Shown here in pieces: positions 1 through 64,000 of a stretch of 64,000 nt of DNA. Position numbers and translations under genes: made by a program. The notes beneath the pieces were generated by a model. It made no database searches. It was not told where the DNA came from and saw nothing but the letters and a program-made list of their open reading frames with translations. The DNA comes from Candidatus Omnitrophota bacterium (GTDB lineage Bacteria; Omnitrophota; Omnitrophia; Omnitrophales; Aquincolibacteriaceae): assembly GCA_016930235.1 (NCBI GenBank), contig JAFGHI010000042.1, positions 2,550 to 66,549 on the forward strand, given 5' to 3'. Positions within the stretch are counted from its first letter, which is position 1. Each line of letters begins with the position of its first letter.

Positions 1-292
1 AAAGGTATAAGATATCTTCGACTCGTTCGATAAAATCAGGATCACTCAAAGTGGCCGAGACTTTTCCGATACCCCATAAGGTTCCGTTCAGGACTTGTCG
101 GGGTGCCAATAAGGCGTGCGCCAAAACGACTTTTGGCCCGTCGGAAGGGTAAGCCTCTTCTTGCCCGGTATTCCTTAAATTGGGGCTTCCCTGAGTCAAA
201 GGAAGGCAAATGAGATTAATCACACACAAGAGAACCGTGATCAGCCCCACTTTTATTATAGAAATTCTATTGGAAGAAAAAACCAAGCTCAT
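1..292 (-). CDS. Partial (5' end only) hypothetical secreted/membrane-anchored protein; the gene continues beyond the window start
   Basis: Reverse-strand ATG at 290-292 opens a frame with no stop through position 1. The translation begins MSLVFSSNRISIIKVGLITVLLCVINLICLPLTQG, a hydrophobic signal-like N-terminus. No family recognised. Confidence 0.3.
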   Translation of the reverse strand, partial: MSLVFSSNRISIIKVGLITVLLCVINLICLPLTQGSPNLRNTGQEEAYPSDGPKVVLAHALLAPRQVLNGTLWGIGKVSATLSDPDFIERVEDILYL

Positions 293-439
293 GGATAAGC
301 CAATTTTAAGCATGATGAATAAAAAAGGCCAGAAAAAAAATTTTAACTATCGGTGAATAAAATCGATATATTAGGTAGAATAAGCGATAAAAATTTCAGC
401 CGTTTTTAAAATGCGGGGACAATAGGAAAGGGTTGGAAC

Positions 440-808
440 ATGCCGAAGAAAATATTGGCCATTGATGATGAGGAAGATCTGCTAAGCATCATTAAAACTT
501 GGCTTGAATCGAATGGCTTTCAAGTTGAAACGGCGAAGAATGGGGAGGAGGGGCTCCATAAGGCAAGAGCTATTAATCCGGATTTGATTATCCTGGATAT
601 TATGATGCCGAAGATGGATGGTTTTGAAGTTTTGTCGGATTTGCGTGGGCATAGGCAGACCAATACGATTCCGGTAGTGATGTTGACTTCCAAAGGAGAG
701 ACTGAAAATATCATGGAGTCAGAACGGTTATTAGCCCAGGATTTTTTAATCAAGCCTTTCGAAGCTCATGAGCTTCTCAATATGGTGCACCGGTACGTGC
801 GGCGTTAA
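440..808 (+). CDS. Stand-alone response regulator receiver domain (CheY-like)
   Basis: KILAIDDEEDL...DLIILDIMMPKMDG...LTSKGE gives the conserved Asp pocket, phospho-acceptor Asp and the T/K of REC domains. At 122 aa it has no output domain. Confidence 0.8.
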   Translation: MPKKILAIDDEEDLLSIIKTWLESNGFQVETAKNGEEGLHKARAINPDLIILDIMMPKMDGFEVLSDLRGHRQTNTIPVVMLTSKGETENIMESERLLAQDFLIKPFEAHELLNMVHRYVRR

Positions 809-827
809 TTCTTCCGGGGAATGATTT

Positions 828-1187
828 GTGGACCAACGTTATAAGAAGATGCTTATAAAAATGGCCGAGAAGGAAACCAAAGATGGGCCTTCCGACAAAG
901 AAAAAGATTGGTCTTTATATATTCTTCGGTGCTCGGATGGTTCTCTTTATACCGGGATTACCAATGATTTAAATCGACGGTTTAAAATGCACTCTGAAGG
1001 GAAGGCATCCCGCTATACAAGGACTCGCAGACCCGTGGAAATTCTTTACGAAGAAAAATGCGGGACGCGGACGCAGGCGATGGTGCGTGAATGCAAGGTG
1101 AAATCCTACCCTCGAATAAAAAAAGAAGAACTTTTTATTCAAAAATCGAGAATCAAAAGAAAGAAAAAGATCAGAGCTGTTATTTGA
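828..1187 (+). CDS. GIY-YIG nuclease superfamily protein (UPF0213-like)
   Basis: WSLYILRCSDGSLYTGITNDLNRRFKMH is a classic GIY-YIG motif. GTG start. Confidence 0.7.
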   Translation: MDQRYKKMLIKMAEKETKDGPSDKEKDWSLYILRCSDGSLYTGITNDLNRRFKMHSEGKASRYTRTRRPVEILYEEKCGTRTQAMVRECKVKSYPRIKKEELFIQKSRIKRKKKIRAVI

Positions 1188-1192
1188 GAATC

Positions 1193-2074
1193 ATGCGGTA
1201 TTTCTTCGAGTACTGTTTTTTTCTTATCTTAAAATTACTGATGGGGCTTCTTCCATTTAAGGCCGGATGCCGGTTAGCGCGTCAATTGGGAGAGATGGTC
1301 TTCTATTTATGGCCTTCGCGAAGGAAAATTGCTCTTCGAAATCTCGACCGTGCTTATCAGGATCGCTTATCGCAGACTCAAAAGAAGATGATTGCTCGGA
1401 AATCTTTCGGGCATGGTGCGATGTCTATTTATGAGTTATTTTCAATCTCCAAAATCTTGCCGAAGCTGGAAACATTTTTTCAGTTCAGAGGGTTTGAACA
1501 TATCGAAAAAGCCCAGTCAAAAGGAAAGGGTGTTATCCTGGTGATCTCGCATGTAGGGGCCTGGGAATATTTATCGTTTTTGACTAATTTGAAAGGGGTT
1601 AAAGGTGGGATGGTGGTCAAAAAGATCAAAAATCCATGGATTGATCGTGAGGTCTGGCGGTGCCGGTCTTTGACGCAGGCCACTCCTATTTTGAAAGATA
1701 ATTCGATGAAAACCGTGCTAGCACGTCTTAAGAAGAATCATGTCATTGCTGTTCTGATTGATCAATGGGACGGACCGGATGGGCTATGGGTGGATTTTTT
1801 CGGAGAGAAAACTTCAACGACATCTATTCCCTCAAGGCTGGCTAGGAAAACGGGGGCCTCGCTCCTTCCGGTATTTTGTGTCCGGCGGGGGATTGGAGAT
1901 TACGAGATTACAATACACGAAGAGGTTATCTTGCCGATGGGTGATAACTGGGAAACAGAAACCACAATTCGGCTAAACCGTATTCTTGAGGAGCAGATCC
2001 GGGAATGTCCTGATCAATGGAATTGGGGACACCGTCGTTGGAAACCGGAACCTTCTAGTTATCGCATGAAATAA
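1193..2074 (+). CDS. Lipid A biosynthesis (Kdo2-lipid IVA) acyltransferase, LpxL/HtrB family
   Basis: Has an N-terminal TM segment and the LPLAT-type ISHVGAWEY (H-x4-E) motif. The architecture is LpxL-like. Start moved to ATG 1193 to avoid overlapping the upstream ORF. An LpxL versus LpxM assignment is not possible. Confidence 0.65.
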   Translation: MRYFFEYCFFLILKLLMGLLPFKAGCRLARQLGEMVFYLWPSRRKIALRNLDRAYQDRLSQTQKKMIARKSFGHGAMSIYELFSISKILPKLETFFQFRGFEHIEKAQSKGKGVILVISHVGAWEYLSFLTNLKGVKGGMVVKKIKNPWIDREVWRCRSLTQATPILKDNSMKTVLARLKKNHVIAVLIDQWDGPDGLWVDFFGEKTSTTSIPSRLARKTGASLLPVFCVRRGIGDYEITIHEEVILPMGDNWETETTIRLNRILEEQIRECPDQWNWGHRRWKPEPSSYRMK

Positions 2075-2239
2075 CCTATCCTCGATGTCTTTAGAATTTT
2101 TAAAAGAAGATTAGAGACTTTTTTGGAATCTTTGATAGAATACGAAACATAATACTTGACCCCCAAAGTAGGATGCGTCTGTCTACAGATTAATCGTTTA
2201 ATAACTTATTGGTATTAAAAGAGTAAGGAAGAGTGAACC

Positions 2240-4384
2240 ATGGGCAGTAAGGCAGCTGTGTCAAAAGGGCAGAAGAAATTGAATGCGTTGTTTGAACCGG
2301 AAAGCATTGCGGTGATTGGGGCCTCCAGAAGAAAAGAAGCGGTCGGTTTTGCCATTCTTCATAATCTGATTGCAGCGGGGTACAAAGGAAAAATTTATCC
2401 GGTCAATCCTAAAGTTGATGAGTTGGAAGGAATGCGTTGCTACCATTCGGTTGATGAGATCCCAGCGGCTTTTGATCTGGCCGTCATTATTATCCCAAGT
2501 TCGGTTGTTCCGGAAATGCTGAGGCAATGCGGAGAAAAAGGTGCACAAGCGGCGATTGTCATTTCAGCCGGTTTTCGTGAGGTGAGCAAGGAAGGGGCAA
2601 AGCTTGAGCAGGAAGTTTCGAAGATTGCCGATGAATATGGGATGCCTGTTTTAGGGCCGAATTGTCTGGGCATGATCAATGCCAGTTCCAAAATGTCGAT
2701 GAATGCAAGTTTTTCTGCGACGATGCCCAAGGAAGGAAATATTGCTTTTTTATCTCAAAGTGGAGCCCTTTGTACAGCCATTCTTGATTATGCCAAAGGG
2801 GAGAATATAGGTTTTTCCAAGTTCATCAGCCTAGGCAACAAAGTTGATCTCAATGAAGTCGATATCCTCCGTTATCTTAAAGAAGACCCCGAGACAGACG
2901 TTGTCCTTATGTATATCGAAGATTTAGTGGATGGTCGTGCGTTCATCGATGTTGCGCGCGAAATGACAGGCGATCTTGAGAATGGCAAGCCGATATTGGC
3001 CATTAAAGCGGGGAGGACAGCTCAAGGCGCCAAAGCAGCGCAATCCCATACCGGATCTTTGATGGGATCAGACAAAGTTTATGATGCCATTTTTGCGCAG
3101 GCAGGAGTCTTGCGGTTAGATTCGGTTGCCGAGATGTTTGATTTAGGAATTGCCTTTGCGAATGAGCCCCTTCCTAAAAGCAATCGCGTCGCGATTGTGA
3201 CAAATGCTGGTGGCCCCGGGATTATGGCGACGGATGCTTGTGTGCGTTATGGTTTAGAAATGGCGGAACTCGAACAAACAACACGCGAAGCACTGGCAAA
3301 GGTACTCCCGCCCACGGCGAATTTGAATAATCCGGTTGATGTGATTGGTGATGCCCAACACGACCGGTATGAGCAAGCCTTGAAGATTGTGGCGCAAGAT
3401 CCTAACGTTGACGGAATTATCGTTATCCTGACGCCTCAAGCCATGACCGATATCAAGGAAATTGCCGACGTGGTCGTTCAAATCGATAAACAGACAGATA
3501 TTCCCCTTATTGCTTGTTTTATGGGCATTGTCGATGTTACTCCGGGAGTCAAGGTTCTCGAAGAAAATTTTGTGCCGCATTACCGGTTTCCTGAGGAAAC
3601 GGCTCGAGCTTTGGGGGCGATGTACCGTTACCAGCAGTGGATGAAGCGTCCCAGGACAGATGTTGTTCATTTCAAGGTCGAAAAGGATCGAGCGACAAAG
3701 ATTTTAAAACAGATGAAACAACCCGAACCGAGTGTTTTACCGATCCATGATGCGATGGCTATTTTTGAGGCTTATGGATTTCCTGTTTTGCCGTATGGTT
3801 TGGCGCATCATGAAGGAGAGGCCAGAGAGATCAGCCAGAAAGTTGGTTTCCCCATTGCCATGAAGATCGTCTCAAATCAGGTTGTCCATAAATTTGATGT
3901 CGGGGGTGTTCGCTTAAATATTAACAGTCCTGAGGAAGCGGCCAAGGCTTATTGTGAGATTGTCCAGATCGTTTCCAGCAAGTCCCCCGGGGCACTGATA
4001 GAAGGAGTTTTAATCCAAAGGATGGCACAAAAGGGGCGTGAAGTGATTCTAGGGATGAACCGCGATCCTCATTTTGGGCCGACCTTGATGTTTGGATTAG
4101 GAGGGATTTATGTTGAAGCGCTCAAGGATGTAACTTTCCGTTTGGCCCCGATCCGCGAATTGACGGCGCGGCATATGATTAAGATGATTCGTGCCTATCC
4201 GATTTTAAAGGGAATTCGCGGTGAGAAACCCGCCGATTTTGCAAAGATAGCCGAATGCTTGGAGCGGTTATCTCAACTTGTCTGTGAAAATCCTCAAATC
4301 AGCGAAGTAGATATCAACCCCCTGATGGTTTACGAAGTAGGGTTGGGTGCTGCGGTCGTGGATGCCAGGATTGTGATTGATTAG
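2240..4384 (+). CDS. Acetyl-CoA synthetase (ADP-forming), fused alpha/beta subunits (NDP-forming acyl-CoA synthetase)
   Basis: N-terminal CoA-binding domain (SIAVIGASRRKEAVG), a succinyl-CoA-synthetase-like flavodoxin domain and a C-terminal ATP-grasp domain. 714 aa. Confidence 0.85.
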   Translation: MGSKAAVSKGQKKLNALFEPESIAVIGASRRKEAVGFAILHNLIAAGYKGKIYPVNPKVDELEGMRCYHSVDEIPAAFDLAVIIIPSSVVPEMLRQCGEKGAQAAIVISAGFREVSKEGAKLEQEVSKIADEYGMPVLGPNCLGMINASSKMSMNASFSATMPKEGNIAFLSQSGALCTAILDYAKGENIGFSKFISLGNKVDLNEVDILRYLKEDPETDVVLMYIEDLVDGRAFIDVAREMTGDLENGKPILAIKAGRTAQGAKAAQSHTGSLMGSDKVYDAIFAQAGVLRLDSVAEMFDLGIAFANEPLPKSNRVAIVTNAGGPGIMATDACVRYGLEMAELEQTTREALAKVLPPTANLNNPVDVIGDAQHDRYEQALKIVAQDPNVDGIIVILTPQAMTDIKEIADVVVQIDKQTDIPLIACFMGIVDVTPGVKVLEENFVPHYRFPEETARALGAMYRYQQWMKRPRTDVVHFKVEKDRATKILKQMKQPEPSVLPIHDAMAIFEAYGFPVLPYGLAHHEGEAREISQKVGFPIAMKIVSNQVVHKFDVGGVRLNINSPEEAAKAYCEIVQIVSSKSPGALIEGVLIQRMAQKGREVILGMNRDPHFGPTLMFGLGGIYVEALKDVTFRLAPIRELTARHMIKMIRAYPILKGIRGEKPADFAKIAECLERLSQLVCENPQISEVDINPLMVYEVGLGAAVVDARIVID

Positions 4385-4474
4385 AGAATAATGTAATTCG
4401 TTTCTGCAATTTGGGTTAGCCATCAGATTTCGATTTTTTCCCTTCTTAAAATTCAATGCCTCCGATTTTTGAAG

Positions 4475-4530
4475 TTGAAAACTTCCTTTAAATTTGTAGA
4501 ATGACCCAAGAATTGTTCAGAAATTCACAA
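4475..4530 (+). promoter_or_regulatory. Sigma70-like promoter (TTGAAA-16-TAGAAT) with a Rex-operator-like palindrome TTGTTCAGAAATTCACAA at about +3
   Basis: TTGAAA at 4475-4480 and TAGAAT at 4497-4502. The 18-bp site at 4513-4530 resembles the Rex box consensus TTGTGAA-n4-TTCACAA and lies directly upstream of rex. Confidence 0.4.
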
Positions 4531-4543
4531 TTAAGAGGTTAAG

Positions 4544-5161
4544 TTGCGAAAAGTATCGCCTAAAACACTTACTCGGGCACTTTTTTATATCCGGACCTTA
4601 AACCGTCTGCTTCATTTAGGGGGATCGGTCGTTTCTTCTAAAGAGTTGGCGGATATTATGGGTTTCTCCGATGCTCAAGTCCGGAAAGATATTTCTAATT
4701 TTGGCAAGGTGGGGAAACCCCGTATCGGATATAAAGTCGCAGAGCTTAAACAAGTGCTGGAAGATTTCCTGGTTCAGGATGTGGTCCATGCGGCCCTTTT
4801 TGGAGTCGGGAATCTCGGGTCGGCCATCTTGAGATATTCCGGGTTTCATCAAAATAAAATCAAACTCGTGGCAGCTTTTGATATTGATAAGAATAAAATC
4901 GGAAAAACAATTAATGGAGTTCCTGTTTATGCGATGAAAGATATTCGTGAAATTGTGCGCAGGACGCATGTTGATATTGGTATCATCGCTGCCCCCGAAG
5001 AAGCAAGCCAGGACATTGCCGATTTAATCGTGGGTTCGGGCTTAAAGGGAATTGTTAATTTTGCGCCGACTTCCGTAAGTGTCCCCAAAGGAGTTTTTGT
5101 CAAGGACATTGATTTATCCATAGAATTTTTGTCACTTTTTTGCGACATGCAGCATTCATGA
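4544..5161 (+). CDS. rex: Redox-sensing transcriptional repressor Rex (paralog 1)
   Basis: N-terminal winged helix (SSKELADIMGFSDAQVRKDISNFGKVGKPRIGYKV) followed by a Rossmann NADH-binding domain (FGVGNLGSAIL). TTG start. Confidence 0.85.
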   Translation: MRKVSPKTLTRALFYIRTLNRLLHLGGSVVSSKELADIMGFSDAQVRKDISNFGKVGKPRIGYKVAELKQVLEDFLVQDVVHAALFGVGNLGSAILRYSGFHQNKIKLVAAFDIDKNKIGKTINGVPVYAMKDIREIVRRTHVDIGIIAAPEEASQDIADLIVGSGLKGIVNFAPTSVSVPKGVFVKDIDLSIEFLSLFCDMQHS

Positions 5162-5185
5162 TTTTTTCAGGGAGATTTCAAGAAC

Positions 5186-5557
5186 GTGCACGAGATGTCG
5201 ATTGCCCAAGGAATGATCGAGCAGATTGAGAAAATAGCTCAAGATTATGATGCGATACGAGTCACGAAAGTGGAAATCGAGACAGGTATTTTAAGGCAGG
5301 TCATCGCCGATGTGATGCAAACGGCGTTTCAAGCGGTGAGCGAGGGGACCCTTGCTGAAGGTTCGTTGCTTGAGCTGAGGGAAGTCCCGGCGCTTGCAGA
5401 ATGCCGGAAGTGTAAGATGTCATTTGAGCCGGAGATTGACAATTTTCTTTGTCCCCAATGCCATTTAGCGGATGTCAAAATCCTTCAGGGGGATGAAATC
5501 ATACTGAAATCGATGGAATGTGATTCCAAGGAGAAAAAAGAAACCCATGAAAATTAA
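5186..5557 (+). CDS. hypA: Hydrogenase nickel incorporation protein HypA
   Basis: N-terminal MHEMSIAQ and a C-terminal zinc ribbon CRKC...CPQC. Confidence 0.85.
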   Translation: MHEMSIAQGMIEQIEKIAQDYDAIRVTKVEIETGILRQVIADVMQTAFQAVSEGTLAEGSLLELREVPALAECRKCKMSFEPEIDNFLCPQCHLADVKILQGDEIILKSMECDSKEKKETHEN

Positions 5558-6230
5558 CGTTGTGAAACGTGTTCTCAATGCCAATGATTTGGTCGCGCAG
5601 GATAATCGTAAAAAGTTCAAGCAAGCGCAGGTCTTAGCTGTGAACTTCATCAGCTCGCCCGGGAGCGGGAAGACGACGCTTTTAGAGAAAACCATCCAGA
5701 AACTTTTGCCTGATGAAAAATCGATTGCGCTTGTTGGAGATCTTCAGACGACAAGAGATGCCGAAAGGCTTGCTCCGGGGGCTTTGCAGGCGACTCAAAT
5801 TAACACAGGGATGAGTTGTCATTTGTATGCGAATCAAGTGGCGGATGCGTTGAAGACACTCCCGCTTGCAAAGGCCGATTATCTTTTTATCGAAAATGTC
5901 GGCAATATGGTCTGTCCGGGTGAATTTGATTTGGGAGAAAATCTCAAAGTAGTGCTTCTGAGCATTCCGGAAGGGGATGACAAAGTTGCGAAATACCCGA
6001 CTATTTTTAGGGCGGCTGATCTCGTATTGATCACAAAGATCGATTTAATGGGTGCCTTGAGTTTCGATTTAAAAAGAATCCAGGATGATTTGGCAAAATT
6101 AAATGCCAACGTGCCTTTGATCCAATTATCCTCTTTGAAAGGGGACGGCATGGTGCCATGGATCCAGTGGTTGAAGGCCCAGCGTCGAAAAGGGATTGGG
6201 GCTCAAGCAAAATTTGTGACCGAGGAATAA
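5547..6230 (+). CDS. hypB: Hydrogenase nickel incorporation GTPase HypB
   Basis: P-loop GSGKTTLLEKT and a SIMIBI-class GTPase core. The start overlaps the hypA stop by 11 nt. Confidence 0.85.
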   Translation: MKINVVKRVLNANDLVAQDNRKKFKQAQVLAVNFISSPGSGKTTLLEKTIQKLLPDEKSIALVGDLQTTRDAERLAPGALQATQINTGMSCHLYANQVADALKTLPLAKADYLFIENVGNMVCPGEFDLGENLKVVLLSIPEGDDKVAKYPTIFRAADLVLITKIDLMGALSFDLKRIQDDLAKLNANVPLIQLSSLKGDGMVPWIQWLKAQRRKGIGAQAKFVTEE

Positions 6231-6268
6231 TATTTCCTCCAAAAAGATAGACAGTCTTTAATTATCTC

Positions 6269-6321
6269 TTGAAATAAATCTAAAAGTGAGTATAATAACT
6301 CAATTGTTACGAATTTCACGA
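6269..6321 (+). promoter_or_regulatory. Sigma70-like promoter (TTGAAA-16-TATAAT) with a Rex-like palindrome TTGTTACGAATTTCACGA at the predicted +1
   Basis: TTGAAA at 6269-6274 and TATAAT at 6291-6296, with the 18-bp imperfect Rex-box-like site at 6304-6321. It lies upstream of hoxF. Confidence 0.4.
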
Positions 6322-6426
6322 TTGAGTGGGATCGCGTACCTTCCTCGTCCTTTCCAGTAAAGGCCAAGAGGGCGTTTTTTTACATTGACCCCAAGAACCG
6401 ATAGAGAATGAATAAGGGTTATCTCC

Positions 6427-8238
6427 ATGAATAAGGATATCGAGAAGATTGTTAAGCAGGTTTGTGAATCGAATGGCCAGAACAAGACCAAGATGATGAA
6501 TATTGTGACCTCTCTGCAGGAGCGCTTGGGGGGGCTATCCGGTGACGTGATGGATCTCATTGCTAAGCAGACAAAAGTTCATCGGGTCGAGGTCGAAAGC
6601 ATTGTTTCCTTTTATTCCTTCCTCTCGAAAACCCCAAAAGGCAAGATTGTGATCAGACTTTGTAATGATATCGTTGATAAAATGCAGGGTGGGGAAGCTG
6701 TCCGGAAGGCTTTTTGCGACGAGTTAGGGGTCAAAATAGGCGGGACTACGCCTGATGGGAATATGACCTTGGAAGAAACACCGTGCATCGGTATGTGCGA
6801 CCAAGCTCCGGCAGCGTTAGTGAATGATGTTGTCTTCACTTATTTGTCGACCGATAAAGCGCGGGAGATTGTCCGCGAATTAAAAAAGCATGGTGACCCC
6901 AAAAAAATTCCGCATCGGCTCGGAGATGGCAATAACGCTCATGACTTGGTACGTTCCATGGTTCATAACGGCATTCGAAAGAAAGGGCCTGTTATTTTTT
7001 CGGATTATGAAGCTGAAAGCGGACTCAAAAAAGCGCTTGCCATGAGCCCTGTCGAAGTGATTCGGGAAGTCAAGATTGCGCGGCTTCGCGGACGAGGTGG
7101 CGCAGGATTCCCGACGGGGATGAAATGGGAATTTACGCGCGGTGCCGAAGGAACCCAAAAATTTGTTATCTGCAATGCGGATGAGGGGGAACCAGGGACC
7201 TTTAAAGACCGGGTTATCCTGACGGAAAAGTATGATCTGCTTTTTGAGGGAATGACAATCGGAGGATATGCGATTGGTTCAGATACGGGCATCCTGTATT
7301 TACGGGGTGAATACCTTTATTTGAAGGCTTTCCTCGAGGAAATGCTTGAGGACAGGCGCAAGAAAGGTTTGTTGGGTAAGGATATCCTTCATAAAAAGGG
7401 TTTTCACTTTGATATTCATATTCAAATAGGGGCGGGGGCCTACATTTGTGGTGAAGAAACATCACTGATCAGTTCTTGTGAGGGGCTGCGCGGAGATCCA
7501 AAAACACGGCCGCCATTTCCTGCTCAGAAGGGTTATTTAGGCTGTCCGACAACAGTCAATAACGTTGAAACATTTTGTTGTGTGGCGCGCATTATGGATC
7601 GTGGTGCCACTTGGTTTGCCGAGATTGGATCGAAAGGAAGTCCGAGTACAAAGTTGTTGAGCGTTTCAGGAGATTGTTCGGGGCCCGGTGTTTATGAGTT
7701 TCCTTTCGGGATCAAGGTCCGGGATTTACTCAAGGAGGTTGGAGCCGAGGATGTCCAAGCGGTTCTCATCGGTGGTCCGTCAGGTCAGATCATTGGCCCT
7801 TCGGATTTTGAGCGAACGATTTGCTACGATGATTTGCCGACGGGTGGATCAATCGTTATTTTCAATCAGGAAAGAAATATTCTGGAAGTCGTCAAAGAGT
7901 ATATGGATTTCTTTGTGGAGGAGAGTTGCGGCTATTGTACGCCTTGCCGTGTCGGTAATGTTTTGCTTCGAAATGGAATCGAGAACATCATCGAGGGCAA
8001 GGGGGAACCGAAAGATCTGGATTATTTGAAAGAATTGGGAGAATCCGTGAAAGTGACCAGCCGGTGCGGTTTGGGACAGACGTCTCCGAATCCGGTCCTC
8101 ACGACTTTAAAGAATTTCCGAGGAGTTTACGAAAAATTGGTCAAAAAAGACGAAAAGGGTTTTCAGCCGACTTTTGATGCAAAACGAGCGGTAGGCGATG
8201 CGGAGAAAGTGGCTGGGCGCGCATCCGTTCATTATTAA
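6427..8238 (+). CDS. hoxF: NAD(P)H-binding diaphorase subunit HoxF of bidirectional [NiFe] hydrogenase (NuoE-like domain fused to a NuoF-like domain)
   Basis: An N-terminal thioredoxin-like [2Fe-2S] module (C...CIGMCDQAP) precedes the NuoF signature GRGGAGFPTGMKWEF. FMN/NADH-binding glycines and the 4Fe-4S site ESCGYCTPCR...SRCGLGQ are present. Confidence 0.85.
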   Translation: MNKDIEKIVKQVCESNGQNKTKMMNIVTSLQERLGGLSGDVMDLIAKQTKVHRVEVESIVSFYSFLSKTPKGKIVIRLCNDIVDKMQGGEAVRKAFCDELGVKIGGTTPDGNMTLEETPCIGMCDQAPAALVNDVVFTYLSTDKAREIVRELKKHGDPKKIPHRLGDGNNAHDLVRSMVHNGIRKKGPVIFSDYEAESGLKKALAMSPVEVIREVKIARLRGRGGAGFPTGMKWEFTRGAEGTQKFVICNADEGEPGTFKDRVILTEKYDLLFEGMTIGGYAIGSDTGILYLRGEYLYLKAFLEEMLEDRRKKGLLGKDILHKKGFHFDIHIQIGAGAYICGEETSLISSCEGLRGDPKTRPPFPAQKGYLGCPTTVNNVETFCCVARIMDRGATWFAEIGSKGSPSTKLLSVSGDCSGPGVYEFPFGIKVRDLLKEVGAEDVQAVLIGGPSGQIIGPSDFERTICYDDLPTGGSIVIFNQERNILEVVKEYMDFFVEESCGYCTPCRVGNVLLRNGIENIIEGKGEPKDLDYLKELGESVKVTSRCGLGQTSPNPVLTTLKNFRGVYEKLVKKDEKGFQPTFDAKRAVGDAEKVAGRASVHY

Positions 8239-8262
8239 TCTATTTAACATAAGGGTTGAATT

Positions 8263-8985
8263 ATGGGGCAGACAATAAAATTTACGATTGATGGAACTGA
8301 AGTCAACGGACGTCCAGGCCAGACGATTATGGAAGCCGCCGATGAGGCAGGGGTTTATATCCCGCGTCTATGTTACCTGAAAGAATTAACGCCGCATGGC
8401 AGCTGCCGCGTTTGTACGGTCATCGTCAACGGCCGCCCGCAGACAGCTTGCACGCAGCCGATTGCTGACGGGATGACGGTTGAGAATAATACGCCGGAAC
8501 TGCTGGAGCATCGTAAGAACCTTGTTGATATGCTTTTTGTGGAGGGGAATCATTTTTGCATGTTCTGTGAAAAAAGCGGTAATTGTGAGCTTCAGGCGAT
8601 GGCTTACCGGTTGGGGATTCTGGCTCCTAAATATCCTTTTATGTTTCCGACTTGCGAGGTGGATGCTTCGCACCCCGACATCTTCATTGACCGCAACCGT
8701 TGTATCTTATGTGGACGATGTGTGCAGGCATCCAAAGATTTGGATGGCAAACACGTTTTTGATTTTGTCGGCCGCGGAGTTCATAAGAAGATCGCGGTGG
8801 ATGCAGAAGCAAAACTGGTGGATACGGATGCTGATGTGCGTGACAAAGCTGCGGAAGTTTGCCCCGTCGGGGCCATCTTAAAAAAGCACATAGGATTTTC
8901 AGTCCCTATTGGGAAACGTCTTTATGACCAAAAACCGATCGGATCGGAAATTGAAGAGAAAAAAATGACAAAGGTAAAAAGTTAA
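8263..8985 (+). CDS. hoxU: HoxU diaphorase iron-sulfur subunit (NuoG N-terminal-like)
   Basis: A 2Fe-2S ferredoxin fold (LCYLKELTPHGSCRVC) plus His/Cys-ligated 4Fe-4S motifs (HFCMFCEKSGNCELQ, CILCGRCVQ). Confidence 0.8.
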   Translation: MGQTIKFTIDGTEVNGRPGQTIMEAADEAGVYIPRLCYLKELTPHGSCRVCTVIVNGRPQTACTQPIADGMTVENNTPELLEHRKNLVDMLFVEGNHFCMFCEKSGNCELQAMAYRLGILAPKYPFMFPTCEVDASHPDIFIDRNRCILCGRCVQASKDLDGKHVFDFVGRGVHKKIAVDAEAKLVDTDADVRDKAAEVCPVGAILKKHIGFSVPIGKRLYDQKPIGSEIEEKKMTKVKS

Positions 8986-9003
8986 AGGTAGGGGAAGAAG
9001 AGT

Positions 9004-9549
9004 ATGGAGAAGCCAAAGGTTGCGACAGCGTCATTAGCAGGATGTTTTGGATGCCACATGTCAGTCCTTGATATCGATGAAAGGATCCTGAAGCTTGTGG
9101 AATTGATACGTTTCGATAAATCTCCCATTAACGATATCAAAGAGTTTACGGGCCGTTGTTTAGTAGGGTTGATCGAAGGGGGTTGCTGCAATGATGAGAA
9201 TGTCCATGTGCTTCGAAACTTCCGGGAGCATTGCGATATCCTTATTTCGTTGGGCGACTGTGCTGTCAATGGGGGTGTTCCTGCAATGCGTAACGGTATC
9301 CCTCTCCGGGAATGTTTAGAGGAAGCATACCTCAACGGCCCCACTGTTTATAATCCTAAAAAGATTATCCCCAACGACAAAGAAATTCCTCTTTGTCTGG
9401 ACAAGGTTTATCCTTGCCATCACGTTGTGAAGATCGATTATTTTCTTCCCGGATGCCCGCCTTCCGCGGACACGATTTGGGAAACCTTGGTTGCACTTTT
9501 AAATAATAAGCCGCTTGATTTGCCTTACGAATTGATCAAGTACGATTAA
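9004..9549 (+). CDS. hoxY: [NiFe] hydrogenase small subunit HoxY
   Basis: Proximal-cluster motif ASLAGCFGCHMS (NuoB/20-kDa-like), followed by distal Cys residues. Confidence 0.8.
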   Translation: MEKPKVATASLAGCFGCHMSVLDIDERILKLVELIRFDKSPINDIKEFTGRCLVGLIEGGCCNDENVHVLRNFREHCDILISLGDCAVNGGVPAMRNGIPLRECLEEAYLNGPTVYNPKKIIPNDKEIPLCLDKVYPCHHVVKIDYFLPGCPPSADTIWETLVALLNNKPLDLPYELIKYD

Positions 9550-9570
9550 TGACATTGGAGCTAGGAAAAC

Positions 9571-11013
9571 ATGAGTGATGAAAATCTGAAAAGAATTGTT
9601 ATTGAACCTGTTACGAGAGTTGAAGGGCACGGCAAAGTTTCGCTGTTGTTGGATGAGCAAAACTGCGTCAAACAGGCCCGTCTTCATATTGTTGAGTTCC
9701 GGGGTTTTGAACGCTTTATTCAAGGCCGTCCTTATTGGGAAATTCCGGTAACGGTCTCCCGCCTTTGCGGGATTTGTCCTGTGAGTCATCATCTAGCAGC
9801 AGCCAAGGCGATGGACCGCATTGTGGGCGGTGAAAAATTGACTCCTACCGCAGAAAAAGTCCGCCGGTTGATGCATTATGGGCAGATGTTTCAGTCTCAT
9901 GCGCTGCATTTCTTCCATCTTTGCTCACCGGATCTCCTCTTTGGTTTCGATGCAGACCCGGCCATCCGTAATGTTATCGGAGTTGCCGAGAGATTTCCGG
10001 AACTGGCCGTTCAAGCCGTCATGATGAGAAAATACGGGCAGGAGGCCATCCGTATCACGGCCGGGAAGAAAATTCATGGGACAGGTGCTATCCCCGGGGG
10101 CGTTAATAAAAACGTTTCCATTGAGGAAAGAGATTTTCTTTTAAAAGACCTGGATCAGATGATCAAATGGTCGCGTAGTGCTGTTCAGATTGCTAAAGAT
10201 TACACGGTTAAACATTTAAATGAGATCAAAGACTTTGGTTCGTTTGAGTCCAATCACTTGGGGTTTGTACGTGAGGACGGTGCCATGGACCTTTACCATG
10301 GCAATCTTCGGGCCTTGGATGCCGAGGGGAATGTCATTTTTGATCAGGTGGATTATCAGAATTATCTCGACTACATTGCCGAAGAAGTGAAACCGTGGTC
10401 GTACATGAAATTTCCTTTCATCAAATCAATCGGCCCGGAAAAAGGATGGTATCGCGTCGGTCCGCTTGCCCGGGTCAATATCTGCGATTTTATTGATACG
10501 CCGGAAGCGGAAAAGGAACGTAAGGAATTCAAGGCCCTTACGAAGGGCAAGCCCAATAATATTACGATGGCTTACCATTGGACTCGGATGATCGAAGTCT
10601 TGCATTCGATTGAGAAGATCAAAGAACTTCTGCATGACCGTGATTTGCAGGGAACGGATCTCGTTGTGAAGGGTAAGCGACGCGATGAGACGGTTGGCTT
10701 GATTGAGGCCCCGCGCGGGACTCTCTTTCATCATTACCGTGTCAATAAGGATGATCAGATCGAGATGGCTAATCTTATCGTTTCGACGACCAATAATAAT
10801 GAGCCGATGAATGCCGCGGTCAGAAAAGTTGCCCAAGACCACCTGAGCGGAAAACCGGAGATCACGGAAGGATTGCTGAATCACATTGAAGTGGCAATCC
10901 GGGCGTATGACCCTTGTCTTTCCTGTGCGACTCATGCCTTGGGGCAGATGCCGCTTGAAGTCAGTTTGTACGATCATGCAGGAAATCTTGTTGATCGGAA
11001 AGTTAAGTCTTGA
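9571..11013 (+). CDS. hoxH: [NiFe] hydrogenase large subunit HoxH (group 3d-like)
   Basis: N-terminal Ni-binding RLCGICPVSHH (RxCGxCxxxH) and C-terminal DPCLSCATHALG (DPCxxCxxH). The latter is followed by a short extension, consistent with cleavage by HoxW. Confidence 0.9.
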   Translation: MSDENLKRIVIEPVTRVEGHGKVSLLLDEQNCVKQARLHIVEFRGFERFIQGRPYWEIPVTVSRLCGICPVSHHLAAAKAMDRIVGGEKLTPTAEKVRRLMHYGQMFQSHALHFFHLCSPDLLFGFDADPAIRNVIGVAERFPELAVQAVMMRKYGQEAIRITAGKKIHGTGAIPGGVNKNVSIEERDFLLKDLDQMIKWSRSAVQIAKDYTVKHLNEIKDFGSFESNHLGFVREDGAMDLYHGNLRALDAEGNVIFDQVDYQNYLDYIAEEVKPWSYMKFPFIKSIGPEKGWYRVGPLARVNICDFIDTPEAEKERKEFKALTKGKPNNITMAYHWTRMIEVLHSIEKIKELLHDRDLQGTDLVVKGKRRDETVGLIEAPRGTLFHHYRVNKDDQIEMANLIVSTTNNNEPMNAAVRKVAQDHLSGKPEITEGLLNHIEVAIRAYDPCLSCATHALGQMPLEVSLYDHAGNLVDRKVKS

Positions 11014-11480
11014 ATGGAATCCCCAACAAAATTCTTTTGATTGGGTATGGCAATCCCGGACGGTTGGATGACGGGCTTGGTCCTGCGATCGCGGATGCCG
11101 TTGAAAAAATGGATTTGCCGGACGTTACAGTCGATTCTAATTATCAATTGACTGTGGAAGATGCCGCCAATCTGGCGACGCACGATGTCGTTATTTTTGC
11201 CGATGCGTCGGTGAAGGGGAAAGAACCGTTCTTTTTTAAAAAGATAGAACCCAAACCCGGCATGAATTTTAGTACGCATAGTATCGAGCCGGAAGGCGTT
11301 TTGGGATACGCCCATCAGCTGTTTGGGGCGAAAACGGTCGGATATACGTTAGGGATTCGGGGGTACCGTTTTAATGAGTTTGGTGAGGAGATTTCAGAGA
11401 AAGCGCTTAAAAATATGAAGCAGGCCCTGAAATTTCTCGAAGACGCAATCAAGGCAAAAGATTTTGTCGAGATCGAATAA
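11010..11480 (+). CDS. hoxW: Hydrogenase maturation endopeptidase (HoxW/HycI family)
   Basis: GYGNPGRLDDGLGPAIAD is characteristic of hydrogenase C-terminal maturation proteases. It overlaps the hoxH stop. Confidence 0.8.
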   Translation: MNGIPNKILLIGYGNPGRLDDGLGPAIADAVEKMDLPDVTVDSNYQLTVEDAANLATHDVVIFADASVKGKEPFFFKKIEPKPGMNFSTHSIEPEGVLGYAHQLFGAKTVGYTLGIRGYRFNEFGEEISEKALKNMKQALKFLEDAIKAKDFVEIE

Positions 11481-11518
11481 GATAATTTAAGAAGAGCATC
11501 GTTCAGAAGGAGTCAGAG

Positions 11519-11893
11519 ATGAAAGACGGCAAATATGTCATATTGACGATTGATGATGATCGGGAATTTCTTCAAACAGTCCGAATCGTTTTAGAAGCAA
11601 AAGGTTATGTCATTGAAGAGGCTCAAAGTGCTGAAGAAGGTTTAAAACGTTATAAAACAGTCCAGCCGGATCTTATCCTTGTGGATCTCATGATGGAAGA
11701 AGTTGACGCCGGTGCCAATTTTGTTAAGGAACTAAAATTGATGGGAAATAAGGCCCCGATTTATCTCCTCAGCGGGGCAGGTGACAGTATGTCATCGAGT
11801 ACCGATTACACGCAGCTAGGCTTTAGCGGTGTATTCCAAAAACCTATCAGTCCCGATAGACTTTTGGGAGTTATAAAGGCAAAACTTACATAA
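11519..11893 (+). CDS. Stand-alone response regulator receiver domain
   Basis: ILTIDDDREF...DLILVDLMMEE...YLLSGAG: a REC fold with no output domain. Confidence 0.75.
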   Translation: MKDGKYVILTIDDDREFLQTVRIVLEAKGYVIEEAQSAEEGLKRYKTVQPDLILVDLMMEEVDAGANFVKELKLMGNKAPIYLLSGAGDSMSSSTDYTQLGFSGVFQKPISPDRLLGVIKAKLT

Positions 11894-11989
11894 CCTAATT
11901 AGAATGAACAAGTTAGATTATAATAATTAGGTCCCTACCAGGATTATAAACAAGCCTATATATAGAAGAGAAATATTGCGGAGATATAA

Positions 11990-12069
11990 TGTGAATATAT
12001 TCACATATACTATTGATATATTCACAATAAATGCTATTATATTTATAGATAATGTGAAAGGAATCACAA
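11990..12069 (+). promoter_or_regulatory. Rex operator cluster upstream of rex paralog 2
   Basis: TGTGAATATATTCACA at 11990-12005 matches the Rex box core TGTGAA-n4-TTCACA. TTGATATATTCACAA at 12013-12027 is half-site-like, and TGTGAAAGGAATCACA lies at 12054-12069. A TTGATA-17-ATTATA promoter-like pair is embedded. Confidence 0.5.
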
Positions 12070-12070
12070 T

Positions 12071-12712
12071 ATGAAAAAGGCCAATAAAATCTTAGTGACG
12101 CGGCTTTACCGGTACCGGGATGCGATTTACCGCATGAAATATATGGGGCTTGTGAAGGTCTTTTCGGAAAACATTGCAGATGCCGTTGGCGTGACTTCTT
12201 CCCAAGTTCGGAAAGATTTTTCACTTTTTAAATTAAGTGGGAATAAGCGTGGCGGATACGTTATTGATGATTTGCTGAAAAAGATGAATGAGAGCCTTGG
12301 GAAAAACAGGACTCAGGATGTGATTATTGTGGGTTGCGGGCATATCGGAACGGCACTGAAGCTTTACAAGGGATTTGAGAAAAAGGGGATCAGGATTGTT
12401 GCCGGTTTTGACATCGATGAATCCAAAGTGACAAGAGACGCTAAGGTCCCGATCTTGCCATTTCAGGAGCTGAGTCAATTTATCAAGACGAAGAAAATAA
12501 AAATAGGTATTCTCGCTGTTCCCGAAACGGCCGCTCAACAAGTCTTAGATCAAATGGTTCAGGCGGGGATCGAAGGGATTTTGAATTTTGCGCCTATGCG
12601 GTTAAGCCATCAAGAGAATGTTGTTGTGAATAATGTGAATTTGGGTTTGGAGCTCGAGACGATCATATATTTCGTGGGCGAAATAGAAAAGAAGCAATAC
12701 GAGGAAAAGTGA
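12071..12712 (+). CDS. rex: Redox-sensing transcriptional repressor Rex (paralog 2)
   Basis: FSENIADAVGVTSSQVRKDFSLFKLSGNKRGGYVI winged helix, then a Rossmann domain IIVGCGHIGTAL. Confidence 0.8.
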   Translation: MKKANKILVTRLYRYRDAIYRMKYMGLVKVFSENIADAVGVTSSQVRKDFSLFKLSGNKRGGYVIDDLLKKMNESLGKNRTQDVIIVGCGHIGTALKLYKGFEKKGIRIVAGFDIDESKVTRDAKVPILPFQELSQFIKTKKIKIGILAVPETAAQQVLDQMVQAGIEGILNFAPMRLSHQENVVVNNVNLGLELETIIYFVGEIEKKQYEEK

Positions 12713-14553
12713 TGAAATTGAGTTCGAGGATCCTTATTTCATTTATGGCAACGATTGGTTTCTTGGGCGGCGCGACAGCTTTTTTCAGTTATCACCTGGT
12801 TGAGAAATATGTTGTCCAAAGAACCCAAGATCAAGTGATCGCGGATTTGAGGACGGTCGATGCTATGATCAAAAACCCGTTAGAAAGAATGGAAACGATG
12901 TTTCTCATGGTGCGGCCGGATGAAGACCTGGATCAATTCAAAAAAATGGCGGGTTTAGATTATCTCTATCTTGTGAAGGCTGAAGAACTCCCCCGGGTGA
13001 GGAGCGGAATAGTGAATAGAGTTATGCGGACAAAAACACAAACCGGAGGATACCGTCTGGTTGAAAAAGACGAGTTAATTGATTTCGGAAGTAAATATCA
13101 AGAACAGGCCTTGATTCCGGTTCGCATGACACCGAAAGCCACGAAGTCGGAAAAGACGGTTTTAGACAGTGCTATGAGCATGGAATATGCGAAGCCTTTT
13201 TTCAATGATTCGGGAGAAGTGGAATCCGTTTTATATGGTGGGAAAATCATGAATCGTTATTTCCAGTTTATTGATGATATCGTGGGTGCTGTTTTTGAAA
13301 ATAAACTTTATGATAATAAGCCTTTAGGGACGCTTACGATATTCTTGGACGATGTGCGTATTGCGACCAATGTTCTGGATGACCGCGGCCAGAGGGCTAT
13401 TGGGACAAGAGTTTCCAAAGAGGTTTATGAGCGCGTCGTGGTTCAAGGGGGGAGTTGGTTTGACCGCGCGTTTGTTGTGACGGACTGGTATTTAACGGCT
13501 TACGAGCCCATTCGGGATATAGACGGCCAGATCATCGGCATTTTGTATGTCGGTATTCTGGAGAAGCCCTTCAAGGATTTACAGGCACGCACCTTCTTTG
13601 CGTTTGCGATGATGATCCTTGCGGCTTCTGTGATGGCTATCTTCATTTCGTGGTTTCTCTCCCGGTCTTTGGCCAAACCGATGACCGAAATGGTCAAGAC
13701 GATTCGAAAGATCGAGAACGGAGAATTGGAGAGTCAAGTTGAGGTCAAGACAAGTTTGAAAGAAATCAATGAATTGACCCGTTCGTTCAATGAAATGGCG
13801 GGAAAGTTGGCGGAAAGGGAAAGGAGTTTGGCCGTCTCGAATGAAAAGCTTACGTCTTTAAATAAACGGTATCTTGACATGATTGGTTTTGTTTCGCATG
13901 AACTGTCAGGGATTTTGAATACGGCCGTCTTCAGTGTTTATTCACTGTCGCAGGAGATGTTAGGGGAAATTAATCTTAAGCAAAAACAAGTCCTGGACAC
14001 TCTGGCAAAGAGTTTGGACTATTTATCAACGATGGTCAGAAATTTCTTGAGTTTAAGCCGCGTAGAAAAGGGCGAATTAGCGCTCCAGAAAACCCCGGTC
14101 TATCTCAATGAAAATATTGTCGAGGAATCGCTTGCGGCGTTTAAAGCGCGTGTTTCTGAGCGGGGCATGAAAATCGTCAATCAGATTCCGGCTCAATTGC
14201 AAGTGCTTGCGGATCCGGACATGATCAAAATTGTTGTCAATAATCTCGTAACGAATGCCATCAAGTACGGGGTCGAAAAGGGTTCGATCATCATGAGTGC
14301 AAGGGTCCAGGAGGAGAGGGTCGAGGTGGAATTTTATAATGACGGTGAGCCCATCACCGATGATGAGCGCGAGAAATTATTCAAAAGGTTTTCGCGGTTG
14401 CAGAATGTCCAAGGCAAGGGCAAAGGAACGGGCTTGGGGCTTTTCATCACAAAAGAAATTATTGAAGCTCATCGGGGCCGGATATGGCTTGAAACCAAAC
14501 CATTTGGGAATGCCTTTGTTTTTACCTTGGAAAAAGGAAAGATGAATTCATGA
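12709..14553 (+). CDS. Sensor histidine kinase (N-terminal TM plus a large periplasmic sensor domain, HAMP, HisKA, HATPase_c)
   Basis: H-box FVSHELSGILN, N-box NLVTNAIKYG, G-boxes GTGLGLFI; two TM segments flank a roughly 270-aa extracytoplasmic domain. Confidence 0.8.
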   Translation: MMKLSSRILISFMATIGFLGGATAFFSYHLVEKYVVQRTQDQVIADLRTVDAMIKNPLERMETMFLMVRPDEDLDQFKKMAGLDYLYLVKAEELPRVRSGIVNRVMRTKTQTGGYRLVEKDELIDFGSKYQEQALIPVRMTPKATKSEKTVLDSAMSMEYAKPFFNDSGEVESVLYGGKIMNRYFQFIDDIVGAVFENKLYDNKPLGTLTIFLDDVRIATNVLDDRGQRAIGTRVSKEVYERVVVQGGSWFDRAFVVTDWYLTAYEPIRDIDGQIIGILYVGILEKPFKDLQARTFFAFAMMILAASVMAIFISWFLSRSLAKPMTEMVKTIRKIENGELESQVEVKTSLKEINELTRSFNEMAGKLAERERSLAVSNEKLTSLNKRYLDMIGFVSHELSGILNTAVFSVYSLSQEMLGEINLKQKQVLDTLAKSLDYLSTMVRNFLSLSRVEKGELALQKTPVYLNENIVEESLAAFKARVSERGMKIVNQIPAQLQVLADPDMIKIVVNNLVTNAIKYGVEKGSIIMSARVQEERVEVEFYNDGEPITDDEREKLFKRFSRLQNVQGKGKGTGLGLFITKEIIEAHRGRIWLETKPFGNAFVFTLEKGKMNS

Positions 14554-14583
14554 GTTAATATTGGATTTGAACGGAAAGGGGTT

Positions 14584-15099
14584 TTGTGGATGGAAACGGC
14601 AGAATTGAAGGAGACGGTCCAAAATATTGTCAATGAATGGAAGGATCGGGAGGGGAATTTAATCATGATTCTTCATCAGATCCAAAACCGATATGGGTAT
14701 GTCCCGCGGGAAGTTTCCCTTCAGCTTTCAGAACTTCTGGATATCCCGCTGGCGCGGATTTATGAAGTGCTCACGTTTTATCACTATTTCAAAATTGTGA
14801 AACCGGGAAAACACCGAGTGTCGGTCTGTATGGGGACGGCTTGTTATCTCAACGGTGCTCCCGGGCTCCTTAACGAGTTGGAACATTTACTTGGGGTTAG
14901 CGCCGGAGAAACGACCCAAGACGGTTTATTTCAAGTCGAGGTTGTGAGGTGTTTGGGGTGCTGCGGTCTAGCGCCCGTGATGACTGTTGACGGCAAGATT
15001 TTTAGCAGCGTCCAAAAAGATGATATCGCTAAAATATTATCCGATTACTCACATAAAGAACCCATTTTTTCGAGCGGTGATACGGGGAGTCAGGCATGA
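14584..15099 (+). CDS. hndA: [FeFe] hydrogenase NuoE-like [2Fe-2S] subunit (HndA/HydC)
   Basis: Thioredoxin-like ferredoxin Cys motifs CMGTACYLNG and VVRCLGCCGLAPV. Confidence 0.8.
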   Translation: MWMETAELKETVQNIVNEWKDREGNLIMILHQIQNRYGYVPREVSLQLSELLDIPLARIYEVLTFYHYFKIVKPGKHRVSVCMGTACYLNGAPGLLNELEHLLGVSAGETTQDGLFQVEVVRCLGCCGLAPVMTVDGKIFSSVQKDDIAKILSDYSHKEPIFSSGDTGSQA

Positions 15100-15452
15100 A
15101 AAAACTGAGCGTTGACGATTTGAGTGCGATGAGAAAGGAATTGAAGAAAAAGAAGGGCAGTTGGATACGTGTCGGCTGCAGCACGTGCGGCATTGCCGCA
15201 GGCGCCAAAGAAGTTTTCGATACTCTGAAAGAAGAAATTCAAAAGCGTGATTTGAAGAGTCTCGAGGTCAAACAATGCGGCTGTATTGGGATGTGCTATG
15301 CGGAGCCCTTGGTTGAAGTCATGATCGAAGGGATGCCTAAGGTCTTTTACGGCAAGGTCGACAAAGATGTGGCTTTAAAAATTGTTGAGAAACATGTTTG
15401 CGGGAAGATGTTGCTGAACGATCGTATTTATGATGCCAAGAGGAGCCGGTAG
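15096..15452 (+). CDS. hndB: Small thioredoxin-like [2Fe-2S] ferredoxin subunit (HndB-like)
   Basis: CSTCG...CGCIGMC Cys pattern in a 118-aa protein, placed between hndA and hndC as in Hnd-type NADP-reducing hydrogenases. Confidence 0.6.
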   Translation: MKKLSVDDLSAMRKELKKKKGSWIRVGCSTCGIAAGAKEVFDTLKEEIQKRDLKSLEVKQCGCIGMCYAEPLVEVMIEGMPKVFYGKVDKDVALKIVEKHVCGKMLLNDRIYDAKRSR

Positions 15453-15471
15453 AAAGGCCGGAAAGGGAATT

Positions 15472-17214
15472 ATGGAAAAGCGGGTTTTTATTAAAGATAC
15501 AAATCATGTCGGGAAAAAAGAGAGAACACGGGACTTCTACACGGCTTTTTTAGCGCAGTTAAGGGAAAGAAAGCTGGAAAATGACGTTCAGTTGATCCGT
15601 GTCGCGGACATCGGAGCGTACAACCAGGGTTTTGTGGTGCACATTTATCCCGATGATTTTCTTTACAGCAATGTTGAGATGCAAGATATCCCGAGAATGA
15701 TCGAGGAAAGTATCCTCGGAGGAAAGAAAATCGATGATCTTGTTTGTCATCACATTTCCAAGCAATTTCGTATTGTCTTACGGAACTGCGGCGTAATTGA
15801 TCCTAGAAATATTGATGAGTACATTGTCCATGACGGTTATCAGGCGATCGAGAAGATATTGTCAGGCTATACACCGGAGAAAGTGTTAGAGGAGTTGAAG
15901 ACAAGCGGTTTGCGCGGACGCGGCGGTGCGGGATATCCCACTTGGCTCAAATGGCAGTTTACCCGGAATGTTCCATCGGATCAGAAATATGTGATCTGTA
16001 ACGGGGATGAAGGAGATCCCGGGGCTTATATGGACCGAAGCGTTCTCGAAGGTGATCCCCATTCGGTGATCGAAGGGATGATGATCGCAGGCTATGTGAT
16101 CGGTGCCACGAAAGGGTATTTTTATATCCGGGCGGAATATCCTCTTGCAATCGAACGGGTCAAGAATGCCATCAGCCAGGCGTACCAATATGGACTTCTC
16201 GGAGAAAATATTTTGGGGACTGATTTTCGTTTTGATCTAGAGATCCGTTTGGGGGCGGGGGCCTTTGTTTGCGGTGAGGAAACCGCTTTGATCGCTTCCA
16301 TTGAGGGCAAGCGGGGTTATCCCAGGCCAAGACCTCCTTATCCTTCAGTCAAGGGGTTATGGGATAAACCAACCGTCATCAATAATGTGGAAACGCTGGC
16401 CAATATCCCGGTTGTCATTTTGCAGGGTGGTGCCTGGTTCTCGAATATCGGAACGGGTGCTTCAAAAGGGACCAAGGTGTTTGCTTTAACCGGAAAGGTC
16501 AAGAATTCGGGCCTGGTGGAAGTTCCGATGGGAACAACCTTAAGGGAGATTGTTTACGACATCGGTGGAGGATCAGCGAGTCAGGCGAAGGTCAAAGCCA
16601 TTCAAACGGGGGGACCTTCTGGAGGAGTGATCCCTGAGGATTTTCTGGATACGCCGGTGAGTTATGAGAGTCTTCAAAAATTAGGGTCCATTATGGGTTC
16701 AGGCGGGATGATTGTGATGGACGCAAACGATTGCATGGTGGATATCGCGAAATTTTATCTTCGGTTTTGCGTCGATGAGTCATGCGGAAAATGTACGCCT
16801 TGCCGGGTGGGAGGCACCCAAATGCTGAATTTGCTTGAACGTGCCTCCGAAGGGACGGGGAAGAGGGAGGATATCGAAAAACTGAAAAAAATATCGCTGG
16901 CGATGCAGAGAGCATCCTTATGCGGTCTGGGTCAAACCGCGCCGAATCCTGTTCTTTCAACGTTACGGTATTTTGAAGATGAATACCTCGCGCATATCGA
17001 GGAGAAAAAGTGTCCCGCATGCCGTTGCGGAGCGCTCTTCCGTTATTCAATTATTCAAGAGAAATGCAAGAACTGCGGATTATGCGCCAAGAATTGTCCG
17101 GCGGGGGCTATTTTGGGAGACCGGGAAAGCGGTTATACCCTTGATCAGGAAAAATGCACTCGCTGCGGACGTTGTTTTGAAGTTTGCCGTTTGGGGGCAA
17201 TTTTCCGAGGATAA
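15472..17214 (+). CDS. hndC: [FeFe] hydrogenase NAD(P)H-binding flavoprotein subunit (HndC/HydB, NuoF-like with C-terminal 2x[4Fe-4S] ferredoxin)
   Basis: GRGGAGYPTWLKWQF and ESCGKCTPCR...CGLGQ (NuoF). The C-terminal CPACRCG...CKNCGLCAKNCP...CTRCGRCFEVC is a two-cluster ferredoxin. Start chosen at ATG 15472, which has an AGGGA ribosome-binding site upstream. Upstream in-frame ATGs at 15430 and 15433 are possible. Confidence 0.85.
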   Translation: MEKRVFIKDTNHVGKKERTRDFYTAFLAQLRERKLENDVQLIRVADIGAYNQGFVVHIYPDDFLYSNVEMQDIPRMIEESILGGKKIDDLVCHHISKQFRIVLRNCGVIDPRNIDEYIVHDGYQAIEKILSGYTPEKVLEELKTSGLRGRGGAGYPTWLKWQFTRNVPSDQKYVICNGDEGDPGAYMDRSVLEGDPHSVIEGMMIAGYVIGATKGYFYIRAEYPLAIERVKNAISQAYQYGLLGENILGTDFRFDLEIRLGAGAFVCGEETALIASIEGKRGYPRPRPPYPSVKGLWDKPTVINNVETLANIPVVILQGGAWFSNIGTGASKGTKVFALTGKVKNSGLVEVPMGTTLREIVYDIGGGSASQAKVKAIQTGGPSGGVIPEDFLDTPVSYESLQKLGSIMGSGGMIVMDANDCMVDIAKFYLRFCVDESCGKCTPCRVGGTQMLNLLERASEGTGKREDIEKLKKISLAMQRASLCGLGQTAPNPVLSTLRYFEDEYLAHIEEKKCPACRCGALFRYSIIQEKCKNCGLCAKNCPAGAILGDRESGYTLDQEKCTRCGRCFEVCRLGAIFRG

Positions 17215-17260
17215 TGGGTCATTGAGATAAATAGAATAGGCATAAAAAGGAGTCCATACG

Positions 17261-19006
17261 ATGGTGAATGCGGTCATTAACGGGATGGCAGTGGAGGTCG
17301 AGAAAGGAACGACGATCCTTGATGCAGCCAAAAAAGTGCAGGTTAAAATTCCGACGCTTTGCAAGCATCCGGATCTGACGGCTTCGGCCGCTTGTGGTCT
17401 TTGTATCGTGCGGTTGACGGGGTCCAACAAAATGCTCCGTGCCTGCTCGACACCCCTTGAAGAGGGGATGGATATCGTCACTCATGATCCTGAAATTATT
17501 GATGTCCGCAGGACCATCGTCGAACTCATTTTGTCCAATCATCCGAATGATTGCCTGAAATGCGGCCGCAATGGCGATTGTGAATTGCAGACGTTAGTTG
17601 CCGAGTTTGGAATCCGCGAAGAAAGGTTCGAGAAAATTTTAAAGGACATCCCCAAGGATGATTCTACGGGAACGATGGTTTTGGAACCGCAGAAGTGTAT
17701 TAAGTGCGGCCGCTGCGTCGAAGTTTGCCAGGATATGCAGGATGTCTGGGCGCTCTCCTTTCTGGAGAGGGGATTTCACACAAGGATTTCACCGGCCGGG
17801 GATATTAAATTGGCCGATTCACCCTGTGTACGGTGCGGGCAATGTGCCGCGCACTGTCCGACGGGGGCCATCTTTGAAAAGGATGATGTCGAGAAGGTAT
17901 GGAAAGCGATCCAGGATCCGGAGAAATACTGTGTTGTTCAAATCGCACCAGCGGTCAGGGTGGCGATCGGAGAGGCTTTTGGTTTTAAACCCGGTACGAA
18001 TTTAACGCGCAAGCTCTATGCGTTACTCAAGAGGATAGGATTTAAGGCGGTTTTCGATACGAATTTCGGGGCGGATGTCACCATTATGGAAGAAGGCTCC
18101 GAGTTTGTTCAGCGGTTTGTCCATAAAAAGGGAAAGCTGCCGCTGATTACGACATGCTGCCCTTCGTGGGTCGATTTTATGGAAAAGTTCCACGGGGACA
18201 TGATCGACTATTTTTCGTCCTGCAAGTCGCCCCATGAAATCCTGGGAGTGTTGTCAAAAACTTATTATGCGCAGGAGAAAAAAATTGATCCGGCAAAAAT
18301 GGTTGTCGTTTCGATCATGCCGTGCACCTCGAAAAAATATGAGATTACGAGAACCAACGAAATGTTTGCTTCAGGGTATCAGGATGTCGACATTGTCCTC
18401 ACGACCCGGGAACTTGCGCGAATGGTTAAGCAGTCGGGCCTGGATTTTGCAGATCTTCCTGAAGAGGATCCTGACCATATGCTGGGGGATTACACGGGGG
18501 CCGGTGTTATCTTTGGTGCGACAGGCGGTGTGATGGAAGCGGCTTTGAGGACGGCTTATTTTATGGTGACTGAAGAAAAGCTCCCCAAGGTCCAGTTTAC
18601 AAGTGTCCGTGGGTTAAAGGGAATTAAGGAAACCGTGATCAGGATCGGAGAATCAGATATCCGGATTGCCGTGGCCCATGGTTTGGCCAATGTGGAATAC
18701 GTCCTCCAACGTGTCCGGGAGGCAATCCAAAGGAACGAAGAACCTCCTTATCACTTCATTGAGGTGATGGCTTGCTTAGGGGGGTGTGTCGGCGGGGGCG
18801 GACAGCCTTATGGTGTAACCGATGAACTCAGGAAGCTGAGGGCGCAAGGGCTTTATCATGACGATGAAAATCAAGAGATCCGTTGTTCTCATGACAATCC
18901 TTATGTCCAGAAACTGTATCACGAATTTTTAGGGAAACCTTTGGGAAAGAGGTCGCATGAGCTTCTGCATACGGAGTATCACCCGCGGCCTATTTACAGG
19001 AAATAA
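17261..19006 (+). CDS. hydA: [FeFe] hydrogenase catalytic subunit (HydA/HndD)
   Basis: H-cluster motifs TSCCPSW (L1), MPCTSKKYE (L2) and EVMACLGGCVGGGGQP (L3). Also an N-terminal 2Fe-2S ferredoxin domain and accessory 4Fe-4S motifs. Confidence 0.9.
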   Translation: MVNAVINGMAVEVEKGTTILDAAKKVQVKIPTLCKHPDLTASAACGLCIVRLTGSNKMLRACSTPLEEGMDIVTHDPEIIDVRRTIVELILSNHPNDCLKCGRNGDCELQTLVAEFGIREERFEKILKDIPKDDSTGTMVLEPQKCIKCGRCVEVCQDMQDVWALSFLERGFHTRISPAGDIKLADSPCVRCGQCAAHCPTGAIFEKDDVEKVWKAIQDPEKYCVVQIAPAVRVAIGEAFGFKPGTNLTRKLYALLKRIGFKAVFDTNFGADVTIMEEGSEFVQRFVHKKGKLPLITTCCPSWVDFMEKFHGDMIDYFSSCKSPHEILGVLSKTYYAQEKKIDPAKMVVVSIMPCTSKKYEITRTNEMFASGYQDVDIVLTTRELARMVKQSGLDFADLPEEDPDHMLGDYTGAGVIFGATGGVMEAALRTAYFMVTEEKLPKVQFTSVRGLKGIKETVIRIGESDIRIAVAHGLANVEYVLQRVREAIQRNEEPPYHFIEVMACLGGCVGGGGQPYGVTDELRKLRAQGLYHDDENQEIRCSHDNPYVQKLYHEFLGKPLGKRSHELLHTEYHPRPIYRK

Positions 19007-19094
19007 TCACTGCTCTTTTGTAAGTCATAGGAATGAACCTGCGGATGAGGGAACATCCTGAGGCCAAGGGAAAATGAGCTCAATCAAATCGAAG

Positions 19095-19128
19095 CAGCTC
19101 CGGAAACCTTGGGGCTGTTTTTTGTTTT
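19095..19128 (+). terminator. Putative rho-independent terminator after hydA
   Basis: Stem cagctcc/ggggctg (7 bp, one G-U pair) with a 9-nt loop, followed by the tract tttttgtttt. Confidence 0.35.
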
Positions 19129-19139
19129 AGGAGGGGAAA

Positions 19140-19394
19140 ATGGAAAGGCGAATCGGATTTGTCGGGATCTTAGTTGAAAGCAGGAAAAAGACGGCGGCCA
19201 TGATCAATCAGATTTTATCGGATTTTGCGGAAATTATTGTCGCCCGGGTCGGGGTTCCTTATAAGGAAAGAAATGTTTCCGTGATTACCCTGATTGTGGA
19301 TGCGACGAGTGATGAGATCGGAGCCCTGACCGGGAAATTGGGATCATTAGACGGGGTTTCGGTCAAGTCGGCGTTTGCGAAAAACGGCGGTTAG
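19140..19394 (+). CDS. Putative iron-only hydrogenase system regulator (TM1266-like, ACT/NikR-C-like small protein)
   Basis: 84 aa. The pattern GILVE.R......IN.IL..F...I..R.G.PY.E.N.S.I.L...T.DEIGALTGKLG...GV.VK matches the small family found next to hydEFG loci. Assignment is from memory of that family. Confidence 0.55.
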   Translation: MERRIGFVGILVESRKKTAAMINQILSDFAEIIVARVGVPYKERNVSVITLIVDATSDEIGALTGKLGSLDGVSVKSAFAKNGG

Positions 19395-19429
19395 TCCGGA
19401 CTATTCATTATTTTTAAAGGAGAAATGGG

Positions 19430-20698
19430 ATGTTGAAAACACCAAAATCGCTAAGGCTGCATCTTGGACTTTTCGGGCGGACCAATGTCGGGAAGTCCAG
19501 TTTCCTCAATATGGTGGCGGGGCAGGATGTGTCGATCACATCGCCCATGCCGGGAACGACAACGGACGTTGTTGAGAAGCCTATGGAACTACTCCCGATC
19601 GGACCGGTTGTTTTTTTGGATACCGGAGGGATTGATGATACGTCCGTTTTGGCAAGAAGACGGATTGATCGGACACAGAAGGTTTTTGATCGGTCCGACA
19701 TTATTATTCTAATCACGGAACCTGAACGCTGGTCCGATTTTGAAGAACGAATTGTTCATGAGGCCGCTCAGCGAAAGATTCCCTTTTTGGTGGCAGTGAA
19801 TAAAACCGATATCCGGGAACCGTCCGAGGGATTTATTCAGAAGATCAAAGCCAAGACAAAGTATCTCGTTTTTTGTTCAAGCTTAAACATAGGTAAGCGG
19901 GATGATTATGTTAATACCCTTAAAAGCCATCTCCTCGAAATCTGTCCTGACGATTTCATCAAACCGCCTCCTTTAATTGGAGATTTGCTGCCGCCGAAAA
20001 GCCTGGTGATCCTTATTGTGCCTATTGATCTGGAGGCCCCTAAAGGAAGATTGATCCTGCCGCAGGTCCAAACCATTCGGGACATTTTGGATCATCACGG
20101 AGGTTCTTTGACGGTCAAGGAAAGTGAATACGCCCAAATGCTGACAAGGCTAAAAACTCCGCCGGACCTTGTGGTTTGTGATTCACAGGTGGTAGACAGA
20201 ATGGTTCGAGAGACGCCTGAAGGGATTTGCTGCACCACGTTTTCGATTCTCTTTTCAAGATTGAAGGGGGATCTCGATCAAATGCTCAAGGGGGTCCGGG
20301 CTGTCGGAAAGTTGAAACCCAAAGATAAAGTCTTGATTGCTGAAGCCTGCAGCCATCATCCTCTGGAAGACGATATTGGGAGGATTAAAATCCCAAAGTG
20401 GCTTACAAGTTACGTAGGCGGAGATATTCAGTTTGATGTTTGTTCGGGCCGGGATTTCCCCGGCAACTTAAAAGAATACAAACTGATTATTCATTGTGGG
20501 GCCTGCATGTTCACGCGCCGAGAAATGCTTTCGCGAATTCAGAAAGCACAGGAAGCGGGGGTCCCGATCACCAATTACGGGATTTGTATTTCCTACCTGC
20601 AAGGCGTCTTGGAGAGGGTGCTTATTCCTTTTCCCGGCGCTTTGGAAACCTTTCAGCAAGGAAAGACCGATCGATTGGCGAGGAACGTTCTATGTTAA
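19430..20698 (+). CDS. hydF: [FeFe] hydrogenase H-cluster maturation GTPase HydF
   Basis: G1 motif GRTNVGKSS in an N-terminal GTPase domain; C-terminal Cys residues (CSHH, CGAC) are candidate FeS ligands. Confidence 0.85.
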   Translation: MLKTPKSLRLHLGLFGRTNVGKSSFLNMVAGQDVSITSPMPGTTTDVVEKPMELLPIGPVVFLDTGGIDDTSVLARRRIDRTQKVFDRSDIIILITEPERWSDFEERIVHEAAQRKIPFLVAVNKTDIREPSEGFIQKIKAKTKYLVFCSSLNIGKRDDYVNTLKSHLLEICPDDFIKPPPLIGDLLPPKSLVILIVPIDLEAPKGRLILPQVQTIRDILDHHGGSLTVKESEYAQMLTRLKTPPDLVVCDSQVVDRMVRETPEGICCTTFSILFSRLKGDLDQMLKGVRAVGKLKPKDKVLIAEACSHHPLEDDIGRIKIPKWLTSYVGGDIQFDVCSGRDFPGNLKEYKLIIHCGACMFTRREMLSRIQKAQEAGVPITNYGICISYLQGVLERVLIPFPGALETFQQGKTDRLARNVLC

Positions 20699-22185
20699 CG
20701 GAACCAGACCAGAGAAACGATTTTCAAAGCCGCATTCGGGAGGAGGAGATAGAAAAATATCTCGTCGACGGAAAGGATTTTATTCCCGAAGGGGAGATTG
20801 AGGAAAAGTTGGCAACTCACCGACATCCTGATTCCCAACATGTCCGGGATATCCTCGCGAAATCTTTATCCATTAAGACATTGGATCCCGATGAAACAGC
20901 AACCCTTCTTCATGTTTCAGATCCCGAGCTTCTTACCGAAATGCAGGAAACCGCGTTGAAAGTTAAAAAGAAAGTTTATGACAACCGGATTGTAACCTTT
21001 GCGCCTCTTTATCTTGGGAATTATTGTGTCAACAATTGTCTCTATTGCGGGTTCCGGCGGGATAACCGGGGTGCAAAACGTCATGTCCTGAGTCTTGATG
21101 AAATCCGCGAAGAAGTGAGAACCCTTGCCGGGGAAATCGGCCATAAACGTTTGATTGTCGTGTATGGCGAACATCCGCTGACAAATATCGATTACATGAC
21201 AAAGAGTATCCGCACTATTTATGAAGTGCGTGAAAAAACCAGAGGTGGCGTTGGTTGTATCCGGCGTGTCAATGTTAATGCGCCGCCGCTTAACGTGGAT
21301 GAGCTTAAACGACTTGCGGCGGTCGGGATCGGAACCTACCAGGTTTTTCAGGAGACCTATCACAAGAAAACTTATGATTATGTTCATCCCCAGGGGACTT
21401 ATAAGAATCATTACCGGTGGCGGCTCTATTGCATGCACCGCGCTCAAGAAGCGGGGATTGATGATGTCGGGATCGGCGCCCTTTTTGGCCTTTACGATTG
21501 GAGATTTGAAGTCATGGGGCTTCTTTATCATGCATGGGAATTGGAAAATCGTTTTGGGATAGGTCCTCATACCGTGTCTTTCCCACGGTTGGAACCGGCT
21601 TTTCATGCACCTTATATTCAGGATTCGCCTTATCGAGTTTCGGATGAAGATTTTAAGAAATTGATGGTCGTGATCAGGCTCTCGATTCCTTATACAGGGA
21701 TGATCATCACGGCCCGGGAGAATGCCGCGATGCGTCGGGAAGCCATTTCGCTGGGGATTACGCAAACAGATGCCTCATCCAGGATCGGGATTGGTTCCTA
21801 CAGCCATCCCGAAAGCGCCCAGCAGGAAGATAATCAGCAGTTTATCCTGGGAGATACCCGAAGCCTTGACGAGGTGATTCGGGAATATGCCCAGATGGGC
21901 TATATCAGTTCTTTCTGTACGGCCGGATATCGCTGCGGAAGAACCGGGAAATGCATCATGGATCTTCTTCGCAGCGGGCAGGAAGGGAAATTTTGCAAAT
22001 TGAATGCCGTCTTGACCTTTCGGGAATGGCTGGATGATTTCGCGGGAGAAGAAACAAAATTGGCAGGGGAAAAGATCCTTTGCGGGGAGATTGAAGAAAT
22101 CCGACGACAGATGCCAAAGGTCTTCCCGCGATTTGAGGAGTATTACGAAAGGGTCCGGAAAGGGGAACGCGATCTCTATTTTTAA
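20692..22185 (+). CDS. hydG: [FeFe] hydrogenase maturase HydG (radical SAM tyrosine lyase)
   Basis: Radical SAM motif CVNNCLYCGF and the ThiH-like core. The C-terminal CTAGYRCGRTGKC is the auxiliary cluster site. Start at ATG 20692 overlaps the hydF stop. The longer upstream ORF from 20440 is read-through from hydF. Confidence 0.85.
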   Translation: MLTEPDQRNDFQSRIREEEIEKYLVDGKDFIPEGEIEEKLATHRHPDSQHVRDILAKSLSIKTLDPDETATLLHVSDPELLTEMQETALKVKKKVYDNRIVTFAPLYLGNYCVNNCLYCGFRRDNRGAKRHVLSLDEIREEVRTLAGEIGHKRLIVVYGEHPLTNIDYMTKSIRTIYEVREKTRGGVGCIRRVNVNAPPLNVDELKRLAAVGIGTYQVFQETYHKKTYDYVHPQGTYKNHYRWRLYCMHRAQEAGIDDVGIGALFGLYDWRFEVMGLLYHAWELENRFGIGPHTVSFPRLEPAFHAPYIQDSPYRVSDEDFKKLMVVIRLSIPYTGMIITARENAAMRREAISLGITQTDASSRIGIGSYSHPESAQQEDNQQFILGDTRSLDEVIREYAQMGYISSFCTAGYRCGRTGKCIMDLLRSGQEGKFCKLNAVLTFREWLDDFAGEETKLAGEKILCGEIEEIRRQMPKVFPRFEEYYERVRKGERDLYF

Positions 22186-22204
22186 TTAAAATAGGGATGA
22201 GGTC

Positions 22205-23215
22205 TTGTTTATGGAGAAATCCGAAATCATCGAGATCTTGAGGTCTGGAGATGTTCAATCTTTGAGCCGTCAAGCCAATCTTATTAGGGAAACTGCTTGC
22301 GGTCGGAAAGTTTATTTTCGGGGGCTCATTGAGTTTTCAAATTATTGTGTCCGGGATTGCCTTTATTGCGGTCTTCGCAGGAGTAATCGGAAGCTTAAGC
22401 GGTACCGCCTGACGGTTGAGGAGATCATGGCTTGTTGCAGAGCCATTGCCGAATCAGGGATCAAAACCGTTGTCCTCCAATCGGGAGATGACTTCGGTTA
22501 TCAACAGGCCCAGTTGATCGACCTCATTAATCAGATTAAAACCGCCTATCCGGATATGGCCATAACGCTCTCTTTAGGAGAGAGAGATCGGGAAGATTAT
22601 CGGCTGTTCAGAGAGGCGGGAGCTGACCGGTATCTCTTAAAGCATGAGACAATACAACACTCCCTTTACCAGGAGTTTCATCCGGGGCAATCTTTAAGAT
22701 ATCGCTTGCGTATCCTCTTCTATTTAAAAGAGTTAGGATATCAGGTCGGGACTGGGATTATCGTAGGTTTGCCTTCTCAGACATTAGAAGATCTAGCTGA
22801 GGATCTTCTATTCCTTCAAGGCTTTAAACCTGATATGATAGGCATCGGTCCTTTTATCCCCCAGAAGGATACCCCTCTTGGAAGGAACCCGAGTCCCTCC
22901 CTGGAGTTGGTCTTAAAATGTTTAGGATTGATCAGAATTTTGACAAGAGATGCCCATCTCCCTGCAACGACAGCAGTGGCAACGCTCGGAGGCTTGGAAG
23001 CACAACGCAAAGCTTGTGAAGCAGGATGTAACGTCATTATGATCAATTTTACCCCGCCTAGCCACCATCAAGATTATAGGGTTTACGATGATAAGTTCAG
23101 GGTGGATCTGAGAAGCGCCATGGAGGTTGTTTCTGCTGCGGGAATGATCCCATCCCTGGAGCGCGGCGATTCATTGCAATTAAAGGAGATGGACTCAGCA
23201 AAGGGGAATATTTAA
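22205..23215 (+). CDS. hydE: [FeFe] hydrogenase maturase HydE (radical SAM, BioB-like)
   Basis: Radical SAM motif CVRDCLYCGLRRSN. The roughly 336-aa biotin-synthase-like fold is typical of HydE. Confidence 0.85.
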   Translation: MFMEKSEIIEILRSGDVQSLSRQANLIRETACGRKVYFRGLIEFSNYCVRDCLYCGLRRSNRKLKRYRLTVEEIMACCRAIAESGIKTVVLQSGDDFGYQQAQLIDLINQIKTAYPDMAITLSLGERDREDYRLFREAGADRYLLKHETIQHSLYQEFHPGQSLRYRLRILFYLKELGYQVGTGIIVGLPSQTLEDLAEDLLFLQGFKPDMIGIGPFIPQKDTPLGRNPSPSLELVLKCLGLIRILTRDAHLPATTAVATLGGLEAQRKACEAGCNVIMINFTPPSHHQDYRVYDDKFRVDLRSAMEVVSAAGMIPSLERGDSLQLKEMDSAKGNI

Positions 23216-23239
23216 AATTGCTGTCTGAGAAAACAAGGG

Positions 23240-25615
23240 ATGAAGTCAACGGAGCGAGATAAATTGGACAGTCAGTTACAAGGTAAAGAAAGATTAAGAA
23301 TCAAGGTTGCCGGAGTCATCCAGGGGGTTGGCTTTCGTCCGTTTATTCATCGTCTTGCACAGGAACTTCATTTGACCGGATGGGTCTGTAATACGGTTGA
23401 GGGAGTTGTTATTGAAGTCGAAGCGGACACTGCAACGTTACGGTCGTTTCTTGAGAAAGTTCATTCAGAAAAACCGCCTCATGCCCATATTCAGAGCCTT
23501 GAATCAACCTACCTGGATCCTTGCGGTTACTCCAATTTTGAGATTCGGGAAAGTCATGAAGCGGGTGAGAAAACGGCCGCTATCCTTCCGGACATTGCCA
23601 CTTGCCCGGACTGTTTAGCCGAAATATCGGATCCCCAAAACCGGCGGTATCGATATCCTTTTACAAATTGCACTTATTGCGGACCGCGTTATACCATTAT
23701 GGAAGTACTGCCCTATGATCGGTCCAAGACGTCCATGAGACATTTTCAAATGTGCTCTGACTGTCAAGCCGAATACGAGAACCCCGAAGACCGGCGTTTT
23801 CACGCTCAGCCCAATGCTTGCCCCCAATGCGGTCCGCGCTTGGAGTGGTGGGATACCCAAGGGAACGCTTCCGCGGTGCGTGAAGAAGCGCTCCAAAAAG
23901 CCTGCGAAGCCCTTCGTGAAGGCAAAATCGTTGCGGTCAAGGGACTGGGCGGTTTTCATTTGATGGTCGATGCACGCAACGAAGAATCGATCAACCGATT
24001 GAGGGACCGGAAAGGGCGCGAAGAGAAACCTTTTGCGGTCATGTTTCCGGATTCAGAGAGTGTTAAAAACGAATGCCAAGTAAGCCCTGAAGAAGAATGG
24101 ATCTTGAAATCTCCGGAAGCCCCGATTGTTTTACTCCGCAAACTCGGGGAAAATTCATCCCTGGCTCCATCGATAGCCCCTCATAATCCTTATTTGGGTG
24201 TTTTGCTTCCTTATACACCTCTTCACCATTTAATCATGAAAGAGCTTGGTTTTCCCCTCATTGCCACAAGCGGCAATCTTTCGGATGAAACAATTTGCAT
24301 TGATGAAAGGGAAGCGGTGGAAAGGCTGGCTGGGATTACGGACGGTTACCTTGTCCATGACCGTATTATTATCCGGCATGTGGATGATTCGATTGTCCGC
24401 ATGATGGGCGGACGAGAGATGGTGCTTCGCCGGGCCCGCGGTTTTGCTCCGATGCCGGTCTTTCTGAAGAAAAATGGATGCTCCGTTTTAGCGGTCGGGG
24501 CTCATTTAAAGAATACAGTCGCAATTTGCCGCGCTGGGCAAGCGATTGTGAGCCAGCATATCGGGGACCTTGAGACAACTCAAAGTTATGATGCCTTCCT
24601 CAATGTCGTCTCGAGTTTTAAATGGCTTTATGGCTTCTCTCCGGAAGTAGTTGCCTGTGACCTTCATCCTGATTTTCTTTCAAGCCGTTTTGCCAAGTTA
24701 TCCGGGTTTCCCGTTATTCCTGTTCAGCATCATGTGGCGCATGTCCTTTCCTGTATGGCGGAAAACGAGATTGAAGGTCCTGTCTTGGGAATCTCATGGG
24801 ATGGGACGGGATATGGCCCCGATCAAACGATCTGGGGAGGGGAATTCATATTGGTTGACGGGAATTCTTACCGCAGGGTAGCTCATTTCAGGCCCTTCTC
24901 GCTTCCGGGCAATGAAAAGGGAGTGAAAGAACCGAGAAGGTCGGCCCTTGGTTTGCTTTATGAGATCTTTGGCGAGCAGCTTTTTTCTAAAAAGGGGATT
25001 ATTCCTTTAATGACTTTCTCCAAGCGAGAACTTAAGTTGATTCAGGATATGTTAAAGAAGAAGCTGAATTCCCCACAGACCACCAGTGCGGGCAGACTTT
25101 TTGACGCGGTGGCTTCCCTTTTGGGGCTATGTCATCTCAATCGTTATGAAGGGCAAGCGCCGATGATGCTGGAGTTTGCTGCCGAGGCCGAAAAAACGGA
25201 GGAAAGTTACCCGTGTCCCGTTGTCGGGATACCTCAAGGGAAGGCGGAGAAGCCCAAAAAAAGAAAGAAAAAGAAAGAGGATGACTTTCAAGAAGCCGAG
25301 TTCCTGGTCGATTGGGAACCCATGATTTGGGAAATAATCAAAGACGTGCGTTCGGGTCTTTCTCACGGTATAATATCCGCCAAATTTCATCATAGTCTGG
25401 CCGAAGCAATCGTTACCCTGGCGGAACGTGTGGCACGCGAGAAAGTGGTTCTCACCGGAGGCTGCTTCCAGAATAGGTTCTTGACCGAACGGGTCATTGA
25501 GCGGCTTCGAAATAAGGGGTTTCGCCCCTATTGGCATCAACGCATCCCTCCCAATGATGGCGGTATTGCTCTTGGGCAGTTAGTGGCTGTTTTAGGAAAG
25601 GGAGGGCGTGTTTGA
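23240..25615 (+). CDS. hypF: [NiFe] hydrogenase maturation carbamoyltransferase HypF
   Basis: Acylphosphatase domain VAGVIQGVGFRPF and two Zn-finger pairs (CPDC...CTYCGPRYT, CSDC...CPQCGPRL), followed by YrdC-like and Kae1/carbamoyltransferase domains. Confidence 0.9.
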   Translation: MKSTERDKLDSQLQGKERLRIKVAGVIQGVGFRPFIHRLAQELHLTGWVCNTVEGVVIEVEADTATLRSFLEKVHSEKPPHAHIQSLESTYLDPCGYSNFEIRESHEAGEKTAAILPDIATCPDCLAEISDPQNRRYRYPFTNCTYCGPRYTIMEVLPYDRSKTSMRHFQMCSDCQAEYENPEDRRFHAQPNACPQCGPRLEWWDTQGNASAVREEALQKACEALREGKIVAVKGLGGFHLMVDARNEESINRLRDRKGREEKPFAVMFPDSESVKNECQVSPEEEWILKSPEAPIVLLRKLGENSSLAPSIAPHNPYLGVLLPYTPLHHLIMKELGFPLIATSGNLSDETICIDEREAVERLAGITDGYLVHDRIIIRHVDDSIVRMMGGREMVLRRARGFAPMPVFLKKNGCSVLAVGAHLKNTVAICRAGQAIVSQHIGDLETTQSYDAFLNVVSSFKWLYGFSPEVVACDLHPDFLSSRFAKLSGFPVIPVQHHVAHVLSCMAENEIEGPVLGISWDGTGYGPDQTIWGGEFILVDGNSYRRVAHFRPFSLPGNEKGVKEPRRSALGLLYEIFGEQLFSKKGIIPLMTFSKRELKLIQDMLKKKLNSPQTTSAGRLFDAVASLLGLCHLNRYEGQAPMMLEFAAEAEKTEESYPCPVVGIPQGKAEKPKKRKKKKEDDFQEAEFLVDWEPMIWEIIKDVRSGLSHGIISAKFHHSLAEAIVTLAERVAREKVVLTGGCFQNRFLTERVIERLRNKGFRPYWHQRIPPNDGGIALGQLVAVLGKGGRV

Positions 25616-25886
25616 GATGTGTTTGGCCGTGCCGGGTAAGATTATAAGCATTACAAATGAAGGGACTCTTGAACGGAAGGGAAAAGTCAGTTTCGGGGGT
25701 GTGATGCGGGATGTCAATCTTGCTTACGTGCCCGAGGCCCAAATCGGAAATTATGTCGTTGTTCATGTTGGAGTTGCCATTAACATATTAGATGAAAGTG
25801 AGGCTATGAAAGTGTTTGATTATCTTAAAGAAATAAACGAACTCAATGAACTTGAAAACAAGGAAGGGGGCGAGAGCCATGAGTAA
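25608..25886 (+). CDS. hypC: [NiFe] hydrogenase maturation chaperone HypC
   Basis: The N-terminal MCLAVPGKI is the conserved HypC/HupF start. Confidence 0.85.
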   Translation: MFEMCLAVPGKIISITNEGTLERKGKVSFGGVMRDVNLAYVPEAQIGNYVVVHVGVAINILDESEAMKVFDYLKEINELNELENKEGGESHE

Positions 25887-28800
25887 GAATTGTATTACGA
25901 TGGATGGAAATGAAGCAGTGGCTCATGTTGCCTACCGGATTAACGAGGTGATTGCGATTTATCCGATTACACCCTCCTCAGCCATGGGGGAATGGGCCGA
26001 TGCCTGGATGTCGGAAGGCAAACCCAATGTGTGGGGAACGATCCCTTCAGTGGTCGAGATGCAAAGCGAAGGCGGTGCTGCGGGTGCGATTCACGGTTCT
26101 TTGCAGACAGGCGCTTTATCGACGACGTTTACGGCTTCGCAAGGTCTTCTTCTGATGATTCCGAACATGTTTAAGATTGCAGGGGAACTGACGGCCGGTG
26201 TTATCCACGTTGCGGCGCGTTCGATTGCAGCTCAGGCCCTTTCTATTTTTGGGGACCACAGCGATGTAATGGCGGCCCGCAGTACCGGCTTTGCCATGCT
26301 TTGCTCGGGGTCTGTCCAGGAAGCCATGGATTTCGCCCTTATTTCTCAAGCGGCTTCGCTTGAGGCTAAAATCCCCTTTGTGCACTTTTTTGAAGGTTTC
26401 CGTACTTCCCACGAGGTCCAGAAGATCGAGTTACTCTCTGATGATGATATCCGCTCGATGATGGACGACAACCTGGTTTCAGAACACCGCGCACGTGCCT
26501 TGTCGCCGGATCATCCGGTTTTAAGGGGAACCGCTCAAAATCCCGATGTCTACTTTCAAGGCCGGGAGACGGTCAATCCGTATTACCAGAAGGCGCCTGG
26601 GATTGTCCAAAAGGTGATGGATAAGTTTGCCAAACTGACAGGCCGTCAGTACCGTTTGTTTGAGTATTTTGGTGCACCGGATGCAAAACAGGTGGTCGTC
26701 ATTATGGGTTCGGGCAATGAACCTGTCCATGCAACAGTGGATGCTATGCATGAGGCGGGGGACAAAGTAGGTGTCTTAAAACTTCGGCTTTACCGGCCCT
26801 TTGATATTCAAGCCTTTGTCAGTGCGTTGCCTAAAACCGTTGAAGCGATCGCTGTTCTCGACAGGTGCAAAGAACCCGGAAGTATGGGGGAGCCTCTTTA
26901 TTTGGATTGTGTCTCGGCGTTAAACGAAGCCGTCGAGAATGGGACCGCGCCTTTTTCTAAAATGCCGAAGATCGTTGGTGGGCGATACGGACTATCATCC
27001 AAGGAATTTACGCCGGCGATGGCCAAAGGTGTTTTTGATAATCTCAAATCCGGGAAACCCAAGAATCACTTTACGATCGGGATTCAGGACGATGTTTCCG
27101 GGACAAGCCTTCCTTATGACCCTGAATTTTCGACTGAACAAAAAGATGCGTTCCGGGCCCTTTTCTACGGTCTCGGGTCGGACGGGACGGTCGGCGCCAA
27201 CAAGAATACGATCAAAATTATTGGTGAAAACACTTCCAATTATGCCCAGGGGTATTTCGTTTATGACTCCAAAAAATCCGGAGCGGTGACGGTTTCTCAT
27301 CTGCGTTTTGGCCCCAAAGAAATCAAAGCACCTTATCTTATTACGAAGGCAAACTTTGTGGGTTGCCACCAGTATATTTTTATTGAAAAGTTTGATGACA
27401 TGCTGGACCGGCTTGTCCCGGGCGGAACGTTTCTTCTGAATTCACCTTATGATTCTGAAAAAACATGGGATGAGCTTCCCAGGGTCTTCCAGGAGAAGAT
27501 GATTCAGAAAAAGATAAAATTTTTCGTGATTGATGCTGTGAAAGTCGCTAAAGATTCGGGGCTTGGCCAGCGCATTAATACCGTGATGCAGGTATGCTTC
27601 TTCGGTATTTCCGGTGTCCTCCCGCGCGAAGAAGCTATCAACGCGATCAAGAAGTCCATCCAGAAAACTTACGGGAAAAAGGGAAATGAGATTGTGCAGA
27701 TGAATTTGAAAGCGGTTGACATGTCTCTGGAACATCTTCATGAGGTTAAGGTTTCGGCGAAAGCAACAAGCCAGAAAGAAATGCCAGCCTTGGTTTCTAG
27801 CACAGCGCCTGATTTTGTCCGTGATGTTTTAGGAAAAATTGTTGCCTGCCACGGCGATGAGCTTCCGGTCAGTGCGATGCCGGCGGACGGAACCTATCCC
27901 ACAGGGACCGCCTGCTGGGTGAAGCAGAATCTCGCTCTTGAAATCCCGGTTTGGGATCCGGAGGTTTGTATCCAATGCGGAAAATGCGCGATGGTGTGTC
28001 CGCATGCGGTGATCCGGATTAAGGCCTATGATCCGAAGTGTTTGGAGAAGGCGCCCAAGACGTTTAAGTCCAAGGAAATGAAGGATCCGACGTTGAAGGG
28101 ATTAAGCTATACGATTCAGGTTTCACCGGAAGACTGCACGGGTTGTGCCTTGTGTGTGGATGTTTGTCCTGCGAAGAATAAATCGCAGACGCGCTTAAAG
28201 GCCATCAATATGGAACCCCAGCCGCCTTTGAGGGAACAAGAGAAAGAAAACTGGGAGTTTTTTCTTTCCTTACCGGAAATTGACCGGAAGATCCTTAAAC
28301 TCAATATGGTGCGTCACCAGCAGCTTCAGCAGCCGCTGTTTGAATTTTCCGGGGCCTGTGCGGGCTGCGGGGAAACACCCTATGTGAAGTTGGCGAGCCA
28401 GCTTTTCGGCGACCGGATGATTGTTGCGAACGCAACGGGTTGCTCGTCCATTTACGGGGGCAATTTGCCGACGACGCCGTGGACGAAGAACAAGGAAGGG
28501 CGCGGTCCGGCATGGTCCAATTCGCTTTTTGAGGACAATGCGGAATTCGGTTTGGGTTTCCGGTTGGCCGTTGACAAACAGAAAGAGTTTGCCTTGGAAC
28601 TTTTAAAGAAGATAGCGTCCGAGGTCGGAACGGACCTGGCCGACGGAATCCTCAAGGCGGCACAAAAAACAGAGGCTGAGATTTTTGAGCAGCGGGAACG
28701 TGTGGAAGCCTTGAAAAAGAAATTGAATGGTTTGAGTTCTCAGGATGCCAAACGCCTGCTTGCGGTTGCCGACATGCTCGTTAAGAAAAGTGTGTGGATT

Positions 28801-29493
28801 ATGGGCGGTGACGGATGGGCCTACGACATTGGATTCGGAGGCCTGGATCATGTCCTTTCGATGGGGCGTGATGTCAACCTTCTTGTCTTGGATACGGAGG
28901 TTTATTCCAATACCGGCGGGCAGATGTCGAAATCGACACCGCGCGGGGCTGTTGCTAAATTTGCGGCGGGCGGCAAGCCGGCGGCGAAAAAGGATCTGGG
29001 GATCATTGCGATGACCTATGGCAATGTGTATGTGGCGAAAGTGGCCATGGGAGCGCGTGATGAGCATACGATCCGGGCATTTCTTGAGGCCGAGGCTTAT
29101 GAAGGCCCGTCTCTTATTATTGCCTACAGCCATTGCATTGCTCATGGGATCCGAATGTCAACGGCCATGCAAAATCAGAAGGTCGCCGTTGAAACGGGAC
29201 AGTGGCCGCTTTACCGTTTTCATCCGGACAAGGCCCGCGAAGGTCAGAATCCTTTTCAGTTGGATTCCCGCGCTCCGCAGGCGGCCGTCGATAAATTTCT
29301 GATGATGGAGAACCGGTTTAAAATGTTGACGAAGAGCCGTCCTGAAGAGGCCAAGGGGCTTTTTAAACTTGCTCAAAAGGATGTCAATACGCGTTGGAAG
29401 CTTTACGAATATTTAGCCGCCCGGCAGCCGGAAGGCGCAACGGGGGCTAAGGAAGAGAAACCAACTTTACAAAATTCAGGGAAATCATCCTAA
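25879..29493 (+). CDS. nifJ: Pyruvate:ferredoxin (flavodoxin) oxidoreductase, single-polypeptide PFOR (NifJ/Por)
   Basis: The start MSKNCITMDGNEAVAHVAY is typical of PFOR. Also present are a two-cluster ferredoxin domain (CIQCGKCAMVCP...CTGCALCVDVCP) and the TPP domain GDGWAYDIGFGGLDH. Start at ATG 25879 overlaps hypC by 8 nt. Confidence 0.9.
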   Translation: MSKNCITMDGNEAVAHVAYRINEVIAIYPITPSSAMGEWADAWMSEGKPNVWGTIPSVVEMQSEGGAAGAIHGSLQTGALSTTFTASQGLLLMIPNMFKIAGELTAGVIHVAARSIAAQALSIFGDHSDVMAARSTGFAMLCSGSVQEAMDFALISQAASLEAKIPFVHFFEGFRTSHEVQKIELLSDDDIRSMMDDNLVSEHRARALSPDHPVLRGTAQNPDVYFQGRETVNPYYQKAPGIVQKVMDKFAKLTGRQYRLFEYFGAPDAKQVVVIMGSGNEPVHATVDAMHEAGDKVGVLKLRLYRPFDIQAFVSALPKTVEAIAVLDRCKEPGSMGEPLYLDCVSALNEAVENGTAPFSKMPKIVGGRYGLSSKEFTPAMAKGVFDNLKSGKPKNHFTIGIQDDVSGTSLPYDPEFSTEQKDAFRALFYGLGSDGTVGANKNTIKIIGENTSNYAQGYFVYDSKKSGAVTVSHLRFGPKEIKAPYLITKANFVGCHQYIFIEKFDDMLDRLVPGGTFLLNSPYDSEKTWDELPRVFQEKMIQKKIKFFVIDAVKVAKDSGLGQRINTVMQVCFFGISGVLPREEAINAIKKSIQKTYGKKGNEIVQMNLKAVDMSLEHLHEVKVSAKATSQKEMPALVSSTAPDFVRDVLGKIVACHGDELPVSAMPADGTYPTGTACWVKQNLALEIPVWDPEVCIQCGKCAMVCPHAVIRIKAYDPKCLEKAPKTFKSKEMKDPTLKGLSYTIQVSPEDCTGCALCVDVCPAKNKSQTRLKAINMEPQPPLREQEKENWEFFLSLPEIDRKILKLNMVRHQQLQQPLFEFSGACAGCGETPYVKLASQLFGDRMIVANATGCSSIYGGNLPTTPWTKNKEGRGPAWSNSLFEDNAEFGLGFRLAVDKQKEFALELLKKIASEVGTDLADGILKAAQKTEAEIFEQRERVEALKKKLNGLSSQDAKRLLAVADMLVKKSVWIMGGDGWAYDIGFGGLDHVLSMGRDVNLLVLDTEVYSNTGGQMSKSTPRGAVAKFAAGGKPAAKKDLGIIAMTYGNVYVAKVAMGARDEHTIRAFLEAEAYEGPSLIIAYSHCIAHGIRMSTAMQNQKVAVETGQWPLYRFHPDKAREGQNPFQLDSRAPQAAVDKFLMMENRFKMLTKSRPEEAKGLFKLAQKDVNTRWKLYEYLAARQPEGATGAKEEKPTLQNSGKSS

Positions 29494-29530
29494 ATCGTGC
29501 AGCGCAGGTTGAGCCAGGAGGAGTAAAACA

Positions 29531-30547
29531 ATGGATTTAACGACTGATTATATGGGAATGACTCTTAAAAATCCCTTAGTGCCGTCGGCTTCGCCGTTAT
29601 CGGAATCGATCGGTAATATTAAGAGAATGGAGGACTCGGGTGCAGCGGCCGTTGTTCTTCACTCTCTTTTTGAAGAGCAGTTGCGTCTTGAGCAACAGGA
29701 GCTTCATCACCATTTGACCGAGCACACCGACAGCTTTGCGGAAGCCTTGTCTTTTTTCCCGGAGCCGAGTGAATTTTCGGTGGGTCCGGAGGAATATCTG
29801 AATCATATCCGGAAAGCGAAAGCGGCGGTGAGTATCCCTGTGATCGCGTCGTTAAACGGTGCGACTCCCGGGGGCTGGACGGATTATGCCAAGAAGATGG
29901 AACAGGCAGGCGCGGATGCCATCGAACTGAACATCTACAATATCCCGATGGATATGGATCAAAGCCCTAATGATATTGAGAAAGTTTATGTTGAGATCCT
30001 GAAGGCCGTGAAAAAAACAGTGAATATCCCTGTGGCTTTAAAGATCGGCGGTTTTTTCACCAATCCCTCTTATTCCATCAAAAAGTTTGCGGATGCCGGG
30101 GCCGATGCGATGGTCCTCTTCAACCGGTTCTACCAGCCGGATATCGATCTGGAGACCTTAGAGATCAAATCTGATGTAGTTTTGAGCACGATCCATTCGA
30201 TGCGGCTTCCTTTAAGATGGATCGCGATGCTTTACGGGAGGGTCAAATGTGATTTTGCGGCCACCCGTGGGATTCATACAGCGGAAGATGCGATCAAGAT
30301 GATTATGGTCGGCGCAAACGTAACGATGCTGTGCTCGGTTCTGATGAAGCAGGGGATCGGCCAGATCAAAAAGATCGAGGAAGAGATGAAGGCCTGGATG
30401 GAAGAACATGAGTATGAGTCCGTGGGTCAAATGCGGGGAAGTATGAGCCAGCTTTACTGCGATAATCCTTCGGTCTATGAGCGCTCGCAGTATATTCGCG
30501 TTCTGAAGAGTTACAAGCCGGAATTTCAGACGCCTTATGGGGCTTAA
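29531..30547 (+). CDS. Dihydroorotate dehydrogenase-like / dihydropyrimidine-dehydrogenase-like FMN TIM-barrel oxidoreductase
   Basis: DHOD family-1-like pattern (PLVPSASPLSES, IASLNG, NIPVALKIGG, GADAMVLFNRF, ATRGIHTAEDAIKMIMVGANV). The exact function is uncertain. Confidence 0.5.
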   Translation: MDLTTDYMGMTLKNPLVPSASPLSESIGNIKRMEDSGAAAVVLHSLFEEQLRLEQQELHHHLTEHTDSFAEALSFFPEPSEFSVGPEEYLNHIRKAKAAVSIPVIASLNGATPGGWTDYAKKMEQAGADAIELNIYNIPMDMDQSPNDIEKVYVEILKAVKKTVNIPVALKIGGFFTNPSYSIKKFADAGADAMVLFNRFYQPDIDLETLEIKSDVVLSTIHSMRLPLRWIAMLYGRVKCDFAATRGIHTAEDAIKMIMVGANVTMLCSVLMKQGIGQIKKIEEEMKAWMEEHEYESVGQMRGSMSQLYCDNPSVYERSQYIRVLKSYKPEFQTPYGA

Positions 30548-30581
30548 GATTCAAACGTTGCTTGATTAAGGATCACGGGGG

Positions 30582-30614
30582 AGCGCAGGCTTTAAAACCT
30601 GCGCTTCTTTTTTT
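30582..30614 (+). terminator. Rho-independent terminator
   Basis: agcgcagg-ctttaaaa-cctgcgct stem-loop followed by tcttttttt. Confidence 0.55.
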
Positions 30615-30640
30615 AAGGGCAGGATGATTCTACGAGGTTT

Positions 30641-31732
30641 ATGATGAAATACGTTGATGAATACCGGGACGGAAAATTGGCCGGACAGTTTGCGGATGCC
30701 ATCAAGCGGACCGTCACAAAACCCTGGACGGTGATGGAAGTTTGCGGTGGGCAGACGCATGCGATTGTCCGGTTTGGCTTGGATGAACTCCTGCCGTCTT
30801 CACTCAATCTGATTCACGGTCCCGGATGTCCCGTTTGCGTAACGCCGCTCGAATTGATTGATCAAGCCGTTGAAATTGCGTCACTCGAGAATGTGATTTT
30901 CTGTTCCTTCGGGGACATGCTGCGGGTACCGGGTTCACGCAGGGATCTCTTTTCCGTCAAGGCAAGCGGGGGAGATGTCCGTATCCTTTATTCGCCCTTG
31001 GATGCTTTAGCGATTGCATCTGAGAACCCGCGTAAAGAGGTTGTCTTCTTTGCGGTCGGATTTGAAACGACGGCGCCTGCCCACGCGATGGCGGTGAAAC
31101 AAGCTTGGGAGCGGGGCATTCGAAATTTCAGCATTCTTGTTTCACACGTTTTGGTCCCGCCTGCGATGGAGGCGATTCTCGCTTCTCCCCATAACCGTGT
31201 TCAGGGTTTTTTGGCGGCCGGACACGTTTGTACCGTTATGGGCTATACGGAATACGAACCTCTTGCTCGGAAGTATAAGGTCCCGATTGTGGTCACGGGT
31301 TTTGAGCCGAGCGATATCCTGCAGGGACTTTTCATGTGTGTCAAACAGTTGGAAGAAGGACGAACGGAAGTCGAAAATCAATATGCCCGTTCTGTCAAGC
31401 GTGAAGGCAATCGGAAGGCGCGGGAAACGGTGCGTGAAGTTTTTCAAGTGATTCCCCGAAAATGGCGGGGGATAGGAGAGATCCCCAAAAGCGGACTCGG
31501 CCTTCGGGAGAAATATGCGGTCATGGATGCGGCGAAGAGATTTAATTTGACGAGTTACGAAGCAGAAGAGTCCCCCGATTGCATCAGCGGATTGATTTTG
31601 CAGGGGCTGAAGAAACCTGACGAGTGTCCCGCTTTCGGAAAAAAATGCACGCCCGAACATCCTTTGGGGGCGACGATGGTTTCCTCCGAGGGTGCTTGCG
31701 CCGCTTATTACCGCTATCGGGGTTCACGATGA
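30641..31732 (+). CDS. hypD: [NiFe] hydrogenase maturation protein HypD
   Basis: MKYVDEYRD start, [19 protein letters not shown], and the C-terminal CxxH motif region. Confidence 0.9.
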
Positions 31733-31738
31733 ACCGCT

Positions 31739-31830
31739 GGCGCCCACCGCGTAGGTGGCCTTTTCAATCATTCCTAACGTTAGGTTTGTTCGAAATTCCC
31801 ACCTACGCGGTGGGCGAAGCGGTGGGCGAG
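31739..31830. repeat. Nested-palindrome intergenic repeat element, copy 1 (REP-like)
   Basis: cgcccaccgcgtaggtgg...ccacctacgcggtgggcg form an 18-bp inverted repeat around a loop containing the cctaacgttagg palindrome. The first 50 bp are identical to copy 2 at 51484-51533. Confidence 0.7.
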
Positions 31831-31856
31831 CCCCGTCCAACGGAGCGAGGAGCGAA

Positions 31857-32909
31857 ATGACAAAAAAAGAATTTAGCATGCAATGTCCGTTACCGGTTCG
31901 GGATTATCCGCGTGTGCTTTTGGCCCACGGCGGAGGCGGGAAGCTGATGCATCAGATGATCGAAAAGATTTTTGCCTCGAGTTTTCAAAATGAGATCCTC
32001 AAGAAGAGGCACGATAGCGCTATCTTGTCTTTACCCTCCTCAAAAATCGCGATGACAACGGATTCTTATGTGGTGCGGCCTCTTTTCTTCCCCGGCGGAG
32101 ATATCGGGAGCATGTCGGTTTATGGGACGGTCAATGATCTGGCGATGGCAGGCGCCAGGCCTAAATATTTGAGTGCGGGGTTTATCCTTGAAGAAGGTCT
32201 TGAGATGGAGACCTTGTGGAAAGTTGTCCAGTCAATGGCTGACGCGGCGAAGGAATGCGGGATTGAACTTGTGACCGGAGATACCAAGGTGGTCGACAAA
32301 GGCAAAGGCGATGGCATTTTTATCAATACGACAGGAATAGGTGTCTTCGAGCATTCCCAGGCGATTGAGCCGCAAAGCATCCGGACGGGAGATAAAATTA
32401 TCCTGAACGGAGACCTGGGACGTCACGGGATTGCCGTGATGATTGCCCGAGAGGGACTTTCCTTAGAAAGCCAGATCGAGAGTGACTCGGCGTCTTTAGC
32501 GGATCTTGTCATGAAATTGTTGGACCTGAAGGTTGAGATCCATTGTCTGCGGGACCTCACACGCGGCGGTCTTTCGAGTGCCTTGAATGAACTTGCCGAA
32601 ACGCGCGGTGTTCAAATCCGTGTCGAAGAAAAATCTATCCCGGTCCGCGAAGATGTTCACGGCGCTTGCGAGATTCTGGGATTGGACCCGCTTTATGTCG
32701 CGAATGAAGGCAGGTTCCTTGTTTTTGTCAAAGCAGGGGATGCCGATAAGGTTTTGAAGGTCATCAAATCACATCCTCTGGGTGAAGCCGCCTCCGTGAT
32801 CGGAGAAGTAACAAAAGAGAAAGATCCTCGAGTGACTTTGGTCAATCAAGTCGGGACAAGCCGGATCCTTGACATGCTCTCCGGAGAACAGCTCCCGCGC
32901 ATTTGTTGA
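31857..32909 (+). CDS. hypE: [NiFe] hydrogenase maturation protein HypE
   Basis: PurM/AIR-synthase-related fold ending in the conserved C-terminal PRIC, whose Cys is carbamoylated/cyanated. Start at ATG 31857. The longer ORF from 31755 would run through the repeat element. Confidence 0.85.
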
Positions 32910-33228
32910 TGTCGGTCGTCACCGTCGCCCGCAACACCAATGAAATTTTTCTCACCCTTTTTACTTGAGATATCACCTCTATCTATTTCCTAACTTTATA
33001 AGCAAAGGGACCATTTATAGGCAAATTATCCTATCCGTAACTTCTTTGAAATCAATTGGATATCGTTGGCTTTCAATAAATAACTATTTAGAGCTATTTG
33101 ACTATTTACAATATAAGTGTTAGCTTTCTAAGGATGTTTATTAAGTATGATTTTTGCATTTAGTTAAAGCTTCCGAAGAAATCGGAGTGGATCTTCAAAG
33201 CCGGTTCACGAGAAAGAGGTAAACTGCC

Positions 33229-34293
33229 ATGGAGAAAAAACGAAATGAAGAAAAAAGAAACAAGAAATTATTTATCGAGGATTTAGAAATTAGGAGAAGC
33301 ACATCGCCATTATTTTTTGCGGCTTTTACAGCTGATATCCAAAATGACGGTACTGAACCGACGAATCCGGAAAAACCTGTGGATGCGCAACCGGACAGCC
33401 AGTCAGCCCAAGAAATTCAGGTTCATCCCGTCACGAATTTACATGAGCCAAATACGATTGTTCCTGCTCGGGTAACTCCAGATGAAATGTGGACTTCGGA
33501 TTTCACTCGAATGGGCGAAGATATGGTTATTTCAACGATGGCAGTGGGCGAAGAAGGTGCTTCGGAGTATAATCCCATTCGATTTGTTTCATCTTCGTCC
33601 TCGCCTGCACCGGTGCCGACGCCCGCGCCTTCTCCGTCGCCTTCGATTGAAGCCAGCCCAACTCCGCATGCGAGTCCGTCGCCGGCTTACAATCCGGCAG
33701 GCATTTCTCCGGGGGAAACGGCGGGGAATGAAACAATGCCTGTTTCGAATGTGCACGGTCCAAGTCCTGAAGCCGCTTCCGAGCCGGTGCTGAGTCAAGA
33801 AATTCAGGTTAATTCCGTACCGGCCACGCCTGAAACGAGCACGGCTGTTCCAACGCGGGTTACTCCCGAAGAAACGTGGACATCGGATTTCACTCGAATG
33901 GGCGAAGAGATGGTTATTTCAACGATGATGGTCGGTGAAGAAGGTACTTCGGAGCTACACCCCATTCGATATTTTTCCAGTCCGTCTTCACCTGCGCCGG
34001 TGCCGACGCCTGCGCCTTCGCCGTCACCTTCGCTGGAAGCGAGTCCTGCTCCTCATCCAAGTCCTGAAGCCGCTTCCGAACCGGTGCCAAGTCAAGAGAT
34101 TCAGGTTAATCCCGTCGCGCCTGCGCCGGTGCCGACGCCTGCGCCTTCGCCGTCACCGAATCCAAGTCCTAGCCCCCTGTCATCGTCTGCTTATGTATCA
34201 CCAGGACAGTTGACGACCATGATGCTGGGTGAAGAAGCTGAGATTGAACTTACGACCATGATGTTAGGGGAAGAAGGCGAAACGGTCGTTTAA
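33229..34293 (+). CDS. Putative multi-core graspetide (microviridin-like) precursor peptide/protein with Pro/Ser-rich spacers
   Basis: Leader-like SPLFFAAF (nt 33307-33327) resembles the microviridin PFFARFL motif. Two near-identical roughly 120-aa modules contain WTSDFTRMGE(D/E)MVISTM(A/M)VGEEG. The C-terminus has tandem TTMMLGEEAEIEL and TTMMLGEEGETVV units. PAPVPTPAPSPSPS linkers are repeated three times at both DNA and protein level. Confidence 0.5.
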   Translation: MEKKRNEEKRNKKLFIEDLEIRRSTSPLFFAAFTADIQNDGTEPTNPEKPVDAQPDSQSAQEIQVHPVTNLHEPNTIVPARVTPDEMWTSDFTRMGEDMVISTMAVGEEGASEYNPIRFVSSSSSPAPVPTPAPSPSPSIEASPTPHASPSPAYNPAGISPGETAGNETMPVSNVHGPSPEAASEPVLSQEIQVNSVPATPETSTAVPTRVTPEETWTSDFTRMGEEMVISTMMVGEEGTSELHPIRYFSSPSSPAPVPTPAPSPSPSLEASPAPHPSPEAASEPVPSQEIQVNPVAPAPVPTPAPSPSPNPSPSPLSSSAYVSPGQLTTMMLGEEAEIELTTMMLGEEGETVV

Positions 34294-34357
34294 TTTGTGT
34301 GGATTTTAGACTATCTATCAATCTTAGGTGACATCTGACCGTTAATTTAAACAGATT

Positions 34358-35308
34358 ATGACGAATTCGAAACCTAAGATCCTCATTGTCGGTGCTCCAA
34401 ACGAACGCCATAGCCATTACATGGCGCAGCGTATTGCGCAAAAAGGCGGTTCTCCCCTAATTTTGGATACACTCAATTTTCCCGCCAAGGTCAAACTTTC
34501 GCTTAGGAATGAAAAGATATTTTATCAAGGGGAACCGCTTGATGAAATAGCAGGGTGTTATCTGAGAACCGTGGTTTTTTTTCTGCCGCCTTATGATTTG
34601 GAAGATAAAAGAAATGCCGAAGGAAAACTCGAAACCGACAATTGGTACCGGGATTACAGGGCCGAACGGGAACGCCAATCGCATTTGGGATCTTTGCTGC
34701 GAGTACTCTTTTTTCGGAATATCCCGGTGGTGAATCCCGTGTCGGCGTTTACGCTTCATTATTTAAAACCCCTGCAGCTTGAGATGTTGAGGAGAGAAGG
34801 GATCCGGGTTCCCGAAACGCTTGTAACGAACGATCCCAAAAAACTTCTGGAATTCAAACAAGAAGTCGGAAAGGTTATTTTTAAACCGGTGGCTGGAGGG
34901 GCCGAATGCCGGGAACTTACCGAAGAGCATTTGAAACCTGAGAAACTCGAAAGATTGCAGAACGCACCGGTTCTCTTTCAGGAGCTCATACCGGGTGAAA
35001 ATGTCCGCGTTTATATTTTGGAGTCGAGAATCCTTGTTGCTGTCATCATCAAATCCGAGACCCTCGATTATCGGGGGCATGAGCAGGGATTCCAAATCAT
35101 CAATCTTCCTCCTGAGGTTGCCCAAATATGCATCAAGGCGATGAGAATTTGCGGGCTTAAGTTTACGGGGATGGATCTTCGTTTGACTCCCGGCGGGGAA
35201 TTCGTGGTCATCGAATGCAATCCTTCGGCGATGTTTATGGGGATCGAGGAAATCCTAAAAGTCGATATCAGCGGGGCCCTTGCCGATTTCCTTATGGGAC
35301 GCTCATGA
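34358..35308 (+). CDS. ATP-grasp peptide maturase (MdnC/RimK-like, graspetide ligase)
   Basis: The N-terminal pre-ATP-grasp region ILIVGAPNERHSH...LDTLNFPAKVKLSL mirrors the MdnC N-terminus. The ATP-grasp core ends in VVIECNPSAMFMGIEE. It lies directly downstream of the precursor-like ORF. Confidence 0.7.
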   Translation: MTNSKPKILIVGAPNERHSHYMAQRIAQKGGSPLILDTLNFPAKVKLSLRNEKIFYQGEPLDEIAGCYLRTVVFFLPPYDLEDKRNAEGKLETDNWYRDYRAERERQSHLGSLLRVLFFRNIPVVNPVSAFTLHYLKPLQLEMLRREGIRVPETLVTNDPKKLLEFKQEVGKVIFKPVAGGAECRELTEEHLKPEKLERLQNAPVLFQELIPGENVRVYILESRILVAVIIKSETLDYRGHEQGFQIINLPPEVAQICIKAMRICGLKFTGMDLRLTPGGEFVVIECNPSAMFMGIEEILKVDISGALADFLMGRS

Positions 35309-36201
35309 ATCCTCTTGCCTTCCAGTATGGGCGCTTGGGGCGGGGCAAATTGTGGGTTGAAGGGCCGGACAGGCGTTTTACGCAAATCGATGATAAAACG
35401 CTGCATATCATCCTTGATCTCAATGATCGTTTTGACTGGGAGCTGATTCAAAAAAGGCACGGTATTTCAAAACAGGAATTGGAAGATCTTGAAAAATGGA
35501 TACGATCCAAAGATTTGGAAGCTGCGGAACCAAAGCATGGCAGGATAGAACGTCTCGACCGATTCCGAACCCCTTTGGATTTAAGCGGTTTCCTTTATTT
35601 TTTAGCTTTGATGATCGTGATTCAAGCCTTGTATTGGGAAGCTTTGGCGCGACATGTTTCGCTTACAGCCCCCTCCCAAATTTTTGTTATTTTTCCAATT
35701 GCCTGTGCCGGCATCATCTTTCATGAGCTGGGGCATTTTTTGGCTTTAAGGCCCTATACTCGGCCAAGGCTCGGCATGACATGGATTTTTTTTCTGCCGG
35801 CTGTCTTTGTGCAGTCGGATGTTCTCTGGAAATTATCCCGTTCGAGGCGCGTATTGGTGAACTTGATGGGAATTTTTGCCGATTCCATTTTCAACTGTCT
35901 AGCCATTTTGTGGGTTTTCCTCAATCCGTCCTTCGAGCCTTGGGTCACACCACTTTTGGTGACCCAGTACATCCGGTGGCTGATTGTTTTGAATCCTTTG
36001 TTTCAAGGCGACGGCTACTGGCTTTTCTCGGATTTGTTCGGGGTGGTAAATTTAAAAACCGAGGGCAGCCGAGATTTTAAACGAAGAAAGGTTAATGTTT
36101 TTTTCTTTTACCATCTGGCTCGAATGGTTTTTACGATTGTGATCCTTTTGAGTCTTGCACTTATGATTTATCATCTCTTAGAGGAGGTTCTATTCCGATG
36201 A
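35305..36201 (+). CDS. M50/site-2-protease-family intramembrane zinc metalloprotease (putative leader peptidase)
   Basis: HELGH sits in a TM helix and NPLFQGDG (NPxxxxDG) further on, the two signature S2P motifs. A roughly 90-aa soluble N-terminal domain is present. Start ATG overlaps the ATP-grasp stop (ATGA). Confidence 0.55.
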   Translation: MNPLAFQYGRLGRGKLWVEGPDRRFTQIDDKTLHIILDLNDRFDWELIQKRHGISKQELEDLEKWIRSKDLEAAEPKHGRIERLDRFRTPLDLSGFLYFLALMIVIQALYWEALARHVSLTAPSQIFVIFPIACAGIIFHELGHFLALRPYTRPRLGMTWIFFLPAVFVQSDVLWKLSRSRRVLVNLMGIFADSIFNCLAILWVFLNPSFEPWVTPLLVTQYIRWLIVLNPLFQGDGYWLFSDLFGVVNLKTEGSRDFKRRKVNVFFFYHLARMVFTIVILLSLALMIYHLLEEVLFR

Positions 36202-36725
36202 ACTATCTATTCGGTTTAACAACGGCTCTGAAAATTGTTTTTGCGATGAGTCTTTTGTCCATGCTAACGGCCCTTTTTGTCCGGCTGGTTTATGAATTTG
36301 AAAGAGGGGTTTTATTCCAAAACGGAAAATTTAAGAAGGTTGTCGATCCCGGGATCGTTTTTTTGGTTCCACTCCTTAATCAACTGGACAAAGTGGATAT
36401 GAGGGAATTTGAGATTGAAATACCAAGGATCTATGTGGTCATGAAGGACGCAAAGCTTCTGGCGGTTGAGATTCATGCGAGCTTTCAGGTGAGTGATGCC
36501 GCCAAGGCGGTTATTGAAACGCAAGATTACTATGAGACTGCGAAGATGGATACCGTAATGATTGTCTCGGATTATCTGTCACAAATTACGATGGACGACA
36601 TGGTGAAAGATTTGCCAGCAATCAAGCAGAAGCTAAGAGAATTTGCAGGTCGTAAGCTGTCATTTTGCGGATTGAGGGTTGTGGGGCTGGAAATCAATCC
36701 GGTTATCACACATCGTTCAGAGTAA
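36198..36725 (+). CDS. SPFH/band-7 domain protein (stomatin/HflC-like), short form
   Basis: N-terminal TM helix, then YEFERGVLFQNGKF...DPGIVFLVPL, which is typical of the SPFH domain start. Confidence 0.6.
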   Translation: MNYLFGLTTALKIVFAMSLLSMLTALFVRLVYEFERGVLFQNGKFKKVVDPGIVFLVPLLNQLDKVDMREFEIEIPRIYVVMKDAKLLAVEIHASFQVSDAAKAVIETQDYYETAKMDTVMIVSDYLSQITMDDMVKDLPAIKQKLREFAGRKLSFCGLRVVGLEINPVITHRSE

Positions 36726-36860
36726 TAACCTTCTACTCCGTGTCCAGCTTCAATTGTTTGTTGATGTGCCCCTTCCCGGAATGAGATGATAAGAAGCGAA
36801 ATAACGCTTCCTTTTAATCGCGTTTTTTAATAAACTTTTCCTGAAGAAGGAGAATTCAAC

Positions 36861-37055
36861 ATGTCGATGGAACGTTGGATCCGTTTGATTGCCGGCAGTT
36901 TTATCCTGATCAGCCTGGCCCTGGCGTATGGGGTGAGTAAGTGGTGGCTCCTTTTTACCGCATTTGTCGGAGTCAATCTGATTCAGTCAGCCTTGACCCG
37001 ATGGTGTTTGATGGAGAAGATTCTCAAGAAGCTGGGCGTCAAACAAAGTTGTTGA
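36861..37055 (+). CDS. Small inner-membrane protein (DUF2892/YgaP-like)
   Basis: 64 aa, two TM helices, R-x2-R...G...L pattern; a weak family call. Confidence 0.35.
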   Translation: MSMERWIRLIAGSFILISLALAYGVSKWWLLFTAFVGVNLIQSALTRWCLMEKILKKLGVKQSC

Positions 37056-37124
37056 GAGTCGAGACGTAACATCACTTGATCGTGAACATGCCGTTGGAAG
37101 CTAACGAAACCGCGTAAAGGAGCA

Positions 37125-38474
37125 ATGGACGTCGTTTTACTTTCCAGGATTCAGTTTGCGCTAACGATCGGTTTTCATTATATCTTTCCTCCCGTCAGTA
37201 TCGGGCTTGCCCTTGTCCTTGTGATTATGGAAGGCCTTTTTCTGAAGACCCAGAACCCCCTTTACCGGCAGATGGTCCATTTCTGGGTTCGCATCTTTGC
37301 GCTTATTTTTTCACTCGGTGTTGCCAGCGGCATTGTGATGGAATTTGAGTTCGGGACGAATTGGGCCAATTATTCCCGGTTCGTGGGGGATGTTTTCGGA
37401 AGCCCCCTGGCGGCTGAAGGGATGTTTGCCTTCTTTCTTGAATCGACATTCTTAGGTATTCTTCTTTTCGGATGGAATCGAGTGGGACCCAAAATGCATT
37501 TCTTCTCAACTCTAATGGTCGCTCTGGGTTCGACGATGAGCGCCTTTTGGATCATTGTCGCCAATTCCTGGATGCAGACCCCGGCCGGTTATCATGTGGT
37601 CACAGAAGGGTCCCATCGGCGCGCCGAAATCACGGATTTCTGGGCGATGGTCTTTAATCCTTCGAGTATGGACCGTTTTACCCATACGATGGTCGGTGCC
37701 TGGCAGGCCGGGGCATGGCTTGTGGTCAGTGTCGGCGCTTATTATCTTTTAAGGAAACGCCACGAAGCATTTTCCAAAGCGTCCATCAAGATCGGACTTG
37801 TGATCGCCCTTGTTTCATCGGTCCTTCAGCTGACGACGGGGCACACGAGCGCGATCGGGGTCAGCAAAAATCAACCGGCGAAATTGGCGGCGTTTGAAGG
37901 GCATTATGAAAAAAAGGCCCCCGCGCCGCTTTATCTTTTCGGCTGGGTCGATGAGGCGAATGAACGCGTCCGTTTCGGTTTGGGGTTTCCCGGTATGCTG
38001 GGTGTCCTTATTTCGGGAGATCCCAAGATGCAGATTCAAGGCCTCAGGGCATTTCCCCAAGAAGACCGGCCCCCGGTTCAAATCGTTTTTCAGACCTATC
38101 ACTTGATGGTCATGATTGGAATGGGCTTGATTGGTCTCAGCCTTCTTGGGGTTTTTCTTTGGTGGCGAGGAGCCCTCTTCCAATCGAAGTGGATGCTTTA
38201 TCTTTTGACAATTGCCTTCCTGGGCCCCCAAATCGCGAATCAGGTCGGCTGGGTTGCCGCTGAAGTCGGCCGGCAGCCTTGGATTGTTTACGGCCTCCTG
38301 AGAACTTACGAAGGGGTTTCCCCCGTGGTCTCGAGTGCTGAGGTTCTGGCCTCAATCCTGATGTTCAGTTTTATTTATCTCATTCTCTTCGTTTTATTTA
38401 TCTATCTCATGATTCGCAAAATCGAAAAAGGTCCTGAAGAAGCAATGCGGGAAGGTGTCCCGGCTTCTTATTAA
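37125..38474 (+). CDS. cydA: Cytochrome bd ubiquinol oxidase subunit I
   Basis: IQFALTIGFHYIFPPVSIGL N-terminus; Q-loop GWVAAEVGRQPW. Confidence 0.9.
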   Translation: MDVVLLSRIQFALTIGFHYIFPPVSIGLALVLVIMEGLFLKTQNPLYRQMVHFWVRIFALIFSLGVASGIVMEFEFGTNWANYSRFVGDVFGSPLAAEGMFAFFLESTFLGILLFGWNRVGPKMHFFSTLMVALGSTMSAFWIIVANSWMQTPAGYHVVTEGSHRRAEITDFWAMVFNPSSMDRFTHTMVGAWQAGAWLVVSVGAYYLLRKRHEAFSKASIKIGLVIALVSSVLQLTTGHTSAIGVSKNQPAKLAAFEGHYEKKAPAPLYLFGWVDEANERVRFGLGFPGMLGVLISGDPKMQIQGLRAFPQEDRPPVQIVFQTYHLMVMIGMGLIGLSLLGVFLWWRGALFQSKWMLYLLTIAFLGPQIANQVGWVAAEVGRQPWIVYGLLRTYEGVSPVVSSAEVLASILMFSFIYLILFVLFIYLMIRKIEKGPEEAMREGVPASY

Positions 38475-38489
38475 TGGAAAGGGCACGGT

Positions 38490-39518
38490 ATGGATTTACC
38501 GGTAAGCTTCAATGAGATCTGGTTTCTTTTAATCGGGGTTCTATTGACAGGCTATGCCTGCCTAGACGGATTTGATTTGGGTGTCGGATCTCTCCACCTC
38601 TTAACGAAATCAGACCGTGACCGACGAATTTTTCTGAATGCAATCGGCCCGGTCTGGGACGGGAATGAAGTCTGGCTGGTGGTAGGCGGCGGAGCCCTTT
38701 TTGCGGCTTTTCCCAAGGTTTATGCCAGTGTCTTCTCGGGATTTTATATCGCGTTTATGCTGTTCTTGCTGGCCTTGATCTCGCGAGCAGCGTCTATTGA
38801 ATTCAGGAGTAAGGAACCGATGGGTTGGTGGAGACAGCTTTGGGATATAGTCTTTAGCCTCTCGAGTATCCTGGCCAGTATCCTTTTAGGCGTCGCTCTC
38901 GGGAATCTGGCGTGGGGGATTCCGCTTACCGCAGAAGGGGATTTCGCTATTGGATTTTTGGGGCTGCTTCATCCTTATAGTTTACTGGTAGGTCTTACAA
39001 CGCTGGCCCTTTTCATGCTTCACGGGAATATTTACCTTCTTGTGAAAACAGAAGGGGACCTCCAGACGGAAGTGCGCCGCTGGTTTCCTTCGGTGATGAT
39101 TTTCTTTTTGATTTGTTTTGTCGTGACGACCCTCATGACTTTAGCGAAGGTGCCCCGGATGACGGCTCTTATTCGCGAATATCCCGTCCTCGGTATCTTT
39201 TCCATCCTCAATCTCTTGGCGATTGTGAATCTCGTGCGGGAAGTTTACCGGGAACGGTTCGCGCAGGCATTCTTTTCTTCCTGTATGACGATTGTAACCC
39301 TGCTTATTTTATTCGCGTTGGGGACCTATCCTAATTTTGTTTATTCTGCGGGAAGCCCGGAATACAGCCTTACTATTTTTAATGCGTCCTCATCAGATAA
39401 AACGTTAACAGTGATGCTCGTGATTGTGGCCATCACACTTCCTTTTGTTTTGGCTTATACCGCTTATGTTCACTGGGTTTTTAGGGGAAAGGTTAGAATG
39501 GAACCGATAGGAAAGTAA
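38490..39518 (+). CDS. cydB: Cytochrome bd ubiquinol oxidase subunit II
   Basis: IWFLLIGVLLTGYACLDGFDLGVG is the canonical CydB N-terminus; polytopic. Confidence 0.85.
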   Translation: MDLPVSFNEIWFLLIGVLLTGYACLDGFDLGVGSLHLLTKSDRDRRIFLNAIGPVWDGNEVWLVVGGGALFAAFPKVYASVFSGFYIAFMLFLLALISRAASIEFRSKEPMGWWRQLWDIVFSLSSILASILLGVALGNLAWGIPLTAEGDFAIGFLGLLHPYSLLVGLTTLALFMLHGNIYLLVKTEGDLQTEVRRWFPSVMIFFLICFVVTTLMTLAKVPRMTALIREYPVLGIFSILNLLAIVNLVREVYRERFAQAFFSSCMTIVTLLILFALGTYPNFVYSAGSPEYSLTIFNASSSDKTLTVMLVIVAITLPFVLAYTAYVHWVFRGKVRMEPIGK

Positions 39519-39702
39519 TGGCAGGTGCGACTTCTGGTCATTCTGAGGAGCCCCAACGGGGTGACGAAGAATCTAAATACGGACAGAGTTCCCCGGATTT
39601 GTCCGGGTGGAAGCTGCTTCTTAAGATCCTTCGGTCGTCCTACGGACTCCCTCAGGATGACGATGAGTTACAGAAGGCATAAGAAAATAGGGTTGTTGTC
39701 TC

Positions 39703-41445
39703 ATGGCTGATCCGTCTTTTTTTACAGATTTCCTGATTGTCCTCATCGCCGCGTCGCTTGTGGCGATTGCCTTTGAACGCATTCGCCTTCCGGCTATTTT
39801 AGGCTTCCTCCTTGCCGGTGTCGCGGTCGGGCCCGGAGGCTTCGGGATCCTTTCCGATGTCGACCGCATCCATCAATTAGCGGAACTGGGTGTGGTCCTT
39901 CTCATGCTCACGATCGGTCTGGAGTTTTCCTTCGACCGCCTCAAGGGATTAAGACGGGTCGCAATTTTGGGCGGCTCCCTTCAGATTCTATTGTCACTGG
40001 GAATTTCGGTCCTTTTTTCAATCTTCCGGGGTTGGACCCTTTATGAGGGGATCTTTTTAGGTTCCGTGATTGCATTAAGTTCAACGGCCATTGTTTTTAA
40101 ATACCTCCTGGATCGAGGGGAAGTCGACACCCAATACGGCCGTATCGCGATCTCGATCCTTCTTTTCCAGGATTTGGCCGTGGTCCCGCTCCTTATCTTC
40201 ATCTCCAGTATGGGGCAGTCTGCCGGTTCGGTTCTTGCGACCTTTGGCTTGGCGCTGCTTAAAACCGTTGCTTTTATTGCGGGTGTTTTCCTTTTCGGCC
40301 GGTATGTTTTCCCGCATCTTTTGAGGCAGATTGCGATGACGAGAAACCGTGAAATCTTTTTCCTGACGGCGGTGGTGATTTGCCTGGGGATTGCCTGGAT
40401 CGGCGGCGAGCTTGGGTTGTCGCTTGCCATCGGGGCCTTTCTGGCAGGCCTGATGTTTGCCAACTCCGATTATGGGCATCAATTGATCGGAGAGATTGCG
40501 CCCTTCCGGCATGTCTTCGTCAGCATCTTTTTTGTCTCGATCGGCCTTCTCTTTGAAGTGCAGTTTACCTTTGATAATTTCTTTCTGATCCTGACGGTCG
40601 TCGGTTTGATTCTTCTGATCAATTCCGTGATCATGACAGTCTTGCTAGTGGCTTTCCAGTATCCGCTGCATATCGCGCTTGCCGCGGGACTCATCCTTTC
40701 GCAGATCGGTGAGTTTTCATTCCTGCTCCTGGAAGCGGGGAGGACTCACGGGGGGATTGATTTTTATATTTATCACGTCCTTCTTTCGGTGGCCTTCTTG
40801 ACCATGCTGTTCACGCCGGCTTTGTTTGCGTTGGTGCCCATCCTTTTGCGATTTGCCGAAAATATGCCGATGTTGGGGGTCCCCAAGAAGTGGAGAGAGG
40901 GGGAGGAGCGGGCTTCGCTGGTCAGCAATCACGTGATCCTTTGCGGTTATGGCCCTTCCGGCAGAGACTTGGCGGTGACTTTTAAGCAGGAGAATATCTC
41001 CTTTGTCATGATCGATATGAATCCGAAGAATATTCAAGATGCGCGCAAGAAAGGTTTTATCGGCATTTACGGGGACGTCGGAAATGCCGAGGTTTTAAAC
41101 AAAGCGGGGATCCGCCGCGCAAGGGCTGTGGTCGTGAGTTTCGGGGACCCCATCGGGATGGCCCAGGTCATACGGGTTGTGCAGCGGCTTAACCCGGATG
41201 TTGTCCTTGTTGTCAGGAGCCGGGCTGAACGGGACGCCCCGGCACTTTATGAGTTAGGCGCCGATATGGTCGTGATGGAAGAATGGGAAGCCAGTTATGA
41301 ACTGAACCGTATTATCCTCGAAGAATTCAAGATCCCTGAAGACCGCGTGAAAAAGAACCTGGAAAGGATTCGGGAACGAAAAGAGCTGATTATCGAAGAA
41401 GCCATCCTCAAAAAGGCCCCGCCTGTCGAAGACCCGGAGAGCTAG
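39703..41445 (+). CDS. Kef-type K+/H+ antiporter (CPA2) with C-terminal RCK/TrkA-N domain
   Basis: Na/H-exchanger-like TM core with a C-terminal Rossmann VILCGYGPSGRDLA and RCK features. Confidence 0.8.
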   Translation: MADPSFFTDFLIVLIAASLVAIAFERIRLPAILGFLLAGVAVGPGGFGILSDVDRIHQLAELGVVLLMLTIGLEFSFDRLKGLRRVAILGGSLQILLSLGISVLFSIFRGWTLYEGIFLGSVIALSSTAIVFKYLLDRGEVDTQYGRIAISILLFQDLAVVPLLIFISSMGQSAGSVLATFGLALLKTVAFIAGVFLFGRYVFPHLLRQIAMTRNREIFFLTAVVICLGIAWIGGELGLSLAIGAFLAGLMFANSDYGHQLIGEIAPFRHVFVSIFFVSIGLLFEVQFTFDNFFLILTVVGLILLINSVIMTVLLVAFQYPLHIALAAGLILSQIGEFSFLLLEAGRTHGGIDFYIYHVLLSVAFLTMLFTPALFALVPILLRFAENMPMLGVPKKWREGEERASLVSNHVILCGYGPSGRDLAVTFKQENISFVMIDMNPKNIQDARKKGFIGIYGDVGNAEVLNKAGIRRARAVVVSFGDPIGMAQVIRVVQRLNPDVVLVVRSRAERDAPALYELGADMVVMEEWEASYELNRIILEEFKIPEDRVKKNLERIRERKELIIEEAILKKAPPVEDPES

Positions 41446-41654
41446 TAGAAGTTACCAGCCACTTGATTAATGCGATTACCTCAAATGCAAAGCCGTAAAG
41501 ATGATCGCTGGCTATTCCATATGATCGCGATTGATCGCATATGCTTTCGGATACTAAGAGATCATCGTTTTCGCCTCGACGAATAGCAGCTTGCCGAGAT
41601 AAGTAACATAAACCACATCAAAGCACTTATTTAATATATTTAGTAATTAGCATC

Positions 41655-41683
41655 TTGACAATATGTATGGATTTGTGTACTTT
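41655..41683 (+). promoter_or_regulatory. Sigma70-like promoter candidate (TTGACA-17-TACTTT) upstream of the giant gene
   Basis: A perfect -35 hexamer TTGACA at 41655-41660 followed 17 nt later by TACTTT, in an AT-rich leader. Confidence 0.3.
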
Positions 41684-41739
41684 TAATATACTGTTATTAA
41701 GTATTAAAAATTTAAGGATTTTAAAGGAGACGCCGGGCC

Positions 41740-44700
41740 ATGAAAATTGACAATCTAACGAATCGAGCGACAAGTATCTTAACGATACTTGTTTTTTTAT
41801 TTTCGCAGGTGATAGTTTTTCCCACGCAGTCGATCGCTGCTGATCCCGTTCAGCAAATCCAGGATCGACAGGCGGAAGTTTCTTTGGAAGTCAAAGAAAC
41901 AGATCATTCCGATATTAATCCTGAAGAAAGATATCTCGATAGGAGTCTGGCCACTTTCTTTGAGCCTGTTGCCATTACAAAAGTAGCGGCGGTACGAACG
42001 CCGGCGTCACCTAAACCCCACGCATCGCCGGTACCTAATGCGTCTCCGAGCCCAACGAGTTATGCGTCACCAAGCCCAAGAAGTTCTTCGTCCCCGTCGC
42101 CGGTTCAAGTGCAAAGCGTTTTTAGCGGAGTCCTCGTAAAAGTTCCTGATGATCAGCCGAGTTTTCTGATGCGGTCGGTCTACCGTTTGCAAATTGACGC
42201 GAACCGTTCGATTTTGGTGGATGGCGCCGATGAAGTGGGTCAAAAATTACTGCCTCTCTATGAAGGCCAAGAAGTTGAATTACGCGGTGAATTTTTCGAA
42301 CTGGAAGGGATGCAGATTTTAAAGGTCACCCATATTAACGGGGAACCTGTCGAAGATTTACTCAATGAACTGCCTGATCCCACGAAGTATCCCACGGAAT
42401 CTGAGATGGAGGCGATACAGGGGCTTGGATCGGATATCGTTAAATTTGACAAAGCGACGGTTCGTGAGGACGGGATGAGGGAATATCAATTTTCTTCGTC
42501 ACCCAATGCGGCCGGAAGATTCCTTCAAATCGAAGTGACTTATGATCCTTGCGGCGGGATGCTTAAATGCCTGGCGCCGATCAGGATCAAGACCTTTCAA
42601 ATTGTTTTTGATCCGGGGCCGGTTTCGAGCGGAGAAATAATCCAGCTGCCGCCTCACGCGTTTCTTGATGTTTCTAAAGTTGAAGGTGTTATTCATCTTC
42701 CCGCGGGCGCGAAGTTCACGCTGGGGTTCCCCAGTGACAACTGGCTCCTATTTGATCTGGAGACGCAGATTACCGAACAGCCCGTCCGCGAAGTCGTTAT
42801 CCAGGATTTAGTCCAGACTTTTGGATTGGATGAATCCGGGATTCGATCGATGCTGGAACGGGGGGATATGAGTATCACGGTGGATCTAGAAAATCAAAAA
42901 GTTAAAGTCCATATGCCCGGTCATTTTAATTATACGCCCGTGGCGGCGGTGCCTTTCGGCGGGGTTTACCAGCCTAATCTTTTAGGTGATGAATACATCA
43001 GCTCTGAGATTACCTATCAATATGAAACGACGACGTCTGAGGATAAGATTCATCTTGTTGCGGCGGAGTTTCGACATAGCGGCAAGGTCTTCCGGTTAAG
43101 TTATGCGACCCCAGCGACCTCTCCGGCATCCGCAGTTCTCAATAACAAATTGTATTCAGTGACCGTTTCCGAAGAGGTTGAGACGCCATGTCTTATGGCG
43201 CCGTGTCCCGTTCAGGAGAAGTTGATTAAGCGGGTGCGATATATTTACTATGCGGATTCTGTGAACCCTGCTATGGCCGGGATCCAATATCTAGGTGAGA
43301 GCAGTGTGGCGTACCGGACGGTGACTTTTGTGGAACGCGAGACGGGTTTATTTGTGGATACCGTTGCGGATTTTGATTCCCAGGATAATTTGATCGCTGC
43401 GAATAAATTTTATTATACGGAGAATGCGGTTTGTGAGGCGATTTCGCCCTGCCACATCGAAAAGATTGAGCGCACGAAACCCCAAGGTGAGAGCAAAACC
43501 CAACGTGTGCTTGTTTCCGTCATTTCGGATTTTGAATATATCTTGTTGATAGGCGGGAAGTTTCCGATGGTGGCGACGATCACGCGCGCGGACGGTGTTT
43601 CTAAAGAGGTGAGATTCGGAAGCGCGGTTGAAGGAATTTTGGAGGAGGCCCTCGAATTCGAAAGCGAATATGATCCAGAACGCGCTGCATTAGAAGAATT
43701 TATTGCGGAATGGAGCCGGTTAAAAGCTGCCTACATGGATTACTTGCTGGAGCAGTTAGAGCCGATTCGGGATATGGGAGCGGCTATGACGGAGACAGAA
43801 CTCGAAGTTTTGCTTGAGGCATCGGATTTAAATGAAGCCCAAAGGGAGCGGTTGAGGCGGTTACATTTTGCTTTGACTTATATGCTTCATACGGTGGATT
43901 GGGTGTTTGATCAGTCATTAACACTTGTAGAACTGCCGGATTGGTATGCTGAATTTGCGGAGGCGGAAGGTTTTTCTTCCGTCGGGCTATATGTTTTCGG
44001 GGATATCGATACCTCCGGCATGTCCTTGGAGGAATTGCGTGAGACGGTCAATGAGATTAGGGATTATACGGCAGGCGAAGATTTGGAGTCATTCTTTGCC
44101 GGAATAGCAGCCGGGGTACCGGAATCCGCTGCGAGTATTATAGCGAGAACGAATCAGATCAACGCCGAGCTGGAAGCGCTGCGGGCGAATGAAAGAATTA
44201 GCCTTCTTAAAGAAAGGGCGCAGGCGCTCTTGGCGAGTAAGACGGAGGAAGTTAATAATTACATTCAGACGCTTCAAGAGCGTATTGATGTTCTCGAGGG
44301 GCTATTAAGCGAGGCGGATGAAGCCAATCTTCAGATGGAAGAATTGTATGCGCTTTTGATGGAGGAACGTGAGCGGCTTGTCAATTTATCAATGCAATAT
44401 CCGGAGGTTGATTTGAGTGATTTGGGCGGGAGCAATGAGATCATTCTCGAGGGGCTGAACGGATCGGGTGTCCAGGACCGGGATTATTACACGGCGTGGA
44501 CGATTTGGCGCGAGAACGTAGCTCGGCTTATCAGCCGTTATGAAGAGGGTATCGCAGTAAATCAAGAGGGCCTGGCTGAATTGGAAGCGCTTGCCAGTCA
44601 AATTTCGGCGTCTAATGATCCATCCGAAATCAAGCGCCTCTTGGATGAGATGATGGACAAGGCCGAAGACTTGCCGGTACCGATGGTTTTTCATCCCATC

Positions 44701-47700
44701 AATGTTTCCGAACCGGACGCCCAGATTGTCCTTAACCGCATGAACGGCATGCTGAACGCGATGCGGCGTAATTATCAAATTGCCAATCAAAGGATTGCCC
44801 AGGCCGACAGGCAGGCGCTCATCAGCTATCTTTCAGGAGTTGTCTCTGAACAGGCGGAGTTTATCCGTGAGGCCTTGGAAAAATATAAGGACGTCCAGGG
44901 GATTGAGATTGCGCTGAGTGCGGATGATTTGACGGCACTTATCGAGAAACTTGGTCTATCGGAAGAAGAGGCCGCGCGGCTTATGAATTTGTATAAGTAT
45001 TTTCTTGTGATGCTGGGTGTTCGTGCGGATGCGGTCCCATCGCCCTCATCTTCATCGAGCCCGAGTCCGGCTGCATATGTTTCAGCCAGCCCGCAGCCCT
45101 ATGCTTCGCCATCACCTTCTCCAGCCTCGTGGTCAATCAATAACCTCGTGACCGACGGAATCTTCCTGCCTCCGAATGCGAACCTTAATTCGAGGACCAT
45201 TGCCGCTCTGAAGGATTTTATTGCTTCCGAAGAGCTTTTAGGGTTTCTCCTGATGAAGAGGATCAATATACCGCCGGTCCAATCGTTATCTTTGGACGTT
45301 TTAAAGGACGCAGTTGAAAAAGTTAAGGAACTTATAGGCGATGACCCTGCCCAGTTTTTCGAGGAGGCCATGGAAGCTGTGGATCAGTACGTCGAAGGCG
45401 CCAAAGCCGATCTTGCCAAGATCAATACGGAATTTGAATCGCTTGAGGTTGATCCTGAACAGCAACAGTGGGAAACCAAGTGGACGGAGATTGAGGAGGC
45501 ACGTGTCGATCATATGACCGAGGTTTCCGAAGCCTTTGATGTTTATTTAAGGGAGTATCTTGATTCGATTGACGGCATGATTGATTCAGTACAAGGAATC
45601 TTGATAAATCTTCAAGACCAGGACTACACCGGTTTGGGTTTGGAGGATCTTGCCTTGTTTTTGAAATCGTACCAAAGCGCAGTGTCTTCTTTAGGTGTGG
45701 ATTTAAACTCTTTTCTCAGAAATGAAAGCATTCCAAACCTTCAGGAATTTTTCGAAGGTTTGAGGGAACAGTTCCTCAGTGATATGGATGCGGCTTTAGG
45801 CGAGGTTGATCAATTCATTAGCATATTCAGGGAAAGAGATCCAAGTCCCGAGGTCCTCGAAAGGATCGAGAGTCTTGAGAAGGTTAAGAAGTGGCTGCTC
45901 GAATTAAAGCCGGTTTATGTGAAGATGCTCGATGATTCCATCCAAATGGGGGTTGTTTTCGAAAATCAGCTGGGGAACCTGAATGGTATTTTGGGCCGCA
46001 TCGAAGAAGGGCGCCAGCAGTTGCTCCAAGAATTTGATGCTATTGATGAGCAATATGAAAGAGCGGTTCAAAATTTGGCGATGGAGCATTGCGGCCAAAC
46101 AGAGGACCCGGCTTCGGATGCGACGTGTGTATTCGAAAACCAGTATGCCTATTCTCAATGGAGGTATGGGATTTCGCCTGTGCGGTATGAGGAATGGAAA
46201 ACTTGCTGGAAGGATACCTGGGAAAGTGGCGTGACGAATTCCTCGGATATTGCAGCTGTATGTGGAGAATACGCAAAAGAGGAGGCGTGGGAAGCTGTCT
46301 ATGATGGGCCAGCAGGTTCAACGAGCGGATCGCTCGAACCGGGGCATTACCCTGCAGCAACCGATAGTTTTTTTGAAGTGCCTTATGCAGTCGCTTTGCG
46401 TGATTTGGAGATTGAGCGTGATCTTCAAAAGAAAAAAGCGAAAGAGGTTTTTTATGCGCTTGCCGAAGTTGAGATCATGAAATTAAAAGGGATCCGCGCT
46501 GCTGTTATAGGACAGATGGATGATTTATTGTCCATGCGTGTTGAGGTCATGAATGAATACCACCGGATTTGGCAGGAGGCAAGATCTCTGTCCGGCGGCA
46601 TTTTTAATTATCGCAATGAAGATGGTTTGGATTTTTATTCAAGATCAATAAGGGAAGTTTTAGGTGAAGGCACATGGTATTACAAAGTTTTTGATGACGA
46701 TGCAGTGTCGGGTAAAGTCAGAGGTGCGCTTAAGAACTCTTTGGATGCAGTTAAACGAGCAGCTGAAGAGGCCGGAGGAACTTTCTTTTCGGAATTGAGT
46801 CATGTCCAATTTGGCTTAAGGGATGCTTTAAAGAAGAAGGTTGAGATTGAATACCAATGGGCAGTGCGTGACGCACGCGAAGAGTATTATGGATCTTTCA
46901 AGGATGTTATGGCGATTGCTAAACCCATTGTTGAGGACTGGTACAACTATTGCCATGTGCCTACATCTTCAGATTGGCAGCAGCCCGCAGAATGTGGGGC
47001 CAATATGTTAGCGTCTTCTCAATATGGAATTGAACCCTCAAGAGAAGCATGGTTAAACCACCTTGTGTCGGCGAGTCGATTTCAGATGGTGCCAGTCGAA
47101 TATCAGGAGATATGCGACACGAATTTGAATGGTGAAGAATATTGTTACGAGACTGTAGCACGGTATGAAGCCATGGACCTCCAATCTCAGAATGAGGCCA
47201 TCTTAGATGAAGTTAGATGGTGGCATTCTACGGGATCCCCAGATGGTTATGAGGAATACAAAAATCTGTATGAAAAGTGGTATGCCGGTGTCGCTTCTTC
47301 TGATCTTTTTTATCGGCAACAAGTGGCAGAAGCTCTGTTGAAATTAGGGGAGTTTGATGAATTTGAAGCGAATATTTCTGAATTTTGCAGTCAAATTGGC
47401 GGTGGATATCAAGTCCTCGCATTTACGAATTGCGCGGATTTTGGCTACGGAGACGATTTTGTCGGCAGTCTTCAAGAAGAACGTGATCAAGCCTTGGCTC
47501 TAATTGATGAACAGTTTAGCGATCTTGGTATAGCGGTCTCAATTAATCCCAGTGACGCTCCTTTCATTATATTGGGCCCTAATCATTATATTGGTCATGC
47601 CGTGCTTGGCGGTGAGGAACTCGAGCGTCGTTGGGAAGAACTTTTTGGCGCTATGGATGAGGCATGGGATTCATTTGAAAAATCAAAGCAAGCTTCTGAT

Positions 47701-47736
47701 GAGAAATTTTATCAAATGTACGAAGGGCTGATCTAA
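41740..47736 (+). CDS. Giant (1998 aa) secreted protein with N-terminal signal peptide, Pro/Ser-rich linkers, long coiled-coil middle region and Cys/Trp-rich C-terminal domain; function unknown
   Basis: Uninterrupted 5997-nt ORF. Signal peptide MKIDNLTNRATSILTILVFLFSQVIVFPTQSIA|ADP. Linkers PASPKPHASPVPNASPSPTSYASPSP and PSPSSSSSPSPAAYVSASPQPYASPSPSP. Heptad-rich segments run from about 43.6 to 46.1 kb. Confidence 0.75.
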   Translation: MKIDNLTNRATSILTILVFLFSQVIVFPTQSIAADPVQQIQDRQAEVSLEVKETDHSDINPEERYLDRSLATFFEPVAITKVAAVRTPASPKPHASPVPNASPSPTSYASPSPRSSSSPSPVQVQSVFSGVLVKVPDDQPSFLMRSVYRLQIDANRSILVDGADEVGQKLLPLYEGQEVELRGEFFELEGMQILKVTHINGEPVEDLLNELPDPTKYPTESEMEAIQGLGSDIVKFDKATVREDGMREYQFSSSPNAAGRFLQIEVTYDPCGGMLKCLAPIRIKTFQIVFDPGPVSSGEIIQLPPHAFLDVSKVEGVIHLPAGAKFTLGFPSDNWLLFDLETQITEQPVREVVIQDLVQTFGLDESGIRSMLERGDMSITVDLENQKVKVHMPGHFNYTPVAAVPFGGVYQPNLLGDEYISSEITYQYETTTSEDKIHLVAAEFRHSGKVFRLSYATPATSPASAVLNNKLYSVTVSEEVETPCLMAPCPVQEKLIKRVRYIYYADSVNPAMAGIQYLGESSVAYRTVTFVERETGLFVDTVADFDSQDNLIAANKFYYTENAVCEAISPCHIEKIERTKPQGESKTQRVLVSVISDFEYILLIGGKFPMVATITRADGVSKEVRFGSAVEGILEEALEFESEYDPERAALEEFIAEWSRLKAAYMDYLLEQLEPIRDMGAAMTETELEVLLEASDLNEAQRERLRRLHFALTYMLHTVDWVFDQSLTLVELPDWYAEFAEAEGFSSVGLYVFGDIDTSGMSLEELRETVNEIRDYTAGEDLESFFAGIAAGVPESAASIIARTNQINAELEALRANERISLLKERAQALLASKTEEVNNYIQTLQERIDVLEGLLSEADEANLQMEELYALLMEERERLVNLSMQYPEVDLSDLGGSNEIILEGLNGSGVQDRDYYTAWTIWRENVARLISRYEEGIAVNQEGLAELEALASQISASNDPSEIKRLLDEMMDKAEDLPVPMVFHPINVSEPDAQIVLNRMNGMLNAMRRNYQIANQRIAQADRQALISYLSGVVSEQAEFIREALEKYKDVQGIEIALSADDLTALIEKLGLSEEEAARLMNLYKYFLVMLGVRADAVPSPSSSSSPSPAAYVSASPQPYASPSPSPASWSINNLVTDGIFLPPNANLNSRTIAALKDFIASEELLGFLLMKRINIPPVQSLSLDVLKDAVEKVKELIGDDPAQFFEEAMEAVDQYVEGAKADLAKINTEFESLEVDPEQQQWETKWTEIEEARVDHMTEVSEAFDVYLREYLDSIDGMIDSVQGILINLQDQDYTGLGLEDLALFLKSYQSAVSSLGVDLNSFLRNESIPNLQEFFEGLREQFLSDMDAALGEVDQFISIFRERDPSPEVLERIESLEKVKKWLLELKPVYVKMLDDSIQMGVVFENQLGNLNGILGRIEEGRQQLLQEFDAIDEQYERAVQNLAMEHCGQTEDPASDATCVFENQYAYSQWRYGISPVRYEEWKTCWKDTWESGVTNSSDIAAVCGEYAKEEAWEAVYDGPAGSTSGSLEPGHYPAATDSFFEVPYAVALRDLEIERDLQKKKAKEVFYALAEVEIMKLKGIRAAVIGQMDDLLSMRVEVMNEYHRIWQEARSLSGGIFNYRNEDGLDFYSRSIREVLGEGTWYYKVFDDDAVSGKVRGALKNSLDAVKRAAEEAGGTFFSELSHVQFGLRDALKKKVEIEYQWAVRDAREEYYGSFKDVMAIAKPIVEDWYNYCHVPTSSDWQQPAECGANMLASSQYGIEPSREAWLNHLVSASRFQMVPVEYQEICDTNLNGEEYCYETVARYEAMDLQSQNEAILDEVRWWHSTGSPDGYEEYKNLYEKWYAGVASSDLFYRQQVAEALLKLGEFDEFEANISEFCSQIGGGYQVLAFTNCADFGYGDDFVGSLQEERDQALALIDEQFSDLGIAVSINPSDAPFIILGPNHYIGHAVLGGEELERRWEELFGAMDEAWDSFEKSKQASDEKFYQMYEGLI

Positions 47737-47827
47737 AGCGAACGATAACGGAGCTATTAAGGCAGCGTTATTCGAATTAATTGAATTAACAATTTTGAAT
47801 AATTATTTTACAGATTCCAAACCCCAA

Positions 47828-48650
47828 CCCCCGGAATCGGTGTGAATTTGAGTTATAACCGATTCCGGGGTTCCCTCCTTTATTTAGACTACAGACCGCA
47901 GACTAACACCGAATCCCAATGATTCGGTGCGACTTCACTGATATTGATATATCAGTACCGCTCGTGGAAACCTTGATGGTTTCCTACGATCTTGCGGCAG
48001 AACCTGGACGGTTCTGTCCGAGTCGAGACCAGAGAACAGAAGCTAGATTCTGGATGCTGGATACTAGATAGAAGTGATGAATTTATAGTGCGTTTTATAA
48101 ATCCAACTTCGGGAATCTTACGCGGAGTCCTCACATTCTATATTTCCAAACGTTTGGAGATATGCACCCGTTCTGAATTGTCCCCACGTGGGGACAATTT
48201 ACGCAGACAAATTTGAGGTGATGCAAATCGCTTCGAATTTATTCGGTGCCGAATAAATCTGATAATTCAAATTGGTCCGGCGCCGGACCAATTGGCGTAA
48301 ATTGAATTTTCCCCGCGTGGGGAAAATTGGTGAGAACCGAGTTTTCCCACCGGTGGGAAAACTCACCAGGCTTGAATTCTGCCGACGTCGGCAGAATTTA
48401 ACGATTTTAAGTTTTCCGAACGTTCGGAAAACTCAGTGGTTATAACTAGCCGAAGCTGGATACTGGATGCTAGATGTTCGCCCCCTCACCCTGCCCTCTC
48501 CCCACTGGGGAGAGGGTTGGGGTGAGGGGTTGTTGTTTCAGTTTACCCGCCTGCGTGGCAGGCGGGGATGAGGGGGAAATATTCTTATAACACCCTCAAC
48601 CTAGCCCCTGCCCGACTGCATGGCAGGCGGGCTCTCCCTTTCAGGGAGAG
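47828..48650. repeat. Array of 18 or more distinct palindromic hairpin units (REP/BIME-like cluster) in a coding-free 1.2-kb region
   Basis: Perfect 24-bp palindromes include aattgtccccacgtggggacaatt (48177-48200), aattggtccggcgccggaccaatt (48270-48293), aattctgccgacgtcggcagaatt (48375-48398) and agttttccgaacgttcggaaaact (48410-48433). A 26-bp palindrome is gagttttcccaccggtgggaaaactc (48339-48364). Further hairpins lie at 47828-47870, 47907-47929, 47937-47956, 47966-47984, 47998-48016, 48140-48163, 48237-48258 and 48305-48328. GC-rich hairpins lie at 48482-48529, 48546-48566, 48611-48631 and 48632-48650. Confidence 0.8.
48043..48070. repeat. Direct repeat ctggatRctggatRctagat, copy 1, flanking the hairpin array
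   Basis: ctagattctggatgctggatactagata is repeated as ctagccgaagctggatactggatgctagatg at 48447-48477 and as a degenerate inverted copy at 48733-48775. Confidence 0.55.
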
Positions 48651-48913
48651 GGAAATACAACGGTTAATTATCAACGCCACTCGTTAATGGTGCATTATGT
48701 TTTTGACTTGCTGCCTGGAGCCTGCAGCTTTGATCTAGCTTCCAGCCTCTAGCCTCAGCTTTTATCCAGCATCTGATTTACGTGATCACTAATGCTATCT
48801 ATTGCTATATAGAGAATTTATTTTATAGCAGGTATTGAAAAATGATCGAACGGCGGGTATGGTTTAAGAAGATAGTTTAGGGAACGTTTTGATTCACTAA
48901 TTAGTTCATATGA

Positions 48914-49267
48914 ATGGAGATAGGACTTATGAAAAGAGATAGATTAGTCAGTTGGCTTCATTGTGTGGGTTTTGTTTTGTTTTTTGCCATTGCCCAATGG
49001 TTTTTTGTCCTGCCGGTGATCTCGGCAGTCAATCCCGCGGAAAGTGTCTACGCGACGAACCGTCTTTCGAAGGATAATACCGCCGGTATGAAAGACAACA
49101 TTTCGGTGCCTGTCGTGCAGCCGGTCGAGAAGCTTGAGATCGGCGGGTTCATTGCCGGTGAGGGAATGGGTTTTGGTGCAGTCTCCTATAAGGCGCAGGA
49201 TCTTGTCGGCGGGCATTTGGCCTCGAGCCGGAATCCCGAAGAAATCCTGGAACTTGCCGGAACATAA
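48914..49267 (+). CDS. Hypothetical small membrane-anchored protein
   Basis: One N-terminal TM helix and no recognisable family. The start is uncertain, with an alternative ATG at 48929. Confidence 0.3.
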   Translation: MEIGLMKRDRLVSWLHCVGFVLFFAIAQWFFVLPVISAVNPAESVYATNRLSKDNTAGMKDNISVPVVQPVEKLEIGGFIAGEGMGFGAVSYKAQDLVGGHLASSRNPEEILELAGT

Positions 49268-49319
49268 AAGGGATAAACCGTTCCCGTGTTTTGTGTTGAT
49301 CTAATTCTTCCATTAGGTT

Positions 49320-49580
49320 TTGCCGATAATCCATAACCGGATGAAAACTCTTATTTTCAACACAATCGGTTTTTTTTCGGCCCTGAGCTTGATCATGGTC
49401 CTGGTTTATTTCGGGCCGGACTTAATCCAAGGAGATCTCACTTCGATGAAGGATTTCCTCGAAAAATACCGGGGCATCGAACCCTTCGTCATATTTATTG
49501 TCCCTGTCGTTATCATTGTGGGGAGTGCCTGGATCTGGAAGATGGCCGTCCATTTAACCCGTAAGAACCCTTCATCCTAA
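49320..49580 (+). CDS. Hypothetical small two-TM membrane protein
   Basis: 86-aa ORF with two hydrophobic helices and no recognisable family. Confidence 0.3.
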   Translation: MPIIHNRMKTLIFNTIGFFSALSLIMVLVYFGPDLIQGDLTSMKDFLEKYRGIEPFVIFIVPVVIIVGSAWIWKMAVHLTRKNPSS

Positions 49581-49592
49581 AAGGAGCTAACC

Positions 49593-51455
49593 ATGGACTT
49601 ACTCAATGACAAGAACGCAAGCAAGGGGAAACTCAAGGCCTTGGAATTGGCCGAGGATTCACGCGAGGCAGAATGGAAGCTGCCGAGTTTTGCGGCGGAG
49701 CTTTTCCAAGGCCAGACGCGCTGGGAACTTATCTTACCTTTTCCGTCTCAGAGTGATGAGGATAAAAAGGAAGGCGATTTATTCCTGGCAAAACTCGAAA
49801 AGGTCCTCAAAAAAACTATCGATCCGAACGAAGTTGATCGAAGCGGGGATGTTCCTAAGGAGGCGCTTCAGGCCCTGGCGGAGATCGGGTGTTTTGCGAT
49901 TAAGATCCCGAAGGAATACGGCGGGCTGGGTTTATCGCAGGTCAATTACAACCGCGCGATCCATCTTACGGCGAGTCATTGCTCTTCGACGGCCGTGTAC
50001 CTTTCGGCGCATCAATCGATCGGGGTGCCGCAGCCTCTCATCAATTTTGGGACGGAGGAACAAAAGAAAAAATATTTTCCGCAATTTGCGAAGGGGAAGA
50101 TCTCGGCCTTTGCGTTGACGGAACCGGATGTGGGCAGTGATCCGGCCAAGATGAAGACGACGGCGGTGCCGATGGAGGGCGGGAAATATTATCTCTTAAA
50201 CGGTGAAAAGCTTTGGTGTACGAACGGGACGGTGGCGGAAATTATCGCGGTGATGGCTCAAACGCCCCCCAAGATTGTGCGGGGTAAAGAGCGGCAGCAA
50301 ATCACGGCCTTTATTGTTGAAAAGAGTATGCCGGGCGTTGAGGTGGCTCACCGCTGTACTTTTATGGGCCTTAAAGGGATCTCGAACGCGCTCATCCGGT
50401 TTAAAGACGTGAAGGTCCCGGCGGAGAATATCATTATCGGAGAAGGCAAGGGGCTGAAGCTGGCCCTTTCGACCTTGAATATCGGACGTTTGACGATGCC
50501 GGCGGCGGTCACAGCCGGTGCGAAATGGTGCATTCGTGTGATGCGCGATTGGGCGAATAACCGTGTGCAGTGGGGCGCGCCGGTGGGAAAGCACGAAGCG
50601 GTGGCCGCTAAGATTGCGGGGATGTCGTCCACGGTCTTTGCAATGGATGCGATTGCGAATATGGCGGCGGCGATGGTGGACCAGAAGAAAACCGATATTC
50701 GTTTGGAAGCGGCGCTCGCGAAACTCTTTTGTACGGAGGCCAGCTGGCGTATTGTCGACGGGGCGATGCAGGTCCGCGGCGGACGGGGCTATGAGACCGT
50801 GGAGTCTTTAAAAGGACGCGGCGATCAACCTTATGCGGTCGAACGCCTCATGCGCGATATGCGGATCAACACGATCATTGAAGGGACGAGCCAGATCATG
50901 AGGCTATTTATTGCGCGTGAGGCCATGGATATTCATGTCCGCCATATTATGCCGATCCTGGCGAAGCGCACAAAGTTTCTGGACCGGATCAAACTTGCGT
51001 TTCAGTCCTTCTTCTTTTATGCGTTTTGGTACCCTCAGCAATTCTTGTTTTTGACTTCGATGCCAAAAGGCGTGAAGATCCCGAAGCGGCTCGGGGGACA
51101 TATGAAATATGTTTCGAAGACCGCACATCGCTTGGCACGTAATCTCTTTCATGCCATGATGCTTTATCAACAAGGGCTTGAGAAGAAGCAGATGCTGATG
51201 ACGAGGCTTGTCAATATCGGGACCGATCTTTTTGCGATTGCCGTGAGTTGTTCGAAGGCCATCAAGATGGTGACGGAGAATCCGGGAGACAAAGGGCCCA
51301 TCGATGTCGCAGACCTTTTTTGCCGGCAGGCAAAGGGACGGATTGAAGGGCAATTCCGGGGTCTTTTCCATAACTTTGACGGATTTGCTTACAAGGTAGC
51401 GCAGGATACCTTGAAGGACAAACACCTTTGGCTCGAATCGGACCTTGTTTCGTAA
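49593..51455 (+). CDS. Acyl-CoA dehydrogenase family protein with C-terminal extension (FadE-like)
   Basis: ACAD N-terminal, middle and C-terminal domains (EIGCFAIKIPKEYGGLGL, FALTEPDVGSDP, catalytic region QVRGGRGYE), plus a roughly 200-aa C-terminal extension. Confidence 0.8.
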   Translation: MDLLNDKNASKGKLKALELAEDSREAEWKLPSFAAELFQGQTRWELILPFPSQSDEDKKEGDLFLAKLEKVLKKTIDPNEVDRSGDVPKEALQALAEIGCFAIKIPKEYGGLGLSQVNYNRAIHLTASHCSSTAVYLSAHQSIGVPQPLINFGTEEQKKKYFPQFAKGKISAFALTEPDVGSDPAKMKTTAVPMEGGKYYLLNGEKLWCTNGTVAEIIAVMAQTPPKIVRGKERQQITAFIVEKSMPGVEVAHRCTFMGLKGISNALIRFKDVKVPAENIIIGEGKGLKLALSTLNIGRLTMPAAVTAGAKWCIRVMRDWANNRVQWGAPVGKHEAVAAKIAGMSSTVFAMDAIANMAAAMVDQKKTDIRLEAALAKLFCTEASWRIVDGAMQVRGGRGYETVESLKGRGDQPYAVERLMRDMRINTIIEGTSQIMRLFIAREAMDIHVRHIMPILAKRTKFLDRIKLAFQSFFFYAFWYPQQFLFLTSMPKGVKIPKRLGGHMKYVSKTAHRLARNLFHAMMLYQQGLEKKQMLMTRLVNIGTDLFAIAVSCSKAIKMVTENPGDKGPIDVADLFCRQAKGRIEGQFRGLFHNFDGFAYKVAQDTLKDKHLWLESDLVS

Positions 51456-51480
51456 GCACCGACGCCTCCGGCGTTTGACC

Positions 51481-51565
51481 GCTAGCGCCCACCGCGTAGG
51501 TGGCCTTTTCAATCATTCCTAACGTTAGGTTTGTCGGAAAAGGCCACCTACGCGGTGGGCGCTAG
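51481..51565. repeat. Nested-palindrome intergenic repeat element, copy 2 (perfect 29-bp arms)
   Basis: gctagcgcccaccgcgtaggtggcctttt (51481-51509) pairs perfectly with aaaaggccacctacgcggtgggcgctagc (51537-51565). The loop contains cctaacgttagg. It lies immediately 3' of the acyl-CoA dehydrogenase gene. Confidence 0.8.
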
Positions 51566-51686
51566 CGGCGGCGGCCAGTGGCGGTCGAGGGCTGGACGGT
51601 ACCCAACCCGCGTGGTATGATACTCCGAAGTCAATAATCCAAGATTAATTCCCTTTCGAGTGGAGGCGCTTTTTAGCGATCAAACG

Positions 51687-52247
51687 ATGACAGACGAGAA
51701 TATCCAGATTGAAACCGAATTTACGCCGAACCCCAAATCACTGAAATTCAATGCCAACAGAGTGATCATCGAGAAGGGGACTTTCTCTTATTCGAAATCG
51801 GCGGAGGCCGAGAAATCGATTTTGGCCAAGAAGTTGTTCCAAGTGAAAGGTGTTGAAGGGGTCTTGATCGGCAAAGATTTTGTGACCATTACGCGAGGCG
51901 CGAATGTCGGGACGTGGGCGGCCATTATCCCGGCGGTCAGCGATACCTTGAAGGATCACCTGTTATCGGGAGAGCCGGCCGTGTTCTCGGAAGCTTCGAA
52001 TCAAGCGAGCGGCAGCGAATCGGAAGTAGAAAAAAGGATCCAACAGTTTTTGGATGAAAAAATAAGGCCGGCTTTGGCCCGTGATGGCGGGGATGTGACT
52101 TTCGAGAGTTACAAAGACGGAGTCGTCGCGCTTCAGTTGCGGGGGGCGTGTTCTCATTGTCCCAGTGCGACCATGACGCTCAAAATGGGGGTTGAAAGAC
52201 TTTTACGCGAAGCCATTCCCGAAGTCAAAGAGGTCGTGCAGGTTTAA
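51687..52247 (+). CDS. nfu: Fe-S cluster scaffold/carrier protein Nfu (Nfu_N plus NifU C-terminal domain)
   Basis: Nfu_N region IETEFTPNPKSLKF...VTITR and NifU-like GACSHCPSATMT (CxxC). Start at ATG 51687; the ORF track's 51660 is an upstream in-frame Met. Confidence 0.8.
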   Translation: MTDENIQIETEFTPNPKSLKFNANRVIIEKGTFSYSKSAEAEKSILAKKLFQVKGVEGVLIGKDFVTITRGANVGTWAAIIPAVSDTLKDHLLSGEPAVFSEASNQASGSESEVEKRIQQFLDEKIRPALARDGGDVTFESYKDGVVALQLRGACSHCPSATMTLKMGVERLLREAIPEVKEVVQV

Positions 52248-52258
52248 AAATCCAAGAA

Positions 52259-52762
52259 ATGTTCTTTTTTTCAAGTATGAGATCTAAACGCATAAGAGTT
52301 TTGAAGCGGGTTCCGATCGGGATCATTTTTTTGGGGCTTAGCCTGAATCTTTTCATATTGCCTCATCTTGTTACGGCACAAACCGCACCTGTCCTTTATC
52401 CGGGATTTGCTCCGATCGAAGAAAGCAAGGCTTACCTCAAATTTTTGGAGAGCCCCAAGTCCGATTACGCCAAGATTCTTTTTTTGATCGACAGGTTTGG
52501 AGAAGCCGATGCCGAAATCATCTATGAGGGATATGTTTTTTCGACGACTTTTGCCGCGCATTTTGCCAGACAATTTTTGTCACGGCAATACCGGGGGGAA
52601 ACACCGGAAAAGTGGATTATGCGGTGGTGCAATACCTCGGTGATCAAAGGGGAGCTCATCTGGGTCCGGCTCCCCAATCAGAAATATAAATTATCACGTG
52701 AAGTCCTGCTGGAAGAAGTCAAAGTCCTTGAAGAGTGCCTCAAAGGGAAACCGGTTTCCTGA
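52259..52762 (+). CDS. Hypothetical secreted protein (signal peptide)
   Basis: N-terminal RSKRIRVLKRVPIGIIFLGLSLNLFILPHLVTAQT signal-like sequence. The protein is otherwise unassigned, with weak resemblance to DUF5329-type proteins. Confidence 0.45.
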   Translation: MFFFSSMRSKRIRVLKRVPIGIIFLGLSLNLFILPHLVTAQTAPVLYPGFAPIEESKAYLKFLESPKSDYAKILFLIDRFGEADAEIIYEGYVFSTTFAAHFARQFLSRQYRGETPEKWIMRWCNTSVIKGELIWVRLPNQKYKLSREVLLEEVKVLEECLKGKPVS

Positions 52763-52829
52763 TTTTGCCGCTCAAGATCTTTTTTTAATCAAACCGTTGA
52801 CGGGTCCTGCCGATATTTGAAGAGATAGC

Positions 52830-53057
52830 ATGCTGGCATTTATCACGGAGGCAACTATGGCGACGAAGAAGAAACTGAAGAAACTTTCATCGGGGAAAGT
52901 GAGTATCTTTAAGATCGAGAATCGACGGGGGTATGCGGCGGTTTGCATGAAAAACCTGACAGAAGGGCGAAGCCCGGTTCAGGCCTTCTATCGAATGGTG
53001 AAAGCAGTCAAACGATCAGGATTTGAGTTGAGCGGGAGAGTCCCGAAGGCCCGCTAG
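52830..53057 (+). CDS. Hypothetical small basic protein
   Basis: 75-aa Lys-rich ORF with a possible start at ATG 52857. No family recognised. Confidence 0.3.
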   Translation: MLAFITEATMATKKKLKKLSSGKVSIFKIENRRGYAAVCMKNLTEGRSPVQAFYRMVKAVKRSGFELSGRVPKAR

Positions 53058-53083
53058 AGACCCGTTACGCTTGCCACCGCGGC

Positions 53084-53140
53084 GGCCTTTTCTCTACTCT
53101 TTAAGAGGAGTTAGGTCAAAAGGCCGTTGCTTGGCGGGTG
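53084..53140. repeat. Degenerate third copy of the nested-palindrome element
   Basis: gccaccgcggcggcctttt ... aaaaggccgttgcttggcgggtggtg retains the ggcctttt/aaaaggcc arms and the ccaccgcg/gcgggtgg remnants. Confidence 0.4.
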
Positions 53141-53260
53141 GTGAGCGGTCATTTCACCCCAAAAACACCTAGGATATCTTCGATGCACCTTCATTGACAG
53201 AGGACGAAGGGTGCTGTAAAATTCGACAAAATCAAAGGTTACGGAGATTACGGAACTCTT

Positions 53261-54244
53261 ATGTCATCTCGAGTTTTAAGTGGTACACGCCCCACAGGTT
53301 GCCTGCATCTGGGGAATTTGATGGGAGCGCTTGAAAATTTCAAAAAACTGCAAGGAGAAGATTCCTTTTTCATGATTGCCGATCTTCATGCCTTGACCAC
53401 GGAATATGAGGAAAAGGCTTCGTTAAGGGAACGCGTCATGGAAGTTGTGATCGATTACCTGGCAAGCGGATTGGACCCGGATCAATGTACGATCTTCGTC
53501 CAAAGCGAGATTTCCGCTCACGCCGAAATGGCGCTTCTGTTATCGATGATAACACCGTTGGGTTGGCTTGAGCGGAACCCTACTTACAAAGATCAATTGC
53601 GCGAACTTCAAGGCCGTGAGCTTCATACGCACGGCTTTCTGGGGTATCCGGTCCTTCAAACGGCCGATATTGTGCTCTACAAGGCCGAAAAGGTTCCGGT
53701 GGGGGAAGATCAACTGCCTCACTTGGAATTAGCGCGTGAAATCGTCAGACGTTTTCATTATTTGTACAAAGAGGAAATTTTCCCCGAGCCGCAAGCGGTC
53801 TTGACTCAGGTTCCCCGGATTCCGGGTTTGGACGGAAGGAAGATGAGCAAGAGTTATGATAATTGTATTTATTTGTCAGACAGTGCTGAGGTCGTCAAGA
53901 AGAAAGCGAAGACCATGATTACGGATCCTGCCCGTAAGAAGCGGGAGGATAAAGGACATCCGGAAGTTTGTCCGGTTTTTCTGTTCCATCAGCTGTTTAA
54001 TGCGTCCGAAAAAGAGAAGGTGGCGCAGGAGTGCCGGGAAGCGATGCGCGGATGCGTTGACTGTAAGATGGAAATGATCGAAAAATTGAATGATTTTCTT
54101 GAACCGATTCGCAAGAGGCGTGAACAATGGATGAAGAAAAAAGATCAAGTGGAGAAAATCCTGAACCACGGCCGCCGGAAAGCGAGCCAAGTCGCCAACC
54201 AGACACTTCTGGAAGCGATGCGGGCGATGGGACTCCGGGATTAG
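53261..54244 (+). CDS. trpS: Tryptophan--tRNA ligase
   Basis: TGCLHLGNLMGA (HIGH-type) and KMSKS motifs, at TrpS length. Confidence 0.9.
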   Translation: MSSRVLSGTRPTGCLHLGNLMGALENFKKLQGEDSFFMIADLHALTTEYEEKASLRERVMEVVIDYLASGLDPDQCTIFVQSEISAHAEMALLLSMITPLGWLERNPTYKDQLRELQGRELHTHGFLGYPVLQTADIVLYKAEKVPVGEDQLPHLELAREIVRRFHYLYKEEIFPEPQAVLTQVPRIPGLDGRKMSKSYDNCIYLSDSAEVVKKKAKTMITDPARKKREDKGHPEVCPVFLFHQLFNASEKEKVAQECREAMRGCVDCKMEMIEKLNDFLEPIRKRREQWMKKKDQVEKILNHGRRKASQVANQTLLEAMRAMGLRD

Positions 54245-55056
54245 ATTCCCGAACACAAACTCCGGTTCGGCAGGAAGGAACTGAGAGCAAAGAGGAAAGT
54301 CCGCTTGCGGGTGACCCCACCCTGAAAGAGAGAAATCCTCTGCATGTGTCGCTTGCCGTCTACGACGGTCCGCTTGACCTCTTATTGGACCTTATTAGAA
54401 AAAATGAGATGAACATTTATGACATTCCCATTGCGGAGATTACGAAAAAATATCTGGAGTATCTGGCGGAGATGAAAAAATTCGATCTCGATATTGCCGG
54501 CGACTTCTTGGTCATGGCGGCAACGCTTGTCTATATCAAATCCAGGATGCTTCTGCCGCAGGAAAAGGACGAAGAGGAAGATGAGTCCGGCGGCGACCCG
54601 AGGGCCGAGCTTGTCCGTAAGCTTTTGGAGTACCAGGCCTTCAAAGAGGCAGCCAAGGAATTGGGGATCATGGAGGATGAGCAGGGAAAGGTTTTTACGC
54701 GTCAGGTGACGGATTACTATTTGGCGGATTTGGATGCCGAAGACGTCGAAATCGACAACTTCAGCGCCAATCTGTACGATCTTCTTTCGGCATTCCAGGT
54801 CGTGCTGGCCAAGGCCGGCCGCAAGGACATGCATGAGATTTATGAAGAGCAGGTCAGCATCGAGGAGCGGGTCCGCGATATCCAGATTATGCTGACCCAA
54901 AAAAAGACGATCCTTTTTTCGGAGCTTTTTCCGGAGACGTGGACGAGAAATTATTTAATCGCGACATTTTTGGCGCTGTTGGAAATTGTCAGGACCAAAT
55001 ATGCCAAGGTGAGACAAAAAGAAAAATACGGAGAAATTACGCTCGAGAAAAGGTAA
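54127..55056 (+). CDS. scpA: Segregation and condensation protein A
   Basis: AVYDGPLDLLLDLIRKNEMNIYDIPIAEIT is the conserved ScpA N-terminal region. The ORF as given begins inside trpS with a low-complexity acidic extension. The true start may be an internal GTG near 54346. Confidence 0.75.
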   Translation: MDEEKRSSGENPEPRPPESEPSRQPDTSGSDAGDGTPGLDSRTQTPVRQEGTESKEESPLAGDPTLKERNPLHVSLAVYDGPLDLLLDLIRKNEMNIYDIPIAEITKKYLEYLAEMKKFDLDIAGDFLVMAATLVYIKSRMLLPQEKDEEEDESGGDPRAELVRKLLEYQAFKEAAKELGIMEDEQGKVFTRQVTDYYLADLDAEDVEIDNFSANLYDLLSAFQVVLAKAGRKDMHEIYEEQVSIEERVRDIQIMLTQKKTILFSELFPETWTRNYLIATFLALLEIVRTKYAKVRQKEKYGEITLEKR

Positions 55057-55062
55057 CTTTTC

Positions 55063-55959
55063 TTGGGTGTTTTGACGGGAAAGGATAGTAAGCAAGTGAA
55101 CGAAAAAGATCGGGAAAGAGAACGAGCGGAGAAAATGAAGGCCTTGAGGCGGGAACTCGAGGAGAAACTTGAAGATCAGCTTCCCGCCGAAATGTTGGAA
55201 GGTAAGCCTGAAGTGGAGGTGCGGAAGATCCGGGAAGGAGAGGAACTCGAGCCGGGGAAGGCGAAGCGGATTATCGAGGCCCTTCTTTTTGCCTCGACCA
55301 AACCCATCACGGTTAATGAGATCCGTAAAGTGATGAAAGCTTTGTCGCCCAAAGACATATCCAATACCATTCTTGAACTCAAACAGGAATACGAACGGGA
55401 GCCAAGAAGCTTCGAAGTCGTTGAGATCGCAAACGGATTCGAGGTGCGGACGAAAAAAGATTATGCGCCCTGGATCATGAAGATTGAGCTCCAGAAAAAA
55501 GTAAGGCAGGTGACCCAGTCGGCGTTAGAAACCTTGGCCATTTTAGCTTACAAACAACCCATCACGCGTCCGGAAATCGAAGAACTCAGAGGGGTCGATG
55601 TCAGCGGGGTCTTGACGACCTTAATGGAGCGGGGCCTTGTCAAAATCGTCGGAAAGAAAGAGGTTGCGGGAAGACCCTTCCTTTACGGAACAACGGATAA
55701 GTTTTTGGAACATTTCGGTCTTAATCGGATCGAGGATCTTCCTCCCATAGAAGAGATTAAGAATTTGGTGGAGAACTCGGTCAACAAAGATGAATTGCTC
55801 GGGACCACTAAGATTTTGGACATACCGAATGAAGAAAATACTGCATCCGAGAGCGGCGAAGCTTCTCCCCAAGGAGAATCTCTCGGTCCGCAGGAAGAAG
55901 ATGCAACAGTCTGCGAGGGGCAAAATGAATCTGAGCCAGATACGCAAGAAGATCGATGA
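55063..55959 (+). CDS. scpB: Segregation and condensation protein B
   Basis: IIEALLFASTKPITVNEI and the winged-helix ScpB core, with a C-terminal acidic extension. Either the TTG at 55063 or the ATG at 55135 could be the start. Confidence 0.75.
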   Translation: MGVLTGKDSKQVNEKDRERERAEKMKALRRELEEKLEDQLPAEMLEGKPEVEVRKIREGEELEPGKAKRIIEALLFASTKPITVNEIRKVMKALSPKDISNTILELKQEYEREPRSFEVVEIANGFEVRTKKDYAPWIMKIELQKKVRQVTQSALETLAILAYKQPITRPEIEELRGVDVSGVLTTLMERGLVKIVGKKEVAGRPFLYGTTDKFLEHFGLNRIEDLPPIEEIKNLVENSVNKDELLGTTKILDIPNEENTASESGEASPQGESLGPQEEDATVCEGQNESEPDTQEDR

Positions 55960-56998
55960 ACTCGATCAAAAAATTATGCAGCTTCTTAACGACAGGACGG
56001 AGCTTGCGCTTCAGGTCGGCAAGGTAAAGACAGAAAGCGGTAAGGAGATTTACGCTCCGGACCGTGAAAGCGAAATTTATCAAATGATTGATAAGGAAGC
56101 GAAGGGGCCTTTACCTAAGAATGCTCTCAAATCCATTTACCGTGAGATCATGTCGGCTTCTTTGGCCTTGGAAAAACCTTTAACGATTGCCTATCTGGGG
56201 CCGGAAGCGACATTCACCCACTTGGCGACCCTCTCCAAGTTCGGTTCGAGCGTGAATTATGCGGCGGCCTCCAGTATCAATGAGGTCTTTCAGGAGGTCG
56301 AGCAAAAACGTGCGGATTACGGGGTGATCCCAATCGAGAATTCGATTGAAGGGGCGGTCAGCCATACCTTGGATATGTTCATGGACTCCGATCTTAAGAT
56401 TTGTTCCGAGATCCTTTTTTCGATCTCCCATAATCTGATGGCCAGTTGCGGTATGGAAAATATCAAGCGGGTCTATTCGAAATTCGAGGTCTTCGGTCAA
56501 TGCCGGGCGTGGCTGGAATCCCATCTGCCGCGGGTTGAATTGATCGAGACGGCCAGCACGACCACAGCTGCTCAAAGGGCTCAGCGCGAAGAGGGCGCCG
56601 CGGCCATTGCTTCTAAACTTGCGGCGACACTTTACAATTTGCCTATCCTGGCCCAAGGGATCCAGGATTTTTCGCAGAACGTGACCCGTTTCCTGGTCAT
56701 TTCCCGACAGATTCCGGCTCCGACCAAAAAGGACAAGACGTCGATGCTGGTCTCGATTAAGGACAAGGTCGGTGCGCTTTACGACATGTTGATCCCGATC
56801 AAGAGAAACAAGATCAATATGACGAAGATTGAATCGCGGCCTTCGAAAAAAAAGGCGTGGGATTATTATTTCTTCATCGATTTCGAAGGGCATGTGGAAA
56901 ATCCTTCCGTGAAACGAATGCTCAATGAAATGGAAGGGAAGGTTAAATTTTTGAAGGTGCTGGGGTCCTATCCCGCTTCCAATCTGAAGGAGACCTGA
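55925..56998 (+). CDS. pheA: Bifunctional chorismate mutase / prephenate dehydratase (P-protein)
   Basis: Chorismate mutase N-terminus MNLSQIRKKIDELDQKIMQLLNDR; PDT domain LTIAYLGPEATFTH; C-terminal ACT domain. Start at ATG 55925. The longer ORF from 55790 overlaps scpB. Confidence 0.85.
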   Translation: MNLSQIRKKIDELDQKIMQLLNDRTELALQVGKVKTESGKEIYAPDRESEIYQMIDKEAKGPLPKNALKSIYREIMSASLALEKPLTIAYLGPEATFTHLATLSKFGSSVNYAAASSINEVFQEVEQKRADYGVIPIENSIEGAVSHTLDMFMDSDLKICSEILFSISHNLMASCGMENIKRVYSKFEVFGQCRAWLESHLPRVELIETASTTTAAQRAQREEGAAAIASKLAATLYNLPILAQGIQDFSQNVTRFLVISRQIPAPTKKDKTSMLVSIKDKVGALYDMLIPIKRNKINMTKIESRPSKKKAWDYYFFIDFEGHVENPSVKRMLNEMEGKVKFLKVLGSYPASNLKET

Positions 56999-57011
56999 TT
57001 TTCAAGCCGTC

Positions 57012-58130
57012 ATGAAAAAGGATATTTTCAAATCTTACATTGAGACCGTTAAGCCGTACGAACCGGGAAAGCCTGTCAAAGAATCAGAACGGGAGCTCGG
57101 CTTGCGGCATGTGGTCAAATTGGCCTCCAATGAGAACCCGCTGGGTCCTTCCAGGAAGGCCTTGCGGGCGATGAGGAAAGCGCTTCAAGAGGCCCATTAT
57201 TATCCGGAGAGTAAATGTTTCTATCTGGTGAAGCGGTTGGTGCAGGAATTGGGAGTTACGGAAGATCAAATCATTATCGGGAACGGGTCCAATGAAATTA
57301 TTGAATTGATCGCGCGTGGATTTTTAAAGGAGGGCGATCAGGTCCTTTCTTCGGCGACCTCCTTTCTTGTTTATCCCATCTTATCCCAAGTTTGCGGGGC
57401 CGATTATGTTTCTGTGCCGATGAAGGATTTCCGCTATGACCTCCGAGGGCTTTTGGGAGCCGTGACCGAGAAGACCAAGGTCATTTTTATCGCGAATCCG
57501 AACAATCCGACGGGGACTTATGTTTCGACAAGCGAGGTTGAGGACTTTTTGTCCAAGGTGCCGAAGGATGTCCTGGTTTGTTTTGACGAGGCTTATTTTG
57601 ATTTTGTGGATGTCCCTGATTTTCCGCACACCTTATTTCATGTTAAATCAGGGAAACCGAATGTTGTTGTGATGCGGACCTTTTCGAAGTCCTATGGGTT
57701 GGCCGGCTTGAGAATCGGCTATGCGGTCGGAAGTCCGCAGGTGATCGGCTACCTTCACAAGATCCGGCAGCCTTTTAACGTGAATGCGATTGCCCAGGCG
57801 GGCGCGACAGCGGCCTTGGATGACCGCTTCTTTTTATGGAGGACGAAGCATTTAGTCAGGTGGGGCCGCCGCTATCTTTACCGGCGTTTTGATCAGTTGA
57901 AGCTGCGGTATTTGCCGAGCCAGGCGAATTTTATTTTAGTGGATTGCGGTGTGGATGCGGAGGAAGTCTTTCAGGCGCTTCTCCGTCAAGGGATCATCGT
58001 CCGCTCGATGAAAAGTTATGGGCTTAACACCTGGATCCGCGTGACCATAGGCAGGCGAAGCCAGAATGCCCTTTTTTATCGGGCCTTAAAACATTTTTTA
58101 AAAAAACGCGTGAAGGTAAAAGGAGTGTAA
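57012..58130 (+). CDS. hisC: Histidinol-phosphate aminotransferase
   Basis: LASNENPLGPS, NPNNPTG and KSYGLAGLRIGY (PLP lysine) motifs. Confidence 0.85.
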   Translation: MKKDIFKSYIETVKPYEPGKPVKESERELGLRHVVKLASNENPLGPSRKALRAMRKALQEAHYYPESKCFYLVKRLVQELGVTEDQIIIGNGSNEIIELIARGFLKEGDQVLSSATSFLVYPILSQVCGADYVSVPMKDFRYDLRGLLGAVTEKTKVIFIANPNNPTGTYVSTSEVEDFLSKVPKDVLVCFDEAYFDFVDVPDFPHTLFHVKSGKPNVVVMRTFSKSYGLAGLRIGYAVGSPQVIGYLHKIRQPFNVNAIAQAGATAALDDRFFLWRTKHLVRWGRRYLYRRFDQLKLRYLPSQANFILVDCGVDAEEVFQALLRQGIIVRSMKSYGLNTWIRVTIGRRSQNALFYRALKHFLKKRVKVKGV

Positions 58131-58136
58131 ATTGTC

Positions 58137-59153
58137 ATGATTATTGTGATGCGTCAGAATGCGACGCCGGATGAGATCAATCACCTTTGTGAAAAAGTCA
58201 AAGAGATGGGTTTGACGCCGCAAGTTTCCAGGGGGGTCGAACGGACCGTCATCGGCGTGATCGGGGAAGAAGACAAGATCCGGATCAAGCCTCTGGAGGC
58301 TTTTCCGGGAGTCGAATCGGTCATGGAAATCCTGAGGCCGTATAAATTGGCAAGCCGGGATTTTCAAGCTGAACCCACCGAATTTGAAATGCCGCACGGC
58401 GTTAAGGTTGGCGGTAAGAAAATTGTTGTGATGGCGGGTCCGTGTACGGTTGAGAGCCGTGAAAGTCTTTTGAATACGGCCGCTGTGGTCAAAAAAGAAG
58501 GCGCTTCTTTTTTGCGGGGAGGGGCTTTTAAACCCCGGACTTCACCCTATTCTTTCCAAGGATTGGGTGAGGAAGGTTTGAAGTACTTGCGTGAAGCTGC
58601 GGACCAATATCATTTGTGTGTCGTGACGGAGGTGATGGATACGCGAATGGTTGAAATGGTCGCGAAGTACGCTGATATGCTTCAAGTCGGAGCCCGCAAT
58701 ATGCAGAATTATGATTTATTGAAGGAATGCGGGATATCCAAAAAACCGATTCTCTTAAAAAGAGGGATGAGCGCAACGATTAAGGAATTGTTGCTTTCAG
58801 CGGAATATATTTTGTCGAAGGGGAATTTTAAGGTGATGGTTTGCGAGCGGGGAATCCGCACCTTTGAAACGGCAACGCGTAACACTCTCGATATCAATGC
58901 CGTACCGGTGATTAAAAAGGAAACGCATCTGCCGGTTTTGGTGGATCCTTCCCACGGAACGGGAAAATGGGAGTATGTGACGGCGATTGCTCGGGCGGGA
59001 GTCGCCGCGGGATGTGACGGTATTATGGTGGAAGTCCATCTCAACCCTGAGGATGCCGTCAGTGACGGAGAGCAGTCGCTCATCCCCAGGCAATTTGAAT
59101 CCATGATGGGGCAGCTGAAAGCGATCGCTCATGCGATCGGCCGTGAAGTTTAA
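58137..59153 (+). CDS. aroF: 3-deoxy-7-phosphoheptulonate (DAHP) synthase, class I-beta with N-terminal ferredoxin-like regulatory domain
   Basis: Roughly 90-aa N-terminal regulatory domain, then the KDO8PS-like barrel GPCTVESRE...[17 protein letters not shown]. Confidence 0.85.
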
Positions 59154-60015
59154 TCGTAAGGGAGAGATAAGGTTGAAACCGAAGACAATTGCCATTGTCG
59201 GACTTGGACTTATGGGTGGGTCCTTGGCTGCCATTTGCCGGAAAAGATTTCCGAAAGCCCGCGTCATTGGAGTTAGCCGAAACCGGAAGGCTTTAAAATA
59301 TGCTCATCATAAGCGGTGGATTCATCAGGGGATACAGAGGCTTGAGCAAGGGGTCACCCACGCTGATCTTATCATCTTATGTACGCCGGTGGGGGTGATC
59401 CGGGAATATCTCAAAAGGATTGACCGAGTAGCGAAGCCGGGTGCTTTGGTGACGGATGTCGGAAGTGTCAAATCGGAAATTGTCAGATGGGTTGATCGTC
59501 AAAGATTCTCAAGGATTTGTTTTGTGGGGGCTCATCCCATGGTGGGTTCTCATTTGAGAGGGATAACCGTTGCTCAGGACCGTTTGTTTGAACAAGGATA
59601 TACTTTTCTGACAAAGTCCCCGAAAACGGATAGACAGGCCTGTCGTCAGATTATGCAATTTTGGAAAAAAGTTTCTCTCAGGATCGTTGAAATCTCGCCG
59701 GAGAAACATGACCGCATTGTTGCCTTCATTAGTCACTTGCCTCATGTGGTTGCTGCTTGTCTGGTGTTGAGTGTCCCGAAAAAAATGTTAGGGTTTGCTT
59801 CAACGGGATTTAAAGAAACAACACGTGTGGCTCAAGGGCATCCCTCGATTTGGCTTCCTATTTTCCAAGAGAACACGAAATCTATCCTGAAGGCCCTTTC
59901 TTTTTTTGAAACGGAGTTGATAAAATTTCGAAGGGCATTACGTTCCACCAAGCCGAAAGCCTTGCAGCGCATGATTTCCCGAGGGCGTCAGAAGCGTTCC
60001 CAAATTTCCCTTTGA
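59131..60015 (+). CDS. tyrA: Prephenate dehydrogenase
   Basis: Rossmann motif [14 protein letters not shown] and a TyrA catalytic domain. The start may instead be the TTG at 59173, which is preceded by a GGAGAG ribosome-binding site. Confidence 0.8.
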
Positions 60016-60162
60016 AATTTAGATCTTTGTGTTAGAATACCCCCCTTGATTCTTTCAGTAAACCTTTCAGCTGTCTCGAGGTGCGATAAGGCAGCGAGTA
60101 AGAAGCCCTCACAGGTTTGAGAAGGAATCTATTCTATTTCTCTCAAGGAGGATGAAGTCTTT

Positions 60163-61734
60163 ATGAGTTCCCAATTTTCAGATCTATACGAAAAATCTAT
60201 GCAGAATTTTAAGGAGGGTGAGGTCGTCAAAGGGACGATCATTGCGATCCAGGGCCGTGATGCCATTGTGGATATCGGTTATAAAGCCGAAGGGGTTGTC
60301 CACCTTGATGAATTCACGGATTCGTCGGAGATTAAGGTCGGCGGGGAGATTGATGTTTTGTTTGAGACGTTTTCCGATGAAGACGGCCTTGTGATCCTGT
60401 CGAAAAGGAAGGCGGACCGCCATCGCGTCTGGACGGATCTCCTTGAGAATGCAGAAGAAGGAACGATTGTTGAAGGCAAGATTTATAAAGCTGTCCGGGG
60501 CGGATTCATGGTGGATATCGGAATGGATGCCTTCTTGCCCGCTTCATTAGTCGATTTAAAACCGACCCGGAACCCCAATCAGTTTTTGGGCGTTTCCAGC
60601 AAGTTTATCATCATGAAAATTAATCACAAGCGTAAGAACGTGGTCGTTTCCCGCAAAGATTATCTCTCCAGAGAAAAAGAAGAAGCCCGCCAGGAAAAGA
60701 TTCAAAGTATGGAAGAAGGACAAGTCATCCGCGGACGCGTCAAAAACATCACGGACTTCGGTGTTTTTATGGATTTGGGAGAACTGGATGGGTTGATCCA
60801 TATTACGGATTTAAGCTGGGGGCGTTTGTCTCATCCTTCCGAGATTGTGAAGATGGGGGAAGAACTGGATGTGGTCGTGATCGGCATTGATCGCGAGACG
60901 AGAAAGGTTTCCCTGGGATTGAAGCAAAAGACATCCAATCCCTGGGATCAAGTCGAGGATAAATATGCTGTCGGCACGCAGGTTCAAGGCAAAGTTGTCA
61001 ATATCCTGCCGTATGGGGCTTTTGTCGAATTGGAACCGGGCGTCGAAGGGTTGGTTCATATCAGTGAACTTTCGTGGACGAAAAGGGTGAATCACCCTTC
61101 CGAGATCTTGAATATTGGCGATCAGGTGGAAGTGGTGGTGCTCAATATTGACCGCGACGGAAAGAAAATTTCCCTGGGGATCAAACAGGCTCAGGAAAAT
61201 CCTTGGTCCAAAGTCCCTGAGAAATATCAAGTGGGTGACCGGGTCAAGGGGACGGTCCGTAATTTAACCGATTACGGTGCTTTTATCGAACTCGAACCCG
61301 GCGTGGATGGCCTTGTCCATGTTTCGGACATTTCCTGGACGCACAAGGTCATGAAACCTTCCGATATCTTATCAAAAGGCCAGGAAGTTGAACTGATGGT
61401 CCTGGGGGTTGAGTCAGAGTCCCAAAAAATTTCCTTGGGGATGAAGCAATTAACCGAGGATCCTTGGGATCAATTGACAAGCCATCTGATGACGGGTCTT
61501 CAGATAACGGGGAAGATTACGCGAATTGTGAATTTTGGCTTATTTGTCGAACTTGAAAATGGGCTGGAGGGGTTAGTCCATATTTCCGAAATTCCGGGAG
61601 CCAATGCAGCGAACTTGGAAAAGAATTATCACGCGGGAGACGCGATTCAGGTGAGCGTTCTTCATATTGATCACGATGCCCGCAAGATTGCATTGACTCG
61701 TAAGGACGAACCGGTTCCTACAGATTCTCGCTAA
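60163..61734 (+). CDS. rpsA: 30S ribosomal protein S1 (six S1 domains)
   Basis: Six tandem S1 repeats (GxV.G.V......G.FV....G..GL.H.S). Confidence 0.9.
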   Translation: MSSQFSDLYEKSMQNFKEGEVVKGTIIAIQGRDAIVDIGYKAEGVVHLDEFTDSSEIKVGGEIDVLFETFSDEDGLVILSKRKADRHRVWTDLLENAEEGTIVEGKIYKAVRGGFMVDIGMDAFLPASLVDLKPTRNPNQFLGVSSKFIIMKINHKRKNVVVSRKDYLSREKEEARQEKIQSMEEGQVIRGRVKNITDFGVFMDLGELDGLIHITDLSWGRLSHPSEIVKMGEELDVVVIGIDRETRKVSLGLKQKTSNPWDQVEDKYAVGTQVQGKVVNILPYGAFVELEPGVEGLVHISELSWTKRVNHPSEILNIGDQVEVVVLNIDRDGKKISLGIKQAQENPWSKVPEKYQVGDRVKGTVRNLTDYGAFIELEPGVDGLVHVSDISWTHKVMKPSDILSKGQEVELMVLGVESESQKISLGMKQLTEDPWDQLTSHLMTGLQITGKITRIVNFGLFVELENGLEGLVHISEIPGANAANLEKNYHAGDAIQVSVLHIDHDARKIALTRKDEPVPTDSR

Positions 61735-61740
61735 ATACTT

Positions 61741-62994
61741 GTGACCAGCGTTCATTCCAAAAAGAGAAGAGTTGTTGTTACGGGGCTCGGGGTTATTTCT
61801 CCGATCGGGATAGGCAAGGCCGATTTCTGGCAAGCTTTGCGCCAAGGAAAATCCGGGATCTCACACATCACTGCCTTTGACCCCAGTGAATTCACGACTC
61901 AGTTTGCAGGTGAAATCCGCAACTTTGATCCCCACCAGGCGATCGAGCCAAAACGATTAAAACGGATGGATCGAACTTCCCAGTTTGCTGTGGCCTCAGC
62001 CAAGATGGCTGTCCAAGATGCAGGGCTGACTTTTACCGAGAGGAATAAGAGCAGGACAGGTGTCATTATCGGAACAGCCATGGCGGGGCATGGCTATATT
62101 TTAAATCAGCACACGACCTTGATGCAGAAGGGGCCTATGCGGATCAATCCTTTTACCGCCTTGGCGTCTTTCCCCGACGCATGTGCCAGTAATGTTTCGA
62201 TTGAACTCGGGGTGACGGGACCCAGTTTTTCCATTGCGACAGCCTGTTCATCGGCATCGGATGCAGTCGGCTATGCCTTCGAAGCGATTCGAAGCGGGGC
62301 CCTTGATTTCCTCATCATGGGAGGCGCGGAAGCTTCTATTTATCCGGGTATTCTGGCGGCCTTTTGTGTGGCACGTGCACTCTCGACGCGGAATGATGCT
62401 CCGACTAAAGCATCCCGCCCCTTTAGCCGGGATCGCGACGGGTTTGTGTTAGGGGAAGGTGCGGGGATGCTTGTCCTTGAAGAATATTCTCATGCGAAAC
62501 TACGGGGGGCTCATATTTATGGGGAAATCCTCGGACATGGTATGACTTGTGATGCTTATCATATGACAGCCCCGGATCCCGAAGGGAATGAAGCATCACG
62601 CGCGGTTCAGGTTGCCATGAAAAATGCCGGAGTCAAGATTAAAGACATTCAATATATCAATGCTCACGGGACGTCGACACCGCTCAATGATAAAACAGAG
62701 ACGTTAATTATCAAGAAAGTCTTTGGCGGTCAAGCTTATAAAATTCCTATCAGCTCGACCAAATCGATGGTGGGCCACCTTATCGGAGCAGCCGGGAGCG
62801 TTGAATTGATTGCCACCATTCTTGCCATGGAAAACGAAGAAATTCCTCCGACGATTAATTATAGTGTTCCGGATCCGGAATGCGATTTAGATTACGTTCC
62901 GAACGAATCCCGCAAAGCGAAAATTGAAATTGCCATGAAAAATTCCTTTGGTTTCGGCGGAAAGAATTCGATCCTGATTCTCGGCAAAGTTTGA
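61741..62994 (+). CDS. fabF: 3-oxoacyl-[ACP] synthase II
   Basis: RRVVVTGLGVISPIG N-terminus, active-site ATACSSA, and conserved His-His/Lys regions. GTG start. Confidence 0.9.
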   Translation: MTSVHSKKRRVVVTGLGVISPIGIGKADFWQALRQGKSGISHITAFDPSEFTTQFAGEIRNFDPHQAIEPKRLKRMDRTSQFAVASAKMAVQDAGLTFTERNKSRTGVIIGTAMAGHGYILNQHTTLMQKGPMRINPFTALASFPDACASNVSIELGVTGPSFSIATACSSASDAVGYAFEAIRSGALDFLIMGGAEASIYPGILAAFCVARALSTRNDAPTKASRPFSRDRDGFVLGEGAGMLVLEEYSHAKLRGAHIYGEILGHGMTCDAYHMTAPDPEGNEASRAVQVAMKNAGVKIKDIQYINAHGTSTPLNDKTETLIIKKVFGGQAYKIPISSTKSMVGHLIGAAGSVELIATILAMENEEIPPTINYSVPDPECDLDYVPNESRKAKIEIAMKNSFGFGGKNSILILGKV

Positions 62995-63027
62995 ATTCTT
63001 GATTCGGGGGATTTTTTTAGGGGAACA

Positions 63028-63873
63028 TTAAGTCAGAGAGGCGGAAATCTTTTTTATCTTTGATTTTCTGGGTTTCAAGGTCTCTTCTTCTTCGCCTGAC
63101 GCACCATCCAAAATGCCGCGCTCGGAAGCTTCAATAAAAGAAATCAAGTGTTTGACTTCGGCACATTTCAAGTTTTTTTTCATTTCTTCGACGGCTTGCG
63201 TCACATTAAGTCCTGAACGGTAGAGCAGTTTGTAAGCTTGCTTGATTTCGTCACGGATAGGGGGCGGAAAACCTGCCCGTCTTAGACCCACGACATTCAT
63301 CCCAAGAACGACACCGGGCCGCCCGCCGCAGGTCAAGAAAGGAGGAATGTCTTTATTGCAGGCTGAAAGCGCACTGACCATTGAAAGCCGGCCTATGCGT
63401 GTGAATTGGTGAAATCCGGTCATGCCTGAAAGGAAGGCACTGTCCTCGACCATGCAGTGTCCGGTCAGAGAAGCTTGATTGACCATGATGATATTGTTGC
63501 CAAGCGTACAGTTGTGGGCAACATGGCAATAAGCCATTAAGAAATTCGAATCCCCTAAAACGGTGGATGTTCCGGGTTTGGTTCCCCGATGGATCGTGAC
63601 AAATTCCCGTATTTTATTGTGATGGCCGATCTTGGTATAAGTGGGTTCTCCCTTATAGGCCGTATCTTGGGGCGTATGGCCGATCACGGTTCTCATGTGG
63701 ATCTCATTGTAGTTGCCGATTTCCGTGCCGACGCAAATATAAGCCCCGGCCATAATTGTGTTATGGGAGCCGATCTTGACCCCGTCTTCGATGATGACAT
63801 AAGGGCCAATTTTATTGTTGACGCCCAGCTCGGCATTTTTTCCGATAATTGCTGTAGGATGAATCTCTGACAT
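63028..63873 (-). CDS. lpxA: Acyl-[ACP]--UDP-N-acetylglucosamine O-acyltransferase
   Basis: MSEIHPTAIIG start, left-handed beta-helix hexapeptide repeats and a C-terminal helical domain. Confidence 0.85.
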   Translation of the reverse strand: MSEIHPTAIIGKNAELGVNNKIGPYVIIEDGVKIGSHNTIMAGAYICVGTEIGNYNEIHMRTVIGHTPQDTAYKGEPTYTKIGHHNKIREFVTIHRGTKPGTSTVLGDSNFLMAYCHVAHNCTLGNNIIMVNQASLTGHCMVEDSAFLSGMTGFHQFTRIGRLSMVSALSACNKDIPPFLTCGGRPGVVLGMNVVGLRRAGFPPPIRDEIKQAYKLLYRSGLNVTQAVEEMKKNLKCAEVKHLISFIEASERGILDGASGEEEETLKPRKSKIKKISASLT

Positions 63874-64000
63874 GGCGTGAATTGTAACATATTCCTTAGG
63901 CTGATGCTATGGGCGCTTTCGCCCGAGCGGGTCTTAATTTGACTCCCTATTTATTCCCTGTTAGAATGACACCCTTTATTGAAGTAACTTATTGCAAGAA

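Follow-up and report, generated by a model that had tools for sequence, protein, structure and literature searches.

The control of hydrogenases by the redox-sensing repressor Rex is already known in Firmicutes, where it is established that Rex represses NADH-consuming hydrogenases and itself. In C. bescii, Rex was found by EMSA to bind upstream of [FeFe] and [NiFe] hydrogenase genes, hydG and its own gene, from which the authors infer repression (PMC6391272). The regulon worked out for C. bescii and C. saccharolyticus with one Rex comprises TTGTGAANNNNTTCACAA-type operators at the bifurcating [FeFe] and the [NiFe] operons, a maturation gene and rex (PMC6391272). The general Rex consensus is TTGTGAA-N4-TTCACAA (PMC6391272), while operators of the form TTGTTAA-N4-TTAACAA are described for Clostridiaceae (PMC8457756) and ATTGTTA-N6-TAACAAT for T. 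ethanolicus (PMC5886521); in T. saccharolyticum, Rex sites have also been predicted upstream of ech-hyp, hfs and hydG (PMC8457756, PMC5886521). C. thermocellum carries two divergent Rex genes in its genome, Rex_2471 and Rex_1799, which are about 35% identical to each other, with a motif determined for only one of them (PMC8457756).

The locus described here lies in a window of 64 kb, i.e. the whole stretch of DNA that was analysed, and belongs to an uncultured member of the Omnitrophota, whereas C. bescii is a Firmicute. Like C. thermocellum, it has two divergent rex genes with mutual identity of about 35%, but here the two paralogs differ in promoter architecture and in box variant, each of which is conserved. 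Compared with C. bescii and C. saccharolyticus, two paralogs are present instead of one, each linked to one hydrogenase, and the [NiFe] enzyme is of the soluble NAD-linked Hox type rather than the membrane-bound Ech type. That is, rex1 is grouped with hypAB and hoxFUYHW, whereas the operon led by rex2 also encodes a histidine kinase and an NADH-dependent [FeFe] hydrogenase (Table 1).

Table 1. Features of the two rex-hydrogenase regions (positions in the window)
Feature	Position	Strand	Remarks
Predicted sigma-70-type promoter, rex1-hypAB	4475..4502	+	TTGAAA 4475-4480, 16-nt spacer, TAGAAT 4497-4502; 10/12 consensus
Rex1-type candidate operator AATTGTTCAGAAATTCACAATT, rex1	4511..4532	+	18-bp core TTGTTCAGAAATTCACAA 4513-4530
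rex1, redox-sensing repressor Rex	4544..5161	+	205 aa, TTG start codon; Pfam PF06971, PF02629
hypA, nickel metallochaperone	5186..5557	+	Pfam PF01155
hypB, nickel-inserting GTPase	5547..6230	+	Pfam PF02492; ATG 5547 agrees with public gene call
Predicted promoter, hoxFUYHW-RR	6269..6296	+	TTGAAA 6269-6274, 16-nt spacer, TATAAT 6291-6296; 11/12 consensus
Rex1-type candidate operator AATTGTTACGAATTTCACGATT, hoxF	6302..6323	+	18-bp core TTGTTACGAATTTCACGA 6304-6321; extended dyad 6299-6326
Terminator-like hairpin, then seven T	6346..6381	+	hairpin 6346-6374, T 6375-6381; in predicted hoxF 5′ leader
hoxFUYHW, NAD-linked [NiFe] hydrogenase	6427..11480	+	Pfam
hoxF	6427..8238	+	
hoxU	8263..8985	+	
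hoxY	9004..9549	+	
hoxH	9571..11013	+	
hoxW, protease	11010..11480	+	
Stand-alone response-regulator receiver (RR)	11519..11893	+	Pfam PF00072; closes hox cluster
Rex2-type candidate operator box 1, TGTGAATATATTCACA	11990..12005	+	ends 7 nt 5′ of -35 hexamer
Predicted rex2 promoter	12013..12040	+	TTGATA, 16-nt spacer, TATTAT; TG ahead of -10
Rex2-type candidate operator box 2, TGTGAAAGGAATCACA	12053..12068	+	begins 12 nt past -10
rex2, second Rex paralog	12071..12712	+	213 aa; Pfam PF06971, PF02629
Rest of rex2 operon	12709..19006	+	Pfam
sCache-HAMP histidine kinase	12709..14553	+	Pfam
NuoE-like protein	14584..15099	+	Pfam
Small 2Fe-2S protein	15096..15452	+	Pfam
NuoF-like protein	15430..17214	+	Pfam
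[FeFe] hydrogenase HydA	17261..19006	+	Pfam

Family models and structural matches identify both regulators as genuine Rex proteins. Rex1 scored 205.3 bits against NCBIfam NF003995 (curated cut-off 126) and Rex2 237.7 bits against NF003996 (cut-off 138), and both matched solved Rex structures with E-values of 1e-28 to 1e-37, including B. subtilis Rex (PDB 2VT2; 5.7e-37 for Rex1 and 6e-36 for Rex2). Furthermore, an NCBI protein identical to Rex1, from a Candidatus Omnitrophica MAG, carries the name Rex. Both proteins have an N-terminal winged-helix DNA-binding domain and a C-terminal Rossmann NAD(H)-binding domain (Pfam), the fold that they have in common with the Rex proteins of S. coelicolor, T. 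aquaticus and B. subtilis (1XCB, 3IKT, 2VT2). The GxGxxG motif (GVGNLG in Rex1, GCGHIG in Rex2) and the acidic residue after beta-2 (FD; AFDID in Rex1, GFDID in Rex2) are kept across 120 members of each clade.

The Rex switch triad consists of Arg16, Tyr98 and Asp188 in T. aquaticus numbering (PMC6125430). Rex1 retains it in full, as do the three characterized proteins, with R17, Y98 and D190 found in 120, 118 and 120 of the 120 clade members, respectively. In Rex2, in contrast, the Tyr98 equivalent is kept (and invariant in its clade) but Asp (D17) occupies the Arg16 position and Asn the Asp188 position; within the Rex2 clade, Asn is found at the Arg16 position in 100 of 120 members and at the Asp188 position in 119. 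Some functional Rex proteins carry Met (T. maritima) or His (RSP) at triad positions, and the deviation is therefore no disqualification of Rex2. The recognition helix of Rex1 has Asn in place of the canonical Tyr (SNFG versus SYFG), where RSP has NNFG.

The enzymes encoded next to the two rex genes are both linked to NADH, through the HoxFU diaphorase in the case of the [NiFe] enzyme and through membership of group A6 in the case of the [FeFe] enzyme (Pfam, NCBIfam). HydA scored 806 bits against the model of the NADH-dependent group A6 (NF040763; cut-off 765), HoxW scored 65.5 bits against TIGR00072 (cut-off 47.45), and the hypB gene call in L001 is of 227 aa. The hox gene order is common to the related loci that extend far enough, with hoxW present in 69 of 80, and a receiver homolog follows hoxW within 400 nt in 63 of those 69 loci. 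Similarly, the [FeFe] hydrogenase cluster is headed by rex2 in five other loci (L102-L106), three of which (L102, L103 and L105) have the sCache-HAMP kinase alongside.

The sequence-only reading had proposed Rex boxes at the rex1, hoxF and rex2 promoters. Its two TTGAAA promoters with an 18-bp site each, upstream of rex1 and hoxF, were read directly at the positions given, and in a promoter scan of positions 4300-12800 they ranked first and second, that of hoxF being the best. The rex1 box begins 8 nt past the -10 hexamer and ends 11 nt ahead of the start codon, and the hoxF box begins 5 nt past the -10 hexamer. Upstream of rex2, the first of the two boxes proposed lies where it had been placed, while the second had to be shifted by one base (12053-12068, not 12054-12069); this second box overlaps the ribosome-binding site and stops 2 nt short of the ATG. 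The best rex2 box is upstream of the -35 hexamer, with its centre near -50 as counted from the predicted start, and only the weaker second one is close to that start. The half-site TTGATATATTCACAA is indeed present at 12013-12027, but it is chiefly TTGATA, the -35 hexamer predicted here, and the TTCACAA within it is unconserved in orthologs. Moreover, there are two distinct box types, a refinement of the earlier reading: the rex2 boxes match the canonical operator of the characterized Rex proteins, whereas rex1 and hoxF consistently have a hybrid, with GTT(A/C) as one half and the canonical TTCAC as the other.

Counting matches in the window to TTGTGAANNNNTTCACAA with at most 3 mismatches gave 6 against 4.5 expected, which is not significant alone; four of the six are in the three intergenic regions preceding rex1, hoxF and rex2 (2 mismatches each in both rex2 boxes and the rex1 box, 3 in the hoxF box). 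At a maximum of 2 mismatches, 3 matches to TTGTGAA-N4-TTCACAA were found against 0.40 expected in 64 kb, and none of 100 shuffles reached 3. A weight-matrix scan was run on both strands of the 64 kb, with matrices built exclusively from orthologous sites in other genomes, and it singled out exactly the four boxes in the window. The rex1-type matrix gave 29.1 bits for the hoxF box and 26.5 for the rex1 box (next best 15.9, shuffle maximum 19.5), and the rex2-type matrix 20.4 and 17.8 bits for the rex2 boxes (next best 15.6; shuffle 95th percentile 17.4, maximum 18.6).

The boxes and their spacing to sigma-70-type hexamers are kept in other Omnitrophota and PVC-group genomes, at Rex identities of about 60-66% and with diverged DNA flanking the conserved boxes. 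An alignment of 11 rex1, cbiM-rex1 and hoxF promoters from 7 genomes revealed a common 22-bp box, AATyGTT-N6-TTCACrATT, starting 5-18 nt past the -10 hexamer, and the only invariant columns were three positions of the -35 hexamer (T, T and A of TTGnAA) and AAT.GTT plus TTCAC in the box. Promoters equivalent to that of rex1, with similar hexamers and 16-17-nt spacers, occur in L096, L107 and L108, the last of which has a near-identical box, AATTGTTCTAAATTTCACAATT, at the same position, whereas the rex1 promoter of L098 and L100 retains the left half of the box alone; the hoxF promoter, together with its box, is conserved in six other genomes (L015, L096, L098, L100, L107 and L108). In a second alignment, of 7 rex2 promoters, 6 of 7 have a full box equivalent to rex2 box 1, separated by 6-8 nt from the -35 hexamer downstream of it, and the TGTGAA half of box 2 is invariant, 11-13 nt past the -10 hexamer, in 7 of 7, with a degenerate right half. 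The distance between the centres of the two boxes is 62-65 bp in the orthologs and 63 bp here, and the promoter itself was aligned in L082 and L102-L105 (TTGACA, 16-17-nt spacer, TAnAnT).

The hybrid box is related to the clostridial and Thermoanaerobacter Rex/RSP operators TTGTTAANNNNTTAACAA and ATTGTTANNNNNNTAACAAT, whose half-site corresponds to (A)ATTGTT(A/C) at rex1 and hoxF; TTGTT(A/C), the half that deviates from the consensus, is thus a documented one (PMC8457756, PMC5886521). The other half, however, is TTCAC(A/G)A and not TAACAA, which makes the operator here a fixed hybrid that always faces the promoter in the same orientation. In all 11 sites the promoter-proximal half is GTT(A/C) and never GTGA. 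Such asymmetry is unusual for the operator of a homodimer.

A side observation concerns the hairpin between the hox box and hoxF, which complicates a simple promoter-operator picture. It folds with -10.1 kcal/mol, but this is equalled by 18 of 200 shuffles, no counterpart was found in the six orthologous leaders (L015, L096, L098, L100, L107 and L108), and an Rfam search gave no match. An intrinsic terminator or attenuator at 6346-6381 is not supported in view of the shuffles and the orthologous leaders.

Overall, the interpretation of the boxes as Rex operators is supported by the Rex family scores and, above all, by the conservation of the boxes and their positions in orthologous promoters, and Rex1 and Rex2, the products of the adjacent genes, are likely to use the four boxes as their operators. 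That they are bound instead by another regulator with a similar core, e.g. of the CRP/FNR family, with Rex merely a neighbour, is improbable. The geometry TGTGA-N6-TCACA is common to Rex and CRP cores, and rex2 box 1 is in an activator-like place; positions upstream of the -35 hexamer are more typical of activators. In addition, most of the box-bearing hoxF loci of other phyla are without a rex gene within 10 kb. The boxes, however, track rex genes in several genomes, lying directly upstream of rex1 (or cbiM-rex1) and rex2, those of rex1 and hoxF are located past the -10 hexamer, where a repressor would bind, and half-sites with GTT are on record as a variant for Rex. The bases flanking the core also fit Rex: of 18 sites, 16 have T ahead of TGTGA, 11 have A following it, and 11 have T ahead of TCACA. 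The boxes do not fit a CRP/FNR-type activator site (TGTGA-N6-TCACA) centred near -41.5 or -61.5, since the rex1 and hoxF boxes lie past the -10 hexamer with GTT, not GTGA, and rex2 box 1 is at about -50. It is very improbable that the palindromes act in the RNA, as 5′-terminal stem-loops affecting mRNA stability or translation. At the predicted 5′ end, the hoxF box and its flanks would pair into a hairpin of 9 bp (-7.7 kcal/mol, z = -2.9, matched by 0 of 200 shuffles), and rex2 box 2 overlaps the ribosome-binding site, but the rex1 box gives a poor fold (-2.3 kcal/mol, equalled by 38 of 200 shuffles), rex2 box 1 would stay untranscribed, and the halves of rex2 box 2 are not complementary in orthologs. 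It is the sequence that is conserved and not the pairing, as AATCGT opposite ACAATT in L098 and L100 leaves a C-A mismatch with no compensatory change.

Given that cbiM, hypAB and hox are all nickel-related, the rex1-type box might belong to a nickel-responsive regulator such as NikR, a reading that we regard as scarcely credible. L107 and L108 have cbiM ahead of rex1 under the same box, and in L098 and L100 a nikR gene is found 2-4 kb upstream of rex1, whose promoters carry GTTAC-N16-GTAAC, which resembles a published NikR-type inverted repeat. No nikR homolog was found in the 64-kb window, however, and its boxes lack a GTAAC counterpart; in their right half, TTCAC(G/A)A is invariant and identical to the canonical half-site of Rex, and the transcription factor encoded inside the regulated operon is Rex. 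Chance matches in AT-rich intergenic DNA, finally, would account for the unremarkable count at 3 mismatches, but are effectively refuted by the enrichment at 2 mismatches, the recovery of exactly these sites by the ortholog-only matrices and the invariant blocks amid diverged flanks in both alignments. Moreover, among 78 hoxF upstream regions of other phyla, 20 have a Rex-like box with at most 3 mismatches (1.4 expected, shuffle maximum 6) and 10 have one with at most 2 (0.15 expected, shuffle maximum 2), a 14- to 60-fold excess over 200 dinucleotide shuffles.

What was observed directly is that the sites exist, that they are the only ones of their kind in the window, that orthologous promoters keep them at a fixed position and that both proteins are Rex; the transcription starts, the pairing of paralogs with boxes, repression and the NADH response of the following Rex model are inferred. 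At a low NADH/NAD+ ratio, a Rex dimer would occupy the 22-bp box starting 5-8 nt past the -10 hexamer at the rex1-hypAB and hoxFUYHW-RR promoters and keep RNA polymerase from binding or from escaping the promoter. In the case of rex2, two boxes flanking the core promoter would be occupied by Rex, one ending 7 nt upstream of the -35 hexamer and the other at about +6 to +21, over the ribosome-binding site, with centres about six helical turns apart. The sequence-only reading had favoured an elongation roadblock at rex1 and hoxF; occlusion of promoter binding or escape is the likelier mechanism, because a box 5-8 nt past the -10 hexamer falls inside the RNA polymerase footprint. When NADH rises, Rex would close and leave the DNA, so that both NADH-linked hydrogenases and both rex genes would probably be switched on as NADH builds up. 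The derepressed set would comprise the NADH-oxidising, H2-evolving [NiFe] Hox and group A6 [FeFe] Hyd enzymes, hypAB for nickel insertion and the rex genes, whose presence among the targets would amount to negative autoregulation. As both hydrogenases are NADH-linked, NADH-triggered derepression is physiologically sensible; the targets known for S. coelicolor, T. aquaticus and B. subtilis Rex, in contrast, are respiratory or fermentation genes.

Omnitrophota are uncultured and their gene regulation is barely known, and the model offers a concrete, testable way in which a fermenter could match its H2 output to its NADH load. It would extend Rex control from the [FeFe] and Ech hydrogenases of Firmicutes to NAD-linked Hox-type [NiFe] enzymes, and in many anaerobic phyla the hoxFUYHW-receiver cluster, itself widespread, is repeatedly preceded by boxes of the Rex type. 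A more tentative idea is that the two paralogs form two insulated NADH-sensing circuits with different NADH/NAD+ thresholds. Rex1, with its canonical switch and an asymmetric hybrid operator at the transcription start, may serve the nickel and [NiFe] Hox branch, whereas Rex2, with Asn for Asp in the switch, an sCache histidine kinase partner and canonical TGTGAA boxes flanking the core promoter, may control the bifurcating [FeFe] hydrogenase branch. If so, each of the two hydrogenases would come into use at a redox state of its own. The paired paralogs, with their distinct box types and a fixed difference in switch residues, represent a natural experiment on the evolution of Rex specificity and threshold.

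The palindromes which the sequence-only reading had named at the promoters of rex1-hypAB, hoxFUYHW and rex2 were all found in the sequence, and the Rex-box observation in the window is confirmed. The second rex2 box is present as well, although it had been placed at 12054-12069, one base off its true position. The region is a hydrogen-metabolism supercluster, in which both Rex1 and Rex2 score above the curated NCBIfam cut-offs for Rex and each match B. subtilis Rex (2VT2) with an E-value of ~1e-36. Proteins identical to both bear Rex annotation on a 100-kb contig of a Candidatus Omnitrophica MAG. In a consensus scan of 4300-12800, the two TTGAAA promoters ranked first and second.

Features of the hydrogen-metabolism region (genes assigned by Pfam and NCBIfam; promoters are predictions)
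Feature	Position	Details
rex1-hypAB promoter	4475-4480; 4497-4502	TTGAAA, 16-nt spacer, TAGAAT
rex1 box core	4513-4530	TTGTTCAGAAATTCACAA, 3′ of TAGAAT
rex1	4544-5161	then hypA, hypB
hoxF promoter	6269-6274; 6291-6296	TTGAAA, 16-nt spacer, TATAAT
hoxF box core	6304-6321	TTGTTACGAATTTCACGA, 3′ of TATAAT
hoxF, hoxU, hoxY, hoxH, hoxW		hoxW, maturation protease (TIGR00072)
Stand-alone response-regulator receiver	11519-11893	after hoxW
rex2 box 1	11990-12005	TGTGAATATATTCACA
Earlier 'half-site'	12013-12027	TTGATATATTCACAA
rex2 promoter	12013-12040	TTGATA, 16-nt spacer, TATTAT; TG before -10 (consensus scan)
rex2 box 2	12053-12068	TGTGAAAGGAATCACA
rex2	12071-12712	
sCache-HAMP histidine kinase	12709-14553	next gene after rex2
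NuoE-like and NuoF-like subunits, group A6 NADH-dependent [FeFe] hydrogenase		NF040763, 806 bits vs cut-off 765
Maturation stretch	19140-32909	TM1266-like putative [FeFe] system regulator, hydF, two radical-SAM genes at hydG/hydE positions, hypF, pyruvate:ferredoxin oxidoreductase gene, hypD, AIR-synthase-type gene at hypE position
Probable hypC	in 25617-25845	within the maturation stretch

With up to three mismatches to TTGTGAANNNNTTCACAA, the 64-kb window holds 6 matches against 4.5 expected, which is not significant; with up to two mismatches it holds 3 against 0.40 expected, a number reached by none of 100 shuffles. A sharper test was provided by weight matrices trained only on the sites of other genomes, with which the window boxes were the top scorers. 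That is, the rex1-type matrix gave 29.1 and 26.5 bits for the window sites (next best 15.9; shuffle maximum 19.5), and the rex2-type matrix 20.4 and 17.8 bits for the rex2 boxes (next best 15.6; shuffle 95th percentile 17.4, maximum 18.6), so that the weaker rex2 box is less distinct. No Rex box was found in the window upstream of acs, the TM1266-like gene, hydF, hypF, the pyruvate:ferredoxin oxidoreductase gene or hypD, nor at any gene of the maturation stretch. In C. bescii, Rex targets include the oxidoreductase gene and hydG, whereas their window counterparts have no Rex box. A search through the orthologous loci (162 kb) added no further sites to the known ones.

Rex1 orthologs, with 55-66% identity, occur commonly among Omnitrophota and related genomes of the PVC group, in the gene order rex1-hypA-hypB-(CBS gene)-hoxFUYH and, in some genomes, the nickel/cobalt transporter gene cbiM ahead of rex1. 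The comparison covered eleven promoters of seven genomes (two each from the window and the comparison loci L096, L107 and L108, one each from L015, L098 and L100); L015 gave no rex1 promoter because rex1 directly follows another gene there. All 11 consist of TTGmAA, a 16-17-nt spacer and TAnAnT, and each is followed, 5-18 nt past the promoter, by a 22-bp box, AAT(T/C)GTT(A/C)-N4-(T/A)TTCAC(G/A)ATT. The only invariant columns of the alignment (mean column identity 58%) are three -35 positions and AAT.GTT and TTCAC of the box. The promoter-proximal half is GTT(A/C) in 11/11 sites and GTGA in none, matching the Rex half-site of Clostridiaceae and Thermoanaerobacter, TTGTTAA/ATTGTTA (PMC8457756, PMC5886521), and TTCACAA, the canonical form, makes up the distal half (PMC6391272); the consensus motifs of Ravcheev et al. 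2012 are taken here as quoted in later papers. The rex1 promoters of L098 and L100 have the left half of the box only, indicating that conservation is weaker for rex1 autoregulation than for control of hox. In two Omnitrophota genomes (L107, 3871-5003; L108, 3944-5003), a cbiM-type gene lies between the Rex1-type box and rex1, so that metal uptake may be under the same control as hypAB and hox.

Rex2 orthologs (~60% identity) head [FeFe] hydrogenase operons; a metagenome scan with Rex2 returned one true ortholog (L082), the other 13 matches being unrelated Rossmann-fold proteins. In the seven rex2 promoters aligned, 16-17 nt separate a TTGACA-like -35 from a TAnAnT -10. Six of the seven have a full box, (T/A)GTGAA-N4-(T/A)TCACA, which ends 6-8 nt 5′ of the -35. 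A second element, TGTGAA, is invariant (7/7); it lies 11-13 nt past the -10 and 2-5 nt ahead of the ATG, overlapping the ribosome-binding site. The right half of this downstream box is good (ATCACA) in the window only. Box centres are 62-65 bp apart (63 bp in the window), i.e. ~six helical turns; the two boxes flanking the core promoter on the same helix face suggest that Rex could act by cooperative clamping or looping. What had been taken for a half-site between them is ruled out as a separate conserved operator: it consists of the -35 hexamer and a TTCACAA that is found in no ortholog.

A scan with HoxF gave 80 loci (60-72% identity) from Planctomycetota, Myxococcota, Spirochaetota, Acidobacteriota and other phyla, with the order hoxFUYHW in those reaching far enough downstream. 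The 300 nt upstream of hoxF were scanned in 78 loci and set against 200 dinucleotide-preserving shuffles: 10 had a box with at most two mismatches versus 0.15 expected (shuffle maximum 2), and 20 had one with at most three versus 1.4 expected (shuffle maximum 6). Rex-type control of the hox cluster therefore appears to be recurrent and not a peculiarity of this genome. In three Phycisphaerae-type hox loci (L028, L036 and L047), hoxF is preceded at 120-170 nt and 50-100 nt by two or three TGTGAA-N4-TTCACA boxes in tandem, and there is no rex within 10 kb; the common flanks of these boxes, ATTGTGAAC..TTTCACAT, suggest a related regulon. Moreover, of 69 loci from many phyla (L002-L081), 63 have a stand-alone response-regulator receiver gene within 400 nt after hoxW; this gene is thus apparently a conserved, uncharacterised member of the hoxFUYHW cluster.

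The rex1-type and rex2-type boxes do not cross-score between the matrices, a distinction also seen in a second genome with both paralogs (L102 and L107). The switch triad of T. aquaticus Rex, Arg16/Tyr98/Asp188 (PMC6125430), is kept in full in Rex1 and its clade. In the Rex2 clade, the Asp188 position is Asn in 119 of 120 members, and 100 of 120 have Asn at the Arg16 position (residue 17 of the window Rex2, which has Asp there); this clade is therefore without the salt bridge that has been described in the open form, which binds DNA. The recognition helix reads SNFG in Rex1, S(L/I)FG in the Rex2 clade and SLFK in the window Rex2, as compared with SYFG in canonical Rex proteins and NNFG in the TTGTTA-binding RSP. 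These correlations, which are weak evidence, suggest that operators and thresholds may be specific to each paralog.

The Rex interpretation of the promoter boxes is supported by the comparative evidence, and classical Rex repression is probably their best explanation. At a low NADH/NAD+ ratio, Rex dimers would occupy the boxes; as NADH rises, the dimer would close and release the DNA, derepressing the two NADH-oxidising hydrogenases, nickel insertion and both rex genes. Repression had been pictured as a roadblock, but the two rex1-type boxes of the window start 5-8 nt past the -10, inside the RNA polymerase footprint, so that a block of promoter binding or escape by occlusion fits better than a roadblock to elongation. 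In C. bescii, EMSA shows Rex bound upstream of [FeFe] and [NiFe] hydrogenase genes, hydG and rex, which was read as repression (PMC6391272), and T. saccharolyticum has similar predicted sites ahead of ech-hyp, hfs and hydG (PMC5886521). Judging from sequence, a Rex regulon in Omnitrophota would carry Rex control over to Hox-type [NiFe] hydrogenases; the hybrid operator and the two specialised paralogs would be modestly new.

Chance matches are excluded by the ortholog-only matrices, the enrichment in hoxF regions and both promoter alignments. A regulator of the CRP/FNR type could bind the boxes, having the core TGTGA-N6-TCACA in common with them, but the sites track rex genes, two of them are placed 3′ of the -10, and the flanking bases agree with Rex sites. 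Action at the RNA level finds some support in the hairpin of the hox box (z = -2.9), but covariation is absent and rex2 box 1 is untranscribed; furthermore, outer-arm pairing is lost in L098 and L100 (AATCGT opposite ACAATT), which argues for a protein-binding site and not an RNA stem. Binding of NikR to the rex1-type box is suggested by the nickel theme of the genes and, in L098 and L100, by a GTTAC-N16-GTAAC repeat that has nikR in its vicinity, but the window lacks this repeat, and no nikR or cbiM homologs were found in it. In those two loci (L098, 5908-6003; L100, 5904-6003) the repeat spans the ribosome-binding site of rex1, with nikR 2-4 kb upstream, and may be a NikR operator replacing Rex autoregulation.

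Between the predicted hox promoter/operator and hoxF lies a terminator-like hairpin (-10.1 kcal/mol) followed by seven T (together 6346-6381), which could be a rex1-hypAB terminator or an attenuator. It is not exceptional, 18 of 200 shuffles folding as well; no counterpart was found in orthologous leaders, and folding of the hoxF leader overall has a z-score of +0.57. An attenuator model was dropped because the hairpin is neither significant nor conserved. An Rfam scan of 4300-12800 gave no RNA family, so that leader and boxes are not known riboswitches. Every hox transcript would need to read through the leader hairpin.

In the window, L102, L103 and L105, the [FeFe] hydrogenase operon has at its head both rex2 and an sCache-HAMP histidine kinase gene, the latter directly downstream of rex2 in all but L105, and several of these kinase-rex2 operons have a receiver-only regulator after hydA. 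Finally, the window contains an open reading frame of 1998 aa within 41740-47736.

What the first reader, a model, noticed from the sequence alone, without database searches (positions are those of the whole stretch)
33229..36201. Candidate novel graspetide (microviridin-like) RiPP cluster: giant multi-core precursor, MdnC-like ATP-grasp, M50 membrane protease
Three translationally adjacent genes: (i) a 354-aa ORF whose N-terminal SPLFFAAF closely resembles the PFFARFL leader motif that microviridin ATP-grasp ligases bind; (ii) a 316-aa ATP-grasp whose N-terminal pre-domain (LDTLNFPAKVKLSL) and C-terminus (VIECNPSAMF) look like MdnC-type RiPP ligases rather than RimK/GshB; (iii) an S2P/M50 intramembrane metalloprotease whose ATG overlaps the ligase stop. 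The precursor is roughly 7-fold larger than known microviridin precursors. It carries four Thr/Ser-plus-Glu-Glu units ((I/T)(S/T)TM(A/M/L)(V/L)GEEG) separated by Pro/Ser-rich spacers. There is no second ligase, GNAT or ABC transporter. An M50 protease partner is not part of canonical mdn clusters. This is the most likely undescribed system in the window.
Basis: partly seen in the sequence, partly recalled or inferred. Interest (0 to 1): 0.85.

Follow-up and report, generated by a model that had tools for sequence, protein, structure and literature searches.

The report
Plesiocin-type graspetide operon with membrane protease
This is a real four-gene operon in an uncultured Omnitrophota bacterium that should make a plesiocin-type (not microviridin-type) cross-linked peptide, and it carries an undescribed processing pair, a leader-binding membrane metalloprotease plus an SPFH scaffold protein, which recurs in related gene clusters.

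Summary

The class is right (graspetide) but the subtype is wrong. The ligase's best solved relative is PsnB, the plesiocin (group 2) macrocyclase (E 3e-59, full length; MdnB/MdnC 1e-12 to 1e-19; RimK 1e-7).

The precursor carries the experimentally defined PsnA2 leader motif LFIEDL at residues 14-19. It has four (S/T)TxxxGEE cores that fit plesiocin's TTxxxxEE.

It overlaps the second half of a conserved leader, LFIEDLExRRSTSPLF.

Giant multi-core precursors are normal in this clade (55-509 aa).

The new part is the accessory pair:
- A translationally coupled SPFH protein.

The protease recurs in ten independent loci, nine of them with an SPFH gene nearby. Its partners are ATP-grasp, radical-SAM/SPASM, both, or a fusion, and eight of nine readable precursor N-termini share the leader; the ninth, Paenibacillus, shares only its first half.

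I found no report of M50 or SPFH partners in graspetide surveys.

Verdict: new variant of a known kind; moderate interest.

The parts
33229..34293 (+). Precursor gene (354 aa; MBN1688629, annotated 'hypothetical'). It has an N-terminal leader, Pro/Ser/Ala-rich spacers, four bicyclic-core motifs, and no TM segment or signal peptide.
   Evidence: ORF. No Pfam or NCBIfam family. Motifs. Maximum 19-residue hydropathy is 0.63. Accession.
33268..33315 (+). Conserved leader element LFIEDLEIRRSTSPLF (aa 14-29). LFIEDL is the PsnB-binding motif of PsnA2.
   Evidence: Exact LFIEDL at aa 14-19. PsnA2 14-19 LFIEDL is required for PsnB binding and activity. The same two-part leader occurs in L004, L011, L014, L026, L028 and L029; in L013 (Paenibacillus) only the first half is kept.
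33532..33555 (+). Core 1, STMAVGEE (aa 102-109)
   Evidence: (family D4).
33919..33942 (+). Core 2, STMMVGEE (aa 231-238)
34213..34236 (+). Core 3, TTMMLGEE (aa 329-336)
34252..34275 (+). Core 4, TTMMLGEE (aa 342-349)
33409..33697 (+). First copy of the duplicated 289-nt unit: QEIQV..RVTPDEMWTSDFTRMGEDMVI, core 1, then the PAPVPTPAPSPSPS spacer.
   Evidence: the repeat finder family D1, 76% nt identity to the second copy. The two protein units are 67% identical.
33796..34084 (+). Second copy of the duplicated 289-nt unit, containing core 2.
34358..35308 (+). ATP-grasp macrocyclase (316 aa; MBN1688630), a PsnB-type graspetide synthetase.
   Evidence: PDB 7DRM (PsnB) E 3.3e-59 over residues 1-314. 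It is 37% identical to PsnB; PsnB R72, R101, R181 and R213 are conserved and R192 is Lys here. The best NCBIfam hits are RiPP ATP-grasp maturases.
35305..36201 (+). RRE-fused HExxH intramembrane metalloprotease (298 aa; MBN1688631, annotated 'hypothetical'). Its start overlaps the ligase stop (ATGA).
   Evidence: NCBIfam daptide_HExxH 1.2e-13 and YydH/LiaK 3e-11. AlphaFold2 model with pLDDT 90.5. H140, E141, H144, N230, P231, D236 and G237 are invariant in 22 homologues.
35305..35565 (+). N-terminal domain (protease aa 1-87) of three strands plus three helices, with a RiPP-recognition-element (PqqD-like) fold; cytoplasmic location is assumed from the cytoplasmic precursor, not predicted.
35722..35736 (+). 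HELGH zinc-binding motif (protease aa 140-144), inside predicted helix 123-148.
35992..36015 (+). NPLFQGDG motif (protease aa 230-237), the counterpart of the S2P NxxPxxxLDG third-ligand motif.
   Evidence: Invariant N230, P231, D236, G237.
36198..36725 (+). SPFH/Band 7 membrane protein (175 aa; MBN1688632). Its start overlaps the protease stop (ATGA) and GAGGAGG lies 11 nt upstream. It is a short form that ends right after the SPFH domain.
   Evidence: Pfam Band_7 3.4e-17, 63.5 bits against a cutoff of 23.6. Overlap. Homologues are encoded next to the protease in L001, L004, L006, L008, L026, L027 and L029, and divergently upstream in L014.
36793..36810 (+). Terminator-like hairpin 68 nt after the SPFH stop; the probable operon end.
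   Evidence: This is a consensus match only; the number of such sites in the region does not exceed shuffles.

Best explanation
This is a four-gene operon for a plesiocin-type (group 2) graspetide.

Proposed steps:
1. The 354-aa precursor is made in the cytoplasm.
2. Its leader motif LFIEDL (aa 14-19) docks on the PsnB-like ATP-grasp ligase. The ligase phosphorylates the two Glu side chains of each (S/T)TxxxGEE core and closes two omega-ester rings per core. This gives four hairpin-like bicyclic units: 8 esters, -144 Da.
3. The next gene encodes an intramembrane HExxH...NPx4DG zinc protease with an N-terminal RiPP recognition element. I infer that this element binds the same conserved leader (LFIEDLExRRSTSPLF) at the inner face of the membrane. 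The protease would then remove the leader, and possibly cut the Pro/Ser-rich linkers, in step with release across the membrane.
4. The translationally coupled SPFH protein would scaffold or gate the protease, as HflK/C does for FtsH.
5. The product is most likely a protease inhibitor, like the characterised graspetides.

Shown here: gene order and coupling, ligase family, leader and core motifs, protease catalytic motifs, RRE-like fold, conserved synteny.
Inferred: ester topology, leader binding by the RRE, cleavage sites, export, the SPFH role, bioactivity.
For: Ligase:
- PsnB (7DRM) E 3.3e-59 full length, against 1e-12 to 1e-19 for MdnB/MdnC and about 1e-7 for RimK.
- Top NCBIfam hits are RiPP ATP-grasp maturases.
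- Four of five PsnB substrate-binding arginines are conserved.

Precursor:
- Exact LFIEDL at the same position as in PsnA2.
- Four (S/T)TxxxGEE cores, including the Gly that contacts PsnB R72.
- Homologous precursors in eight of nine readable loci share the two-part leader; Paenibacillus L013 keeps only the first half. All but the two radical-SAM-only loci (L014, L029) also carry the cores.

Protease:
- HExxH and NPx4DG are invariant in 22 homologues.
- Nearest curated families are the daptide and YydH/LiaK RiPP proteases.
- Daptide MpaP is described as an RRE-dependent intramembrane leader peptidase.
- EpeP (M50) is thought to both cleave and export.

Synteny and coupling:
- The protease sits beside RiPP maturases in 10 of 10 independent loci examined (Omnitrophota, Planctomycetota, Elusimicrobiota, unclassified).
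- 9 of 10 also have an SPFH gene nearby.
- ATGA overlaps join ligase to protease and protease to SPFH.
- The full-length protease family is rare: 10 clusters at E<=1e-30 among 1.84 billion representatives.
Against: - There is no biochemical evidence of any kind.
- The ligase is only 37% identical to PsnB.
- Two of the four cores begin Ser-Thr rather than Thr-Thr.
- The protease falls below every curated cutoff: Pfam M50 14.5 against 27.2 bits; NF041824 51 against 300; NF058609 43.5 against 225.
- The RRE assignment rests on a predicted structure. Foldseek E-values are not significant (0.14-0.26). Sequence profiles see only generic wHTH families; PqqD matched one member at E 0.16.
- The leader persists in radical-SAM-only loci, so which protein reads which half of it is unknown.
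- The SPFH protein here is a 175-aa short form without the C-terminal coiled coil that longer homologues (255-270 aa) have. L028 has no SPFH gene.
- Three related ligase loci (L009, L011, L013) have neither protease nor SPFH, so the pair is not needed for the chemistry.
- No transporter is present, so export is unexplained.
Confidence: 0.75

Rival explanations
1. One reading: a microviridin-like (group 1) cluster. An MdnC-type ligase would recognise a PFFARFL-like helix (SPLFFAAF) in the leader.
For: PLFFAAF resembles PFFARF if one gap is allowed; true microviridin leaders read PFFARFL or PFFASFL. The ligase also hits the MvdC and MvdD models at 2.7e-23 and 6.3e-20 and MdnB/MdnC structures.
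Against: - PsnB outscores MdnB/MdnC by about 130-150 bits.
- The MvdC and MvdD scores (82.6 and 71.6 bits) are far below their cutoffs of 425 and 475.
- The precursor has no KYPSD-type core.
- There is only one ligase and no GNAT.
- In homologues the FAAF part is not conserved, while LFIxDL is.
- LFIEDL is the experimentally defined binding motif for the closest characterised enzyme.
Confidence: 0.04
2. The precursor and ligase are a graspetide pair, but the HExxH protein and the SPFH protein are a general membrane quality-control or regulated-proteolysis pair. They would sit downstream by chance and would not process the peptide.
For: SPFH proteins commonly partner housekeeping membrane proteases (HflK/C with FtsH; established knowledge). 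Three ligase relatives lack both genes. The protease is below the curated RiPP-protease cutoffs.
Against: - ATGA start/stop overlaps couple the genes.
- All ten independent loci with this protease have an adjacent RiPP maturase and a precursor with the same leader.
- The N-terminal domain has an RRE-like fold.
- The family is very rare rather than housekeeping.
Confidence: 0.12
3. The protease and SPFH pair acts as a self-protection or sensing module rather than as the maturation protease. For example, it could degrade peptide that re-enters the cell, or signal peptide load at the membrane.
For: Graspetides are protease inhibitors, so producers may need protection. Recent surveys suggest that neighbouring proteases in graspetide clusters may be resistance genes.
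Against: An N-terminal RRE (cytoplasmic by inference) points to recognition of the leader-bearing precursor. The closest characterised relatives, MpaP and EpeP/YydH, are maturation proteases.
Confidence: 0.07

Closest known systems
Plesiocin system (PsnA2/PsnB, Plesiocystis pacifica), the group 2 graspetides
   Same: - A single ATP-grasp ligase homologous over its full length (E 3e-59), with R72, R101, R181 and R213 conserved.
- Leader LFIEDL at residues 14-19.
- Four repeated TTxxxGEE-type cores.
   Different: - Only 37% ligase identity.
- Two cores start Ser-Thr.
- The precursor is 354 aa, with long Pro/Ser spacers and a duplicated 129-residue (387-nt) unit.
- The leader has a conserved second half, RRSTSPLF.
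- A dedicated RRE-fused HExxH protease and an SPFH protein are present. Group 2 clusters are otherwise reported to co-occur with NHLM-type peptidase/ABC transporters.
Daptide MpaP (NF041824) and epipeptide YydH/EpeP/LiaK (NF058609) intramembrane HExxH RiPP proteases
   Same: These are the nearest curated families for the catalytic domain (1.2e-13 and 3e-11). They are membrane-embedded HExxH enzymes. MpaP is described as RRE-dependent, and EpeP is thought to cleave and export.
   Different: - Scores are far below the family cutoffs.
- The protein is shorter: 298 aa, against a 379-position daptide profile.
- It serves a graspetide or radical-SAM leader, not a daptide or epipeptide.
- It is paired with an SPFH gene.
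Microviridins (MdnA/B/C, group 1 graspetides)
   Same: The same RiPP class: ATP-grasp side-chain macrocyclisation, with a leader bound by the ligase.
   Different: Microviridins have a PFFARFL leader and a KYPSD-type core, two ligases plus a GNAT, and both lactone and lactam rings. None of these is present here.
Grasp-with-spasm system (TIGR04192/TIGR04193; graspetide group 14, Bacteroidota)
   Same: Relatives of this operon (L004, L006, L026, L028) combine an ATP-grasp with a radical-SAM/SPASM enzyme. A Chryseobacterium grasp-with-spasm-like locus (L017) also has a distant HExxH membrane protease.
   Different: The window ligase scores 19.9 bits against a TIGR04192 cutoff of 230. The radical-SAM enzymes of the relatives do not match TIGR04193. 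The window operon has no radical-SAM gene.
HflK/C-FtsH and other SPFH-membrane protease pairs
   Same: An SPFH-domain membrane protein is encoded together with a membrane-bound zinc HExxH protease (established knowledge of HflK/C-FtsH).
   Different: The protease here is ATP-independent, M50-like and RRE-fused. The SPFH protein is a short 175-aa form. No interaction has been shown.

Membership tests
Graspetides (RiPP class) | A RiPP-type ATP-grasp ligase encoded next to a precursor peptide | tested here: met
   Top NCBIfam hits are TIGR04187, TIGR04185 and TIGR04184. PDB hits are PsnB, MdnB, MdnC and CdnC. The ligase gene starts 64 nt after the precursor gene.
Graspetides (RiPP class) | Side-chain omega-ester or omega-amide macrocycles in the product | not testable with these tools
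   This needs MS, MS/MS or NMR on co-expressed precursor and ligase.
Group 2 graspetides (plesiocin type) | The ligase is most closely related to PsnB | tested here: met
   7DRM E 3.3e-59, 204 bits, residues 1-314. The next best hit is 5IG8 at 72.6 bits. In a rough NJ tree without bootstrap, PsnB is basal to the clade holding the window ligase.
Group 2 graspetides (plesiocin type) | Leader motif LFIEDL required for PsnB binding | tested here: met
   Exact LFIEDL at precursor aa 14-19. It is defined in PsnA2 14-19.
Group 2 graspetides (plesiocin type) | Repeated core motif TTxxxxEE | tested here: met
   Two TTMMLGEE and two STM(A/M)VGEE cores. The Ser-Thr variant also occurs in L004. Shuffle P is about 1e-4.
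Group 2 graspetides (plesiocin type) | PsnB core- and leader-binding residues R72, R101, R181, R192, R213 | tested here: met
   R70, R104, R185 and R217 are conserved; R192 is K196 here.
Group 2 graspetides (plesiocin type) | Falls in the group 2 node set of the published synthetase similarity network (alignment score 70) | not tested
   The network and its member list were not available. The held supplement is cut off and does not reach these entries.
Microviridins (group 1) | PFFARFL leader helix | tested here: not met
   Only a gapped resemblance (PLFFAAF). Homologous precursors conserve just S-x-L-F at this site.
Microviridins (group 1) | TxKYPSDx(E/D)(E/D) core | tested here: not met
   The precursor sequence contains no PSD or KYPSD.
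Microviridins (group 1) | MvdC/MvdD equivalog ligases (two ligases) and a GNAT | tested here: not met
   82.6 bits against a cutoff of 425, and 71.6 against 475. There is a single ligase and no GNAT in the operon or flanks.
Peptidase M50 (site-2 protease) | Pfam PF02163 at gathering score | tested here: not met
   14.5 bits against 27.2, E 0.022. Several homologues carry a precomputed PF02163 hit.
Peptidase M50 (site-2 protease) | HExxH in a transmembrane helix plus a downstream N..P...DG motif supplying the third ligand | tested here: met
   HELGH at 140-144 inside helix 123-148. NPLFQGDG at 230-237. Both are invariant in 22 homologues.
Daptide MpaP / YydH-LiaK HExxH RiPP proteases | NCBIfam equivalog cutoffs (NF041824, NF058609) | tested here: not met
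   51 bits against 300, and 43.5 against 225.
Daptide MpaP / YydH-LiaK HExxH RiPP proteases | RRE-dependent intramembrane peptidase architecture | tested here: inconclusive
SPFH / Band 7 | Pfam PF01145 at gathering score | tested here: met
   63.5 bits against 23.6, E 3.4e-17.
Grasp-with-spasm system (TIGR04192/TIGR04193) | TIGR04192 ligase plus a TIGR04193 SPASM partner | tested here: not met
   The ligase scores 19.9 bits against 230. The operon has no SPASM gene; the radical-SAM genes at 20440-23215 are HydG/HydE-like.

The most novel reading that the evidence does not exclude
The RRE-fused intramembrane HExxH protease and its SPFH partner form a portable leader-reading processing and release module. 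It would be keyed to one conserved leader (LFIEDLExRRSTSPLF) and would serve precursors modified by an ATP-grasp, by a radical-SAM/SPASM enzyme, or by both.

If so, this would be the first dedicated leader protease for plesiocin-type graspetides. It would also be the first case of an SPFH scaffold gating a RiPP protease. The leader would be two-part, with different proteins reading each half.
Probability: 0.4. Interest if true: 0.7.

Novelty: new variant of a known kind. Interest (0 to 1): 0.55.

Why it matters
A RiPP-protease review notes that heterologous studies often leave the leader on (abstract). A leader protease for class I microviridins was reported only in 2026.

This operon offers a candidate dedicated protease with a built-in leader-recognition domain for the best-understood single-ligase graspetide chemistry, the PsnB type. 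Leader removal therefore becomes directly testable with four small genes.

The same protease and SPFH pair and the same leader recur with radical-SAM/SPASM maturases. That suggests a modular, leader-keyed processing platform that could be reused in RiPP engineering. It also points to an unstudied family of hybrid ester plus radical-SAM peptides in candidate phyla (Omnitrophota, Elusimicrobiota, Planctomycetota).

An SPFH protein as a conserved RiPP-cluster component has, as far as I could find, not been described.

Tried and rejected
- The first genome-contig scan, with the ligase alone, found no relative. An exact-sequence contig look-up of the ligase also found nothing, although the protein is in the collection.
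- A word-indexed search with the single protease sequence returned only itself. The profile search and the exhaustive HMMER search were needed.
- Searching the precursor against PDB gave only low-complexity Pro-rich matches.
- No sigma-70-like promoter was found on the + strand upstream of the precursor. Terminator-like sites do not exceed shuffles.
- The 64-nt precursor-ligase spacer does not fold significantly better than shuffles (z -1.56), so I claim no attenuator.
- Looked for M50, Band_7 or SPFH in graspetide surveys and their supplements and found nothing. One supplement is cut when stored. Ramesh et al. 2021 is not held. Absence from the literature is therefore not proven.
- Rejected the microviridin assignment, a RimK/GshB housekeeping ligase, and membership of the grasp-with-spasm system.


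Full report
**What is there**

The window comes from a Candidatus Omnitrophota metagenome-assembled genome. The four proteins are deposited as MBN1688629-32 (JW893_05975-05990). They are annotated hypothetical, ATP-grasp domain-containing, hypothetical and SPFH domain-containing.

Four same-strand genes follow a 319-nt AT-rich gap after hypE:
- Precursor, 33229-34293, 354 aa.
- ATP-grasp ligase, 34358-35308, 316 aa.
- HExxH membrane protein. Its real start is ATG 35305, overlapping the ligase stop as ATGA. It is 298 aa.
- SPFH/Band 7 protein, 36198-36725, 175 aa. Its ATG overlaps the protease stop as ATGA and is preceded by GAGGAGG.

A terminator-like hairpin lies at 36793-36810.

The flanks are housekeeping genes. 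Upstream are the [FeFe]-hydrogenase with HydE/F/G, HypF, PFOR and HypD/E. Downstream are a YgaP-like protein, CydAB (by eye from the translations) and a Kef-type exchanger.

**The ligase is PsnB-type, not MdnC-type**

Against all PDB sequences, the best hit is 7DRM. The PsnB paper shows this entry to be PsnB, the plesiocin macrocyclase. The hit is E 3.3e-59 over residues 1-314.
- MdnB and MdnC-type chains score 1e-12 to 1e-19.
- RimK scores about 1e-7.
- CdnC scores 2e-4.

The best NCBIfam hits are RiPP ATP-grasp maturase models, all below their cutoffs. RimK and glutathione synthase rank lower.

Identity to PsnB is 37%. PsnB R72, R101, R181 and R213, which contact core and leader, are conserved. 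R192 is Lys here.

**The precursor is plesiocin-type**

LFIEDL sits at residues 14-19. This is the same sequence and position as the PsnA2 motif shown to be needed for PsnB binding and macrocyclisation.

Four cores fit TTxxxxEE, including the Gly before the Glu pair:
- STMAVGEE at residue 102.
- STMMVGEE at residue 231.
- TTMMLGEE at residues 329 and 342.

The motif occurs four times against 0.25 expected in shuffles. It occurs nowhere else in the six frames of the window.

The gene contains a 289-nt unit duplicated at 76% identity, and two tandem 13-aa C-terminal units. There is no hydrophobic segment.

In homologous precursors the leader reads KKLFI(E/R)DLExR(R/K)S(S/T)SxLF. Examples:
- L028: LFIEDLEKRRSTSPLF.
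- L026: LFIRDLEKRKSSSSLF.
- L011: LFIEGLEYRRSTTTLF.
- L029: LFVEELEVRKSTSPLW.

'SPLFFAAF' therefore overlaps a genuinely conserved second half of the leader. The FAAF part that made it look like PFFARFL is not conserved. The counterpart of the microviridin ligase-binding helix is more plausibly KLFIEDL (inference).

**Size is not unusual in this clade**

Precursors next to related ligases range from 55 aa with 2 cores (Paenibacillus, L013) to 509 aa with at least 20 cores (L011). Pro-rich spacers are common.

**The protease**

The catalytic part matches the daptide (NF041824, 1.2e-13) and YydH/LiaK epipeptide (NF058609, 3e-11) intramembrane HExxH RiPP proteases, and weakly matches Pfam M50. 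All these scores are below the cutoffs.

In 22 full-length homologues, H140, E141, H144 and N230, P231, D236, G237 are invariant.

AlphaFold2 with that alignment gives pLDDT 90.5. The model has an N-terminal unit of three strands and three helices (aa 1-70), followed by six long helices.

- TigE, 8.1.
- TfuB1 with its leader peptide, 8.0.
- TbiB1 with its leader peptide, 7.7.
- ThcOx, 6.9.
- TbtB, 6.4.
- Further down: MccB, PqqD, TglI, McbB and MibB.

As far as I know, these domains are RiPP recognition elements; the tool output itself shows this only for TfuB1 and TbiB1 (solved with leader peptides), TglI (named RiPP recognition protein) and PqqD. Foldseek ranks CteB and TbiB1 first by probability (0.84-0.91), but with non-significant E-values. 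Sequence profiles see only generic wHTH families.

I therefore call the domain RRE-like with moderate confidence. There is precedent: daptide MpaP is described as an RRE-dependent intramembrane leader peptidase.

**Conserved neighbourhood**

I examined ten independent loci that encode a full-length homologue of this protease.

| Loci | Maturase next to the protease | SPFH gene |
|---|---|---|
| window, L001, L008, L027 | ATP-grasp; no radical-SAM gene in the window, and in the other three the contig ends inside or just before the precursor | yes |
| L004/5, L006/7/15, L026 | radical-SAM/SPASM plus ATP-grasp | yes |
| L028 | 691-aa radical-SAM-ATP-grasp fusion | no |
| L014, L029 | radical-SAM/SPASM only | yes (divergent and upstream in L014) |

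- Every locus has a RiPP maturase beside the protease.
- In the five of these loci (besides the window) where the precursor N-terminus is readable (L004, L014, L026, L028, L029), it carries the same two-part leader. Of two further ligase-only loci, L011 has it too, while Paenibacillus L013 keeps only the LFIxxL half. In L001, L006, L008 and L027 the N-terminus is cut off by the contig end.
- Three related ligase loci (L009, L011, L013) lack both protease and SPFH.
- In a rough NJ tree, PsnB is basal and most of the derived clade carries the pair.
- The full-length protease family is rare: 10 clusters at E<=1e-30 among 1.84 billion representatives. The catalytic domain alone has 4163 relatives at E<=1e-3.
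- More distant HExxH relatives sit beside other RiPP maturases, including a Chryseobacterium grasp-with-spasm-like locus.

**Mechanism**

Shown: the gene set, the coupling, the motifs, the folds and the synteny.

Inferred by homology to PsnA2/PsnB: leader docking through LFIEDL, and two Thr/Ser-Glu esters per core.

Inferred from architecture and precedent: the RRE binds the shared leader, and the membrane-embedded active site removes it, perhaps together with release across the membrane, as proposed for EpeP.

Weakest step: the SPFH protein scaffolds or gates the protease, by analogy with HflK/C-FtsH. The window's SPFH is a short form (175 aa) lacking the C-terminal helical region of the 255-270-aa homologues.

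The leader persists where there is no ATP-grasp. This argues that a shared component, most simply the protease RRE, reads it. The radical-SAM enzymes could do so as well.

**Comparison and novelty**

The chemistry and the recognition logic are those of group 2 graspetides, so the core finding is a new member of a known kind.

The accessory pair is the new variant:
- A 2023 review of RiPP leader proteases lists M50 enzymes only for epipeptides and pearlins.
- The 2022 phylogenomic survey of graspetide-associated genes lists neither M50 nor SPFH.
- The 2026 census of 17,967 graspetide clusters reports group 2 with NHLM-type transporters. Its held supplement contains no PF01145 or PF02163 entry.
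- No held paper links SPFH proteins with RiPPs.

These are absences in an incomplete library, not proof.

**Verdict**

- Observation: confirmed.
- Interpretation: partly supported. The class is right; the subtype and the leader motif are wrong.
- Novelty: new variant of a known kind.
- Interest: 0.55.

Noticed in passing
L004:2964-3773, L006:3-470, L014:4096-4620, L026:4364-4891, L029:3299-3679: Precursors with the same LFIxDL...STS leader carry Pro-rich repeats of the type (K/M/R)Y(G/A)(P/V)xP, for example VKYGPPTP, VMKYAPPNP and LRYAVTMP. This happens whenever a radical-SAM/SPASM gene is in the cluster, with or without TTxxxGEEG cores. The pattern looks like an undescribed radical-SAM-modified motif and a hybrid ester plus radical-SAM RiPP family. 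The radical-SAM enzymes do not match TIGR04193.
   Followed up: partly
L028:2926-5001: A single 691-aa protein fuses a radical-SAM/SPASM domain to the PsnB-like ATP-grasp domain. It lies directly upstream of the HExxH protease. This locus has no Band_7 gene; two unannotated ORFs of 200 and 136 aa follow instead.
   Followed up: partly
L011:4147-5676: A 509-aa precursor with at least 20 TTxA(V/L/I)GEEG cores, interleaved with VTLAIPE(G/S)GR units. It sits next to a 346-aa PsnB-like ligase and TPR/HEAT proteins, with no protease or SPFH gene.
   Followed up: no
window 33493-33522 and 33880-33909 (precursor aa 89-98 and 218-227): Each large repeat has a second Gly-Glu-(Glu/Asp) site, TSDFTRMGE(D/E), just upstream of the canonical core. 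Its hydroxyl residues are at -3, -6 and -7 from the Gly instead of -4 and -5. Whether the ligase modifies it is unknown.
   Followed up: no
window 36198-36725; L001:2335-2853; L008:2038-2568: The SPFH proteins of the window's closest subclade are short (172-176 aa) and end right after the SPFH domain. Those of the other loci are 255-270 aa with a C-terminal helical region.
   Followed up: partly
L017:5755-9888 (Chryseobacterium sp. LC2016-29): A distant HExxH membrane protease (daptide_HExxH 4.8e-25) lies directly upstream of a TIGR04192-like ATP-grasp and a TIGR04193-like SPASM protein. Other distant relatives (L023, L024) follow radical-SAM/SPASM RiPP maturases.
   Followed up: partly
window 41740-47736: A 1998-aa ORF on the + strand with no Pfam family at E<=1e-4.
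   Followed up: no
window 15430-32909: An [FeFe]-hydrogenase (NuoF-like and HydA) with its maturases HydF and the radical-SAM proteins HydG and HydE lies beside HypF, PFOR, HypD and HypE. HypF/D/E are [NiFe]-hydrogenase maturation genes. The graspetide operon is inserted between this block and cydAB (cyd assignment by eye from the translations).
   Followed up: no

Follow-up and report, generated by a model that had tools for sequence, protein, structure and literature searches.

The open reading frame at 33229..34293 (+ strand; 1065 nt, 354 aa) of the 64,000-nucleotide stretch of Candidatus Omnitrophota DNA analysed here (the window) very probably encodes the precursor of a group 2, or plesiocin-type, graspetide, also called an omega-ester-containing peptide. 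The assignment draws on the translated sequence of this listed reading frame, which carries a leader and four cores; its product is the deposited hypothetical protein JW893_05975 of a Candidatus Omnitrophica MAG. The original prediction of a multi-core RiPP precursor is borne out by the LFIEDL leader, the TTxxxxEE cores and an adjoining homologue of PsnB. Group 2 is an already known graspetide class, to which the Omnitrophota gene is an additional member, and the precursor is unusual in its long proline-rich spacers and its membrane-protease partner.

Leader, cores and the adjoining ATP-grasp enzyme

The leader recognition element LFIEDL (33268..33285, + strand; residues 14-19, including Phe15 and Asp18) is identical to residues 14-19 of PsnA2, the plesiocin precursor of Plesiocystis pacifica (group 2/2a), where it is needed for binding to the macrocyclase PsnB, with Phe15 as the key contact. 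It is followed by the leader tail EIRRSTSPLFF (33286..33318, + strand), which stands where myxobacterial plesiocin precursors have their double-glycine site (RRSTSPLFF in the window, GQVTGG in plesiocin). No GG follows the leader element in the precursor, and no transporter was found in the operon. An NHLM/PCAT-type transporter is reported to co-occur highly with group 2 graspetides, of which it is typical rather than strictly defining.

Repeat search, codon analysis and a motif scan placed four cores on the + strand. Core 1, STMAVGEEG, lies at 33532..33558 and core 2, STMMVGEEG, at 33919..33945, while cores 3 and 4 belong to the two 13-aa tandem units that had been predicted for the C-terminus (34213-34290), namely TTMMLGEEAEIEL (34213..34251) and the terminal TTMMLGEEGETVV (34252..34290). 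All four begin with one copy of a 25-nt repeat (at 33532, 33919, 34213 and 34252) and conform to the TTxxxxEE pattern as STMAVGEE, STMMVGEE, TTMMLGEE and TTMMLGEE. The number of cores is as first proposed, but the third ends in GEEA and not in the GEEG of a common TM-x-GEEG motif. Cores 1 and 2 have Ser instead of Thr at donor position 1, as do 5% of the cores in the family. A strict core pattern, [ST]T..[LIVMT]GEE, matches four times in the six frames of the 64-kb window, each time inside this reading frame, and only 18 of 20,000 protein shuffles gave at least one match; together, these counts exclude a chance origin. The distance between leader and cores is about 85 to 330 residues, far more than in PsnA2.

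Starting 64 nt downstream of the precursor gene is the gene for a PsnB-type ATP-grasp macrocyclase of 316 aa (34358..35308, + strand), recognised from its structural match, functional residues and NCBIfam profile. The PsnB structure (PDB 7drm) matches it over its full length (residues 1-314) at E 3.3e-59, and the second-best solved structure scores 2.9e-19; the two enzymes are homologous throughout, yet only 37% identical. In NCBIfam the closest models describe RiPP ATP-grasp maturases, each matched below its equivalog cut-off. PsnB R72, R101 (specific to group 2a) and R213 correspond to R70, R104 and R217 of the window enzyme, the DFR loop of PsnB becomes DYR (D237-Y238-R239), and R185 and K196 stand at the positions of PsnB R181, itself counted among the pocket residues, and R192. 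The pocket for Phe15 (Y171F, I193L, L196, V201 and F203 in PsnB numbering) is formed by F175, L197, L200, V205 and F207. Every published leader-, core- or ATP-contacting residue is kept or conservatively replaced, except for a Cys in place of Thr180 of the nucleotide loop.

About 90 related loci have a precursor that shares this leader and carries TT-x-A-x-GEEG cores, the number of which varies, and such a precursor adjoins an ATP-grasp gene in dozens of loci across many phyla. Over about 160 related loci the core number is highly variable (1-30) and the spacers vary too. The proposed conservation of Thr/Ser donors and Glu acceptors holds: across 310 unique cores of related loci, conservation is 95% at T1, 95% at T2, 96% at G6, 100% at E7 and 98% at E8. 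Relatives thus keep the TT-x-A-x-GEEG spacing, and the generic low-complexity linker lacking fixed core spacing, which had been named as the finding that would count against the idea, was not seen. Module number among close orthologues was compared only via three contigs that end inside the precursor (L001, L002 and L004). Scanning metagenomes with the ATP-grasp protein as a single query returned zero relatives, and a profile scan gave no relative above about 50% identity.

Searches with the precursor itself were less productive. It has zero matches in Pfam and NCBIfam, and a full-length search of 5.8 billion proteins, in which proline-rich words filled the candidate list, returned only the query. 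When leader, modules and cores were joined into a chimeric query, with the proline-rich parts removed, the search gave 55 candidates, none significant, and also missed the precursor. An exhaustive HMMER search of 1.84 billion representatives with residues 1-120 again returned only self, so that neither the 129-aa module nor the WTSDF block has a detectable homologue there. Counts from a promoter and terminator scan of 32800-37200 were not above those in shuffled sequences.

Repeat architecture, duplication history and alternative readings

We located the repeats by a DNA repeat search within the reading frame and applied codon analysis (dN, dS) to repeat pairs. DNA repeats are indeed present throughout 33229-34293, consistent with the prediction that the precursor was assembled by module duplication. 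The largest (repeat family D1) is a 289-nt direct repeat with copies 387 nt apart at 76% nucleotide identity. Module A (33409..33697, + strand) comprises QEIQVHPV, a variable spacer, a pre-core block, core 1, PAPVPTPAPSPSPS and EASPTPH; module B (33796..34084, + strand) is its paralogue, with a dS of 0.61 and a dN of 0.20. The second family (D2) consists of the proline-rich linker PAPVPTPAPSPSP, the three near-identical coding segments of which, noticed beforehand, were recovered as 38-nt copies on the + strand at 33604..33641, 33991..34028 and 34120..34157. At the nucleotide level copy 2 is 89% identical to copy 1, with a dN of 0, and 100% identical to copy 3; the third copy ends in ...SPSPN rather than ...SPSPS. 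In the third family (D3), a 72-nt repeat (SPEAASEPVLSQEIQVNSV...) coding for SPEAASEPVxSQEIQVNxV occurs at 33759..33830 and, 86% identical, at 34056..34127 (both + strand). In the latter copy QEIQVNPV abuts the linker, without the core-bearing part of the module in between.

Some coordinates of the original prediction were 1-11 nt off. Of the linker positions first given, 33608 holds, and 33990 and 34123 become about 33995 and 34124. QEIQV does recur three times, starting at 33409, 33796 and 34093 rather than at about 33398, 33790 and 34090.

Directly before cores 1 and 2 lie the pre-core blocks WTSDFTRMGEDMVI (33490..33531, + strand) and WTSDFTRMGEEMVI (33877..33918, + strand), of the form WTSDFTRMGE[DE]MVI. 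The two copies share 13 of 14 residues, the segment has a dN of 0.09, and codon analysis finds it conserved to the same degree as the core. Taken together with the cores, the paired WTSDFTRMGE(D/E)MVISTM(A/M)VGEEG(A/T)SE blocks are as similar as had been described, although the identity is 88% (3 of 26 positions differ), not 85%. An origin of the pre-core block as a copy of the leader tail was tried and ruled out, as 653 of 2000 shuffles reached its local alignment score. Pre-core block 1 may be a degenerate core, and the WTSDFTRMGE[DE] block might form a further, non-canonical ring in the precursor.

The pattern of repeats shows a gene enlarged by DNA-level duplication. The 387-nt module duplication is old; later, the 72-nt and 38-nt segments were partly re-duplicated, or underwent gene conversion, and a 39-nt unit was tandemly duplicated at the 3' end. 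Duplication had been thought recent. The dS of about 0.61 and dN of about 0.20 between modules A and B instead indicate that it is old, and identity is complete only between copies 2 and 3 of the 38-nt segment. The idea that the spacers drift fits the other segments, which have fallen to 55-65% nucleotide identity, but not the proline-rich linker or the pre-core block. The PAPVPTPAPSPSPS linker shows four differences, all of them synonymous (dN of 0), and the core, the proline-rich linker and the pre-core block are under purifying selection.

The number and kind of modification sites could differ from the four cores described above. If the WTSDFTRMGE[DE] blocks were substrates as well, each long module would be a fused double unit and the precursor would hold up to six sites, the extra ones being either single Thr-to-Glu rings within FTRMGE[DE] or larger hairpins of the TS......EE type. 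The strength of conservation in the block speaks for this, as do its G-E-[DE] ending, which resembles that of a core, and the C-terminal pair, which provides tandem double units within the same precursor; moreover, the group 2 enzyme of Rheinheimera modifies TTxxxED and VTxxxxED (RcpA; PMC11626197). Set against these points, D-F occupies the positions aligned to the donor TT, the PsnB active site is described as compact and specific for its cognate core, and the block is present in no relative, leaving it without comparative support. The block may just as well serve as a protease site or structural element, and we regard additional sites as unlikely. We give still less weight to an assembly artefact, although collapsed or mis-joined repeats in a short-read MAG could have left a core count above or below the true one, and the third 'module', in which QEIQVNPV is joined straight to the linker, could be such a false join. 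Repeats of this type do break assemblies, with the precursor reading frame running into the contig end in 13 of 41 closely related loci, and the precursor protein is known from one contig only. While linker copies 2 and 3 are indistinguishable, this exact 38-nt repeat is small compared with the k-mers and reads normally used in assembly, the large and the 72-nt copies (76% and 86% identical) each carry substitutions of their own, and the frame is unbroken across every junction. An artefact would in any case alter how many cores the gene has, not what kind of gene it is.

The gene could also encode an ordinary Pro/Ser-rich, low-complexity envelope or secreted protein with unmodified GEEG motifs and an ATP-grasp neighbour by chance. 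Its composition (16% Pro, 13% Ser), the empty Pfam and NCBIfam searches and the failure of protein searches to find a full-length homologue would all suit such a protein. Yet its N-terminus is highly charged and without a signal peptide, the leader motif matches PsnA2 exactly and at the same residues, and the four exact core matches go far beyond chance. Given also that the precursor/ATP-grasp adjacency recurs across many phyla, in dozens of loci, and that the leader pocket is kept in the enzyme, we consider this explanation highly improbable and retain the group 2 graspetide precursor as our reading of the gene.

Downstream M50-like protease and SPFH genes

The ATP-grasp gene is followed by two further genes, the three being linked by ATGA overlaps in which each start overlaps the preceding stop. 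Motifs and alignment point to the first as encoding a divergent M50-like intramembrane metalloprotease of 298 aa (35305..36201, + strand), with a HELGH motif at 35722-35736 and NPLFQGDG at 35992-36015 (both + strand). The second encodes an SPFH/Band 7 membrane protein of 175 aa (36198..36725, + strand), kept 3' of the protease in related loci. The order grasp-protease-SPFH is retained in nearly all loci in which the enzyme scores at least 280 bits against that of the window.

Residues H140, E141, H144, P231, D236 and G237 of the protease are invariant across 15 homologues. Its HExxH and NPxxxxDG motifs align with the site-2 protease of M. jannaschii (3b4r) in a weak profile match (E 0.049), and a single-sequence PDB search with the protease gave no match. 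Against Pfam Peptidase_M50 (PF02163) it reaches 14.7 bits, the cut-off being 27.2; 10 of the 15 family members do match this model, the best at E 4.8e-5. A model of the full-length protease was too poor for use (pLDDT 52.8). The N-terminal domain (about 35305-35511, + strand) gave a single-sequence AF2 model of pLDDT 73.7 with a beta3-alpha3 topology (E7-12, E15-19, E25-28, H30-42, H45-52, H56-69), which suggests an RRE-like fold. Its top Foldseek matches are the RRE-bearing RiPP enzymes CteB, McbB, lasso B1/TbiB1, MccB and LynD, all at E of at least 0.1, including the best (probability 0.97, TM 0.57). Pfam PqqD did not match this domain.

In the loci compared, the protease and SPFH pair tracks a clade with long precursors and an RRSTSxLF tail in place of a double-glycine site. 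Among non-redundant leaders, and within the flank examined, RRSTSxLF-type tails occur with the protease gene in 18 cases and without it in 7, and none of nine GG-type leaders has one. Based on synteny, motif co-variation and the fold model, we infer that maturation may proceed via the protease and SPFH protein and not via a double-glycine peptidase/transporter. Our literature search found no graspetide linked to M50-type RiPP proteases, and the supplements of two published graspetide surveys contained nothing relevant on Band 7, SPFH, M50 or Omnitrophica.

The nearest matches of the protease in NCBIfam are the epipeptide protease EpeP/YydH-LiaK (1.2e-13) and the daptide HExxH protease (3e-11), both under cut-off. 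Like the window protein, these RiPP M50-family proteases carry HExxH in a polytopic membrane protein of a RiPP cluster, and EpeP is thought both to cleave and to export its product. The likeness is confined to the membrane core: the window protease has an additional N-terminal domain, modelled as beta3-alpha3 and RRE-like, and in its clade the SPFH gene is always paired with it.

Proposed maturation and relation to known graspetides

To outline how the precursor may be processed, we used homology to PsnA2/PsnB for the modification steps, with plesiocin chemistry, reaction order and inhibition taken from the literature. The ester bonds, ring order and bioactivity that we infer here are accordingly transferred between enzymes that are 37% identical. 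The leader would bind the adjoining ATP-grasp enzyme (34358-35308) via Phe15 of LFIEDL, and the activated enzyme would phosphorylate the side-chain carboxylates of both Glu residues of each [ST]-T-M-x-x-G-E-E core, the inner Glu being expected to react first. Attack by the hydroxyl residues would then give two nested lactones per core (2 to 7 and 1 to 8), a bicyclic hairpin, and eight ester bonds from the four canonical cores. The hairpins would be displayed like beads along proline-rich, probably extended, spacers. By analogy with plesiocin, the potency of which increases with hairpin number, the product would be a multivalent serine-protease inhibitor. The RRE-like N-terminal domain of the M50-like protease would bind the leader, with its RRSTSPLFF tail, and the SPFH protein would act as partner.

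A broader and more tentative reading, which we think possible but doubtful, is that these features together mark a hitherto undescribed branch of group 2 maturation. An RRE-fused M50-like protease with an SPFH protein would here replace the double-glycine peptidase/transporter, mainly in uncultured phyla (Omnitrophota, Planctomycetota, Patescibacteria and others). The protease would recognise the RRSTSxLF tail and tie leader removal to membrane passage. The products would be protein-sized hairpin arrays rather than small peptides: 120 to over 650 aa, proline-spaced, with 2-30 ester-stapled hairpins.

Comparison with characterised systems sets out what is shared and what is not. Plesiocin also has four TTxxxxEE repeats and a single ATP-grasp macrocyclase. 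Its precursor, however, encoded beside psnB (Plesiocystis locus L034), has about 77 aa against 354 in the window, its cores are separated by a few residues rather than by spacers that reach about 120 residues, proline-rich linkers included, and it begins its cores with TT where two window cores begin Ser-Thr. Neither an M50-like protease gene nor an SPFH gene, both of which follow the window enzyme, lies within 8 kb of psnB. RcpA/RcpB of Rheinheimera (group 2; PMC11626197) likewise combine a plesiocin-type precursor and TTxxxxEE site with a single ATP-grasp enzyme; near-canonical variant motifs of RcpA are also esterified, and the products inhibit serine proteases (PMC11626197). In contrast to the window operon, which has neither GG site nor transporter, RcpA is short, carries a double-glycine site and is matured by a C39 peptidase-ABC transporter. 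The multi-core microviridin system AMdnA/AMdnC (group 1; PMC5934393) also places several cores behind one leader in one polypeptide with an ATP-grasp cyclase. Microviridins differ from the window in their TxKxPSDxxE-type core, cage topology, extra lactam and use of two enzymes. A microviridin-type identity was ruled out by motifs and enzyme likeness: the TxKxPSDx(D/E)(D/E) core and the PFFARFL-type leader are both absent from the 354-aa sequence, and the window enzyme is much nearer to PsnB (E 3e-59) than to MdnC (3e-19 and weaker) or MdnB.

The cluster places plesiocin-type graspetide biosynthesis in Omnitrophota, a phylum of uncultured, often very small bacteria from which the literature we searched mentions no graspetide. 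It leaves the basic picture of graspetide biosynthesis unchanged, and the variable core number with near-fixed donor/acceptor geometry fits a potency that rises with hairpin number. The more useful lead is the conserved protease and SPFH pair, whose presence varies with the type of leader tail. For leader removal, a step that is still unclear in many graspetide groups, an intramembrane protease fused to an RRE would be a testable candidate, and the long proline-spaced precursors offer ready-made scaffolds for the multivalent display of macrocycles.

The precursor and its neighbouring ATP-grasp enzyme

The precursor gene (33229-34293, + strand) is a single ORF of 354 aa that holds all of the repeats, and the deposited annotation of the Candidatus Omnitrophica MAG lists its product as a hypothetical protein. 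A repeat search confirmed the original prediction of duplicated modules, recovering on the + strand a direct repeat of 289 nt (33409-33697 and 33796-34084, modules A and B; 76% identity, offset 387 nt), three copies of a 38-nt stretch coding for PAPVPTPAPSPSP (at 33604, 33991 and 34120, the last two 100% identical to each other), a 72-nt repeat (at 33759 and 34056, 86% identity) and four 25-nt core copies (at 33532, 33919, 34213 and 34252), although a few of the predicted positions were wrong by 1-11 nt. The last two cores sit in adjoining 39-nt units at the 3' end of the gene, and the third 'module' consists of QEIQVNPV fused straight to the linker, without the core-bearing part. A six-frame search of the 64-kb window for the strict core pattern [ST]T..[LIVMT]GEE gave four matches, all within this ORF; of 20,000 shuffles of the precursor protein, only 18 contained one or more.

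The N-terminus, MEKKRNEEKRNKK-LFIEDL-EIRRSTSPLFF, lacks a signal peptide. LFIEDL spans residues 14-19 and is identical, in sequence and in residue positions, to the conserved leader region of the plesiocin precursor PsnA2, which is needed for binding of the macrocyclase PsnB via Phe15. Plesiocin, the founding group 2 graspetide, has four TTxxxxEE cores, in each of which two Thr-Glu lactones produce a hairpin, the inner ring closing first. All four window cores (STMAVGEE, STMMVGEE, TTMMLGEE and TTMMLGEE) match this motif. Leader, cores and a PsnB-like neighbour support the reading of the ORF as a multi-core RiPP precursor. Its class, the group 2, plesiocin-type graspetides, is already known, and the window precursor is a new member from Omnitrophota, unusually long, with few cores and with proline spacers. 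Several relatives place a first core immediately after the leader (e.g., STSSLFV-STQAVGEEG); at that place the window has FTADIQNDG (33319-33351; aa 31-41, AFTADIQNDG), which, aligned by eye, may be a degraded first core in which ND has replaced EE.

The ATP-grasp gene lies 64 nt 3' of the precursor (34358-35308, + strand; 316 aa). The best solved homologue of its product is PsnB (7drm, E 3.3e-59, residues 1-314 aligned), followed by a microviridin-pathway ligase (E 2.9e-19), and global alignment with PsnB from the Plesiocystis locus gave 37% identity. The residues highlighted in the PsnB study as recognising core, ATP and leader are retained or conservatively swapped, with the sole exception of the nucleotide-loop Thr180, which is Cys in the window enzyme. 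Arg72, Arg213, Arg181 and the group 2a-specific Arg101 are kept, Arg192 is Lys and the D(F/W)R loop reads DYR. In the Phe15 pocket, Tyr171 is replaced by Phe and Ile193 by Leu, while Leu196, Val201 and Phe203 are the same.

By homology, the leader would bind and activate the ATP-grasp enzyme, and in each core Glu7 and next Glu8 would be phosphorylated, with Thr2 and Ser/Thr1 as the attackers. The predicted outcome is one bicyclic hairpin per core, four in all, carrying eight esters, and the product would be a serine protease inhibitor. Plesiocin potency has been reported to increase with the number of cyclised motifs, a gain that is a possible rationale behind the repeat expansion.

The 5' flank of the cluster, at 19430-32909, carries genes of hydrogenase maturation (hydF, two radical-SAM genes, hypF, hypD and hypE) as well as PFOR and a DHOD-like gene; cytochrome bd oxidase genes lie 3' (37125-39518). 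With the Pro-rich part of the precursor left out, cluster GC is 0.40-0.50, somewhat lower than that of the hyp genes (0.51-0.55). Further along, a 1998-aa ORF (41740-47736, + strand) matched no Pfam family at E <= 1e-5.

Conservation of cores and spacers

Script analysis covered 167 loci, drawn from enzyme homologues and their contigs, a search across 185,579 species genomes and a metagenome scan. About 90 of the 167 have a recognisable precursor adjoining the enzyme, in which repeated cores go with a leader of the LFI[ED][ED]L type. Across 310 unique cores, conservation was 95% for T1 and T2, 89% for A4, 96% for G6, 100% for E7, 98% for E8 and 82% for G9, so the T/S...EE spacing is conserved and the repeats are not generic low-complexity linkers. 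The linkers show no kinship between lineages and are frequently Pro-rich. Precursors carry between 1 and 30 cores (30 in the 657-aa precursor of locus L013, 20 in the 550 aa of L019 and 12 in the 296 aa of L020). In the near clade, complete precursors are 119-657 aa long (median 273.5 aa, n=12), against a median of 70 aa for the other loci (n=66). The closest relatives, L001, L002 and L004, have enzymes 62-65% identical to that of the window and cores VTTKMLGEEG, VTTMMTGEEG and HTTLALGEEG with KP- and PV-rich linkers between; each contig ends within the precursor.

A repeat-rich precursor ORF runs into a contig end in 13 of 41 near-clade loci (at the 5' ends of L001, L002, L004, L009, L016, L021, L089-L091, L093 and L099-L101). 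The repeats evidently disrupt short-read assemblies, so core counts from MAGs are lower bounds or uncertain. The window gene comes from one MAG contig, and its large copies differ by 14-24%, which argues against repeat collapse.

Codon-by-codon comparison of modules A and B (96 codons) gave dS 0.61 and dN 0.20, indicating that purifying selection acts on the copies and that the large duplication did not happen recently. The proposal that cores are conserved while spacers drift proved only half right. Other spacer segments do drift, with just 55-65% nucleotide identity, but in the PAPVPTPAPSPSPS linker all four differences are synonymous (dN 0), and the segment VTPxExWTSDFTRMGExMVISTMxVGEEGxSE has dN 0.09. 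The Pro-rich linker and the 14-residue pre-core block WTSDFTRMGE[DE]MVI are therefore under constraint equal to that of the cores. This block may serve as an additional ring site, for processing or as a structural element; protein database searches found no homologue of it or of the 129-aa module anywhere.

In a Patescibacteria-group MAG (L023, 5806-6738), a 309-aa precursor with the same leader has only two cores, both C-terminal, behind a ~220-residue stretch of proline repeats of the KPIPILAPQPVVGKP type, an extreme spacer expansion without core expansion. In the Omnitrophota loci L005, L006, L007 and L011 (~1-4500), a radical-SAM/SPASM gene precedes the ATP-grasp, protease and SPFH genes, and the repeat precursor differs (ITPGIGEGG and VLKYAPGPIPKP repeats, ending in TLMVGEDI), an arrangement suggestive of a hybrid pathway that combines grasp and SPASM enzymes.

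A candidate maturation pair

The ATP-grasp stop overlaps the start of an M50-like protease gene (35305-36201, + strand) in an ATGA at 35305-35308, and a second ATGA at 36198-36201 joins the protease stop to the start of an SPFH/Band 7 gene (36198-36725, + strand), the third coupled gene after the precursor. The protease is a polytopic membrane protein of 298 aa. Its HExxH and P....DGYW motifs are both invariant in the family alignment, and both align in a profile comparison with the M. jannaschii site-2 protease (3b4r, E 0.049). Pfam Peptidase_M50 is matched by 10 of 15 family members; the NCBIfam matches of the window protein, to the daptide HExxH (1.2e-13) and YydH/LiaK (3e-11) models of RiPP intramembrane metalloproteases, are weak and below cut-off. 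A single-sequence model of the N-terminal ~70 residues (35305-35511; pLDDT 73.7) has three strands then three helices (beta3-alpha3), and its best PDB matches, all weak (E >= 0.1; top match probability 0.97), are RREs or RRE-bearing enzymes: CteB, McbB, lasso-peptide B1/TbiB1, MccB and LynD. A fusion of an RRE with an intramembrane protease may merit study on its own account. The SPFH proteins of the window, L001 (2335-2853) and L004 (2038-2568) are short (172-176 aa) and without the C-terminal coiled-coil region found in other loci (248-387 aa).

Almost every locus with an enzyme that scores >= 280 bits against that of the window has the protease-SPFH pair 3' of its ATP-grasp gene; these loci belong to Omnitrophota, Planctomycetota, a Patescibacteria-group MAG, Ca. 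Ruminimicrobiellum and a Deltaproteobacteria MAG. The protease occurs without SPFH in some Bacillota and one Dehalococcoidia MAG, and among the loci compared both genes are absent around psnB and in other Nannocystaceae. Leader tail type co-varies with protease presence: a protease accompanies 18 non-redundant leaders with a tail of the LExR[KR]S[ST]SxLF type, the window's EIRRSTSPLFF among them, but neither seven further, more degenerate ones nor any of nine double-glycine leaders (LFIEDLGQVTGG). A recent survey reported that NHLM-type peptidase-transporters commonly co-occur with group 2 clusters; we found no literature tying graspetides to M50-like or SPFH proteins.

On the basis of synteny and motif co-variation, the RRE-like domain of the protease would bind the leader, the protease would cut it off at RRSTSPLFF or close by, and organising or regulating the protease would fall to the SPFH protein. 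The RRE-like M50 protease and its SPFH partner are a distinctive candidate maturation pair of this clade, and the most interesting lead to come from the analysis.
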